Shown here: positions 1 to 64,000 of the stretch, piece by piece
Layout of the letters: each line of letters starts with the position of its first letter
How positions within the stretch are numbered: position 1 is the stretch's first letter
Position numbers and translations under genes: made by a program
Notes under the pieces: generated by a model
What the model was told of the DNA's origin: nothing
Databases searched by the model: none
The model's input: the letters and a program-made list of their open reading frames with translations, nothing else
Assembly: GCF_009834535.1 (NCBI RefSeq)
Contig: NC_045696.1
Span: 46,936,001 to 47,000,000 of the forward strand
DNA: 64,000 nt
Source: Camelus ferus
Taxonomy: Eukaryota
Direction of reading: 5' to 3'

Positions 1-177
1 AACTATTCCTCAAATAATCTCCATAAAAGAAGCTTAATTCTGTTATATAGAATAGTTTGTGACAATTATACTTGATTGTAACCAAAGATAATCTTGGATT
101 TTAGTCCCACATTTGTTAGTGACCTTGTTGTTAGGTTTTTTTTTTTTAACCTCCTAGCTCTTAAATGAAAAATGGGA

Positions 178-300
178 ATATATATTAGTTTTTTATATAT
201 ATGTATATATACACATATATACATATATACATATATATAGGTAAGACCTAATATATAATATATACTGTTAATATAATAGGTCATATATTAAGTCTTATAT
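178..300. repeat. TA-rich low-complexity/simple repeat
   Basis: Degenerate (TA)n/(TACA)n. Confidence 0.85.
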
Positions 301-830
301 CTCATACAAGGTGATGAAACTAAATATGACAATATAGGTGAATATGCCGTAAGTATTTAGAAGGGAAAGGGTTACAAGCCACTCCCAATTTGTGGACAGA
401 GAACTATTCAGGATCACACACAAGTTATTAACAACAACCACTAAAAACAAATCTTATATCTCACAGACTAACATAAAAATTTATTATAAAGATTTAAGTC
501 AGTGCTTTACCTACTCTTCTATGTATTAATTATAATTATTATATTTTTTAAAAGATTAAAGGTTAGAAATGTGCTAATATTATCAGCATGTTTTATGTAA
601 CACTTAGTAAAACAACTTCAGGCATTTTGTGGAAGCAAGCAGTATATAAATACATAATTGATGTATTGATAAGAAAATTTAGGGATTTTCTTCTAAAGAA
701 AAGGATTTAGAGAAATGGAAGCAATTACTAAAATAAACCACCCCCGGCTGAAGCAGCATTAAACCATCCATGGCTTGAATAGCAGGGCCCAGCTGTCAGG
801 TGAGAATTCGGGAGAGCACACAGTGTGTAC

Positions 831-893
831 CTCAGACAGGAGTCTGGTCCTTTCAGTCACTCCGCCGTTTCCCTGCTGGTAACGCTCCCTTGC
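831..893 (-). CDS. IFT57: IFT57 exon 9 (63 nt); gene continues beyond the left window edge
   Basis: Acceptor TTTTCTCCCTCAG, donor GTACAC. Encodes ARERYQQGNGGVTERTRLLSE; no stop codon reached. Confidence 0.96.
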
Positions 894-2227
894 CTGAGGG
901 AGAAAACATTTTGTTTAATGGCAAGTTCAAAACAGAAGCAGATTACTTAAATATGACCTCCTTGTGTTTGCAATTTCTACATATCATTTTATGACAACCC
1001 CCCTCCTCGTCTGTGAGTACATTTGTGAAAAGTGACATTTAACGGTAGCTATTTTATGTCCCTAATAGGCACTATGGATTTAACCAAAGCACTATACAAT
1101 GATGAACTGCCTTAACCTTCATATAATGACTGTGTGACTCACATGGGCGTGGTTCACAATAAAAACTGTCCTCAGCCATTCCTAAACAGTTTAGACAGTG
1201 GTTCTTGGTCGATCTAATCTGCGTGCTATGCAGACAAAAGCAGTTCTAAAAAATCAATCATAATAGAGCAGCAGAATCAGTAATTAATAAGGATTACAAA
1301 CAGTATGACAGTCTGCAATATGTTCTTGGGAACTAATTTAACAATCAATTATTTAATATCAATGCTTGAGAGATACAGGGTGGCTTTAATCAGAGAATTC
1401 TTACAGTATTTAAAAAGTATTCATGAATAGATGTGTATATGTATAATTAAACAAATCACAATAAAACAGTGAAGGTTACTTTCTGCTTGGTCTTTGAGAG
1501 TTTCTGAAAGTACGGAAGTATCTCAAGTTTATTTCAATTTTTTTCTCTTTCTAACCTTGTCTGCTGAAAGAAAAAATATGCTTTCAACTGACATTTGCAA
1601 GTATTCTTACTAGTCTTCCTCCACATCAGGAAAGAGGGGGCATAAACCCCAAAGGAAAGCTTTAGCTCGCTACTGCAGGAACAAAGCACTGCTACTTTCA
1701 AAAGCTGAAGGTTTTATTTTATTTTTGGTTGAAATTCTAAAACTTTGAAAGGATTAAAAAATTTGCTCATTTAATTAATTAAACTACTTGTCTTTGAATG
1801 TGTCTTGCTTTCATATTCCTTACTATGTGGTTGTGAGCCTCTGTGGCAAGGATGTCTTTTCTCCCTGACACATGTAAATGCATACTATTCTACTTCCTCC
1901 TACTCACAGCAGTAAATTAACAGCAGACTTGCAAACACAACCAGGTGTCCTGACACACTGTTCCTGTTCTATGTTCCTCAACCATATATGCCTTCCTTTA
2001 CTTAAATCAAGTGAAGAACGCATTTAAAGACTTCTAGGAGGTAATTTCTATTACATGTAAAATGGAGACGAGAAATTCCATTGCCTCACTTGGCTTCCTA
2101 AAGTGGGCAGAGAACCAATGTGTTGCTGTTTGTGAAAAGCACTGCATGATTCTCAAATGAAAAGTGCTGTGTGTCAAGCTTAGGGTCATTAATTGGAATG
2201 AATCCCTGAATACCATTCTTCCCTCAC

Positions 2228-2359
2228 CTCACTCAGCTGGGCTTGTGCTGCACGATATTCTTGAACCAAGTGCTCCAGCTGATTGTTGATGTACTTTTCT
2301 CGGCTGCCAATCTTTTCCAGAGTCCTACTGATTTCATTATGAAGTTTGTCCAAAAATCC
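2228..2359 (-). CDS. IFT57: IFT57 exon 8 (132 nt)
   Basis: Acceptor TTTTTAG, donor GTGAGG. Encodes GFLDKLHNEISRTLEKIGSREKYINNQLEHLVQEYRAAQAQLSE. Confidence 0.97.
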
Positions 2360-3161
2360 CTAAAAATTTCATGAAATTTTAGTAGACAAAAGAAGTCACA
2401 AATATATTTTTCAAAAGTAGTTTAAAATGGGTTAAATCTACCTCAATCCATCCCACAAATTCTCAACCACAAATGAAAAGATAGTTTGAAATTTTCAGTG
2501 ACAAGGCTATAATGAGAATTATTTTCGTCACACTTTGCAGAATGTTAAAATAAAAAGCACCTGGTTGTGTTAGTCAATTTAGTTGTCCTTATGCAAATCT
2601 AAAATGTATGTGAGTGGAATCTGCTTTATATAAAGTTCACAATCAAAGTAGATAAGGGAATAAGATGATTTTCTTGTGGCAAAATTCAAAGATGACTGGA
2701 ATATTCTAGTTGGAAGTAGATCATTAAACTTATAGCTCTAGCCTGGGACCTGTAACTTCTCACTCCAGCTTTGCTTCTTTGTGGTATCCTCCAAGTCCCT
2801 ATTTTTGGCAGGGCAGCAAGCCTGGGAAGCTGCAGATTCTAGGGATTGCTGGCCTCATGTTCTGTTAAACCTACTGAGAGTCAGAGAGGAAAGAATGATG
2901 AAATGATTCTAATATACATACATATATAAATATACTATATATATCTAATACATGTAATATACTAGATATATATTATATTTTGTATAGTCACCTTTCTTTA
3001 GTTGGGTTGAGTGTCAGGGCTGTTGAAATGTAATATGGTACATTCAATCAGTAACTTCCTCAAGGGCAAGGATTAGGTGTTTTTTCTTTCATGTTCTCTC
3101 TTACAGGGATTTCACAGATAAGTAAATGTACCCATGTACTCATCTTAAGTAATTCACATAC

Positions 3162-3233
3162 CTTGGTCTCCTTTAGAGCAGATTCAATTCCATTTTTGTG
3201 TTGGTGCATTTGGTCAACATGGATTCTCCAATC
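3162..3233 (-). CDS. IFT57: IFT57 exon 7 (72 nt)
   Basis: Acceptor CCTATAG, donor GTATGT. Encodes DWRIHVDQMHQHKNGIESALKETK. Confidence 0.97.
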
Positions 3234-5329
3234 CTATAGGCATAAGAGCATAATAGGAACATATATAAAAAAAAAAACTACATTTCCTTCTTTCCTCTAC
3301 TTTTTTGAAGTTGTATCCTTTATCTTAATTACTTTAGTTGCTACCCATTTCAGGTGGGAGAGTCCTATATATAGCCTGCAATCAGATTATAAAGAAATAT
3401 TTGTAGAGCACTTTAGGATAAAAGGTTCTAAATAAATGTAAATTATTTTATGTGTTCACAGAGTGATGTCTGACAATTTGAATATAAATTATCCCTGCAC
3501 TGCTGGTGGTTAATATTTATGACTACCCATCAAAATGAAAAAAATTCTAATTACTGGAAAAGAAATACTTGTTTAAACAGTAACAATTATGTTTGCCAGA
3601 AGCAAGTCTGGAATCAAGTATCATGTATCAAATATTAGTTTGTCCCTTGAAAATTAAAATGGGGCCCTCTTCTTCAGAATTTTGGTGTCTTTTTCATGAA
3701 AGGAAGTCTACAATGATTATTAGAGTTCATATATTTGAGATATATTGTAGTAGACAGATCTGAATTTGTGTGCATATTTGAAATCTACTCCAATATTTTA
3801 ATTTCCTACAAGAGATCTTCAAAATTTTTTGGTTTACATTACTAAAGGTAACAATTTTAAGACTTAAGAAATACTCATCAGAAGATAAAAAATATTAAGG
3901 TGAACTGATGTAAGTGATGGAACCAGGATACCCTTCAGTCACACATACCTGTTTTCATACCTTGAAGCTCCACTTTGCTAACTACACTATTTTGTGAAGG
4001 AAAAACTCCTGTGAATAGTCTCATTCTACTGATTTCTTAAATTTGACACATGGGCTAGTAATTATAGGATAAAAAAAATCCTTGGGTACTTATACCAATT
4101 ATAAAATTATATTAAAACTGCAAAGAACCCCAAAGAGCACCTAGCCTGACCTTTATCACTGCACAGATAGGCAAACAGAGGCCCAGCGACAGAAAGGGGG
4201 CACACAGATAGGCAAACAGAGGCCCAGCGACACCCGAAGCCACACAGATAGGTGCACTGGGATCAGAAGCCAAATGTACTAATTCCCACCCAGGATGTTT
4301 TGGCAGTTCAGAGTTAACAAAAGGAGGAGCCGGCTGCTTGACACCAGTGAAGGTACTGGAGCAGAGAATTAATCAGCACATTCCTTTATCCTTAAGTATT
4401 TTTCTGTCTCATGAGCAGAAAGTATCTCAGAATATGAGAGCTTGGAAAGGAACTTAAAGCTCCTCTACTTATCCATTTAACAGTCATCTAGAGCAACGCC
4501 TTCATTTTACAGTTGAGGGGACAGTTCACTGACCATGACTATGGCTAGACAGACACGGCAAGGAAACAGGCCCCTCCAATCCATCCAGTCAACACTGAGA
4601 TAGGGAGGAGGAGCAACTGGCTGGCCTGTTGCAACTAGACCTTATATGGTTAAGCCTCAAAATAGAAACCTGTCTTAAGCTCAAGCGAGCATCTCTATGA
4701 AAGAAAATAAACATAACTATCATTATATAAAATTTTTAAAAAAGTACTCATCCTGCTTAATTCCAAAAATAATTTTAGAAGCTTAATAAACACCAAGCTC
4801 AAGTATTCCTTTTGGTCTCTGTCAGTAAACAAGCAAACAAACATATATGTGTATATTTATAAATGTATAAACATATACATATATTTATACATACATTATA
4901 TATAGTTTTAAAATTTATTGTAATTGATGTGTTTAAAATAGTTTGTGTTCTGCTTTTTCTATCCAGCATTATTTTCCACCCAGCAAATGTAAAAAATATA
5001 TTTTTTCATGTTTTGACATTTAAAGTATTTTGAGAGAAGCAAACATGCCTGACTCATCTATGTATAACTATGATGACTTCCATTGATGTTAAACTCCATG
5101 AAGGAGCTGGCATTTCAGTGGAAAACTGAAGCAGGAGCAGCATTTCAACGTGCTAGAAAGGAGGGGGAGAGGAGGGGTAATTTAGGCTGAGGGAGTAACA
5201 AGAACAAGGAAAAACAGGAAAATAAATAGGGAACAAGTAGCCCAAGCTGGCCAGAATATAACACACAAAACTCTTGGGGTGGGTGGGGTGGGGAGGATGA
5301 ATCACAAGAAAACAAAGCTGGAGAGCTAG

Positions 5330-5790
5330 GTTAAATGAGATCAAGGGCTTTAATTAAAGAGTGTGGATTTTATCATGTAGATAATGGAGAGCTATCAAAG
5401 ACTTCTGGTTTCAGTTTTAAAGACAAGTCTGTGTTTTGAGAAAGTAACAGGGTGAAGGATTGATTAGCAGATCAGTTAAGAGGCTGTGTCATGGTCCACC
5501 TGACAGGTTAGCAGGGGTTAATTAGAGCAGTGCCTGTAAGAATGGGAGAGAAGGATGGATTCAAGGGACACTGCAGGATGGACCAGCAGCACTGGAGCAC
5601 TGACGAAGGGGAAGGGTAGGGTGGCTGAAGTGGAGGCAGGCAAGGAGAGAGAAGGCGTCTTTAAGCTTTTTAGTCTTAGGAACTAAGAGGATAGTAATAT
5701 CACAGTGTGGCAAGAACAGCTCAGTTTTCAGGGAGTCAGAAATACTGAGGAAGAATCTGGTTTTGGACTTTTTAATCTGATAAAGCCACT
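5330..5790 (-). mobile_element. LINE-2 fragment
   Basis: Purine-rich L2 signatures (GTGGATTTTATCATGTAGATAATGGAGAGC, GAGAAGGATGGATTCAAGGGA). Boundaries approximate. Confidence 0.65.
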
Positions 5791-5929
5791 GGAACATTTG
5801 TGTATTCTTACTACCTTCTAAAGTGGAAAGCTAGTAATGATTTATAATTATCTGCCAGGCAAATTCAAATGTTTGTTTTATTACAAATCTTCTAGATGGA
5901 CACATTTCCTGATGTACAACTATTTTTTA

Positions 5930-6680
5930 AAAAGCCTTAAAAGCGTTCTTACCTTTAACCCAGCAATTTCACCTCTAGAAATTACTCTCAAGGAAATAAT
6001 TGGGGATACATACAAAGATCAATGTATAAATTCAGTGTAAAACAGCAGAAGATTCTCTAAATATCTAACAGTAGAGGATAGTTTAAACTAATTTTGTAAT
6101 ATTTATTTCATCCCTAAAAATAATGCAGTATGATACCACTTTTATAGAGCTCAAAACCAAGCAAAACGCAAGGATACCAATTGGGAGATACACGCGTATA
6201 TGAACCACCCCCCCAAAAAAAGAGAGAGAGAGAGAAGAAGAGGAGGCAGCAGCTAATGCCAATACACAAACCAGAGGACAATGGTTACCCAGGGTGGGGA
6301 GGGCAGTGGCAGGGCAGCACATAGGTAACTTCCAGGGGGTTGTAATGGCCTAGTTCTCAAGTTGGGCAGTGGGTTTGTGTTTGTTTTATTACTGAATTTT
6401 ATAATTCTATGTGATTGCATTTAAATACATTGATATTGTATATTGAAATATTAGATTCATGTTTTCAAAAAACATTTCACAGCCAGTAAAAATGCATGTT
6501 AACAACATATAGTAATGTGGAAAAACATTGCCAAAAGAGTGTATGTCCAATTTAGTATAAATTAACATTTGTGTATATTTGTATGTGTATATTAAGACAG
6601 AGGTTTGAACATTGGTGTTTTAAATTTCTTCCTCATCCTTCCAAAATTTTCCAAATTTCCTATAAGAGAATTTTGTCATT
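5930..6680 (+). mobile_element. Ancient L1 3' region fragments
   Basis: CCTTTAACCCAGCAATTTCACCTCTAGAAATT, GAGCTCAAAACCAAGCAAAAC and ATGGTTACCCAGGG are typical of old L1 3' ends. Confidence 0.65.
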
Positions 6681-7074
6681 TTTAATCACGAGGGGAAAAA
6701 ACAGTCAAAAACTTCTGGGTGCCTGGATATTCTTGAAAGGTTTTTAATAGAGTTAACAGTATAGAATATAAACTGATTGTACTTGTAATGCTTTAAAAAC
6801 ATGAATATAAAAAGGCAAAATACATAGCTTAAAAAAAAAACTACAACTACAACTGAGATGGTTAAAAACTTTACAAAGGTTTGTGGTAAGAATGGAGATC
6901 TGATAGGTTTTAATGACATGTAAGAATTTGATCCTCTAAGTAATAGTAAAAGGAACTGTTAATGATAGCAATTCTTACACAAGAGAGAACCCATCAGGTT
7001 ACAATGCACTTTTAAGTACCTTTCCATATTTGAGACTTGCAGGGGTTTGGAGCACTGAGTTCACATCTCATCCC

Positions 7075-7460
7075 CACTTCCCCTCTATCCTTCCCTATGA
7101 GAGGGTTATGTGATTTGCTGGCTGGTTGTGGGAGGAGTATACTTCCCTGCTCCACTGATGCTGGCCTTGGCCATGTGAATCCCTTTGGGCAGGACATGGC
7201 CTAGGCCAGGACTGTGCAGAAGCTGTAAGAGGCATCCACCAGCTCTCTTGCCCTTTCTTTCAGCCATGATAATATGCATGCTCCACATAGGGGTTCTCCT
7301 TCAGCTCTGAGAATAAGAAACATGGAACACAGCTGGGGTAGAGCCTCAGCTGAGCCACACATCAGCAGATGTGTATCTTGAATGAGAATAGAAGTGTTAT
7401 TATTATTGTAAACCACTGTGATTTGAGGGTTATCTGTGATACAGAAAAACTGACTATATA
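7075..7460 (+). mobile_element. MaLR (MLT1-type) solo LTR
   Basis: Hallmarks include GAGTATACTTCCCTGCTCC..CTTGGCCATGTGA and the terminus TTGTAAACCACTGTGATTTGAGGGTTATCTGTGATACAG..AACTGACTA. Confidence 0.8.
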
Positions 7461-8654
7461 TACATCATTTTTAGGAAAAAACAACAACAACAACAATAAG
7501 AATCAGATAGGTTAAATGACCTTTCCAAAGTTTCATGTCTGGAAAGTGAAAAGCATTTTCCCATATCAGTGCCTTTTCCACAAATTATATGCTGCTTTTC
7601 TTTGTGATAAAATGAACTGCCAAAGAGTATCTAAGGTAAACCAAGAATTATTTTTGTTATATATCAAGTGAGACCACATGGATCACTGCAGTTTACTGGT
7701 CACCTGTTCCAAAGTGCTCTAAGTGTGTCCATTAAGCATCATTTCTCATCTCTACTGAAGTGAGTTTTCTACCTGATCTAGCACATTTCCTCTCTCTATG
7801 GAAATGAGAAAACTAATTATGATACAGTATATCATCTCTTTAGACTTCCTAGTTTTAAAAATCCTTTCCTACAAAATCTCACATGTAATTCTCTCTGTCA
7901 AAGGTACTGTTGTAACTATAGCCCCCTCCCCACTCCAAATTCTTTAGCACTGTATAATATATCTCCCTTTTTCAGAAACTGGAGAATTATGATGACTATT
8001 TGCAGATGGTGATTCACATTACATCGTAAGTCAAACTGCACGAGAGCTAGCTGCAGCTGTTCAGGCGACTGGAAGCCTGTATGGATCTCTGGGTTTTACT
8101 TCAACAGAACACCACCCAGACAATTTCCTCTGCATGTGCAGAGACATTTTGTTTCTCTGCCTGGATCTCCAACTCAATGCTCAAAGCGCTTCTCTGAAAC
8201 TGCAGGCGAAAGAGAGCCTGGAACATGAGCCAGGGATGGCAAATGGAACTTTTATCTGTATGTAAGTTTCACTAATTTACAACTTGTAAAATGTCAAACT
8301 CTCAGTCTTTTTGCACCCAAGTTTGAGCTTTATGTGTGGAGTGGCAGAGTGCCAAAGGACTCTGGATATAGAGAAGCTGAGGAAGGCACCAACGTGTGTA
8401 CTGGAATGTTCTTCCCTGGGCTCAGGAAGAGGCCATGCCAAAGCACAGCCGACTCCAGCAGTCCGAGGGCAGGTCGAGGGCACCTTTTGCTCCAGCCCCT
8501 CCCTTCCCAAAGGGCAGGAGCAGGGCCCCAAGGCTCTGATGGGTCTTGAACTGCTTTCTATCACAAAATGTTACTTCTGCTGTATAACCTACCTTTCTCC
8601 TCTGTTCTTATTGTTCCTCCCTCAATTCTGTTATGAATGGTTATTGATGAAATC

Positions 8655-8780
8655 TTTTTTTGGGGGGGAGGGGGGTAGTTAGGTTAGTTTACTTATTTAT
8701 TTAATCAAGGTACTGGGGACTGAACCCAGGATCTTGTGCATGCTAAGAATGCACTCTACTGCTGAGCTATACCCTCACCC
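8655..8780 (-). mobile_element. tRNA-derived SINE (camelid Vic-1-like)
   Basis: Minus strand reads GGGTGAGGGTATAGCTCAGCAGTAGAGTGCATTCTTAGCATGCACAAGATCCTGGGTTCAGTCCCCAGTACC, with degenerate A and B boxes, then an AT-rich/C-rich tail and poly(A). Confidence 0.85.
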
Positions 8781-9824
8781 TACTAAATCTTAATTCAATG
8801 TTCTATTTTTGCAGTTTTATCTTAGTGAATATAAAAATATTTACAAGGGCTTTCATGGGCTCTGTCCATTAAAGGTGCCTAACCCTATTTTTCTTACTCG
8901 GCCTTTGTTTCACCTCTGAATTCAGTTTCTCTAGGGATTTTCAGGCTCACTCTGGGGAGGAAATCCTATGTGCCTCCATTTCACAGACTGAATAACAAAT
9001 TGAGGTTGTGTGATTTTTACACTGTCAATCACAGAATGATTAGGAAACCAGATGTCCCTTCTCTCACTGAGCTTTTCTATTACACAAAGCCGACTCTTTC
9101 ATTTCCTTACTTTGTCACCCAATTTCAATAAGGAGCACAAGCAACTCTGACAATTTCCAATTCAAGTTTGTATATTAAATGTTTCTTAGCTTGGTGTTCT
9201 CTTAAAACACAGATATTACAGTAGGTATGTTGCTTCTGATCTGCTGTGGACAATCTGGATAACAAACCTCGTGAAAAATCTCTAAAATCTAAATTCCGAA
9301 GGAGAATTCATTGGACTCTTCCATAAATAGGTATTTTGTAATACCTATTTTGGCTACTCAGAAACCTTTTCTATCTCCTTCTGTGGGTACAGAACAGTCT
9401 CTCAATGGTCATATCCATTCTAGATCTTTTTAAGTCTAATAATAACCTCAGTGTTAAAATTCAAGGAATGCTTAGTATATGTCAGGCACTCTGCTAAGCA
9501 CTGTCCCTACATCATCACATACAATTCCCTTAAATACTTCACTAAATAAGATAAGGAAATTGAGACATAGCTACTTTAAAGCAGACTGCCCAAGCTCACA
9601 CAGGCAAGTCAGTGGTAGAGCCTGAACACAACAGACCACTAAATCATAGCATATAATCACCCTGACGAAATGTAGTAAAGCATAACTAAAAATTTCAATG
9701 AGGTGATGGTTAAAGGAGACTTTAGTTTTATCTGTAATATTTGAATTTTTATAAGAATATATTTATATATCAACTGTATAATGAAAAATATATTTAGAAC
9801 ATTTTGGGATAAACATATGCAATT

Positions 9825-11598
9825 AAAAACTTTCTCACAAAGAACTATCCAGACCTAGATGGCTTTATCAGTGAATTTTCTCAAACATTTAAGAAAGAAA
9901 TAACAATCACCTCATAAAACTCTACCAGAGAACAGAAAAAAAAGAGAAAGCAATTACCAACTTGTTTCATGAGAACTGCGCAGCATTACACTAAAACCTG
10001 ACCAAGACACCTAAAATGCAAGAAGTATTACAGATCAGTATCTTTTGTAAACATAGACATAAAAATCCTCAACAGAATATCAGCAAATAGAATTCAGTAA
10101 TATACAAAAAGATAATATAACATGATTAAGCTGCATTTATTCCAAAATGCAAGGTTAGTTTAATACTTTAGAAATCAATCATTATAATCCACCATAACAC
10201 AAAAGAAAAAAAAGAGGAAATAAATCAAATGGTCATCTTCATAGATGAAGAAAAAAACCATTTGAAAACACTTAACATCCATTCATAATAACTCAGCAAA
10301 TTAGGAACAAAAGGGAAATTCCTTAACCTACCTTATGACATTTATAAAAGTCATAAAGCTAACATCATCCTTAATGGTAAAACTGAAATACTGAAAGCTT
10401 TCCCCCTGCTAATGCCGCTTACATCCAACATAGACGAGGGTTTTTAATCAGCATTTCAAGCAAAATAAAGGAAGTAAAAGGAATAGGGCTTGTAAAGGAA
10501 GAAATAAGATTGATGTTATTTGCAGATGATATAATTGTATACACAGAAAATGCAAAAGAATCTACATGCCTACAGTCAGAACAAATAAGTGAATTTGGCA
10601 AGCTCACTGGAGATGGATACACACACAAAGAGAACTATTTTAACATAACAGCAATAAATAAGCAGAAAATAAAATCTAAAAGGTATCATTTTCAATAGAA
10701 TCAGATAGCAACAAATAGACCAATGCAATAAAATAGTGTCCAGATACAGACCTACACACACATGCTCTCTTTTTATGACAAAGTAGTGTACTGGTAAAAG
10801 TATAACCTTTTCAATAAACTGGTCAGTTGCATATACATATGAAAACCAAATAAATCTTAACTTACACCTCACACCCTCATACTACACACAGGAATAAATG
10901 CTAGATGGATTGTAGATCTCAATGCTAAAGATAAAACAACACAGTGTCAAGAAGAAAACAGGAGAATATCTTCATAGCACTGGAGGAAGCAAAGATTCTT
11001 AAACATAAATATTAGCCATACTCCCCTCCCCCTAAAATAGAGCATTTTGAGCATACTAAGATTAAATCACCATTTATCAAATACATCAATAAGAGGGAAA
11101 AGGGAAGCTAAAGAAGATATTTGCAATACATGTATTTGGAAAAGGTCTCATGTCCAGGGTATATAAAGAACTTCTACAAATCAAAATAAAAAGCAAATAA
11201 CCCAATAGCAAAAGACGAAAGAGAATATCCAAATGTCAAATAAACATATGGAAAGGGGCTCAACTTCATTAGTCATCAAATGACAGTGAGACATCACAAC
11301 ATACCTACCATGATGAATAAAATTAAAAAGACTAAAACAATACTGAATGTTTGATGAAGATGGGGAGCTACTGGAACTCTCATCCACTGCTAGAAGGAGT
11401 ATAAATTCATATAACCACTTTCAAAATCTATTTGGCAGGGTCTGCTAAAGCTGAACATAAGCATACACCATGATGTAGCAATTCCATTCTTAGTAGAAGC
11501 TGCAGTAGAAGTGTGTACTTATGTTTACCAAAAGACCTATATAAGAATTTTCAAATAAGCATTACATATGTTAGTTGAAAACTATAAACAACTCACAT
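9825..11598 (+). mobile_element. Old degraded LINE-1 (L1M-type) ORF2 with internal deletions
   Basis: RT motif LFADDIIVYTEN at about 10516; recognisable ORF2 segments (CCAGACCTAGATGGCTTTATCAGTGAATT, AAAATCCTCAACAGAATAT, TAGCAATTCCATTCTTAG) with many stops. Boundaries approximate. Confidence 0.9.
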
Positions 11599-11599
11599 A

Positions 11600-11756
11600 A
11601 GCCAGATGCGGGCTACTCTGGAGGGGCATGACCTTGGGTTGGGCAGCTCTCTGAGGAGCAGACAGCTGGAGGTTGTCTGCTGACCGCACTCACTGTGGCT
11701 GGGCAGCAAGTGTTTGCTTGTAAGGAGATCTGGACAATTCAACTCTGTTTTACCAT
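11600..11756 (-). mobile_element. ERVL-class LTR fragment (LTR16-like)
   Basis: GGGGCATGACCTTGGG..GGCAGCTCTCTG..CAGCTGGAGGTTGTCTGCTGACC resembles the reverse of the LTR at 35440-35785. Confidence 0.6.
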
Positions 11757-12230
11757 AAGGAGACAGACCTAGTTATTAAGATGATAACTGTAGCTGCAGT
11801 GGTAGAAAGCTAGGGCCAAGTGTGAGCTGGAGTCCCAAAGTGATCAGTCTCAAGATTTCAATGTGGAATACTGATGTTCCTGTGACATGTTTAATGCTTC
11901 ATCCGCGGTCAATAATTAAATTGGAAATATGAAGGCAGGAAGTCAGGTGAAGTGAAAGAGGCAGGGAAGACTGCTTGATAGAAGGAGCTGCATATGTCTG
12001 AGTTCACTGTAGCAAATATTTCCGGGACAGGTCAATAATTTATCATGCTTTCTGCAAGGATGTGAGAGTGAATTATTTTCTTCCTCCACCCAGAATACTC
12101 CCTCTCTAATGACAGAACATTTTCTGTATTCTCTGTTTTTGCCACTTTGCACAAGCAGCTTTGCAATCTCTTCTTGTTTTAATTGTTATATTAATTTTCA
12201 GCTTCATTACTGCTCACATTTATATATGTA

Positions 12231-12232
<2 letters not shown>

Positions 12233-12280
<48 letters not shown>
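12233..12280. repeat. Compound microsatellite (TG)n(AG)n
   Basis: Directly visible. Confidence 0.98.
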
Positions 12281-12281
<1 letters not shown>

Positions 12282-15200
12282 AACTGTCCATTAAATTAAA
12301 TAACTTTTTCATGAAATTAAATTATTTTCTTAATGAAAAATATCTATCAGTTTGCAGGATAATTGCAGAATATGGCTTTCTTGAAGTTTTGAATGTGACA
12401 TTCTTCTTTAATTGTCAGCAGCTTAAAGTCTTTGTGGTGTGACAGCATGAGTTTTCTCTGCAAGTTTTCAGAGAACTAAACATATGACTTAGGGAGAGTT
12501 CAGCATGTACGTGTGGTGTATGTTGTATGTGTGTATTTGTTGCAGGGGGTGTGGGAACCATGCTGGAAATATGTGTTTCCTTAGGAAAGTTCCTGCTTTC
12601 TAGATATTCCTCTTGTAGAGAAAAATAAGACAGTGCTTAGAGGGTACAGAAAGGCTATCATAACAATCACTGGTATTCTCACACCTGCCTGTAATTGAAC
12701 TGAAACTGGAGATCCATAATCTCTCCATAAAATACCTTGTTAGTTAAATAATTACATTTCTAACATGTGCTCAGAGATGATCTTTACTGACTACCATCTG
12801 CTACTAAGCATTTTCATATGTTGACTCAGACTTATTATTCATGTGTACTCTACCCACACCCCTTTTATAAGGCCGCACAAATCTTCTGAGTGAGGGTTTC
12901 TAGACTTTACAAGCCTTGAGAAGAGGTTTGGCAAGGTAGTGAATGGGGCCCTTCTGAGAATGCAGGAACACACTTAGGGTGATTCAGAATGTAATTATTT
13001 CACAGGATGCTGAGTAACCATGGTGGGAGAGATGACCTAGCCAGTCCCTCTCAACTTCAAGAATCTACTAATCAAAGCTTTGATCTCATACTGATACTCA
13101 AAAAACAAACAACTGAAAAGATAAGTCATCTGTACATTTGAAGAACTAAGAAACATAAATCATTACCTTAGCATAAAGAAACAATCAAATGTAATGGGAT
13201 AAAGACTATAGATGTAAAAATTTGTCCAAATATTAAGAAATTTGCAATAAAACACTCTGATAGTGAGAACTACTCTAATACTGTTGACTGAAAAAAATAA
13301 ATGAAAAAGCCAATTAAAAAGTACATTTTACAGGAAGGTCCATATGATAGATGGTTTCTGCTTCAATTCATTTTTTATATTAAGTAATTAAAAGGAAACA
13401 TTAAATTATACTTTGCAATAATGAAATATTTAGGCCGTCCAGAAATTTCAATTACAATCAATGTGTATTAACTCAATGCTCTCAATCACAAATGTCTATT
13501 TGAGGTATAACTGCCTTGAGGCATTAGTAACTTCCCTCTGGAGCATTTACATGACATGCAGTCTTTACTGGTTATTTCCTAAAAAATCTGTTACCACTAT
13601 AGATGTGCTTTAGTTAGAGCAAATGGTAACTTCTAAAGCAAAAACTCTTGCTCTCCTATTTCAACCTGTGATAAATGAAACCTTTTGGATCAAGTTGAAA
13701 CATTTATCACACTCAGGGTAAATAGGAAGGACAGCATCATCAACTAACTTTAAGCACCGAATATCCTGAATGTTCAACAAGACTGTGACAAAAGCAGCTA
13801 AAAATCATTTCCAGTTGCTTAAGGATGGCTGGGTTTTTCTCCAACCCTTTGCAGTATTTTCAAATGTCTAATTTAAGCATAGTATTCACTCCAACCACTC
13901 TGATATCTGTCCATGACCCACATACTACAAAGGAAAAAAAAGTTGACCTTGAGAATACAATTTTAAATCCACCAAATAACACCATGTTTTAAAAATAATA
14001 CAAAAATCCAAAACATTGTTCTATTTTGTGTAGTCTCCCTTACAGAACACTTGCCTGTAAAAGTCCATCAGTGAATATTTCCCCTTATTTGCTGAGACGA
14101 TGTGGCAGTTGAGTAATCACGCAGGCTGCTCTAAAAATGTATGTGTGTCTAGTTAATTTAGGCAGTTTATTTTGATAGCATTCACCTCTTTTTGATTATA
14201 GCAGGTGTTTCAAGGATAAATTTGCTGAAAATTGTATTTTGTTTAAACAACAGCAGCATGTACATTTATGGCCTTACTATATTAAAAAGCATTTATTGTC
14301 TGGCAGCAATAGATACAATTGCAAACATTTGTGACAGTAATTGGAGCTATTACTCCTGCACGGAGCCTCATGGAGACCAACTTATTGCCACCTGTATTTA
14401 CATTTGTTACTGGTAATTATAAAAGCTGATTTTTAAAAATTTGCTGCCTTATTTTGCTTTAAACTTTGTGGATTTTTTTCAACAAAAAGTCTGCTTACCA
14501 GAAAATTTGTAAGAATTATAAATGTAGTTTCTTTATTATTCAAATGATAGGCAGAATCCAATTTTATTACTAATATATATGTGAAATGTATTCCTGGATC
14601 CTAGCCCACAGAATGTACTATACCTTTTTGCTCATGAATGCAAGAATCCTATCAATGTTGCCTATCCAGCAACCAGAGTACAAGTCTTAAGAAATGCTCT
14701 TTATATTCCCAAACTGTAACAATTTACAAATCCCTACAAGTCAGAAATATTTAGAAAGCTAAATTTTATTAACACTCTTCTTACACAGCATCCAAACACA
14801 GTGACACAGCATCCAAACACAGTGATGGCAGAAGGTCAAAGCAAGTTACTGTCTCCACAGCTCTGGAATGAAAAAAATACCCTCTACTGCTTCCAGATAC
14901 AGATTTGTTTACATCAGTAAAAAGGGAAAGCCGACCGTTCATGCACACTTCTGCAGGATTTGGCTTCCAGTTTGAAGAGACTTAGATCTAATACAGCAAT
15001 TCTGTGGTCCCTCCAGGTTCATTTAAATGGAATTCCACCTGCGGATGAATGAAGGTCTCAGGTCTCTGTTCCCTCTTAGGTTTTAGCTCTCACAGTGACT
15101 AGAAGCCCAAGGGCTCAAGACTACTGAATGATTCCATCCTTAGCTCAGACTCTTCCCAAAAGGTTTCCTGCTGTGAATTACACCAGGCAACACCTGTTTG

Positions 15201-15876
15201 GTTTATTTACATTAAAACAAAATCCAATAGCTTGGAGTTGAAATTTGAAGTTTAAAGTTCTTTTTTTACAACTGCAACCTGAGAAAGTGGGACACTGAAA
15301 GATGTAAAAAAGCAGTTTAGTGAATCAAAGACTTGAAATAATTAGAAACACATGCTGTGGTACTTACAAAGCCTTAAATAAAAAATAATCTCTTTATCTA
15401 AATTCCTTGTAATGAACCTGGAGATTTACATAATGACTAAAGACATTTTGGTGGAATGAAGGGGATACCTAGCCAACTATCTTTTAAAACAACAAAGCAG
15501 GAAATATTTAATTATACTTTGGAAAAAATCTATTTAAGTCATTAATCAAAATTTTAATTACAATATCCACAGGGCATTAAAGCATGATAGAACATTTGTT
15601 CATTGCATTAAATGCCTAATATTAAATCATTATAATACATAATCTTTTAGGAATAAATACTGCATAATTGAAAAAAGGGCCTAGGTAAGGTTTAGTTGAA
15701 AACTGATTTCACACTTGCTGCTCTTCCTTATTTCTGGGGAGTAGAAATAAATATTACTAATAATTACTTGGTTTCTATGTAAAAACCCTTGACTTGAAAA
15801 AAATCATTCTTCTGATGGAGATTAGTAAGATTGATCATTTTAAGAAGACAATTCCCCTAGGTTCAATGAATGAAGT

Positions 15877-16335
15877 TGAGACGTAATATACAAACAGACA
15901 ACAGATAACAGCTAGACCATTATTCAAAAAAGAATTCTGACCTACAATCTGTAGCAACTAGTCCAGGAAGCCAAACCATGACCTCTGTAGCAACTAGCCA
16001 GAATGGTCAGGACTTAATTACTGTCAGCCTCCCCAGTTTTTGCCCACTCCCCGCCCCCATTTCCAATGTAGGACCAATCAGACAAAGCCAAATATCGTCC
16101 CCTAACCAATCACATAGGAGGTCCTACTCTAGTTAGCCTGTCTCCAAATTTCCAGCCACATCTAAACGTTTCTGAAAGCCTTCCCTTTTTCCCACTATAA
16201 CTCTTTTAAATTCTCCTGCATGTCTTTGAGCCTCTGCCAAATGCAAGTGATGGTGGCTGACTCCTTTGCTATCATAAGCTCGGAATAAATAGCCTTTGCT
16301 TCTTCTCACTTAGGTGGTCTCTGTTTATTTCCACA
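15877..16335 (+). mobile_element. Complete ERV1-class solo LTR
   Basis: TG...CA termini, 4-bp TSD AAGT (15873-15876 and 16336-16339), CCAAT boxes, TATAA at about 16196 and AATAAA at about 16284. Confidence 0.85.
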
Positions 16336-17234
16336 AAGTCAAATAAAGGCTTGCTTTTTTTTTAATAGGAAAAAGAAAACTCAAAAAGATAGAATAATTT
16401 TCCTCAAGAAACAGTATTAAGTATTTAGCAATCAAAATGAATCAAAAATACAGAAGTGAACTCTATATGAATATGCATCCACATTTTCTATTCCCCCAGG
16501 AATATGGGACATGTAGAATTCTTCGGCAGCTCAGCTTCAACCATTTTATTATTCAACTCAGCAACTGTCAACTGATTCACTTAAAAGTTAAAAAAAATTA
16601 CTATTATGGAATTTAGAATATTTCTATCAAGTAGGAAATATTATCCTTCAATAATTACTATAAATACCCTGGAAAAGAGCTCCTCCCAAAGTTGAAAAAG
16701 AGTAACAGCAGCTACAGCTGGTCTGACTCTACACTCTTGGAGCAATGAGTAATTACACAAGATTTCTAAATTTCATTTTCTATTTAATCTTCATTTCTGC
16801 TTTCTGCTCTCCATGTTCTGCCTTTCAACTGGACTTCCACCTTCAACAACCACTTGTTTCTCCAAAATGACTCACTGGCAGATCCATTTCTTGCTACTGG
16901 TCTGTGTTTTTGGATCTTCTGGCCCTTATGCTCACCCATATCCTAACCACCAGCCTCTGCATGACCTTGCCTCGTCATTCCTCCACCCAGATCCTAGACC
17001 TCCTCATGTGACCCCAACCTGCTGAGATTGGCCAAGCCATCTCGCTCCCTGGCACTCAGCTGGAGATTGACGGTAACCTTACAGCACTACAGACATCCAT
17101 CTAAAGTTATGGTTTACAATTTTTAAGGATATGTGGAAATGCTCATGATGTAATGTGATGTTAAAGAAGATGTATAATCTCAACATTATACATAAAATTA
17201 CACAGAAATAGTGGTCAAAATATATTAAGTGATT

Positions 17235-17443
17235 TCTCTGGCACTACTCTGAGTGCTTTAGATAAGTGAATTCATTTAATACTTTCAATAACTTTTTGAG
17301 GGAAGTTCTATAATGAATTCCATTTTATAGATGAGAAAACTGAGGCACAGAGTGGTTGAGAAACCTACCCACAGGGTCCAACAGCTAAGTTTTAGGCTTA
17401 GGATTGGTGCTCAATCATTCTGGATTCAGATTTTGTGCTTTTA
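17235..17443 (-). mobile_element. MIR SINE interrupted by the L1 insertion
   Basis: MIR core CCATTTTATAGATGAGAAAACTGAGGCACAGAG. Other MIR cores occur near 4160, 9550, 18890, 19350, 29800, 30050, 32560, 37280 and 37730. Confidence 0.85.
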
Positions 17444-18774
17444 CAGTCTCTACAGCTGCATGCAAATCAGTGAAGTTAGAATACTGCCTCACACCACACA
17501 CAAAAATAAGCTCAAAATGGCTTACAGACTTAAACATAAGACGAGACACTATAAACCTCTTAGAAGAAAACAGGTAAAACATCTGACATAAATCTCAGCA
17601 ATGTTCTCCTAGGGCAGTCTATCCAGGCAATAGAAACAAAAGCAAAAATAAGCAAATGGGACCTAATTAAACTTATAAGCTTTTGCCCAGCAAAGGAAAC
17701 CATAAACAAAACAAAAAGACAGCTTACGGAATGGGAGAGAGTATTTGCAAAGGATGAGACTGGAAGGGCTTAATCTCCAGAATATATAAACAGCTCATAC
17801 AACTTAATAACAGAAAAGCAAGCAACCCAATCCAAAAATGGGCAGAAGACCTCAACAAGCAATTCCTCCAGTGAAGACATACAAATGGCCAACAGGCACA
17901 TGAAAAATGTTCAATATCGCTAATTATCAGAGAAATGCAAATCAAAACTATAATGAGGTATCACCTCACACTAGTCAGAATGGCCATCATTAGAAAGTCC
18001 ACAAACGGTAAATGCTGGAGAGGCTATGGAGAAAAGGGAACCCTCCTACACTGTCGATGGGAATGTAGTTTGGTACAGCCGTTACGGAAAACAGTATGTA
18101 GATTCCTCAAAAGACTAAAAACAGACTTACCATATGATCCAGCAATCCCACTCCTGAGCATATATCCAGAGGGAACCTTAATTCAAAGATACATGTACCC
18201 CAATGTTCATAGCAGCACTATATAATAGCCAAGACATGGAAACAACCTAAATGTCCATCAACAGATGACTGGATAAAGAAGCTGTGATATATTTATGCAA
18301 TGGAATACTCCTCAGCCATAAAAAAGAATAAAAGAATGCCATTTGCAGCAACATGGATGGACATGGAGATTGTCATTCTAAGTGAAGAAAGCCACAAAGA
18401 GGAATAAAAATACCACATGATATCACTTATATGTGGAATATAAAAAAAAAAAAGACAAACTAACTTATTTACAAAAGAGAAACAAACTCACAGACATAGA
18501 AAACAAACTTACGGTTATTGGGGGAAGCAGGTGGGAAAGGATAAATTGGGAGTTCAAGATTTGTAGATACTAAGTAATATATATAAAATAGATACACAAC
18601 AAGTAGATACTGCATAGCACAGGGAAATATATTCAACATCTTGTAACTTATGGTGAAAAAGAATATTAAAACGAACATACGTATGTTCATGTATGATTGA
18701 TGCATTGTGCTGTACACAAGAAGTTGACTCAAAATTGTAAACTGACTATACCTCAACAAAAAAAAATATACATA
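17444..18774 (+). mobile_element. 5'-truncated, relatively young LINE-1 (ORF2 C-terminus, 3'UTR, A tail)
   Basis: ORF fragment [43 protein letters not shown]...[15 protein letters not shown] is the L1 ORF2 cysteine-rich domain. 17-bp TSD at 17427-17443 and 18775-18791 with one mismatch. Confidence 0.95.
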
Positions 18775-21700
18775 CAGAATTTGTGCTTTTAACAAGGATG
18801 CTATATTGTCACTAATAGAATAGGTTAGAGCCTCTGTTGGAGATTCATATATCATCTATGTCACCTACTAGGCAGAGGCAAGTAACTTCTCTGTGTTTCA
18901 GTTTCCTCATCTGTAGTAAAAGATACCTGCATCTCAGAGGGCAGTGGAAAGAATTAAATTAGTTAACATATGTGAAGTGCTAAGAATAGCACTCAGCACA
19001 AAGCACACACTTAGTAAACATCACTTTTTATTATTATCATATTATATATACCTTTACTAGAGAAAAAACAAAAAAGTGATAATCATATGAATTGATTATC
19101 TCCCACGTAAAAATATAAAGCTGATGTTCATAAATATTCCCTTAAATGATGGAAACACTAAGGGAGAAATCTTGTAAATTCTTCCTGAATACTGATATAG
19201 ACACTGAAATACAAGAGGGCTATGATAGAACATAATATTATAATAACAATATTGTAACACTGCAATAATTAACATTTGTTTAGTAAAAACTATGCTGTTG
19301 GGCACTGTTTTTGGTGTTTACAACTCCACGAGGTAATTAAACTAATCAGTCCCATTTTACAAATGAGGAAAGAAGGAACAGAGAGGTATAGTAGCTTGCC
19401 CTGGACCACACAGCTAATAAGAGGTATAAATATGAATTCTGAGTGCCAAAGGATGGTGTATGAGATAGGCTCCATCTCCTCAGGGTCTTTATAGCTACCA
19501 CAGTTCTACTAAGTGTCTGAAACTTGGGCTCAATAAATCAGGAATTGATAGTGGGACTAAATATGTGATCCCTATCTTCCAATTCACAGTACACTGCCTG
19601 TCTCCTCTCCCTCTGAAATATCATTTCCTTATTATTTTTATAATTAAAAACAAAATTGTATTTTAAAAAGACTCAGAGATTAGAATAATTCTTGACCAGA
19701 TTTGAGTTTAGTCTGAATAAAATCACAGATGTTTGCTCTTAGTTTTAAATTCCACCAGAGTAGTTATATAACATCTATGGGAACCACTGTTGGGTCTAAT
19801 AAAGAGTAACAACAAAAAAAGATAAAAACACAGCAGAAAAGGAAAGACAGAAATAAAAAGAAAAAAGAGGGAAAGAACAAAGGGGACAAGATGTAGAGCT
19901 GCAGACTAATACCTATAGAGGGTTTAATTAGATGGTACCAGCATCATGTCTAATTTTGGGGTCCTCACACTGCCTTTCTAAGGAATTAATGCATTAGCCT
20001 TACTCACTTGGTCATAACTGAGGTGAATGACCTAAAATTTGGCTGAATTTATTGACTCTCTTGGCAGAACTTTCGGCTGGATCTTCAGACACATTACTCC
20101 AATCTGAGGCAGATCTGAGATGGTCTCCAGGTATAAAGCTACTCTAGAAGTTCACCAGGAGCACTCTCTACATCCAACTCTAGAAAGGGAACTGCTAGTA
20201 CAGTCCATTCCAGCCAGCATATGACAAAAACCCTCTATCTTCAGTTGTGGAACATATTATTTGTAGTTTTGGCAACACATTTATTTTCCCAATTGTAATT
20301 TGTTTAAGCTAATATTAAAATTTATTTTCATTCTTTGAGAACTGGCAACAGCAACAAGTAGTGCCAGAAACAGGGCTAAGCTAGCCTTGCAATAAAACCC
20401 TGATTATGTTACAGAAAATATACAAAACAAAATATTGGTATATGACAGGATCTCATCAAGCATACAAACTATAATATGCAAAAAGAACAGAAAAGGAGAT
20501 TTATTTATTTTTTTGTAATTCCCTGCTAGGATGCTTACAAGGAGTAAACTAAACTTGTGAGAAAAAAACAAATGAAAACAAACATTTGATCCAAATAAAT
20601 ATGGGATTTTTTTTTCACTACTAACACAAGGTCATTTAAAAGAAATTTACAATGGATTTAAATAACGGAGGCCCTAAGTACTGATCTCCCACACCCCTAT
20701 GCTATTTAAAAATTAATGTAACAGGGATCAGTAAAACACCTTGATCTGAAAATAATTCCTTTATTCCCCCTCAAACATAAAGTTGAAATCTCGAAAGATC
20801 CTAAATAGCCTGCAGTGAAGGAAAGGTCATTATTTTATCCAAAAGTAAAGGAGAGGGTTTGGTTTCAGTAGAGTCAGGAATTGAGGAAGAGTGGGATCTT
20901 CCATGACGCTGGAGTCAGTCTCTCCCACTGAAGGAGGACAATGAGTCCGTGAGAAACCGCAAATATAACCAGATTACTTTAGTTCTGAGACACGAAAAAC
21001 ATTTCTCTATTCAGGAGCCCCTTATTTTCTCAAATCAATGTATAATTTTTATTTTTCTTAAGCTGAATAAAAAATTGACCCTAAAGCTATATTTCTCATT
21101 TGCTACAGCTGAAAGTCCTAGGAGAAAGAAGAGTTTGTGAAATACTTGGACACAAAGACCAAATGATCTGGAGAAGCATTCTGAAAAAGCAATCAAATAT
21201 GACTTCAGGTCAGCATGGTTTACCACAAAAAAATCTAAACTCAAAATGATATTCACATATTCTAAAAAACATTAAAAAAAAACCCCTCCACAAAACTTTA
21301 TCTGACATTTTGGAATGTTTTCTGTAACTCAAACAATATAGTTAATTTGATACATATATCCTCATAAGATCAAGGCTGGTAAGGAATAACATGAGACTAA
21401 GAGTCCAACTTTGAACTAGCTAATTCTTCCCCAAATCAGGAGAACATTGATTCTTTAAGAACTCAGGATTTTGATTACTGCAATACTGGTTTGTAATAGA
21501 ATTTGACTTGTATTTAGTTTTATAAAACTGTACAGCTTAGCAGATACATTTACATTCTTTCCTTTTTTATTCAGTTACTTCTATTATGTGGAGATCAATG
21601 ACTGTTCTTAAAAAACACTCTCCTGTGATCCTATTAGGTTTTAAGTGAGATGTTTGACTTTCAGAGTTTACTCACCTTTGAAAGTAAGTAAATTAAACTT

Positions 21701-23138
21701 GTTTCCTTGTGAGACTAAGATGTACTTGAGAGTTCCCAACTACGCAGTTATTTTAACATGTCATTCTAACTAGAATCACAATAGTAATTTTTAATTTTCT
21801 GAAGAGAATTTGTTCTGACAAAACAAAAGAATCAGAAATTACATATTTACAAAAAAGTTTTTGTAAATTATGACTTCCAGCAGAGATCAAATCAGTAAAG
21901 AAATTCTTATCAATATGCACTTATATATAAGAGATATATAAACAAAGAGTTTATCCCCAATGTAATCAAATATCTGTTCTCCATACTGACCGGGTAAATA
22001 TATGGTAAACAGACTGCACAATGTGTCCACTTAGCTTAGATAAAATTTGTTCCACAGCTGTTCACAGTCTAGTAAGACCTTTGCTGTCCTTACCCTATTT
22101 TAGGGCTGCCCGAGGAGACTAGGCTACTTCTTACCTTCTCTAGGATACAGTTCTACGAGCTCAAATCCAGACAATCTAGTATGAATTAGCTTCCAAGGCA
22201 CTGAAAACAGCAATCTTTGTAGGGCTTCTACCTTGGGGGAAGACTCATGACCACATCTGCACAGTGACAAGCTTCCTTAGAGCCCTGTTCCATAATTCTG
22301 GGCTTGTCTCCAGCCTCCAATGATGAAAATCCTTTAATTTTTTAAAAACATTTTTATTATAGTTATGGTTCCTAAACAGTAAACTATACATATTTCAGAT
22401 GTACACTTGATGAATTCTGACAGATGTATACACCAATGAAACCTCTACCACAATCAAGACAGCTACAATTTCCATCACTCCCCAAGAACTGATATTCTAC
22501 CTAGATGTCTCTCTAACCCCTTTTGTGGGGACTATTATAGTACAAACTGAAAGTCATGTTGTCTAGTCACCTACTAGCTTATTCTGAAGTTCTTATTCAT
22601 AAATTATAGGTAAAAAGGAAGCAGAAACTTGATTAAAAGAGACTTTTTATCTGGCCTAACCCCCAAATCTTTATTGCATACGATTTTTCAATTATTTTCT
22701 TAATATTTAACTTTGAATCATGTGTACTGAATAGATTACGTATGGCAACTTCTGGGATGTCTTCTGTTTTGCCATTCAGCAGAGTTCTATACCGCTTTCT
22801 GTCTACTCAGTTAGTATACAGTCATAGAATTCCAATTTCATGCATTATTCACCTAAATAAAATATGATTGCCAAGAAAATATATCAAAATGTATTGAGAA
22901 AATATGCCTTAATCCCAGGGAAACATGACGTGTTCTAAGTAATTTTAAAGATCTATTCCTTGCTTGTGGACCATATCACATCATTTATTCATTCAATAAC
23001 AATTTAGTAAATCTTTATTAAGACAAAACACTGGAAAATGAATCCCTTCTCAAATAGTTTGTATAATTGGGAATACTCTTGACTCTGAAATTGCCTTATA
23101 AAAATCTATTTGAGCAGAATGTGCTCTCTCTGCTATAC

Positions 23139-23261
23139 CTTATTGTCAGTCCTGATCGTGACTTTCAGTTGTGGTAGTATACGTTCCACTTCTAGACTCC
23201 ATTCCGCAGCATCTGTTGTGGATTCCAAAATATCTTCTTGTTTGGCAGACTCGTTCATATC
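23139..23261 (-). CDS. IFT57: IFT57 exon 6 (123 nt)
   Basis: Acceptor TTTCTTAG, donor GTATAG. Encodes DMNESAKQEDILESTTDAAEWSLEVERILPQLKVTIRTDNK. Confidence 0.97.
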
Positions 23262-24039
23262 CTAAGAAAGGAAAGATATCACAGGATTGAGAGTTTATAA
23301 AAAGAAATGGTAAAATTTTGAGGCATTTTAGCAGCACTGCACAATTTATATCAAGCACAGTACTGTTAAAATTATAGTGGCAAAAGAAATTCTTTTCTGT
23401 CCTCCTATCCATGTTGAAAGAAAATAATGCACCAACCTGGAAGGATAGCAAAATAACTATTTTTAAAAACCATTATTACAAAAAACAATGCTTTTGAGAT
23501 ATCAGAGTGAACTCAATGGGAATAATGTCAAATGGACAAGCCACTTAGGTATGTTAATTGGTAACAGTAGAAGAAATACAAACACATGTTTGGTAAGAAA
23601 ACACTGTCTTAGTTTGAATTCATTGTATTGAAATACAAACCCAAAATCTGAAAGGCAAAAAAGGTAAGATACCAGAAGCAAAGGGCTCATTATTTATAAA
23701 TTTTTGTATTTATAAAGTGATATTTTGGTTAGGTCAAACTATAATGCAGCTTAAAAATGTAATTTAATGCAGACCTATCTGAACTCAAACAAGATAGGGG
23801 CCAACTTTCTGCATTTGGTTTCTGCTGTTGAGTAATAAGATCAATTCATGTCTGTTTTTGAATCAGAAAAAGAAAACTTCTTTTTCCTCCATTTTTCCAG
23901 ACCTCTACTTTTGGCATTAGTATGCATGGATCTGAAAACATAAAGAATGTACAAATTAATGATTTAAAGATAAAGCTCCCTGCATTCATTTTGGCAGCAA
24001 GTTTTCATTTTATGTTCCCTTGAAAAATTATAAGAAAAT

Positions 24040-24470
24040 GTAAGGATAATATAAAAATTTATTAATACAGAAAAAAAGAGACCAGAGATGTAAACAGCCA
24101 AATTTAAACAGTCTATAAAAAGATGTTTTTGAGACAATCAGGGAAATCTGTAATGTGGAAGAGTATTAAATGATAATAAGAAATTATTACTAATTTTATA
24201 GGTATGATAATAGCATGTGGTTATGTTAAAAAAAAAGCCTTATAAATTAGAGATAAATGCTGAACTATTCATAGGTAAATTGACATATTATCTGAAATTT
24301 AATTTAAAATAGTATGAGGCAAAGAAAAAAGGAGGGAGGGGCTTTAGAGGAAACACAACTGACAAAATGTTAATTGTTAAACTGGGTACTACTGCATCAG
24401 GGTTCATTATCTTATTCTCTCTAATTCTGTATTTGTTTGATATTTCTCATAATCCAACATTTAAAAATAA
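24040..24470 (+). mobile_element. Old L1 3'UTR fragment (L1MC/ME-type)
   Basis: TTTTTGAGACAATCAGGGAAATCTG..AGTATTAAATGATAATAAGAAATTA..TTATAGGTATGATAATAG..GGGTTCATTATCTTATTCTCTCTA. Confidence 0.7.
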
Positions 24471-27400
24471 AAGACTATAAAAACAACCTCAGGGGAAATT
24501 AGATTCTCAATGTGAATTTATGTCACTAAAAGACATTTCTTATCCAGTATAATACTAAATACAAGAATAACCTTATACTGGATTTTATTTTGTGGAGAAC
24601 TGTAAGTCCTTCGGGGCTTTGAAGTCACTCCCAACTGAGTCTCCAGGGCAGTGCTGACATGAGAAAGCCCCTCTCTCCCACCGTGTATCAGCAAGTCCTG
24701 CACGGACTCAGAGCCTTAAAAGGAGCATGCATTGTTTTCTGTTCAGAAATTCAGGAGGCTGTATAGCTCTAACCACACAATTAGAGGGTGGATAACTAAA
24801 ACATGCTTTTATATTTCACAGCCTGTGGCTTGAATGGACTCAGTTATGTTCTATTTTAAAAAAAAAACCAGAAGTATAAAAAAATAAGCATTAATTTAAG
24901 TAAAATGTGGAAACCCTAAGTGAAAATGTTTGATTCTACTTTAAACATTAAAGTGCTCATTTAAATATAGAAATGCTGTATTATTTTGAGTACCTAATAT
25001 AATGCTATATATCTATATAAATGGAATCCAAGGTAGTATAATAGCACCATAGCTGGGGAGGGCCAGCAGTATTCTCAAAGTAGCGTGATGTTATATAACA
25101 AAATATCATGGCACGAGAAGAGATGCTCTCCCAGTTGAAAGGTATGGGGAAAGCCATGCGGAAAGTTCTCTGTCACGGAACTCCACGTTGACATTCATCA
25201 ACATTCACATACTTGCACACTCTGCCACATTCCAGTGCCCATCCTCGGCTCATCTTCGGTACCAAACAGGGTAGACTTATGGGGAGGAGTTGGGTGGGAG
25301 GATGTATGCACTGCCAGTGGGATGTGAGCCCTAACATTCGGGGTGTGTGTATGGCATATTCACAGACTTTCTCGTGCTGAGGTTATGAGCCCCCACATCC
25401 CAATCCTGCAGAGCTGGGCTGAGCCAAAAAGGGGCATGTCCTTTTAAGCAGCAGTTCTCTATGATTCTTAATAAAACACAGATGTTCTGGTCACTTATTT
25501 AAAAATAAGTTTGACTTAGGGAACCACCATTTGGGTGAACTGAAAATGGTGTTACTAATGAAATCCCCACACTACTGTTCCCCAACTCCATCCCCTCATT
25601 CTCCTCCCTCCTTCTTTCCTTCCTTACAGGAGGGTGGAGTCCAGAATCACCAGATAAAGCCAGAGAGGGTACCATCCACATTCCCACTTTCTTCACAACT
25701 GAACATAGGATTGTTCAAGTTGTGCATAACATACTTAAAAATTTTACTCGAGGAAGGGCACATTTTTCTAATTTTCACAAAGGCAAATGTGTTAGCAGTG
25801 GCCCTGTTTGAATTAGGCTCAGAATCTAAGAGTCAGTAGAGTACTCAGGGATCAAACACTGCATTGAGATATCCCAGTGCATAAGCTACCATTTATTTTT
25901 AAACTGGGCCCTTTAGCAAGTTGCATTTACCCTTTTTAGCTTATTATTTGGTTCCGTTAAGCGATAATTTGCTGACTCCTATTCCCAATGTCCTGAAATG
26001 ATTTAGTGTAGCAGCTCAAAAGTTCTCACTCATTCCTAGGCCGTAGTTAATATACTGGGGAAAATGGCCTAGTTACTAAAGAAAGGGCAAAAAAGAGAAC
26101 ATTAGGCTTGGCAGAGCAGTATTAACTTATTCAAACCATACAGCCTCTTTCTACTTCCATTCTTGCACATCTATTTCATAACCTTGTTCCTCACTCAAAA
26201 TTTCCTAATGCCTGATAAGTGGATACATTAACTGAGCAAGCCCTGAATATGAAGTATAAATCATCTTAACCGTGCCTTGGTTATAATACTTTGAGAATAT
26301 CTTTCCTTTCCAATTGTTTCTCTAATAACAAATGGTATTTTATGTGGAACTGTTAGTAAAAGAGAAATAAACTGCTGTTTCCATTTAATCAAAACTTTAT
26401 ATCATCATGACAAAGTCCCTCTCCAAAGCATTAACTAAGGTAAAGCATAGCTCTTGGGAAATTGCGTCTTCTAGTTAATGCTGCCAAAGAAACAATTAGA
26501 AGCTCAGTAAGACGCGGGCTATCCCGAACTCTCATTTATAATTAATTAATTTACCAATAAGCCAGTTGTTAAGCTCCTACAACATGCAAGGTAAGAATCC
26601 AGGCACTGTGCTTGGTGTGGAAAGACAAAAGGGTTTAATCCCTGCCTCTAAAGAGTTTACAGCCTATCAGGAAGAGTCTGAGGCTAGTTAAGGGGGGTAA
26701 TAATTGGTCCTAAAAAAAAGAAACTTATGAGAACTGACTCTAAGCCTGCCAAAGGAAGAACTCAAGATAAATCTAAGTCATCCCCTAATGTAACCTAGGG
26801 GCATATCACCCAAGGTGAGTTCAAGGATCAAACATGCAATGTTACTAGCCTGCTCAGAATTCTGTTCCAGTGATACCCCCTTTTCCCCAGATAGTATTAA
26901 TGGGGATGGTTAAGCATCTGAAGAAACACTATGTTCTCTGTGTGTCTATGTATTTATATACACACTATACACACACACACATAGATATAGATAATTGGAT
27001 GTGGTTGGTTTTATGGTCACAGGGGTGTAATAAGGGAAAGCCCTACATATAAGCACACATGAGGACAAGCGAGCCCTTTGCAACCTCTGGCCTGCTGGAT
27101 AGGGTATGTAGTGCTGCAAAGCTGTTCTGGTCAATTAGGTTAAATGTGAATACAAAACCTGATACATACGTCTTCAAAATATCTTCACCTCTTAACTCTG
27201 GGGACTCTAGGTAGGCCATGGCTACCAGCAGGGGGAGTAATGTACTAACAGAGAGAGAAAGACATATTAATAAATATTAATATAGAAAGCTGTTACAGGT
27301 GATATACAGTGGAAGCACTGGTCATATTTTTTATATACTTTGGTTGCCATCTTAAGCAAAGAACTTAAAACAATCTCTTTGGGGTGAAACTATTCCCAGT

Positions 27401-27828
27401 ATGTACTGCACACTCATTATTGGAAAACCTCATAAGAGAAAGGAGACTAAACAGGAGACTAAACACTGTCGGAGCAATGCTGACTATGAATTACTGATAT
27501 CAGCGAGAGTTAACTCCACTCATTTCAACTCTGCTATGTCCATGACAACAAAAGCCTGGTACTATAGGATCTTTTAGATCCCAAGGGTCCAAGCCAGGCT
27601 GGGCAGTTGGCTCTGGTTAACACATTTCCCCACTGGGAATAAAGAAGAAGAAAGCTGGGAGTCAAGTAAGCCAGTGTTTCTATGACTTGACTACTTACGA
27701 ATACCCTACAAAATGCCCTTTGATCACTGATTGAGAACTTGTCTGGTAAAGGGAACATACATGGCTGCATGGACAGACCCAAGAATGAAGCTCAAGGCTC
27801 AGGCATCCATGAGAAGACGTTTCCTTGG

Positions 27829-28250
27829 GATTAAATTATGGCCAGTAAATGTCAGCATTTACCAGTATCCAGTATTCAGTCCAACGGTGGTATCTGATGC
27901 TTCTAAGAGGTAGAGATTTTGGCTTGGTAATTGTAGACTTAAACACCTCCACTTGCTCTCTCTAATATTACTAGTTCAGTGTTGGGATCTTTTGACTCTC
28001 CCTTCATCTCCCATTTTCACCTGAAAGTCTGTGAATCCAATTTCTGCCCAGGTTCTCATGATCTAGGTTCTCCTGGTCAAACTCTCATCTGAACTTGTGA
28101 TCTCCCTGTAACTTTTGTAAGAGCAAGTGGAGGTGTTTAAGTCTACAATTACCAAGCCGAAATCTCTACCTCTTAGAAGCATCAGATACCACCGTTGGAC
28201 TGAGTACTGGATACTGGTAAATGCTGACATTTACTGGCCATAATTTAATC
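27829..28250. repeat. Long inverted repeat: 131-bp arms (27829-27959, 28120-28250) with a 160-bp spacer
   Basis: Arms compared base by base; they are reverse-complementary except at 27875/28204 and 27920/28159. Confidence 0.97.
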
Positions 28251-31200
28251 TTTTTTGATGTCTTTCATTGTAAGATTCTGTAATACAATGTTGCACTCAG
28301 GCTGAGAAATCTAGATATTACTGAGCCCACACTAAATGATCCCAAATAACTATAATGTTTTGCACTCTTAGGTCTGCCGTTAAACTGTTCCTGTAGCTTC
28401 TCTTGCTATCAAGATGCCAGTGATCAGCAGTGGCTGTCTCTCTGATTGCCTGTAGCAGTGCTTCCTTCTTCTAGGTTGCTATGAGTTCAGAAACCTAACA
28501 GCTGAGCTTGTCAGAATTCAGACAAAGTAAGAATAAGGGGGGAAAAAGTGAGTGCTCAGCTCAAAAAGGGGTGGTGGTAAGGTTAGAACCCTATAGAAAT
28601 TTTTAAAAATGGAAGTGTTTATACTTATTTTGGTTGCAGAGTCCTGTTTTGCATTCTTCCTCATTTGCTGTTTTGTTCAAGATAGGATAGGTGGACAAGA
28701 GGCTAATATAATATATATGGTATTACTATGAATTAAAAAGGGTTTCTCCTAAGGGTATCTGGTGTCCTTTCTTTACCATCTATTAGTGAAGCAAGAGAGG
28801 GACAAATAATGTTATTTCAATCAAGAAGAATGTTTCCTTGAAATCCCATGATTTTAACAAATTATATCTAAGGCAAAGTTAAAAATCTTTCATGTCCCTA
28901 CAAGTCAATTCTGCATGATTAAAGAAGCACAAATTGTGAGTTTGATTCATTATTTTCTCCTCAAATTAGGTTTTACATGATTTAACACTATATTACTATG
29001 AAGAAAAATGTTTAATACCATATAAAAATTATTTTTAGATTTGTTCTGAATAACCAAATTAAACCTTGGCTAATCTATCAAAAGAAATAGATAGATGGTA
29101 GCTTCTGTCTTTAAATATATCAAGTTTGTAGAAGTTTTTTTTTTTTTTAAGTTCAATTTTAAGACTATCAAGAGAAATTTTATTCTGAGTTACAATGTGA
29201 ACCAAGATTTGAATAAATTATGCTCCCACAAATCAAAAATGAAAAAACAAAGCTTGCCAAATTAACACAAAATAAATGTAATTTTCCAATAAGAAATCTG
29301 AAATTATTTTTGAATGAGAATTCAACTTCCAATATTATTTCTATTTAATACATCAAATATCTACCTTTACTATTTTAGCTACTTCAGTGTACACTAAATG
29401 CTAAGATAAAATCATTTCCGATTTTTAATTTTCTCAAAATAAAGCCAAAAGAAAGTGCCCAGGAAGTAAACTTTCTTCCATATGAAGAAAACTACAATAG
29501 ACATTATACTTGGTGTTGTAGAGTATGAAAAATAAGTTTAATTCTTTATGGCATGAAATTCTATGAGGTTTTTCTTTGAGACGGTAACCACACAGATATA
29601 CCAGTGCTCAAATACATCTGAAGAGCTCAATTCATATACCTACTGAGAAGAACATGAAAATCCAATTAACTGTTGAGATTGAACAGTCCCAGAACTAAGT
29701 TGCCTTGAACAGTATGGTGTAAATGTTAAGAGGATGGGTCAGGAATCCCATCCCTGGTCAAATCCCACCTCCATCATTTTTTACTAGTTGCAGGTCTCTA
29801 AATCTCAGGCTTCCCCCATCTGTAAAAGGGGAATAATAATAGCACTCCCCTCATTGGAAGGGTTGCTATGAAGATTAAATTAAATGATGTATTTAAAAGG
29901 CTTTTACAATGCCTGGTACATAGCAAGCCCCCAATTTATTTTAGCAGTTATAATTATCATTATTATATGCCAAGCATGGTACTAGATGCTTTTACATATG
30001 GGTGAAGTGCCCAGTAATAACACCATGAATCAAATGAGTCTTATTTCCATTTTTTCAAATGAGAAAAATGAGGTACAGAGCACTTAGGTAATTTTCCCAA
30101 TGTCACACCATTAGCTACGTGGCAGAGTCCAGGCAATGAATGCTACCCTAGAACACAAGCTCTGAAACACCCCTTACTGAATGCCTATCAATCCTTTGTC
30201 ATACAGGCTACAATAATATCCACTCAGTTCATCACTTGTCTTTTAACTCTGTGGTGTTCCCCACCCCTCTATATAAAAGGTTTTAATTTTACACATTTAG
30301 ATTTATCAGTATTTTTCTTTTATGGTTTTTAGTTTTCTTGCCATGTTTATCATGCCCATTTCAACCCATGAGTATAATACCTGCCACTCATGTTTTTGTT
30401 TGTGCCTTAACATTTTTTAATTTGTTGAATCATGTGAGGTTTATTAAAAAAGATGGGAGGAGTCCATCTTTTTTCTCCAAATGGACACCCTGTTATCCTA
30501 TCACTACTTAATTGAATAGTACAGACTTCATTGCTTTGTATACTAATATAAATATATATTTGGATTATTTTATGAACTCTGTACTACTTCATTAATCTGT
30601 GTCAGTATAATCTTTTTACAGACTTACAAAAAACTACACAAATAGCACAGAGAATTCCCATATACCCTTAATCCAGATTTACCAAATGTTAGCATCCTAC
30701 ATGACCTCAGGGCAGTTATTCAGAAAGGGATATAATATTTATACCTGGGTGCTGAGATTTTCAAGTTTTTCTTTGTACTTTTTGTGCTTTCATTTTTAAA
30801 AAAAAACAAGGAATATATTTCATTTTTAAAAAGAATAAAGTTTTTTCAATAAAAGCAAGTAAATATATAAATTGATTAACTTCTAAATATTAGCTGTTAC
30901 AGGTGGTAAATGCTTTAGAAGTTTGAATAAGAGAGAGAAGTGTGTTTTAATGGCAATGGTGAGATTTAAGTTTAACTTTACATGGATGTTTAGGATATAA
31001 ACAGGCAGAAGAGGCAAGCCAAGTGTTTTTATAGGCAGGAAGGCATCATAAGCCAAAATACTGAAATAGGAATGAACATGGCTTATGAAGATCACATGAG
31101 AAGAGAGACGAGGGGCTTAAAAGGGTGAATATTGGGGAGCAAAACCAATTGAATATATTGTGAAAGACCTTACAAGCTAGGCTGAGGAATGTGAATTTTG

Positions 31201-34200
31201 TCCTCTAAGCCAAAGGGGAGGCCAAGAAAAGTTACAAACAAGGTAAAATGACTTTACCCAACAAATCTTTATTTAGTGCCTACTATATATATATCAGGTA
31301 CTGTTCTACCCTAGGAACAGTGAATAAAATAAAAATCCTCACAAAGGAATATTCTAGTTATGTTTTATGAAAATCGATGGGTTGTAGATTGGTGGGTCAC
31401 AGGATTAAACGGGGCTGGGATGATAAAGGAAGGTCTCTGTAAGGAGGCAAAATCTGAGCTGAACCTTGGACATTTAAGAGTCAGGTAGAGAGATCATGGG
31501 AAGGCATTTTAGATAAGAGACAAAAGAAATGAGGATGGGATGGGGTGAGCGCAGATATATTCAGGAGGTGTCTGAAAACCTATGAGGGGACTTATTTACC
31601 TGGAGAATAGTTACTCTGCAGAAGAAAATAAAGTTGGCTATGTGGACAGCAGTCAAATTGCTAAGGGTTCTGAAAGCCAAATCCAAAATTTATTGCTTTA
31701 AAATCTGTATAAACTGACCTGTAGGTAGTGAAAAGCCACCAAAAGTTATTTAACTCACAATGAGCTAACAAAAGTCATGTTTTGGTAAGTAAGATCAAGG
31801 GGTAAGATAAAAAATATTCTGGAAAAGGGTAGGGGTGGTGGAGATGGATATGGATAAGGGAGAGATTTCAAAGGCAGCATCCACAGGTCCTGGGGACTAA
31901 CAAGATGTCCTGGATGAAAATGAATCATTAGTCAGATATTCAAAGCACTAACACTGCTTGGGGTTGATGGGTAGGGGTGGGCATATTTAAAGAACATAGG
32001 TTCAGAAAGTACTGAAAAAAGCCCACATTCTAGGTACCCATCTCATATACTGAATTACATAGTAAATATCTGCTATTAGTATTGGTATGGGAAATATAAC
32101 TTATCCATTTATACAATGAGAGCTCTCAAATGATTCCTGGAAAAAAATCATATTATTTTTCATTAAATTCCCCTATATCATTTCTGTAGGGGAGACCTTA
32201 CGTGACAGCAAACAGAGTCCAGTGGGCCTTCAATAACAATCCAAGTGACAGATTATGAAATAAAGCCATTCTATGACCAAGGCTTCCTAATTTACATTGA
32301 AACACAAGCTTCTTGATAACAGATTCTATGTATAAAAAATACTCATGGCAATCTAGAAATCTATTTAAATTGAGAGATTAGGGCTTCTATTCTCCTATAG
32401 CACATAAGAATGTTTGTAACTAATTCCAGTTTCTAGGAAAGGCGAAAAATTATACAAAATAAGAAATGCATCAAATGTGCACTCTGCCAGCACCACGCTG
32501 GGTGTGGGCCACAAGTTATATTAGTCTCAAAACAATGCTGGGTTGAACTGTCTCTCCATTTTACAAATAAGAAAGCAGTCACAGAAGGGATAAATGGCTA
32601 TGGCCATGTGGCTAGTGACGCATGGCCAGGATTTTACCTAAGGCTGCTTTTCCATCGTAGCATCGATCTTGAAGGTATGAACTCAGATCTGGAAGGGACC
32701 TTGAGAAGTCCTTGCTTCCTAATTCTTGCTAGGCTTACAATAAAACCAGGATGGAAATAAGGACTTTCCCTATTTCAAGTGTGGATTCAAAAGCTACGCT
32801 AAAGATCAAGCAAAACTCTTTTACGCCCAGCAAGAACTGCCGTTTGAGCCTCCTCTGAGCAGGGAGGAGGACAGCTTTTTTCTCTAACCTACATTTCCTA
32901 TTCACCTCCAGATGTAAAACTGATGGGGTGGTACGGGTTAGTTAACAGAGAAATAAAAGATTTACTCAGCCATAATGTGTTCCATCACACTCAAACATGT
33001 GGCGTTTTAATTGTTTCTTCTGTGAAATACCAACCACAGACTTCTCAGTCACAACACAGATAGGAGGACTAACACCCAAATGTTTTAGGAAAGGAGAAGA
33101 AAAGACATTCTCCTCAAGCAGGAATCGGAACCAGTGGTAACCTTTGGGACAAGATATGATTTGCTGTAGAATGGTATTTTTCCTGTGTTACTCAGAAAGG
33201 ACATTTTGTGGAAAAGTGAAGTGTAAATCATTTGTAAAATGAAAATTTAAAGTGTTTAAGATAATAACTGAAGTAGATCCATCTTGTTCCTATTTTTTAT
33301 TACAATATTGCAGACTTGCCATGATGGCACCCTAAGCTGAAACTGAAATGACAATTTTTATTCTAAGCCCAGATTTTTCCTCCCTTACAGCTTTTGCTTT
33401 TTAAGCTAAAAATTCTCTCATTCTTAGTAGAATGAATTTTTTGCTAAGTAATTAAAAACCAATTGTGTTTAAACCTTTTGAGATAGTTGGTTTTATGCTG
33501 TATAACTCAGAATTTGGTTTCTAAAACCTCAAATTTAGCATCTCAAGGAAGAATGGTATCTATGGCATGTTTGAAAAAAATGTTTTGAAACGAAATGACG
33601 GGCTTTTAAAAATAGAATTCAGAGAGCACATAGCTTCCCTCCCATCTTTTTTTCACTGGGGGAGAAGAATGACACATCTGCATTATGCTGCCAGAACACT
33701 ACTGCTGTGATTCTACTGAGCTTCAGAACGGAGGGGCGCGACAAAGACCACTCACGATTGTGGTGCAGTTACCAGGAAAACACAGGCAGTTTTCCACTGA
33801 CATACTCAAGTTTGAAACAGAAATGACCAGAACACCTGCCTAACACCTCACCACCAGATCCTTCCTTCCCTGCTCCCACCTCTCACATCTCTGAATATTC
33901 TCCTGGGCCTGTAACTATCGTGGGCTCTGCCCAACTGTCAGAGCTTTAATACCGCACCAGTGTCCCCCCCTCATGACCACGCCGAGGGAAGCATTGGCTC
34001 CATTTCAGATTTCAGATTTCAAGAACATTCAGAAATCAGAGGGACAGAGAGAATGTAGAACTTTGTGGGCCAGCCTTGAAGATTAATATCCATTTGTAAT
34101 GTTTTTATTTCCAAGAAAAGCTGTATCAAAATTCAAATAACTAACCTGCAAATCAAACTTTGGAAACTAAAGCTATCACTCACTAACTGCAGGAGCTATT

Positions 34201-34213
34201 TTCTTGCAAAGTA

Positions 34214-34684
34214 CAGGCATCCCTCAGAGATATTGCGGGTCTGGTGCCAGACCACTGCAATAAAATGAATACCACAATAAAGCGAGTTACACACATTTTT
34301 TTAGTTTCCCAGTGCATATAAAAGTTGTATTCAAACCATACTGTAGTCTATTAGGTGTGCAACAGCATTACGTCTTAAAAAACAATGTACATACTTTAAA
34401 AAATATTTTATTGTGAAAACATGCTTACTATCATCTGAGCCTTCAGCAACATCAAAGATCACTGATCACAAATTGCCATAACAAATACAATAATAATGAA
34501 AAAGTGTGAAGCATTTCGAGAATTACCAAAATGTGATGCAGAGACATGAGCTGTACAAATACTATTGGAAAACTGGCACAAGTGGGCTTACTTGATGTAA
34601 GGTTGCCACAAACTTTCAATTTGTAAAAAACACAGTATCTGCAAAGTACAATAAAGCAAAATGCAACAAAATGAGGTATGCCAG
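34214..34684 (-). mobile_element. Tigger1 internal-deletion derivative (TcMar DNA transposon)
   Basis: Both Tigger1 ends present (CAGGCATCCCTCAGAGATATTGCGGG and GCAACAAAATGAGGTATGCC), with TA at 34212-34213. Confidence 0.88.
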
Positions 34685-34829
34685 ATAAAACCATAATGGT
34701 GCAAGAGAATTAGAGGAGGAAACCACAGTAAAAATGGCATTAAAAATATGTTTTAAACCTCAAAGTAAATAAATATATATTCTGAAAAACACTGCTTCCA
34801 AACAAACCAATTTCATCATTGTAAGCATC

Positions 34830-35280
34830 TGTTGACTGAAAAAAACACACAACCTAAAAGTTGAGAATTAGGTTTTACTCAATTTGGCAGACTTTCTGAG
34901 GACCCAATCCTGGGAGAGAGCCTCTCAGATAGCTCTGAGGGACTGCTCTGAAGAGGTAAGGTAAGGGCCAGGATATTTAGCAATTTTTGCAACAAAACCC
35001 AAGCAGCTGGAACATCAAAAGATTACTGTTAATTAAGAAACCCAGACATCTCAAGTTAATGAATTTTAGTGCTTTTCTGTGTATGGGAAGATGCAAGAGT
35101 CTGAGCTCACTGAAACCATTCCTTTGATGTACACTTTAACCATCTAGGGCCAGTATCCTAGTTTTTCTCCATCTGAATCCCCTCAGCATGCACTGTTGGG
35201 GGTGGCTGCGGTAGCTGATGGCGTGAGGGCCACAACATCCTTCGTTTACTTATATGGCAGACAATAGTCCTCACCCACCC
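34830..35280 (-). mobile_element. ERV1-class LTR (MER41-like, artiodactyl)
   Basis: Starts TGTTGACTGAAAAAAA..CCTAAAAGTTGAGAATTAGGTTTTA and contains GCCTCTCAGATAGCTCTGAGGGACTGCTC. Family assignment recalled, not searched. Confidence 0.7.
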
Positions 35281-35439
35281 GTTCGTCATTGAAAGGAGGC
35301 ACCATTTTCTTAGAACACCGTTTTCAGGGTTCATGAAATACTGCTTCTGGGTTATGATCTGATTAGGCAGACATTTCAAAGTTTAGTCAATCTCCTTACA
35401 AATTCTTCAAATTAGCAGTTACAGGCTTCAAATATGCTA

Positions 35440-35785
35440 TGGTAGTCAGGAAGCTGGACCACTAGGTCTCCTTTCAAGGAAGGACTTCCTGCTCAGCTGC
35501 AGGGAAGGTGGCCAGCAGACAGCTCCTTCGGGCTCTGTCTCACCTGCAGAAAGCCACCTCACCTGGAGGTACATCTTTCCCAGGGCAGCCCGCCTCCAGC
35601 GACTGAGCCAAGCAGGCAACACAGCTCCTCACCAGGTTGGCTGAAGCCAAGACCCAGGCCTGAATCGCAGCTAGATCCTTCCCTCAGTGCAATCCTGCTT
35701 TCTTCCCCCGTCCTTTCACCATAAATATCTTGCACCCCAAACTCTGTCTCGGCGTCCACTTCCGGAGAACACAATCTGCAACACA
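35440..35785 (+). mobile_element. ERVL LTR16-like LTR
   Basis: 3' end ATAAATATCTTGCACCCCAAACTCTGTCTCGGCGTCCACTTCCGGAGAACACAATCTGCAACA is characteristic of the LTR16 group. Confidence 0.75.
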
Positions 35786-38647
35786 TGTCTTTTTCATTTA
35801 CCTTCTCTCTTGTTCCATTTACCACAAATCTCAGGAAAATGCTCGTGTAGACCCAGCTTCTTGAATTATGATACTCAAGAGCATACTTTTCAGGGTCTAG
35901 ACTTCACTTCATTTAAGGAAAGAAAGGAATATAAGTAGATTTCTCCCTGCATTATCCTACATGGTGCCTAGAAGAGGACTCCATTATTGCTAAGAAGTTC
36001 TTTTCTCCAGGAAGATTAAACTGTACTTCCCTATGAAATTAGAAATATGAAATAGCATTCATTCACATGTATATTCATTCAATATTATTCAATTCAATAT
36101 TACTCAGCACTTTCTACACACCCGGCACAGATGAAAAAGCAGTTAAAAAAAAAAAAAAAAGCTCCTGCTCTAGAGGAGTTTGCATTCTACTGGTTGAGAC
36201 AGACAATAAACAAATCAGATGAATACAATGCCAGGATCTATGAAGAACAATAAAGCGGGGGAAGTGATAGTGAATGACCGTTTCAAAACTGCAGGTAGAG
36301 AGTGACTGCTGTAATCCACACACTGCAGGGCTCGCACAGCCAAGTATATGTTTACTACATCAATTTCCTAGATAGTATCTATCACTCTTGTTCTAGTGAA
36401 GAATTCATTACATCAACTTTACTGAAATATTTCTTCTGCATTCTGAGTCCACCTGCTGCATGAAACAAAATCTTAAATCTGTGTTACTAACCTATACAGC
36501 AGTTCTGTCTTTGGGAAAGAGCAGGCTCAGCCATCACAAGCTACAGTCAGATACAGCTGTCTCAGGCAGATGGCTTTGGTGGGCAACATCATAAACTTGC
36601 CAGATTTTTTAAATATGAAAGGGTTTTCTGCCTCATTAGTACTTCATGGCTGACCATCCACAAACACCTGGTGTTCAGACTTCCTTTGAAAATGCAATCA
36701 TACATAGTCTTAGCTCGAAAAGGTGTGTATTATATAACCATTGTCTAAAGGATCTAATAACTAGATAATTTATAAAGTCACAGGTAGGGGAAAACCCATC
36801 CTTATCTAGCTTAATTGACCTTAATTAATACAAAAATTGAAATTAGGATTGATATGGATTTGGAGTACTGGCAGAGGCAAATTAAATTACTGGACTCCTT
36901 GCTAATACTTAAACTACTTTGTTCAGAGGGAATTCCAGGTGGTCTTTGCAGGCCTCTATTTACACCATCAATAAAAAATGAATCATACAAATGACAGATT
37001 CTTTCTAAGAATAACTGTATGTATCTCTACTTTTATTCTTTTTCCTTCCTACTTTGGAGAACTTTGTCATCACATCTTCAACACATACAGGAACACCAAG
37101 CACTAGTGTCTTGCTTAGAGTCAGAATCAAACTCTACCTACCTAATTGAACTTTTGTTATGAGGTAAAGGGAAAAAAGTAATAGACTTGGGAGTTTGGAG
37201 ACTTGAGTTCAAATTAAGCCAGTGTAATTTTTTAGCTTTTTAAAAGATTAAACCATCCCAAGGTTATAAATTTTAGTTTTTGTATCTGTAAAATGGAGAT
37301 AACATCTACTCAAACACTTTATAAGGTCAGTAAAGAATGTGTTTTAAATTATTTGAGAACTACAAAGTGATCTGCAAATGCTTTGTTACAACCGGAGTTT
37401 ATCTGTTTGGATTTAAATGTTACCATACTATTCTGAAATAATTTGCAATTGAACAATAAACAAATACATTTATTCATTTAAGAAGCATTTATTCAGTATT
37501 ATCTGTGTTATACTATGGCGAATATAAAAAATGATAGTCATCCTTGTAGCACGGAGATTATGCAAGTCAGATTTGAGAGAAGGAATGTGGGGGGACATTT
37601 GGTTTCGGTTTTAGCCAACACTTATCTAGCACTTTGTATGTGCCAGACGTCATTACACATGCTTTACACGTAGTTAACGCTTTCAATCTCTAAAAACTGT
37701 ATGTAAAAGGTAATGTTTTTATCCTCATTTTATAGATGAGGAAGATAAAGCACAAGAAGTTTGGAAATCTGCCCAAGGCCAGACACCTAGTAAGTACTAA
37801 AAGTCTTAAAGTCAACTCACACACATAGGCAAGCTAGCCACAATGTTATGTTATGTTACATCTCAAGTTGGGTAGAAAACACACAGATCATTAATGATAG
37901 TTACTAATGCCGACTAACAATACTAAGGAGGTGAATGATAAATGAAGAGATCATCTTGGGGTGAGTGGCCAAGGAAGGCTTCATGGTATGAACCCAAAAC
38001 TAGATCCAAACTTGTTGGTAGAATTTAGAAAAGAAAAATTAAATAAAGGATAAACAAAATTATGTTCTATATGTACTTTTCTGAGCATGCAATAGATATC
38101 ACTTTATTGAAATATAACATACATAAAGGAAAATACAAAAATCCCATAAGTACTTTTGAAATATCTCATTGAGTGGGTTCTCTTTTATTGACTGGATTTA
38201 TTTCCTAATTAAAACAGAGCAAAAACTGACTTACAGCACTGTCTGACTGCCTATCCATATACCAGCCAATATAATCCATTCTATTTCAAAAAATTACCAT
38301 TTAAGTATTTTCCTATATTCTAGACCACTCAATATTGGCCATTATAATGGAAAATAACTAGCAATTGAATTATATGTCGTTCCATGATAACAAATGACAC
38401 AAGAAAAATAAACTATTCCCAGTTTACATGAAATTTTCCATGATATTTACAGGAAGTTGCCACATTTGTACCTCTAATATTTATATTTGCTATAATTATA
38501 TTTTTATATATAGAAAAACAGTTTTGAGAGCTACTTTTCAAGTGACACACGAAACAACAGCCAACAATGGTTTCTACTTATTTCAGTTTCCAGCAGAACA
38601 CATGTACTGATTGCTTGTTGGTCCCATGTGTATCCCAAGTAACTTAC

Positions 38648-38716
38648 CAAGCGATAGGTCTGGGCCTTCAAAACATTGAGATCAATGAAGTTTTCTTCGT
38701 TGTCTGTCTCCTCTTC
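38648..38716 (-). CDS. IFT57: IFT57 exon 5 (69 nt)
   Basis: Acceptor TTTCCCTAAG, donor GTAAGT. Encodes EEETDNEENFIDLNVLKAQTYRL. Confidence 0.96.
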
Positions 38717-41700
38717 CTTAGGGAAATAAAAGAGTTTAAAAGTTAATAATTATAAAAGTTTGTAATTAAAAACGTATTACCAGATTTCACATACTTAATA
38801 CGCTAAGCTCAACAGAAAGACTGATGTAGGAAAGGGTATTTAAAAGCCAAGCAGTGTGCATAAAGCAGGGCATAAGTCTACTAACAGCTAATCTGTTTTC
38901 TGAGGTTTTGATAATGCCATTTAAAATAAGCCCTTTTTTTTACAGTCATTGAAGAAAAAAAAAAAAGAGAGAGAGAGGACACCACTGCTGTGAAACAAGG
39001 GATAAATAAATATAAGAACAGAAAAGAAACAGTCCCAAGTGGCATATTTGAAATAGATGCTGGAAGGAGTTAATGCAAATTTTGAGTAACATGACTAAAA
39101 TGGACAAAAATGAGAGGTTGACAGATATAGAACACTCTCACCTGCTCCAGGGACCAATCACAGTAACACATATTTTTGACATCTCATCTCTTATAGCTAA
39201 ACTCCCAAGTTCAAAGATACTAAAAATTTATTGAAGAATGTGAAATATACATATGTAAGATATTAACCTTGTATCTTAGATATTAACTATCTAAAAAAAT
39301 AGTTCAGGTTTATACCAAGCTGCCCAGCCCAGTTGGTGTGGGGAATGGGGTCAGAAGTGATTCTTTGAGAAGCAATCCCTTCTCCAATATACAGTAAATA
39401 CAGTCTGAGCAGGTTCTATAAGCATGTAGGACAAAACATTAGCTACCCTTTCTCTTCAAACATCTTTGTGATGACAAGTGGCACAGTGGGTGAAACAAAT
39501 TAACAAGAATATCCAAAGCTTAAGGACATGGTAATAAACCCAGTGGAGCTTGGTCCTTGAGTCTTGTAAAGGAAAACAAAACAAAACAAAAACAAGTGGG
39601 TGTCGTTTGGGGGACACTTTCACGTGTAGAGCTGTACAAAAGCTGCAGATGTGAAAGATACTCCTTACCTCTAGCATTTAGAAATATTTTAAGACACTGG
39701 TTCTTGAAGTGGTTCTCAGACCAGCAGCGTCAGTGTCAGCATCACTTGGGAGCTTGTGAAAATGGACATTTTAAGGCTCCATCCAAGATCTACTCAGAAA
39801 CTTGGGGAGTTGGGCCACTAAGGTAAGATATGAGAATTATGCTAATCTTTGGGGAACTGGAAAAATTTTAGTAAAGTATGGAACAATATAAATGCTGATT
39901 CCATACACTCAAGTGATTACTTTTTTAGGGAGGGGGGCAGTGGGGCATATTGATGTAGACAAAGCTGATCTGTTTACATCTTAAATCTTAAGCATATATG
40001 CAGATACACACCTTTGAGAAACAGCTCAGTCTATCCTGTGTTTGCACTACTGATGGTTTACTTAACCAGAGCAAGTGTCTGAAATGCCAATGACTTGATG
40101 TCCATGAGAGACGAGACAAGTTTATAATGCTTTTACAATAACATAATCAGTGCAGTCTACATAGGTGCTCAATAAACACTTGTCGAATTGTAGTGGATTG
40201 AACACTAACAGGCAAAAAGCTTTAATAGGAGGTACTAGAACAAAGATTTAAATTACTAAATATTATTAAAAGAACATTAAAAAATCTGAACATAAACAGG
40301 GTCAGAAAAAAATGGCTTCAAAATAAATTAAGAGAATTTTAATCTCAGTAATTTAGAAGGCACTCAATAATTTCCTGCCATTTCTTTGCCTAACATGTAT
40401 CCTCTTAATTCTTACTGCCAATTACTAAGGATATGGTTATATACTGTGAGAACATTCTGTGAGAATACTCTGCACTGTGACCCCAGTCCTCACACCCTCC
40501 CTCCCTCTCTTTCTTTCCAGTTATCAACATGTCCTATCTTGATTTGGCCAGCCTGAAACTGAAGGTTTCAAGTTTCTAATTGATTACAGAAGAACGTCGC
40601 TCTGTCAGAAATGATCCTTACCATCCCTGAGCTACCTCACAAACTTTGGCAACTAAATGAAGTAATATTCTACCAGCCAAAGGCTTTTGGGCACTGATCC
40701 AGTTCCCCTTGGCAAGAGGAGTGGGAGAGGGAAGAGAGGGCTCCTTAGAATAATACGATGACAGTAAGGAAGAAAGGAAAGCAAACAATTCAAGAGACAT
40801 GACATAAGGGAACTCACTCCCTCAGAGGTAACCCTTTGAGGGAGGCTTTCTGCATGGGCTCATGACAGTAGAAGGTCTTTACCTCACAGCTGGCAAGAAA
40901 TATATGAAGAGGCTGCTTTCTAGTTTGTTTCTCTAACTGACAAACCCAATAATGCTGCTTTGAACTTTAAAGGTTTTTCAGAAAAAAAAATAGTTATAAT
41001 TTCTGAAAGTTACAAGCAATGTGCTAGCAGATGATTTTGTGGTCAAATATTTAATGAATATCTACTATGTAGCAGGTACTGCATAATAAACTAGAGATAC
41101 AAAAAATGTGCAAAATTGGGTTTCTGCCCTCATAGAGTTTTCTTTCTGATTAGTAGGTTTTTGTGCTTTTTTTTTTCCTGACTGGCAGTTTTGAGTTACA
41201 GGCCTTTAAAGCTAAATGTTGATGCACTAGACCAGGTAGATAAACTATTAACTAATAACCAGTAACTAAGAAGTCAAGACACGGAAACCACCTGAGTAAA
41301 ATAAATGAGATGAACAACTGAAAATATATGAGGACTTAAAATTTTATGAGACTGAATGGAAAGATCTATTACACAAAGAATGAAGTCTAAACTCCTTAAA
41401 AATGCTGCAGATGATCTGGACCTGGTCTGTCTTCCCAGTTAATCTTAAGCCATCTTCCCCTGTACCCAGGAGACCTGGCCGCAATGGTTTTCTCTCAGTT
41501 CCTTGATCATGCTAAGCTCCTTCTTGCCTCAGTTTCTGTACTTGCAGTACCATCTGGGTCTTGCCCAGTGCCAGCTACAAAACAGGTGCTTAGTAAACAC
41601 AGGAATGAATACATCTTTACCTTAACTTAAAAAATTTATCACATTAAAAAAAGGTATCTTTTAAATTGATTAGTTTTATAATGATTTTTTCCTTCTATAC

Positions 41701-42808
41701 ATAGCAGTCATCTTTTCTTACACATATGGTTTAACATATTTATACTGCTGATGAAACACATTAAAACCTTTGAAGATACAAAGAATCATAGAAAAGAAAA
41801 TAATCATCCATAATTCTTCTACCCATATATAACTAATGTTAATATATTGACACTATTTTTCTTTTTCTGCACATTTTACATAGCTGAGCTTACACATATA
41901 GTATAAGTTATCATCCCCATGTTACTAACATTTCTTGGTAAACAGTTTTTAATGGCTATATAATATTTTATTGTCTGGATATAGTCTAATTTATTTAATG
42001 GCTATTTTCAGCATTTGCTATAAAATAAGGCAGTGATTAATTTATTTGTGGCATATAGTACCTTCATAAATTGCTTTAAGGTGAAATATAGAATAAACTT
42101 ATTATCTATTCATTCAAAAAATCACCTGGAAAATTTAATTGGTTTATGACAATAAAATACACTATAAAGTTTTTTTCCTGCCATTTTAATTTCAAACCAT
42201 ATGTGTACTTCCTAAAACACCAGGGTTCGTCCATCTCTGGTTGTGAGAAGCTGCTCTCTGCCTCTCCCACTTTACTAGTCTAGTCTGTTGTAGAGACATG
42301 ATCATTTAGCTTCACACTGTGGTTAGAATGTTAGAATGCGACACAGCCCAGAGGCGCCAAACAATTTAAACAATATTGGTACTTATATGTATTTTTAAAA
42401 GTTCCCACAGAGTAGTATTTATCCTAATTTTAGAAGCATAAAGGAGCTCCTGAGAAATGAATAGTGTTCTTAATGAAGCAGGATGTATTAATCCTAAATT
42501 CTACTGTTCTCTTCTAAATTCTTCCTATTTAAGATCATGAATGGTTGTGAATAAAATATTTACCCATATAACTAATGGTCTGCTACTGCCTGTCTATAGT
42601 TGAAGAACCTCTGCTAAAATCCAAACCTCAATCGTTAGAGAACATGAACATTAACTTAACCAAAGGTCTAAACAATGGATAGTAGGCACTCTACTCTCTA
42701 GGAACAATGAAATAAAATATATTCCAGAAAATGGAAGTTTAGGGGAATTAAGAGGAGGGAAATGAATTCAAAGGTGAAAATGACCAAAAAGTTCAGCAAC
42801 ACACATAC

Positions 42809-42899
42809 CACAAATTCTTCATCCACTTTATTTAATGTTAATTCTGCATCATCTTCTGCAACAGTTTCTTCCTCTAATTCTTCCACTGGGTATGCTGGT
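42809..42899 (-). CDS. IFT57: IFT57 exon 4 (91 nt)
   Basis: Acceptor TTTTAG, donor GTATGT. Encodes (R)PAYPVEELEEETVAEDDAELTLNKVDEEFV; overlaps ORF-track entry 42698..42886. Confidence 0.97.
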
Positions 42900-43204
42900 C
42901 TAAAACAATAAGGCTTAACATGAGATGAGAGTTAAAAACAATACATTTTAGCAGGACAAAAAGGCATAATATGAATATTAAGGATCCTCTCTACGCCAGT
43001 TCTGGTCCTTTTTCACCTGTCCCTCCTTCCCATAATCACTGTTAAGTGTTTCACGTATTCCTCCTGAAGCTTTCTATGTAAGGAAGCAAAAATCTTTATC
43101 TCCAAATTTGAAATATTAAGTTTACATAAATGGGGTGATACCATGTAAAATGTTATCCAGCCTATTTTCTTCCCTTACTAATAAACCATATTAACGTACG
43201 TACA

Positions 43205-43416
43205 CAGTTGATCCTTGAACAACATGGGTTTGAACTGCGTGGGTCTACTTACATGCAGATGTATTTCAATAATAATACACTACTATGTGACTTGTGGTAC
43301 GTTGAATCTGCAGATGTGGAACTGGATATGGAGGAAGCCCTTATAAGGAAGGCTGACAATAAGTTATACGGGGATTTTTGATGCTGTTAACTCCTCCATT
43401 ATTCAAAGGTGAACTG
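43205..43416. mobile_element. Tigger2/MER8-like MITE inside an old L1
   Basis: TIRs CAGTTGATCCTTGAACAA ... TTATTCAAAGGTGAACTG followed by TA; same family as 63329-63569. Confidence 0.85.
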
Positions 43417-43419
43417 TAC

Positions 43420-44285
43420 ATCTTTCTTTCTCTCTAACACACCTGCACTGTATTCCATTGAAGAGCAGCAGCATAATGTAACTAGCTATGGCTGAACACT
43501 GAGGTTATTTCTAGTTTCTTTACTAGACAATACTGCAAAGATCATCCTTACACATTTATCATCTATGTATATCATTTAAAATAAATCTGTACAAGTAGAA
43601 TGGCTGGATCAACAACTTTGTGTATTTTATTGTTTTGCTTGATATTGTCAAAACCAGCTTCCAAAATGTTACCCTAATTTACACTCCCAACAACAGTGAC
43701 TCTATTTCCACACATTCATCAATATGGTAAACAAACTTTAATCTTTGCTAATCATCTAAGTGAAAAAACCTCATTCTTGCTTTAATTGCATTTCTTTCAC
43801 AGGAGTGGTTGAATACCTTTTCATGTTTTAATTGGTTATGCGTGTTTCTTTTTCAGTGAAATGCCTATTTATGCCCTTTGCCCTTTTGTATATTAAAAAC
43901 ATCAATGCTTTGCTGTGTTAAAAATATCTTTCCTATTTTATTACTTAAAATTTTGGCTACTGAGGACCCTTACAATTCTTATTACATAGACTTGGCAACA
44001 TTTTCTTGCATGGATTCTAGCTTTAGTAACATATATGCAAAGCTCTTTCCTCACACAATGCCTTTGGTCTTTTAGTACTCCTATAGTTTCATTTTTCACA
44101 TTTACATCTTTGACCTGAAATTTATTTTGATAGAGGTAACAGGAAGGGCTCCAGCTTGTTCTTATTTCCAGAATCTAATCAGTGGTCCTAACACTACATA
44201 TTGAACACTCATTTCTCCATTAAGATTAATGACATGTATTTCCCATATTGAAAATTCTGAAAAGTATTTGCGTTTATTTCTGGAA
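43420..44285 (-). mobile_element. Old L1 fragment
   Basis: Reverse-oriented L1 signatures (AAGTAGAATGGCTGGATCA, TTTACACTCCCAACAACAGTG, TTTAATTGCATTTCTTT). Confidence 0.75.
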
Positions 44286-44870
44286 ACTTATTTTAAAAAT
44301 CCATACCTCAGGCAGGTTAATAAAATACAAAAATTGACGTTCAATTTTAAGGAAGGAAAGTACTACAAACCAGATCAATCTTCTTAAAGAATAGATTTTC
44401 TATTTTTTTTTTTTTTTTACTAATTAGAACTAGATAAAATCTTAAAGGCAATGTTTTTCTAGGGTTTCTATGTTTTCTGGGATTTGTTTTAGCATATTTA
44501 GATACATAAATAAGCACCTATAAACATACAACTTCCATGTAACTTATATATTACATACTTGATAACTTCTCTAATCTCAATTTTCAATGTTTCCCCCTCT
44601 TTCTCCTCCATGTACATATGGTCCCTATATATTATCCAAATCACAATACACGGCCAAGAATAAGGTATGCCCATAAACAAAGGAAGTACCAAATTTAATA
44701 GTGGTCGAAATACTAATGGCTTCTGGTGATTTTAGAATGCACTGGGAAATAGATTTAATAATTTAAAAAATGCCAAATGGAGTAGCATATCTCATAACTT
44801 TTTCTGGAATCTAACAAAGGAGTAACGTAGATCATGCAGACATTCTTCATATTGTACTAAGTGGTAATGT

Positions 44871-44948
44871 TTGGGTTGAAATATATGAAATTGACATTTT
44901 TAGCTCAAAAAAAGATGGATATCCGTAATTTCATATGGCTCAACCTGA
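44871..44948. mobile_element. MADE2-like mariner MITE (about 80 bp, palindromic)
   Basis: TTGGGTTGAAATATATGAAATTGAC ... GTAATTTCATATGGCTCAACCTGA form imperfect TIRs. Confidence 0.8.
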
Positions 44949-45860
44949 TGATGACCTAAGTAAGTTTTTAAAAGTATTCATTAATAGAGGGTAGATTAAT
45001 TACCTAAGAGAATGTAACTGAATATACATTAAAATATACAAATAATATATACAGATTTCCAAGAAATTAGTTCTAATCCAAAACCATCGTCTTTTCATGT
45101 TTTACCTGAATAATGCCTTCCACAATCTCTAACCTATCAATATCCCAATCTCCATTCATATTTTCTAATTATAACCTATACAAATTGACAGTTTCTTGTT
45201 ATTTTATTCCCTCATCCATATGGTCAATATTTATTGAGCATCTATGATATATATAATGCTGTGCTAATTACCATACAGTACAAAGATTTCATAATTTCTA
45301 GCAAGAAAGCCAGACCTGTAAACAAGTGACTTTAATATCATGGGATAAATACAATAATAGAAATATAAACAAATCAGTTAGATCAGAGAAAGAAGTAATG
45401 AACAATGTCTAACAAAGCGTCAGGTGGCTTCTTCAGTGTTATTCTTGCCAAGTCACTGTAAGCAAAGGAGAAGATGCCATTTGAAATACTATATTAATTT
45501 CCATTTTTTTCCTTAAATCTGCAGCTTTCAGTTACCTTCATATATATACTATGTTTGGTTGTATAAATATATGCAAAGAAACTTTTTAAAAATTTCCTAA
45601 ATTAACCAGGATACACAGTTACAATTAAAACTTTAATAATTATATGTTTAAACTGGAAAAAGGCACAATATCAGAAATGGTTCTGAAGACACCAGATATC
45701 CCAGTTTTGTCTGTACTGAATTTTCTAGTCACCTGTGGCATTTTCAGTTTAGAATAGTCAAGAGGAAACACTTTCTATCAGTTCAATTAAACAGCTCCAA
45801 ACCCTTAGAAGAAAAAGCTATGCACATAGAATTACTAATGCCAGGTTGGGTAATCTTTAC

Positions 45861-45979
45861 CTTTTCCAGGTGAAACCAATATATTTTAACGCTTCTTCAG
45901 CTAAACAGTCAAGAACATAGCATACATGCTCTCCATAACCCGATTTTAATTTTGAAGGAGGAAAATCTGCAGTTCTTCC
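45861..45979 (-). CDS. IFT57: IFT57 exon 3 (119 nt)
   Basis: Acceptor TTTCAG, donor GTAAAG. Encodes GRTADFPPSKLKSGYGEHVCYVLDCLAEEALKYIGFTWK(R). Confidence 0.97.
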
Positions 45980-46811
45980 CTGAAATACAAAAGATAAACT
46001 GGGTATTATTTTCTATTTATACTGCAAATGTCAAAGTATTTTAAGCAAAGTACTGCTGAATAAGCATATCACTTCTCCATCCTTTAAATATGATTTAAAA
46101 TAACTATAATCACATTGCTTCTTAGAAATCCATCTCTTTATCTTTTTTTAATCCATTGGTACATAAACACTAAAGGAAAATAAAGATGTTTTATTGTCAA
46201 AGGTATCAAATTAAGAGGTAATAACCTCATGACAGCAGAACAAATCACTGATCTTGTTAGGATGAAAAATCTGTATAACTACTCAGGTGATATCATATCG
46301 TTGAACAACCATATGAAGGATGAAGCGATTCACCTGTCAAAAATTAATAATGAGCAGTGCCAAAAGTTCTTACTGCTTGTCCCCAGGAAAAGTCAGAAAT
46401 GAAAAAACCGCTATTGTGGCATATTAAATGAAAGTTCCCTTAATACATTGTTTCAGTGTCCTAGTTTCTTTTATTTTTTATCATTTTGTTGGAAGGAGAA
46501 CTAAGTATTCATAAATTCACCTCAGACATATCAAGACTAAGAAAAATATTATTATTTTTGGCTGTAAAGAGTGTACACTAAACATTTTTAGAAGTGGCAT
46601 TAATGTTATAAGATCAATCATTCTGAGATTTTACCTGAAAATTAATCTAGATATAATTATCTATATATGTATATATGTACGTATTTGTGTATATAGATAG
46701 TTATTTACAGAGAATTCTTCCAAAAGGCTAGCATTTATGTTGCTTGGTTACCTATGCTAAAAATTTCCTAACTTGAGAACATGCAAAAAGAAGAGAGTTC
46801 TTTATACTTAC

Positions 46812-46974
46812 AAATGCTCGAAGCTCAGATAATATGTTAGATATTGTTGCATTAGGGTCATCATATTCTTGAGGCTGCTCAAAAGGGTGTCCTGCTTTGT
46901 TAATCAGCCAAGCAGCAAGAGTGCAAAACATGTAGAACTGTTCCCCTGGGTTGGTAGGCAGTGCAAAGTAGTGT
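46812..46974 (-). CDS. IFT57: IFT57 exon 2 (163 nt)
   Basis: Acceptor AACAG, donor GTAAGT. Encodes (R)HYFALPTNPGEQFYMFCTLAAWLINKAGHPFEQPQEYDDPNATISNILSELRAF, in frame with exon 1. Confidence 0.97.
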
Positions 46975-47452
46975 CTGTTTCAAAATAAAAGGGGAGGGTA
47001 GAATAAGAAATACTGCAAATAAGTCTATAGTAGCTAAAGGAGCTAAATCCAAAATTGCCAAAGGACTTTTTTTTTTCCAAATGACTTTAACATCAAAAGA
47101 CATTGATAATTCACTCTTCAAAGTTTCTAGTAATCCACAACACTCACATTAAAGTTTTTAATCAACAGGAGAAGGGCAATTACTACTGCACACAAAATAT
47201 TAGATCAAAGACCTTATATCCATAAAAATGCAGGACATGTTAAAAAAATTGCATATGTAGAACTTTGGCCAAAATCATTTATGTGTCAGGAATAATTAAT
47301 AAGAGAGTACCTCCTGAAAAAGGTAATTTGGAATTAAGAGCATTTCAGAGTTTTAAAAATAGACCTTAATGATGACTCAGTATGCATTTTTACATTTTTT
47401 ACAGTGTCACTGTTGCCTTTACTTACTGTTTCTAACCTGTCGCTGTGTTAAA

Positions 47453-47630
47453 CAGTTGTTCTCATCTTGACTGCATATTGACTCACTTGAAGAACTCGTC
47501 AAAATTTTGCAACCTGACTAAACATTGCTTTTTCACTAACGGATTAAATCAGTACTCCAGTAATGGGCATGTTTCAAAAGCTTCCTAGATGATTCCAAGT
47601 TCCAAGGTAAAGCCAGGATTAAGAACCGCT
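47453..47630. mobile_element. hAT-Charlie MITE (MER5-type)
   Basis: Termini CAGTTGTTCTCA ... TTAAGAACCGCTG with an internal AGCTTCCTAGATGATTCC. Confidence 0.7.
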
Positions 47631-48076
47631 GCGTATCACATCCCTGATCTAACAAACATTTGTTGACTTTTGCTAAACTCGCTAGCCAACTAAAAACAGT
47701 CCTGTGAGGATCAACATGATATTACCTAAACATATCAGGAATAAAACTTGCTAGCAACAACATTCAAGTTAGTTTGAGAAAAGATCTTATTTTGCTTTTT
47801 TACGTGTAGCTATCACTATTATGTTTATAATTGGATCTATAGCTATGATAACTGTTTTCCTAAGAATCAGCAGTCTGCTCCTTCCTGTTTCCCAAACTTT
47901 TTCCTGCAGTAAAGTGTAAATGTTCTGGAAGATAAGAAAAGCTGGGAAGAAAAAAAAGGCCACAAAGTCCTCTCAAGTATATGGTCATCCGCCACTAACA
48001 ATTCATCTTTTCCTTATCAGCTGATAACAACTCCAAGACAGAGGAATGGATACTGATAGATACTGCAGAGCGAGGA

Positions 48077-48270
48077 CAGCGGTTCTCAACTTTAGCAGGC
48101 ATCAAAAATCACCTGGAAGGACTATTAAAACACAGACTTCTAGGTCCTCCCTACTCCTAGAATTTCTGATACACTAGACCCAGGAAGGAACCTGCAGAAT
48201 TGCATTTGTAATAAGTTCCCAGGTTGTTGCTCATGTTGCTAGTCTGATGACCACACTTTTAAGAGCCGTT
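48077..48270. mobile_element. MER5A-like hAT MITE
   Basis: CAGCGGTTCTCAAC..ATCACCTGGAAGG..TTGCATTTGTAATAAGTTCCCAGG..GACCACACTTT. Confidence 0.85.
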
Positions 48271-49548
48271 AAACAAGGGTATCTCCACGCAAACCCATAA
48301 CTCAAAGTATCCTGCCGAACTCCTGACAAAATATTTCAGAGATTATATCAATAGAATCTCAAGGCCATGTTCTTTGAGTTTGAAATATATATTTGGAGAA
48401 AAAACTGCCTATTTATTACATAGAAAATGTTGGTTGTTTATACTATCCTGATCAATTCATTAAAGTAATAATTTCCAATCCTACCATTTTGTTCATGGAT
48501 CAAGCTACACTACTTTTTCATATAACTTTTCTCATATTATGGACTGACAGCAATATGAAGTTTACATGAAGCCTACGTATCTTCCAATGCAAGTCATCAG
48601 AAGAGAGCGAGGAATGAGATCCGAAACTGTCAAGGGAAATTATTCGAGTCTAGATATAGCCATTAAGAGAAAGTACTACAGATTCTTAATCTAAATTGCC
48701 TCTCACACAATTAAATAAACACAAAAAATTAACACAAAAAATAAATGTTAAGTACTAACATTTAGGAAAGCTATAAAACTTATTTATGAGGCTATCACTA
48801 AGTTACGCCGATTGGAAGAGAAAAGTGCTAGCTGTCCACCACCCTCAGCGACCAATGCCAGTGACTTCAGGATATGATGGGCTTTTTCCCTCCCAGAACA
48901 AGGGCAGAACTTTAGGCTCTGTGACATACAATTCCAATAGTTGTCATTTCATTTGTCTTTTCCATTTCTCAGCTTCAGAGAGTACTGTTATTGCAAAGGC
49001 ATAAGTCTTTTAAACCATAGCAATTAGTGAACAAGTTTATGAACTGCATGCTTATAAAGTGCTCAACAAGGTCCATGGTTACCAGTTGTAGGGGCAGGTT
49101 CTCGAAGAGGAAAACAAAAACTAGTGATCAGTCTAAAATGATAAAAGCTTTCTTCCATCTTTGGGAATGAGATTGTGAGTGACTGCAGTATTTTTTTTAA
49201 ATACATTTTCTTGTGTTTTCTGAGTTCTCTACAATAAGTACCTTCATTTATAATCAGAAAAAACAGTTTGTGTTTTACGGAGCTGCGTGTGTACTCTAGG
49301 CATGCTGTCTTCCAGTCCTTTCTGTAATTCCCAAACTTTACTCTTTCCCCCAAAATACCAAGTCTAAACTCCGTGAGCAGCCCGGCCCTACGTCGCCAAG
49401 TTTGGGGTGAAGTGCCCTTTCCTGAGTGGGAAGGGAAGATGGAGGCAAGTGCTTGCTAACCCGCGCTCCCTGTTACCCACAAGGCCGGAGAAAGGCGTCT
49501 CCCCAGGGCCCAGCCGGCACCCGGGCGCTGCGGGACGAGAGCACCCAC

Positions 49549-49763
49549 CTGGACGGGGGCTTCAGGTTGTTCTTCCGGAGGAGATCCTCCTCATAGCGGA
49601 GCAGTTTCAGCTTCTCCACCAGGTCCTCCATCACCACGAACGTGTGGTAGGCCGCGCCGGGCCCCCGCTCCACGACCACCTCCCCCGCCCCTTCGCCGCG
49701 GGACCGAGACACCCCATCCTCCAATCCCGACGGCGTGACCACTGCCGCGGCAGCAGCCATCAT
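49549..49763 (-). CDS. IFT57: IFT57 coding exon 1 (intraflagellar transport 57 / HIPPI)
   Basis: Translates MMAAAAAVVTPSGLEDGVSRSRGEGAGEVVVERGPGAAYHTFVVMEDLVEKLKLLRYEEDLLRKNNLKPPS(R), recognisable as the IFT57 N-terminus. Donor AG|GTGGGT at 49549/49548, phase 2. Lies in a CpG island. Confidence 0.97.
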
Positions 49764-49847
49764 AAAACAGACAGAAGGAACCCAGCGTTAGTTCGGGCCC
49801 AGAGACCTCCGCGGCCTGCGCTGCAGCAGCCAGGACCTCCGCGACCG

Positions 49848-49887
49848 GTTACCAGGCGACCGCCGGGCAACCCATCACCAGGGAAAC
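49848..49887 (-). promoter_or_regulatory. Cluster of RFX X-box motifs
   Basis: On the minus strand, GTCGCCTGGTAAC (49860-49848) fits GTNRCC-N-RGYAAC. Also GTTTCCCTGGTGATG (49887-49873) and a GTTGCC half-site between them. RFX control of IFT genes is established. Confidence 0.8.
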
Positions 49888-49953
49888 TGGACTCCGCCTC
49901 CTTCTCCCGCTACGCTCTTCTAAATTTCCTCCAACCAGGGAGGGGTTCCTGGA

Positions 49954-49961
49954 TGACGTCA
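49954..49961. promoter_or_regulatory. Perfect palindromic CRE (TGACGTCA)
   Basis: Exact 8-mer about 190 bp upstream of the ATG, overlapped by a further GTCACGTC half-site. Confidence 0.7.
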
Positions 49962-52599
49962 CGTCGCCCGTCCCCCTCCTTCTGGGGAGGGGGTGGCTAG
50001 GAGATAGCCCCGCCCACTAGGGCGTGGCCTCTGCATCGCGGGGCGGGCCGTGCAGCCTCCCGCTCCCTTTTAAAAGGCGTGGCGGGAACAGGCCAAGGAC
50101 TTTCTGCAGGCTTTCTGGGTGGTCGTTAGAAGTGTTGAGGAATTTGGGACGGTGGTTACCACGGGCCCCGAGCCGGCGTCTGAGTCAGCTGGTAGCCGTT
50201 TAAAAGCTTAAAGAGAGAAAGACGCGCAGTGTTGAAGGCTACGCTACCCCACTGGTATCTTTTTTATTTTCTTCTCAAAATTGAAAGTTTTCACAATTGT
50301 AAAGATAGTCGATATCGTAGGTTTGTCTTTACCTCAGAAACTTTCCAGTGAGAGTTTTCTTATTTTTCTTAATCTTTCTCTCACTGAGGAATGCTGTATT
50401 TGATTTAACAGTATATTGTAACATTTGGAGTGTTAATAATTCCCGCTGTTGCTCCAGGGCTAGGAAAGGAGTTGTTGGTTGGGGGTGGGTGGGGCGGGAG
50501 AAGAGCAGAGGATGAGCAGAAAGGAGGCATGGGGTAGAATTTGTTCTGCCTCAGAAATAAGGATCCTAAAGTCACACCCTGTTGCTTAATCTGTTTCAAG
50601 CCCCTTATGTGCAGTATAAAGTTTTGGGGTTCCTTGTTAAAAATCAACAAAGTAATGGAGATAATCTTGAAAGAGATTTCCCTGTGCCATGGCTCTAAGT
50701 ATGGCTAAAGACAGTGTCACTACTGCATTCTGCAGCTATTGAGCTGGAAAATACAAGAAAGGGAGCGTAATTGACAACAACTTCACAGTTTTCACAAAAG
50801 GCTTGTGTATCAAGCGGGTTTCTTATCAGCTACATAGAAAATGAAGTAAGTGGTAGCAGCTGGAGGTTTCCTGGGAGAAGAAAATTTGTGGCAAGAGGTT
50901 GAACATGGGTTTGTATTTGTGATTTTTGATCGATCACAGATGTCCTGTATCTGCTACTAGAGAACATAGAAGAAGCCCATTTTTTTTGACGTAGCAGAAG
51001 TTTGAAATTTATCTGCAATATTTTTGTTAGAAAAATGGGCAGAGGAACACTTTCCAGTTTAATATTAGTCTAGACCTAACCTGTTTCTGATATCAATAAA
51101 GGGTCAAAGAGACAAATCAGAAGGGAAAATATCTTTTCCAATTTATCAAAGAAGTACATAAAATAACTGATTTATGTAGAAAATAACCCAAAGGCGAAGG
51201 CCACTGAGAATTGTTTTTTAAATAACATTGTTTGCCTACTATAAGTCATCAACAGCTGCTTTTAGTAAAAGTGACTGGGAAAATTGACCCTACCCCACTG
51301 CCAAATTGTTTTTCTTTGCCTCCTTAGAACCGTTTCTTCCCCATACATCCCAACTGCAGCCACCGCACATGTGGGGGAGGGATATTGTATGTCTGTGTAA
51401 CTTTCAGAGTACAAGGTAGATACCTAGCTTTTTAGGATTGGAAGAAAAATGGAAGCTCAGATATATGCTTTATGGTCCTTGATTAATCAACAAGCAACCT
51501 GTGGCTTTTTAAATGACTGTCAGAAAGGTGTCAGACTTTCCAAGTATATTGATAACAATCAGGGAGATGTTCACTTGAAGATATTCTGACATTCTCAGAA
51601 AGTTATATGTAGCACTCAGGATGAAATAGTCAAACATTGTTTTTTGGCTGATGAGAAACCCTCCAACAACATGTGTATTTTGATTGGGGAAAAAAAAAAC
51701 AACAGCTCTCCCAGAGCCTAGCCATTTCCTTCCCAGGTACAATACTAGTGTAGCCCGACTTGAAAACCACATGAAGAATTTTTTTTTCCCCTTAATTGTG
51801 AGAAGGAAAAAGATGAAAACAAAATGTCACCTAGTAACTGGCACAGAAAAAAATGAAAGAAATAAAGGAAAAGCTACTTGTTCAACACTGCATGTTTTTG
51901 CACAGAAAAAAGATGGGAAAAAAACACTGAAATGAAATTTCATTTTTAAAAGGCTTAGGGATTATTTCTGCTGAATCTTTATTTACCCACAATAATTTAT
52001 TTACCCACGATAGTTTAACGCTTCCAAAGGTCTTTTCCCTGATGGAAGTAGTTTACGACATGTGTATAAGGTTACACTCTAAAACCCTCTTCCAACTGTC
52101 TCAGTCACTTAGGGGCTTTGGGGTTCATTTGGGTTAGTATTTTTGCAGGACTAGCTCATTGGTTGACTCAGGAGTTAAATAAGAGCTTGAAGATAATGGA
52201 ATGTTGAGACATTTTTATACTTCCTTTTAAGAATCTTAAAGATTTATCCCTGGCTCTGTGTTGACCACTATTAATAGCCAGGCTTCTGACTTTGACTTTT
52301 ATCTCTTGCAGACTATCTGTGAAATGACAGGAGGTAATTTTTAACATCCCTAAGATATTTCTGAGAATGGGCTAATCTGAAAGCTGAACAGCATTCCAAT
52401 TAAAAGTGATTTAAGGTAAGTGGATTTCCCTGAAAGATGGTGAGTAAGGCTGCGGATGTAAAGGAGGTAGGTTCAAAAATGGAGGAAGGCTTTCCAGCTG
52501 CATTTCCAATATAAGAACAAGCCCTCCAAGAAGACTGGGCAGGCTTAAAGAATAAACAAAGCTGTTTTGTGGCTTAGTACCACTAATTTAGGATGTTAA

Positions 52600-53645
52600 A
52601 AACTTAGGAAACCACTAATTGAATACAACTTCCTTAACCTGATAGAAAGTATCTCCCACAAATTTAGAAAGAAAAAAGTGATGTTTAAATGTGAAGTATT
52701 AGAGGCAAGCCTCTTAAAGTCAATAACAAGGTGAAGATGTCTACTCTTCAAAACTGTGCTAGAGATCAGATCCAGTACAGTGAGACAAAAAATTGGGGGT
52801 AAGTATAGCAGAAGAAGAGACTGTTGCAGGTGTATGATTAAGTGAAAATCCAAAAGAATCCACAGACATCTCAGCAAGGTTGCCATATAGAAGATGCAAA
52901 CTAAAGAAAACTTACTTGAAAATGAAAAACAAACCATATATAGCACCCAGGAATAAGTCTATCATTATGATCACAGAAACATTGTTAAGCTTTACTGAAA
53001 GTCATGGAAAATTCAAATAGGGATGTAATAATCATGAATAAAAAAAAACCAATTATTTTTACCCAAAACATAAACTCAGTGTAGTTTCAACTAAAATTCC
53101 AAGAGCCCTGATATGAAAATTTATATAGGAGTAAATTTATGTAGGAGTAAATAAAGAAGGATGAGGAAGGGATCATATCAGATAGTAAATTTCCTAGGGA
53201 AAGTATAACTTAAAGCAGTGACATCACAGGAATAAATAGAAAATAGCCTGGAAACAGGTGAGAGTTTATATGGAAATTCAGTGTATAACAAAGTTGGTGT
53301 TACCAACCAGGGGAGACAGATGAACTATTCAATAAGTGCTGTTGAAGTCATGGGTTATCTGCATGGAAACAAAATTATACCTCTGAATTCCAGCACGTAA
53401 ATTCCAGATGGATTGAGGATATAAATGTGAAATATTTGTAGGATGGTTAGCAGGAAGCAAATCAGAGCATCTTTAATTTCAATGTAAGGAAGGATTTCTT
53501 GATGGAAATAAAGAACAAATTTTAAAGAAAAGAGAAACCCATCAGAATTTAAGAAATTAGATACAAAAGAGGACTCTGTAAACAGTGAAGAAAGAAGGTG
53601 ACTTGGGACCCGCTTAATGTCAATGTCCAGGATATGCAGATAATA
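52600..53645 (+). mobile_element. Highly degraded old L1 ORF2 fragment
   Basis: A-rich, with residual L1 blocks (TTCCTTAACCTGATA, TCTTCAAAACTGTGCTAGAG, ACTATTCAATAAGTGCTGTTG, ATTCCAGATGGATTGA). Confidence 0.7.
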
Positions 53646-53701
53646 GATCATTGCAAGGCCTCTGTGCCATGTTGCAGGATTTTAGATGTTTTCTCCTAGG
53701 T

Positions 53702-53915
53702 CAGGATTTTTCAGCCTTAGCACTATTGACATTTTAGGCTGGATAATCCTTTGTTGTTGGGGCTTCTCTGTGCATTGTAAGATTTTAACAGCATCCCTGG
53801 CCTCTACCCACTAGATGCCAGTAGCACCCACCTATAATTGTAAAAGCCAAAAATATCTCTAGACGTTGCCAACCAGCCCCTGGGTGACAAGATCACACCT
53901 GGTTGAGAACCACTG
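53702..53915 (+). mobile_element. MER20 hAT MITE
   Basis: GCACTATTGACATTTT..GCAGCATCCCTGGCCTCTACCCACTAGATGCCAGTAGCACC-like core and the end GGTTGAGAACCACTG. Confidence 0.92.
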
Positions 53916-55489
53916 CTGTAGATGCATAGGTTGAAATAGCAAATGCCGTTATAAGGACCAGGAATGTAAAGGTAAATGAGTGACTGAGTGATGTGTGTAC
54001 CTGGTGTGGGGAGGGACTATGGTGAACTAGAAAACTCACACACCATCTCAAGGAAGTGACTTTTTTGTCATGCAGGATTTCAGCTCAGTTTTGCTATGTT
54101 GTATGATTTTGCAAGGATCTGAACTTGGATTTGTATGTCAATGTGAGATCCTAATGACTTTGAGGATGACCTTTCTACACAGAATGTTATTTCAGGGGCT
54201 CCTTTAGTTGCTAAATATATTTGATTTATTAATGAACTGAAGGTCAAAATTGAGGAGCCTTATTCTTTTGATATTCAAATTTTATTCAATTTGTAAATGT
54301 AGTAAATTTGTTACAGTCATGTTTAAGGAGGGGATTTACAACTTAAATTCCTATAGAAGTTTTAGGCTGTTCCTAAACTTATTATATTATTTTAATATTG
54401 TCTGACAGATTATTCCAGATACTATAAAATCTCCTGAATCTAAAAAGTAAAAAGTGGGAGAGGAGGGAAATAAATTCTATTCAATATTCCAATACTGTTT
54501 GTAAAGATAGATTTCAAGGTAAAACCAAAAGTCTAAATCAGTTATTCAACTGTATATTGTAAACTGGAATCACAAGTCAATCTGTTTCTTTAATAGGCTA
54601 AATTTTCAAACGTTAAATACTTAGTATCAAGTAGGCACACACTATTCTGTAACAAAATTATTACTACTGTAGGTTTAACTTTATCATTACTTAGTGTTGC
54701 AGTTTTCCAGGATTAATATATACTCACCCACCTGGAAACCAGTCATCATCCTCTGAACCTGTGAAATTTCCTATCCAGTGTACCAAGAGATCCTGGGCCA
54801 GAGGTCCAAGAGATTCTTGCCCAAAACACCAGTAGGACACGCTAAGTCCTAACTTGCTGTAACAAACACCCTAACTTAGAAAGGGAAGTGAGTGGTTTTG
54901 TAACCCATTCCCCTGGATTTACTTTGTTTTCTAGTTCTTCTGTACTAATGGAAGTCTTCTAGCTCCCCCAAGGTGGTAGTTAAGTACTTGAGCTAACTTT
55001 GGCTCTCAGGGTAGGTAAATGCCATCCAATTATATTGTACATATTTTAAGGCTTGGCTTTGCTCCACAGTCTCATTTTCTTAGGGAAGAAACAAAGTATG
55101 TATGTGATCTGAGTTCAGTTTACTGCCTCTGCGTAATGGGGATGATTGTTGAAGGCTTTTAAGTAGAGTCGTGTGTGTTGTGGGAAGTGGTGTGAAAGAT
55201 GATTAAATTTGCATCTTAGAGTGTTCTGGCAATATTGAAGAGAAGGACTATAGGAAGCTGAAAATTGATTGAAATGGCAATATTAACAGTCAGTTGAGAG
55301 ATGTCCTGAACTGGGATGAGGAGCAATTAGAATAGTGAAAAAATGATTTTTAGGTATCAGGTGGGATATTCAATAGAACATAGTGGATTCAACAGAACAG
55401 GTACCATGATATGTTCTCTGGGGCACAAATGGCACCACAAAATGCCCCACTTTGGGGCAGGAAAACCGACCTTTATACCCCTTTCTCCC

Positions 55490-55674
55490 TGGGTCATTGG
55501 CTGTGGGCTGTCCCAGACATCGCTGGGTGAGGTGGCTTCTATTGGCCAAGGGTAATTTTCTGGAGAAAGATGGAGCTGTGAACACTGAGCAGCCAATACT
55601 CATAGCAGCTGGTGAATGTGGACATCAGCCTGGGTGAAAAGGGATCTGGGCAGGCACTGGCAGCTTTTACTACA
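55490..55674 (-). mobile_element. ERVL LTR16-like fragment
   Basis: GTCATTGGCTGTGGGCTG..CTGGGTGAGGTGGCT..AAGGGATCTGGGCAGGCAC. Confidence 0.6.
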
Positions 55675-58341
55675 ATAAGTGACATTAAAATGCAACACTT
55701 CCAAATTTCTTATGTGGGATGTGTACTGAAGTAGTGAAGATGGTCTTAAACCAAGATTTTTTTAGGTCTGATGAAGATTGATTAGCTATAGTATACACTA
55801 TCAGATGGGAAAATAGATAAGTAACTGCAAATATTGAAACATTCAGTCTAGTTTCTTGATAAGAGTTCTATTTCATCATATATATTAGTAACACTTAATT
55901 TGATACATATTGGGTACTAACAAGAAAGATTGATCCAATTTGTCAGAGTTTTGAAGATTAAGTAGAAATAGGTTTATTCTCTGAAATCTAGATTGAGAAG
56001 ACTCAATTTATTTTACAGCCTGGGGCAGCATTTTTCCAAGGAAAAATTAAATTCAAGACAGAGAGTAAATTACAAACGTCATAAGAATCTTTCCTAATGG
56101 GAGTCCCTACAGCCTAGTAAAACCAAATTTTCTACATTTTACACTTTCATGGTACAACTCTGCATCTCAGTGCACAATACACCAGGCTTTCTGACAGCCT
56201 GGTTTTCAAATGGTTATTGGCACCTTGTCTTGAGTTTTGGAACCCATTGCTCAAACCATTACATGGTCATAAAACATTATATCCAAACACCTTATTTTTA
56301 TTCCTGGCTATTTAGCAGAGGTAATTTCCTACTCCAAACCTTCATATTTTGCTTCATGAATAGAACAAGTAATCCATTCTGTCTTTGCATCTAGTGAGAT
56401 TGTGACAATGAGAGAACTTTTTTCCTTCCTTTCTGAAGGTGTGAATGTGAAACCCCAAACTAATAGACCCAGAGATCAGTGTTTTGCTTTTGACAGCCAC
56501 AGAGTATTTTCTAGATTTTTTTTGCACAGCAGATACTTTAGTACATGTAATGTGTTAGGCACTATTCTCGGGCATGGTGGTACAAAGACTGATGAGCCTG
56601 GTCTCTGTGCTCAAATAGCTCATACTCCATTGTGGGATACAAGTGAGAATTGGCAAGTGCAACCTAGGGTACAGAGAAGTACAGTGTATTTTGGTAGAAG
56701 GCTCTCCAGACTTCTTTAATCCTACTCCTCCACAAGCCAGAGTCAGTTGTGCCTCCTCTGGATGATTTCTCTCTCTGGAGTCCCATTTGTCTCTGAGGCT
56801 GTGAAGGGTTGGGAAGAATTATGAGAAATTAGTAAGATTAATTAATATGATTGAGATAGTTTCTCACATGGAGAGCCAAACTTCAGAGCAAAGGTGATGG
56901 CTCCTCTCCTTTGTGTCTATTTTGGGGGTTGGTGCCCTTTAGCCTTTTGCTTAAGGGTGCAGGGGGGCATGAGCTGACTCTCTTTATTTCGGAACTTTAG
57001 CAAGGGGTCCGCCATATACAGTCAGATATTTCCAGAATCTGGAGAAGAGCATGCGCTTGTGGCCCATTCACCAAGAATTCAAATTGAAATGTGTTTAAGT
57101 GCCTTCTAAAGAACTCATCCCAATATAGCCCTGAATCAAGAGCATAAGCCAAAAACTCTTTTTATGACTTTCTAACAACTTATTTTCAAATAAGTCTTTG
57201 TGCTTGACCTGCACGCCAAAAATACATTTTAAAAAGTTGTGGCTACAGGGTTCAGAGGAATGCTCATAAACTCGGTATGAAACTTTTCTTCCTTCTCCCC
57301 AGTACCCCAAAGCAGAGAATGGATTTGTCATAGTAACTTTCTGAGGAAGAATAGACAATTGAGAACCTGTAGACTGTGTGGTTGCCTAAGCCTCCAGAAA
57401 GAAAGGGAGATGGTCCCCACAGCTCCGCCATCGAGCAGGAATTGATGGTTCCCCTTCATACCGTAGAGCTGTGAGAGAATGGCTAGCTGTCTACCAGCCC
57501 GTTCCCTGTTCCTGTGAAATGTTTATACTTATTTGGTCTATTTCCAGATTTCAGACTTTGAACAGACTTCTCTTTGCTTATCCTCATGCCTGTGAAAAAA
57601 ACTTGTTCTTGTTTTTGTTTTTGTTTTTGAAGCTTTAAAACAAGATTTACTCTCAGGTAGGGCATCCCCCTCCTCTAATTCTCTCAGCTGTCTTGATTAT
57701 GATAGAGCCTTCTTCCAGATGAACTCCAAATTTATTTAATTTTAAAATGTGTACTCTCACAGTATTTTTGTAATATTGAGTTTATCATCCAGGAATACAG
57801 CATATACTCTATTTGAATCTCTTAGTGGGTTAAAAAGTTCTGTGGAAAACTTCTGTTTTCAATTTTTAAATTGACAGCTAATTTTAAAACAGAAATTCTT
57901 GCTGTTCTCCTTATGCTGTTCAGTTAGCACTGTTGAGTATGGAAACTCCATATTTTACTTTCTGAAGGCAAGGACAGACTGTTACATGGCAAAAGATCTG
58001 AATCTCCTCAGCCTCTTGCAGGAAGAATAATACTTCTGAAATGGGAGGCCAGAGCTTTTATGAGTAAAAATGCCCCAGAGGATCTTGCTCTTTCAAAGGA
58101 AACACCGAGTCCTTTCATAAAATAAAAAGAAAAAGTCTTTATTCTTGCTTGGAATACAATGACAGCTTCCTTATATTTTCCCCTGCATGTCTGGTCCGCT
58201 CGCACGCTTTTGTCTGCATTGCTCCCAGAGTAATCTTTCTAAAATGCAAATATGGACACATCATTGTCCTGCCTGGCATCCTTACATGATGCCCCGCTTT
58301 AGGACAAATCTGTACTTCTTAGCCCGCTACACAAGCCTCCA

Positions 58342-58465
58342 GGGACATATCTGGGCTTTGTGGGGCCTAAAGCTTATGCAGTTTAGGAGCAGGGATCCTT
58401 TTTAATAAAAATAAATATAAAATTTTGAATTCAGAATGAGCTACAGGGTCTTAGATAATTAAAGG
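58342..58465. mobile_element. MER53-like hAT fragment
   Basis: ATATCTGGGCTTTGTGGGGCCTAAAGCTTATGCAGTTT resembles the MER53 terminus. Confidence 0.6.
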
Positions 58466-58604
58466 GGTGATGTTCTTTGGGACATACATTTTACTAATTT
58501 CCTGGGTGTCTGCCTCTACAAAGGGAATTGTTTCATCATCTCAAATGAGTAAAGGTTACCAAGTCAATAAATAATGGCTAAGAAAAAGTATCCAATAAAT
58601 TAAA

Positions 58605-59107
58605 GTTGAAAAAAATTTTTTCCTCTACCCTTCTAGATTCTTTGATTGAGACCCTGCAAATTAGACTGAAAAAGATAGACTAACAAGAGAAAAATAAACA
58701 GTTTATTAACTTGTGCAGTGAAGGTACATGCAGGATAAACTCAGTGATGAATAAATCAATGGGGTGGTTAGAACTTGGGCTTGTGCAGTATTTTAATGAA
58801 GAACAGTAAATGTGTAGAGAAGAGACAGGACAAAGGAAAAGGGCTTTAAGCTTCCAAGGTATATACATGGGGGGAACCAGTGGAAGATAAAGGTTGTTTG
58901 GATAAGGCATGTTACGGTAGATTAGTCAGTGCTGTCTCTGGGCTGGTGAGTCTCCAGTGATTCAAGAGTCTAAGTTTGGTTTTAGGAAAATGTCAAGGAT
59001 GGCAAAGAGCTTTTTTTGGCACCTGCTATTTTTCAACTGTCCTCAGCTCAAGAGAATTCTTATGCCAAAGTGGCATATTTTGGTGTGTTGTGTTCCAATC
59101 CCCTACA
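58605..59107 (-). mobile_element. ERV1-class LTR (MER34-like)
   Basis: Reverse polyA signal TTTATT in AAACAGTTTATTAAC; ends GGCATATTTTGGTGTG..ATCCCCTACA. Confidence 0.7.
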
Positions 59108-59849
59108 GCTGAGATATCACTGAATAGAACTCAAGACCCAGTGGCTGAATGTGGCCAGGATGATTCTTCTAATATGAGACAGATATTTCAAGCCCTTTTA
59201 ATAGTCACCACAATGAGGAGACTGTTAAGTGCATAGTTATCATAGTAGGTTATTTTAAATTGGTTCAAGTGTGACCCTAAAATTGCTAAATTAAACAAAG
59301 TTAAATTACTTCCCTGTGATTTGAGATTGCAACTCTCTACCTGGTAGTAATTGACTTTCTTCATTAATCCTTAACCACCTAGTTGAAATATTTAACAGTC
59401 TTCTTGTCTGGCTGAGCTACCAATTTTTCATTGGTGACCTAAATAATATTGTAATGATATTTTAATAATGGCTGATGGGACTCTTTATCTCTTCTGCCTT
59501 TGTCTGGCTTTGTAGTCAGTGCCACCGAGGTCATGCTAATGACACCTCTGATGAACTCTTACTCGCACCAGTTGATGGTTCTGGCTTCTTCTCAGCTGGG
59601 ACTGGAGAGGGCGGAGTGATGAGAACTGTTGCACACACTCTCATTGTTTCTTACCCCATGTGACCATCCTCTCCTCACTCTGTAAATTCAGTTCATCCCC
59701 TCTGTTTCCTCTAGAGCCTCCTTTTAAAGATGGCAATGATTTCTTATTCTTTAGGTGACTTTTCTCTAAAGCACTTCTGTTAGAGTCTTCCAAGAATCAG
59801 AGATTGAAATGTGATTAGACATGCAATCTCATTTATAGGCTGTATGCCT

Positions 59850-62610
59850 AGGATGGAACATGGGAAGGGAGCTGGCAAAGACTGGGTCAGCAGTAAGGTC
59901 TTGGTACAGGACTGGCCCCAAGTGAAGAATAAAGGGAAGAAAATTTGGGTAGAAGTGTTCACTTTTCACCACCAGTCAGTCTAAGGGCCTCAGTCGGAGC
60001 TGGCAGCCTTTTGTATCACCCTGTGTATGGGTGGAGTGAATATTCCCAGATTTGGAATATGTTGCCTCTGAAAGCTGAAGAGACCTGTGTGTTTTGTGTC
60101 CTTCTTTGTGTGAGGAATGCAGGATACAGTGATTTGTCTTTTACTTTGGAGCAAGTCCCAACATGCCTCTGATCACTGGGTTCTCAAAACTTCTCTGAGG
60201 GGACTTGCACCTGAATCTGCTCTCTCACCCTCTAGAGTACGTGCATCTTACCCAGGCCTCCATCATGCTAGCCAACTCTTGCTCAATCATTATTATATCA
60301 TGGATGTAATGGGTAGGTGTGATGTTCTGTGGGATGTCCTGAAGGTCTAGATCCCTTTGGATTAGTACAGAGGACAGGAGAGTTAACATAGCCCTGAGGG
60401 AAAATTTTAAATGAAGTGGTGTCCATCCATGTGAATGCAAACTTTCTAGTTCTCTTTCCTGATTGAGATTGAATAGAATACATTCACTAGGTTAATGGCT
60501 GTGTATTGTGTACCCGATGCCATATTAATTTGCTCTATCAGCCATACCATGCCTAGTATAGAAGCTACAATCTAGGATACACCTTGGTTGACATTGTGAC
60601 CATCTACAGACATTCTCCAGGAGCTGCCTGGCTTTTGAAGGGGCCAGAATGTCAAATTAAATGGAGATAGGGTATAGTCCACCATTCCTGCATCTTCAGA
60701 TATTTAATGCTGGTATTCACCTTTGCCACACCCCTCCATGGGATATGGTAGTGTTTTTGTTTTACTGTCTTGAGAGGCAGTTTCAGAGGTTTCCATTTGA
60801 CTGTCCCCACTGATAGGTCTTACTCCAGAGACCAGGACATAGTGTGGAGATTGCTCCAGCTGCCAAGTGTATCAACTCAAATCACACATACAGGCACTCT
60901 GTTGTCGTGGTACACACTTGGCCTTGGTGTGGCAGAGTCCTTCCTCCTAGAACCCCAGCCCCTTCTTTAGTCAAAGGGTTACAGACGTGAAAATCTGGTC
61001 TGGGAACTGAGCAAGTGATCATGGCTGTGCTGGGCAAGCACTTTCAGCATCCTGCTCCTCTGTTCTTTATTTGATTGTAATGTTAGCTGCCCCCCCCCCT
61101 TTTTTTTTTTGCCCCTAGAGACATCATGCTCTACTAACCGTCTCTACAATTCCCTGTGGGTCAAGCGGCCTCAGCTGCCCTGCCCTCTAGGTCTTGCCAG
61201 TCATTATGATAATTACAGCTTCCTGGCTCCTGACAGGCAAGTCCTGCCATCTGGCCTCGGTTACTTAAAGCCCCTTCATCTCCATGGATGTTAAGCAGCC
61301 CAGCTATGCAAGTGCTTCTCGCATTAACATCCCTGGCTGGTAGCAGAAGGCCACCTCAGACTTCAGTAGAGGTGCTGGGGCCCCTCTCATCAGTGCGTTC
61401 CTGGTGGTGTTGCTGAACGGTGTGCTCTCTGCACCCTCCTGTAGAACTCCATCTCTGGTGGGTCTTTGGCCTTAGGTACCCATCCCACATGCCCACTTTC
61501 CTCAGCAACTTAATTCCTTCATCTGCCTCCTGTTCGGGCAACTTTATTGAGAGTTAGCTAGGCTTCTAAGGAGCTGCCCTAGCTGTAAGTTTACCTATCC
61601 TGTTGGGTTATTAAATTCTGGGTCTGGATAAAGTGTCCCTAAGTCAACGAATTCTTGCTTATTCAGTTGTGTATTCTTCCTCACTGATCAAGCACTTTCA
61701 AAATCCACTTTCAGGAGTAATTTCCTGGCTCCTACTAGTATATCTCAGCTCATTCATATATATAATTGTTTATGTGCATAGTCTCTTTCTTCCCTTATAA
61801 GGCCCAGCAGCCCATCTCTAGCTGGGTTAAGCTAGGATTTCTTATTGGCCTGGCAGCCAGGAGAGATGGCAGGGGTAGCCTGTGTGGGTATCTTCTATTG
61901 CCTTGACAGGGTGAAAATTCTGCTGTGCTAGGAGATGCTACAGAGATGCTGGTTCTTACTGGGGAGGTGTGTGCTGCCTTTGCAACCCCAAGGGTCTGGA
62001 AGGTTGCAGAGTCGACATCCTCAGGACATCCACTCAGATGTCCCTATACTATTTCAGGGTTCTAGGTTTTCCCCACCAGGGCTCTGACTTTCACACAACT
62101 AACCTGCCTTGGCTGAGGATTAATATGTCTCTGGAGCTCCGGGACTTTTTCAAGTCTTCAGCATGCTGTTCAACTGTGTCGGCTCTTCTGGCAGAAGACA
62201 GGCCTATTTGTAAGCTACCACCCAGGCCCTCTGGCTCTGCTGTTTAGATGCTAACTAATGGTTTACAGCCCTCATCTTCCATAATCTCTGCAGAATGTCA
62301 ATGCAACTTAGCAGTAACCAGCCAACCCCTCTATCTTTGTAAGCATTGCTCCCCTCCAAATGTTTCAAATGCCAGTATCATCCCTACCTGTCACAGCATT
62401 CACCTCCACTGGAATATTTTCCAGAGAGCATTTACCAAGGCCATCAAGAATGCACTGGTGAGAGGTTACTGAAATCTAGCAATTCAGCTACTGTCTTCTG
62501 CCAGAAGCTGTGTGTATTCCACCTACAAAGCCAGACAGTGCCCTTCCTCTGCCTGGTGGTAGACGAGCTAGTACCACACCCCTGTCTTCCTGCATGCTTT
62601 TGCTCATACC
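59850..62610 (-). mobile_element. Decayed ERVL internal region (gag/pol relic)
   Basis: Minus-strand peptides in the correct RT order: KWKPLKLP (about 60800), QKPGSSWRMSVD (about 60635), GTQYTAINLVNVFYSI (about 60515), KFAFTW..FPQGYVNSP, RDLDLQDIPQNITPTHYIHDII. Many stops and frameshifts. Confidence 0.9.
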
Positions 62611-62616
62611 ACTAAT

Positions 62617-62983
62617 GTTTGTCTGTCTGGGTCCTGTAAAATCAGACACTGAGACTGGGTTAAACATAAAGGGATTTTACTACAGAAAATGCCCATGTGA
62701 TGAGGGAGATGGAAAAGTCTGCAAGAGCTGTCGGAACAAGGGCAAGTCTGACTGCCAGTGAGGAAGAGATGGAAAGTTGAAAGCATGTCATTACAGTCTT
62801 AGGAAGGCTCAGCAAGGCCGTCAAGGAATCCAGCCAAGATCACCTGTCAGAGAAGGCCTCCTGCAGAACTCAGTCATTGCCTGGAAGCAGCCCTTGGGTG
62901 CATTGCCTCTGTTCAGATAGTGGTTTTTCAGTTTGCAGCTGTTGAAGCCTCTGGTCAATTCTGTTCATTTGCATGGCCACCAC
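62617..62983 (-). mobile_element. ERVL LTR (probable 5' LTR of the adjacent provirus)
   Basis: Reverse LTR16-group end (CTGGGTCCTGTAAAATCAGACACTGAGACTGGGTT..), directly adjacent to and co-oriented with the internal region. Confidence 0.7.
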
Positions 62984-62992
62984 AGCTTAATC

Positions 62993-64000
62993 AGTGTTCT
63001 AGTTGCTATTTATGGATAACAAGATACAACAAAATTTTGCAGCTTAAGACCTCATTCTATTTGTAGTGTTAAAGAAAAACCAAAATGGAGGCCACAGTTT
63101 GAATATACCCCTAGACCAAACATTCATAGCCACATAACCAGAACTTAAGCTGTCCTGGTTTCCTTGAAATGCTGACTCTGATTTTAAACAAATCTTAAGC
63201 TTTCTTCATGTCAGGGTGAACTTACAGCTTCCTAGCCAATCATCTACAAATTAGTGAGCTTATATAGTGCTGTCACCCTAAAACAAATATAAGTTTCTAG
63301 TAAACCAGTCACAGTAGAAAACAACGTACAGTTTACCCTTGAACAACATGGGTTTAAACTGTGTGGGTCCATTTATACGTGCATTTTTTTTCAATACTAA
63401 GTATAGTACTGCATGGTTGGTTGAATCCAAGGATGCTGAACTGCAGAAAGAGAGGGCCTATGAATTTGGAGAAACCATGTATAGAGAAGGCTGACTATAA
63501 GTTACATGCAGATTTTCCACTGCGCTGAGACAGGTGCTCCTAACCCTAGGGCTGTTCAAGAATCAACTGTATGTTCTCATTCATGCTTTGTAAACTGAAC
63601 TGTAACTGCTGAGACCTGAACTTTGTATCACTTTTGAAGTCTCTCTGTTTATGAACAATTTTTCCTTGCTTGATAAAGTATTTATATTAAGTAAAGCTCT
63701 CTGAATTTTCTTTTGATAGTATATTCTGTGGGCCAGGAACTCAAATACAGCATATCAAGCATGGCTCGTCTTTTCTCTATAATGTTTCGGGCACTAAGTA
63801 GGAAGACTGGAAGTCTGGGGCAGCTCGGTGTTCAGGGGCTGGATTCCTCTGAAGGCTAATTCACTTATGACAGGCACCTGGGCTGGGATGGTGTGACGAT
63901 GAGGACTGCCCACTAGAGGGCCTACACATGGCCTCTCCATGCGGCTTGACTTTTACAACAGGATGACCTCTGGGTAGTCAGGCATCTTACAGTTTGGCTT
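62993..64000 (-). mobile_element. MLT1 LTR split by a nested LTR (about 63067-63718) that itself contains a MITE
   Basis: Reverse MLT1 start (..GCAGCTTAAGAC..) resumes at ATTCTGTGGGCCAGGAACTC..CACATGGCCTCTCCATG after the inserted TGTTAAAG... element. Confidence 0.75.
63329..63569. mobile_element. Tigger2/MER8-like MITE
   Basis: TA|CAGTTTACCCTTGAACAAC ... GTTCAAGAATCAACTG|TA, i.e. TIRs with a TA TSD. Confidence 0.9.

What the first reader, a model, noticed from the sequence alone, without database searches (positions are those of the whole stretch)
27829..28250. Near-perfect 131-bp inverted repeat in IFT57 intron 5, not built from a recognisable SINE/LINE
Seen: arm 27829-27959 is the reverse complement of arm 28120-28250 at 129/131 positions, around a 160-bp spacer, with sharp ends and no TSD or MITE-like termini. 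Other repeats in this window are far more decayed. Inference: either a recent template-switch inverted duplication, or an older palindrome kept homogeneous by arm-to-arm gene conversion. Because it is intronic in a broadly expressed gene, IFT57 pre-mRNA should carry a roughly 130-bp duplex. Established: duplexes of that length are substrates for ADAR and potentially for Drosha/Dicer processing or dsRNA sensors such as PKR.
Basis: partly seen in the sequence, partly recalled or inferred. Interest (0 to 1): 0.78.

Follow-up and report, generated by a model that had tools for sequence, protein, structure and literature searches.

The report
Young inverted duplication in camelid intron
A 131-base stretch inside a long intron of the camelid IFT57 gene is repeated backwards 160 bases away; it is real and would fold the unspliced RNA into a long hairpin, but it looks like the scar of an ordinary DNA-copying slip, of a kind already catalogued in primates, with no sign yet of a function.

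Summary
Observation confirmed. Arms 27829-27959 and 28120-28250 are reverse complements at 129 of 131 positions around a 160-bp spacer, in intron 5 of IFT57, which runs on the minus strand in a camelid. The transcribed strand folds into a 131-bp stem with two A:C mismatches.

Best reading (0.62): one short-range template switch made an inverted duplication roughly 0.4-28 My ago (rates assumed). Two transitions need no gene conversion at that age, and such events are catalogued in apes and humans.

Main rival (0.24): an older terminal-inverted-repeat element whose arms were re-homogenised. The 8 bases outside the two arms match 5/8 and differ only by transitions (P 0.002-0.04, post hoc), so 'no TSD' is not secure.

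No genome, orthologue, reads or repeat library could be obtained, so age, copy number and expression are untested. The functional claims are weak: the stem is not pri-miRNA-shaped, Rfam finds nothing, and introns do not reach cytosolic dsRNA sensors. Nuclear ADAR editing is plausible and ordinary. This scan has noted the same class before on other DNA, including URB1 in this genome.

The parts
27829..27959 (.). Left arm, 131 bp (the 3' arm in the IFT57 pre-mRNA)
   Evidence: 129/131 complementary to 28120-28250; carries T at 27875 and 27920
27960..28119 (.). Spacer/loop, 160 bp, no more structured than intron background
   Evidence: 52% of 126 GC-matched 160-mers fold as stably; self-complementarity P 0.17-0.19
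28120..28250 (.). Right arm, 131 bp (the 5' arm in the pre-mRNA)
   Evidence: carries G at 28159 (CpG) and 28204
27821..27828 (+). Left copy of a candidate decayed 8-bp target-site duplication around the whole 422 bp (TTCCTTGG)
   Evidence: 5/8 identical to 28251-28258, the other 3 are transitions; P 0.002-0.04 depending on the rule, post hoc
28251..28258 (+). Right copy of the candidate decayed 8-bp duplication (TTTTTTGA)
28115..28275 (+). 8-bp direct repeat TTGTAAGA (28115-28122 and 28268-28275) bracketing the right arm plus 17 nt; possible insertion scar if the right arm is the new copy
   Evidence: P 0.0145 per search; 0.057 over four searches
27825..27988 (+). 7-bp direct repeat TTGGGAT (27825-27831 and 27982-27988) bracketing the left arm plus 22 nt; possible insertion scar if the left arm is the new copy
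   Evidence: P 0.042 per search; 0.16 over four searches
27967..28101 (.). Weak inner inverted match, 11/13, between 27967-27979 and 28089-28101
   Evidence: P 0.03-0.9 over 12 settings; 0.036 when anchored at the arm ends
23262..38647 (-). IFT57 intron 5 (15.4 kb), the host intron; the repeat lies 4.6 kb from the exon 6 acceptor and 10.4 kb from the exon 5 donor

Best explanation
A single short-range template switch during replication or break repair, probably in the camelid lineage, copied about 130 bp of intron 5 in reverse next to its source (one arm new, or the spacer inverted with it) and then returned to the original template. The two copies have since drifted by two transitions. The product is a neutral long inverted repeat. 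Because it lies in a transcribed intron, the nascent IFT57 RNA can form a 131-bp stem with two A:C mismatches and a 160-nt loop; nuclear ADAR probably edits it and it is discarded with the intron. Shown: the repeat, its place, the fold, the sharp ends. Inferred: the mechanism, which arm is new, the age, the lineage restriction, editing and neutrality.
For: Local reverse-complement copy 160 bp from its source, with no further copy in 64 kb. No homology beyond the outer ends: P 0.67, 0.26 and 0.72 for 100, 200 and 500 bp; anchored P 0.85. 2/131 equals 0.0076 substitutions per site per arm (95% 0.0009-0.028), or 3-8 My (range 0.4-28) at assumed rates of 1-2.5e-9 per year. Without any conversion P(<=2 mismatches) is 0.69-0.85 at 5 My and 0.05-0.21 at 16 My; the Camelini/Lamini split is ~16.3 Ma (PMC12337305). 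Each arm is bracketed by a short direct repeat that overlaps its first 3 bases, as in '4 before 1' events (PMC7954356). The size fits known events: great-ape copied fragments up to 128 bp, human 119 and 125 bp in low-complexity sequence, and 277 polymorphic human inverted duplications with median 284 bp and mostly 1-15 bp microhomology (PMC12350158).
Against: No outgroup or empty allele was seen, so the defining test is missing. 131 bp is at the extreme of the ape short-range set (median 12 bp), and the longest human event in complex sequence in one survey was 90 bp. The 8-mers outside the arms look like a decayed TSD, and anchored inward homology has P 0.036; both fit an older element better. 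The two bracketing direct repeats cannot both be scars of one simple insertion, so at least one is chance. The 17- and 22-nt 'fillers' have no clear local template (best exact matches 8-9 nt).
Confidence: 0.62

Rival explanations
1. The 422 bp are an old non-autonomous DNA transposon (or another old inverted repeat) with an 8-bp target-site duplication. Its outer 131 bp were re-homogenised more recently by arm-to-arm conversion or quasi-palindrome correction, while the target-site copies and the interior kept decaying.
For: The 8-mers just outside both arms are 5/8 identical and differ only by transitions: 44 of 14,800 intron positions and 141 of 63,480 window positions do as well. Weak inward continuation, 11/13, anchored P 0.036. 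A sharp outer end is expected if homology stopped at the element's end. Hundreds of thousands of old hAT and Tigger copies exist in camelids (PMC8605555). Arm homogenisation has precedent in nematodes (PMC1803023, abstract).
Against: The TSD pattern was found post hoc; P rises to 0.033 with +-3 boundary shifts and to 0.04-0.08 on identity alone. The spacer is not self-complementary beyond background (P 0.17-0.19; fold at the 52nd percentile). Inner plus outer homology reached P<0.05 in 1 of 12 settings. The ends do not begin like the common hAT or Tigger termini (recalled, not tested). No second copy in 64 kb.
Confidence: 0.24
2. Whatever its origin, the hairpin is now selected: it yields small RNAs, is a regulated editing substrate, or affects splicing of intron 5.
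For: Very stable duplex on the transcribed strand, with 36 + 43 adenosines and two A:C mismatches, a context ADAR favours (recalled). Template switches have produced new intronic miRNAs in primates (PMC10710096). A cryptic donor in the loop at 28020 ranks 21 of 818 GT sites.
Against: The 131-bp stem and 160-nt loop differ from the ~35-bp stem that Drosha prefers. No basal UG, and no CNNC at +16 to +18 (criteria recalled). No Rfam match. The best acceptor in the repeat ranks only 129 of 983. None of the 54 IFT57 proteins matches this region. The repeat is 4.6 kb from the nearest exon. Intronic dsRNA is reported as non-immunogenic.
Confidence: 0.06
3. Assembly artefact, such as a chimeric or misjoined read.
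For: No reads or second assembly could be examined.
Against: The arms differ at two sites, both transitions and one at a CpG, which is what real mutation gives. No gaps in the window. The arms are shorter than a typical read.
Confidence: 0.05
4. A member of a young, multi-copy MITE or foldback family active in camelids.
For: Size (422 bp) and terminal inverted repeats fit the general MITE form.
Against: No intact TSD: the longest exact bracketing repeat is 3-4 bp, which is background. A young insertion should keep its TSD as well as its arms. No other copy in 64 kb. The two old transposon-like copies in the window are only 70% alike.
Confidence: 0.03

Closest known systems
Short-range template-switch mutations, four-point model (Loytynoja & Goldman 2017, PMC5453318; Walker et al. 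2021, PMC7954356)
   Same: A reverse-complement copy of nearby sequence that creates one inverted repeat with a spacer. Types 1-4-3-2 and 3-2-1-4 give single inverted repeats, and '4 before 1' events add a short duplication.
   Different: 131 bp is at the upper limit of the ape set (median 12, maximum 128). Here the ancestral allele was not seen, so the switch points and event type cannot be assigned.
Polymorphic small inverted duplications in humans (PMC12350158)
   Same: Size class (median 284 bp, 277 events) and short microhomology, ascribed to replicative mechanisms.
   Different: Those are segregating variants; this one carries two substitutions and is probably older. Its polymorphism was not tested.
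Long inverted repeats (LIRs) in mammalian introns (Lirex paper PMC5414712, which cites Wang & Leung 2009 on species-specific intronic LIRs; that paper was seen only as a citation)
   Same: Meets the LIR definition (>30 bp, >85% identity). The paper's human demonstration table lists a 122-bp pair with 4.7% mismatch.
   Different: Higher identity than that example. The arm/spacer ratio of 0.82 and the 160-bp spacer are far from the strongly recombinogenic range (ratio >16, spacer <20 bp).
Template-switch-born miRNA hairpins (PMC10710096) and hairpin maintenance by template switching (PMC8794818)
   Same: Same proposed origin; intronic, co-transcribed with a host gene.
   Different: The stem is about four times longer and the loop far larger than in a pri-miRNA; no small-RNA evidence.
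Non-autonomous TIR DNA transposons (MITEs) of camelids (PMC8605555)
   Same: Size, terminal inverted arms, and a possible 8-bp TSD remnant.
   Different: No intact TSD, no second copy seen, and arm identity far above that of old copies. The paper's library could not be read.

Membership tests
Short-range template-switch mutation | A segment is the reverse complement of nearby sequence | tested here: met
   129/131, 160 bp apart
Short-range template-switch mutation | Ancestral (outgroup) allele lacks one arm, so switch points 1-4 can be placed | not testable with these tools
   no genome held; no runs listed; no orthologous locus
Short-range template-switch mutation | Microhomology or a short duplication at the junctions | tested here: inconclusive
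   7-bp and 8-bp direct repeats bracket the arms, P 0.042 and 0.0145 per search; they point to different arms
Short-range template-switch mutation | Copied length within the observed range | tested here: met
   131 bp versus a maximum of 128 in apes and a median of 284 for human inverted duplications
MITE / non-autonomous TIR transposon | Terminal inverted repeats, under 800 bp, non-coding | tested here: met
   no Pfam hit below E 0.2 in six frames of 25500-30500
MITE / non-autonomous TIR transposon | Target-site duplication flanking the element | tested here: inconclusive
   no intact TSD; degenerate 8-mer pair, 5/8 plus 3 transitions, P 0.002-0.04
MITE / non-autonomous TIR transposon | Multiple dispersed copies or a repeat-library match | not testable with these tools
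   none in the 64-kb window; no genome or Dfam; supplements of PMC8605555 unreadable
Palindrome under concerted evolution | Arms more alike within than between species | not testable with these tools
   no second species obtained
Palindrome under concerted evolution | Decayed homology next to the homogenised tract | tested here: inconclusive
   outward none; inward P 0.03-0.9 by setting
Canonical pri-miRNA | Stem of about 35 bp with an apical loop | tested here: not met
   131-bp stem, 160-nt loop; criterion from PMC10710096
Canonical pri-miRNA | Basal UG and 3' CNNC motifs (positions recalled) | tested here: not met
   AG at the basal junction; CNNC only at +21 and +24
Canonical pri-miRNA | Discrete ~22-nt reads from the arms | not testable with these tools
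   no reads obtained
Immunogenic endogenous dsRNA (MDA5 substrate) | Retained in RNA exported to the cytosol | tested here: not met
   lies mid-intron; 10.1101/2022.08.29.505707 passages. Intron retention itself was not measured.
Strongly recombinogenic LIR | Spacer under 20 bp or arm/spacer ratio above 16 | tested here: not met
   spacer 160 bp, ratio 0.82; criteria from PMC5414712

The most novel reading that the evidence does not exclude
The 422 bp are an old, possibly uncatalogued DNA-transposon relic with an 8-bp target-site duplication, whose 131-bp arms are repeatedly re-homogenised in each camelid or artiodactyl lineage. Its decayed target-site copies would act as an internal clock against its near-identical arms. 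That would give a direct measure of arm-to-arm conversion in a sub-kilobase autosomal intronic palindrome, and a long-lived, maintained dsRNA in IFT57 pre-mRNA.
Probability: 0.1. Interest if true: 0.55.

Novelty: new member of a known kind. Interest (0 to 1): 0.2.

Why it matters
On the best reading it matters little: it is one more template-switch scar, useful at most as a camelid lineage marker and as an example from the long end of the size range. It would matter more if orthologues showed both arms changing together across species. That would document concerted evolution in a very small autosomal palindrome and would make selection on the RNA duplex worth testing.

Tried and rejected
Whole-genome copy search: no genome is held for this window.

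Sequencing runs: one search (window:22900-29200, DNA, library word PACBIO) listed none. That means 'none was listed', not 'none exists'. No reads were laid, so assembly validity, polymorphism, orthologues and editing are untested.

Collection scans: an arm 20-mer gave 0 matches in viral contigs and an arm 24-mer gave 0 in metagenome contigs. An exon-6 pattern gave 12 metagenome loci, of which 0 of 12 extend beyond the 20-27-base seed, so they are chance matches. These collections are not expected to hold camelid DNA, so the blanks say little.

Rfam: 1 match in the window, a tRNA-like SINE far from the repeat; 3 matches at E 6.5-7.5 near the repeat, all chance. Pfam on six frames of 25500-30500: 1 match at E 0.2, below its cut-off.

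Outer 'extension' (10/11 match near 27809 and 28260-28269): P 0.04 in one banded test, 0.06-0.73 in others, 0.85 anchored; rejected. Cryptic exon in the loop: good donor, no good acceptor, with an approximate matrix from recalled frequencies; rejected. Retroposed insertion: no poly(A) tail at either candidate insert end (sequence); rejected.

Literature: 'IFT57' with 'inverted repeat' gave 3 papers, 2 listed, both unrelated. 'camel', 'A-to-I editing', 'ADAR' gave 16 papers, 15 listed, none a camelid editome by title. A search for TIR homogenisation in mammalian MITEs gave 4 papers, none on point by title or abstract start. The camelid repeat libraries in the supplements of PMC8605555 could not be read and may bear on the MITE question.

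Full report
OBSERVATION. The repeat is as described. Arm 27829-27959 is the reverse complement of arm 28120-28250 at 129 of 131 positions, with a 160-bp spacer. The mismatches are 27875 T / 28204 G and 27920 T / 28159 G. Both are transitions, and the second is at a CpG that survives in the right arm. The + strand folds at -298.8 kcal/mol (z -25.3; 0 of 100 shuffles as stable). Nothing else in the window is comparable: of 48 inverted pairs (25 shown) the next is 61 nt at 74%, and a gapped self-search at E<=1e-4 returned only this pair and one 70% direct pair. The window has no N.

CONTEXT. The ORF at 49473-49787 (-) is the first coding exon of IFT57 (54 homologues). tblastn with 4 of those proteins places further exons at 46979-46812, 45979-45860, 42901-42809, 38716-38648, 23261-23139, 3233-3162, 2359-2216 and about 890-828, all on the minus strand. 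The repeat is therefore in intron 5 (ATG exon counted as 1), 4.6 kb from the exon 6 acceptor and 10.4 kb from the exon 5 donor. A Camelus ferus protein is identical to the window in four exon segments (31/31, 23/23, 41/41, 24/24), so the source is a camelid; the species was not determined. On the transcribed strand the stem still forms (-292.4 kcal/mol) but the two mismatches are A:C. There is no Rfam family at the repeat and no protein-family remnant in six frames of 25500-30500.

AGE. Two differences in 131 bp are 0.0076 substitutions per site per arm (95% interval 0.0009-0.028). At assumed rates of 1-2.5e-9 per site per year this is 3-8 My, with a range of 0.4-28 My; the rates are my assumption, not a measurement. 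Without conversion, two or fewer mismatches have probability 0.69-0.85 at 5 My, 0.05-0.21 at 16 My and at most 2e-5 at 60 My. The Camelini/Lamini split is given as about 16.3 Ma (PMC12337305, passages). A plain duplication within camelids explains the identity. An origin before the split from other artiodactyls would need homogenisation.

ENDS AND JUNCTIONS. Outward there is no homology: P 0.67, 0.26 and 0.72 for 100, 200 and 500 bp and 0.85 when anchored at the arm ends. A 10/11 block a few bases out reached P 0.04 in one banded test only. Inward there is an 11/13 match (27967-27979 with 28089-28101): P 0.03-0.9 over 12 settings, with inner and outer together below 0.05 in 1 of 12, and 0.036 anchored; yet the spacer as a whole is not unusually self-complementary (P 0.17-0.19) or stable (52% of 126 matched 160-mers fold as well).

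Three short direct repeats compete as junction clues. TTGTAAGA brackets the right arm plus 17 nt (P 0.0145 per search) and TTGGGAT brackets the left arm plus 22 nt (P 0.042); over four searches these become 0.057 and 0.16, and about 0.006 for both together. Either would be the scar of a one-arm insertion with a short re-copied stretch. Against that, the 8-mers immediately outside the two arms, TTCCTTGG and TTTTTTGA, are 5/8 identical and differ only by transitions. That holds for 44 of 14,800 intron positions and 141 of 63,480 window positions, rising to 0.6% for lengths 7-10, 3.3% with boundary shifts and 4-8% on identity alone. It could be a decayed target-site duplication around the whole 422 bp. 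All three patterns were found after looking, they cannot all be real, and the sequence alone does not choose between them.

MECHANISM. The simplest account is one short-range template switch. The four-point model (PMC5453318; parts 1-2 of 6 read) produces a novel inverted repeat with a spacer in one event. In apes, types 1-4-3-2 and 3-2-1-4 dominate, '4 before 1' events add a duplication, and the copied fragment has median 12 and maximum 128 bp (PMC7954356; section 8 and passages). Human surveys report events of 119 and 125 bp in low-complexity sequence and 90 bp in complex sequence (10.1101/2021.11.26.470150, passages), and 277 inverted duplications of median 284 bp with mostly 1-15 bp microhomology (PMC12350158, passages). 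This locus lies between those two size classes. I give it 0.62. The main rival (0.24) is an old TIR element or other old repeat whose arms were re-homogenised; camelids hold over 160,000 hAT-Charlie and over 40,000 Tigger copies (PMC8605555, passages; supplements unreadable), and maintained inverted repeats are reported in nematodes (PMC1803023, abstract). A selected function (0.06), an artefact (0.05) and a young MITE family (0.03) are unlikely.

RNA CONSEQUENCES. The duplex should form co-transcriptionally, and with 79 adenosines it is a plausible nuclear ADAR substrate; this is inference, and such intronic duplexes are common in mammals (own knowledge). It does not look like a pri-miRNA: Drosha prefers a stem of about 35 bp (PMC10710096, abstract, opening text and section 6), and the basal UG and CNNC motifs are absent (positions recalled). 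Immunogenic dsRNAs are depleted of introns because splicing removes them (10.1101/2022.08.29.505707, passages); that paper concerns MDA5, and extending it to PKR is my inference. A cryptic donor in the loop ranks 21 of 818, but the best acceptor in the repeat ranks 129 of 983 (approximate matrix), and none of the 54 IFT57 proteins matches this region. As DNA, the 160-bp spacer and arm/spacer ratio of 0.82 are far from the strongly recombinogenic range (PMC5414712, passages). PMC8794818 was seen as abstract and outline only.

WHAT WAS NOT OBTAINED. No genome is held for this window. The one run search listed none, and no reads were laid. Metagenome and viral scans gave no related locus (0 of 12 loci were IFT57). 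So assembly validity, copy number, orthologues, editing and small RNAs are all untested, and the lineage-specific claim is inferred from arm identity alone.

NOVELTY. The class is known, and this scan has recorded it on other DNA, including a 144-bp case at URB1 in the same genome and a 70-bp case in human DOP1B (unchecked notes, not evidence). I found no paper on this locus in one search for IFT57 with inverted repeat. Verdict: new member of a known kind, interest 0.2. The reading worth checking is the old-element one, which a multi-species alignment and a Dfam scan would settle quickly.

Noticed in passing
window 35903-35802 (-): A dolphin IFT57 isoform (P0017) continues from exon 5 into a segment 80% identical (28/35 aa) to this part of intron 5, which lies in a 114-codon open frame. 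Possibly an alternative exon shared by camelids and cetaceans.
   Followed up: partly
window 25760-25671 (-), 36409-36320 (-), 33765-33643 (-): Predicted IFT57 proteins of a tamarin (P0038) and a hamster (P0053) contain segments 46-57% identical to these intron-5 stretches. This shows that parts of the intron are old orthologous DNA; the segments are probably gene-prediction errors.
   Followed up: no
window 27223-27236 (+): A CTCF-like core motif about 600 bp from the repeat (motif recalled, not scored).
   Followed up: no
window 8705-8776 (-): tRNA-like element just above the Rfam cut-off, followed by an A-rich tail; probably a camelid tRNA-derived SINE (family recalled). One copy in the window.
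   Followed up: partly
window 43204-43378 and 63328-63516: Two copies about 70% identical, resembling an old Tigger-type DNA transposon (name recalled).
   Followed up: no
window 4162-4191 and 4203-4232: Exact 30-nt direct repeat, 41 nt apart, in intron 6; a recent small tandem-type duplication.
   Followed up: no
window 14783-14825 and 27441-27465: Perfect two-copy tandem duplications of 21 and 12 bp; the second lies about 360 bp from the inverted repeat.
   Followed up: no
window 28249-28244 (-): An ATTAAA hexamer opens the 5' arm on the transcribed strand; it would be paired in the stem. No evidence that it is used.
   Followed up: no
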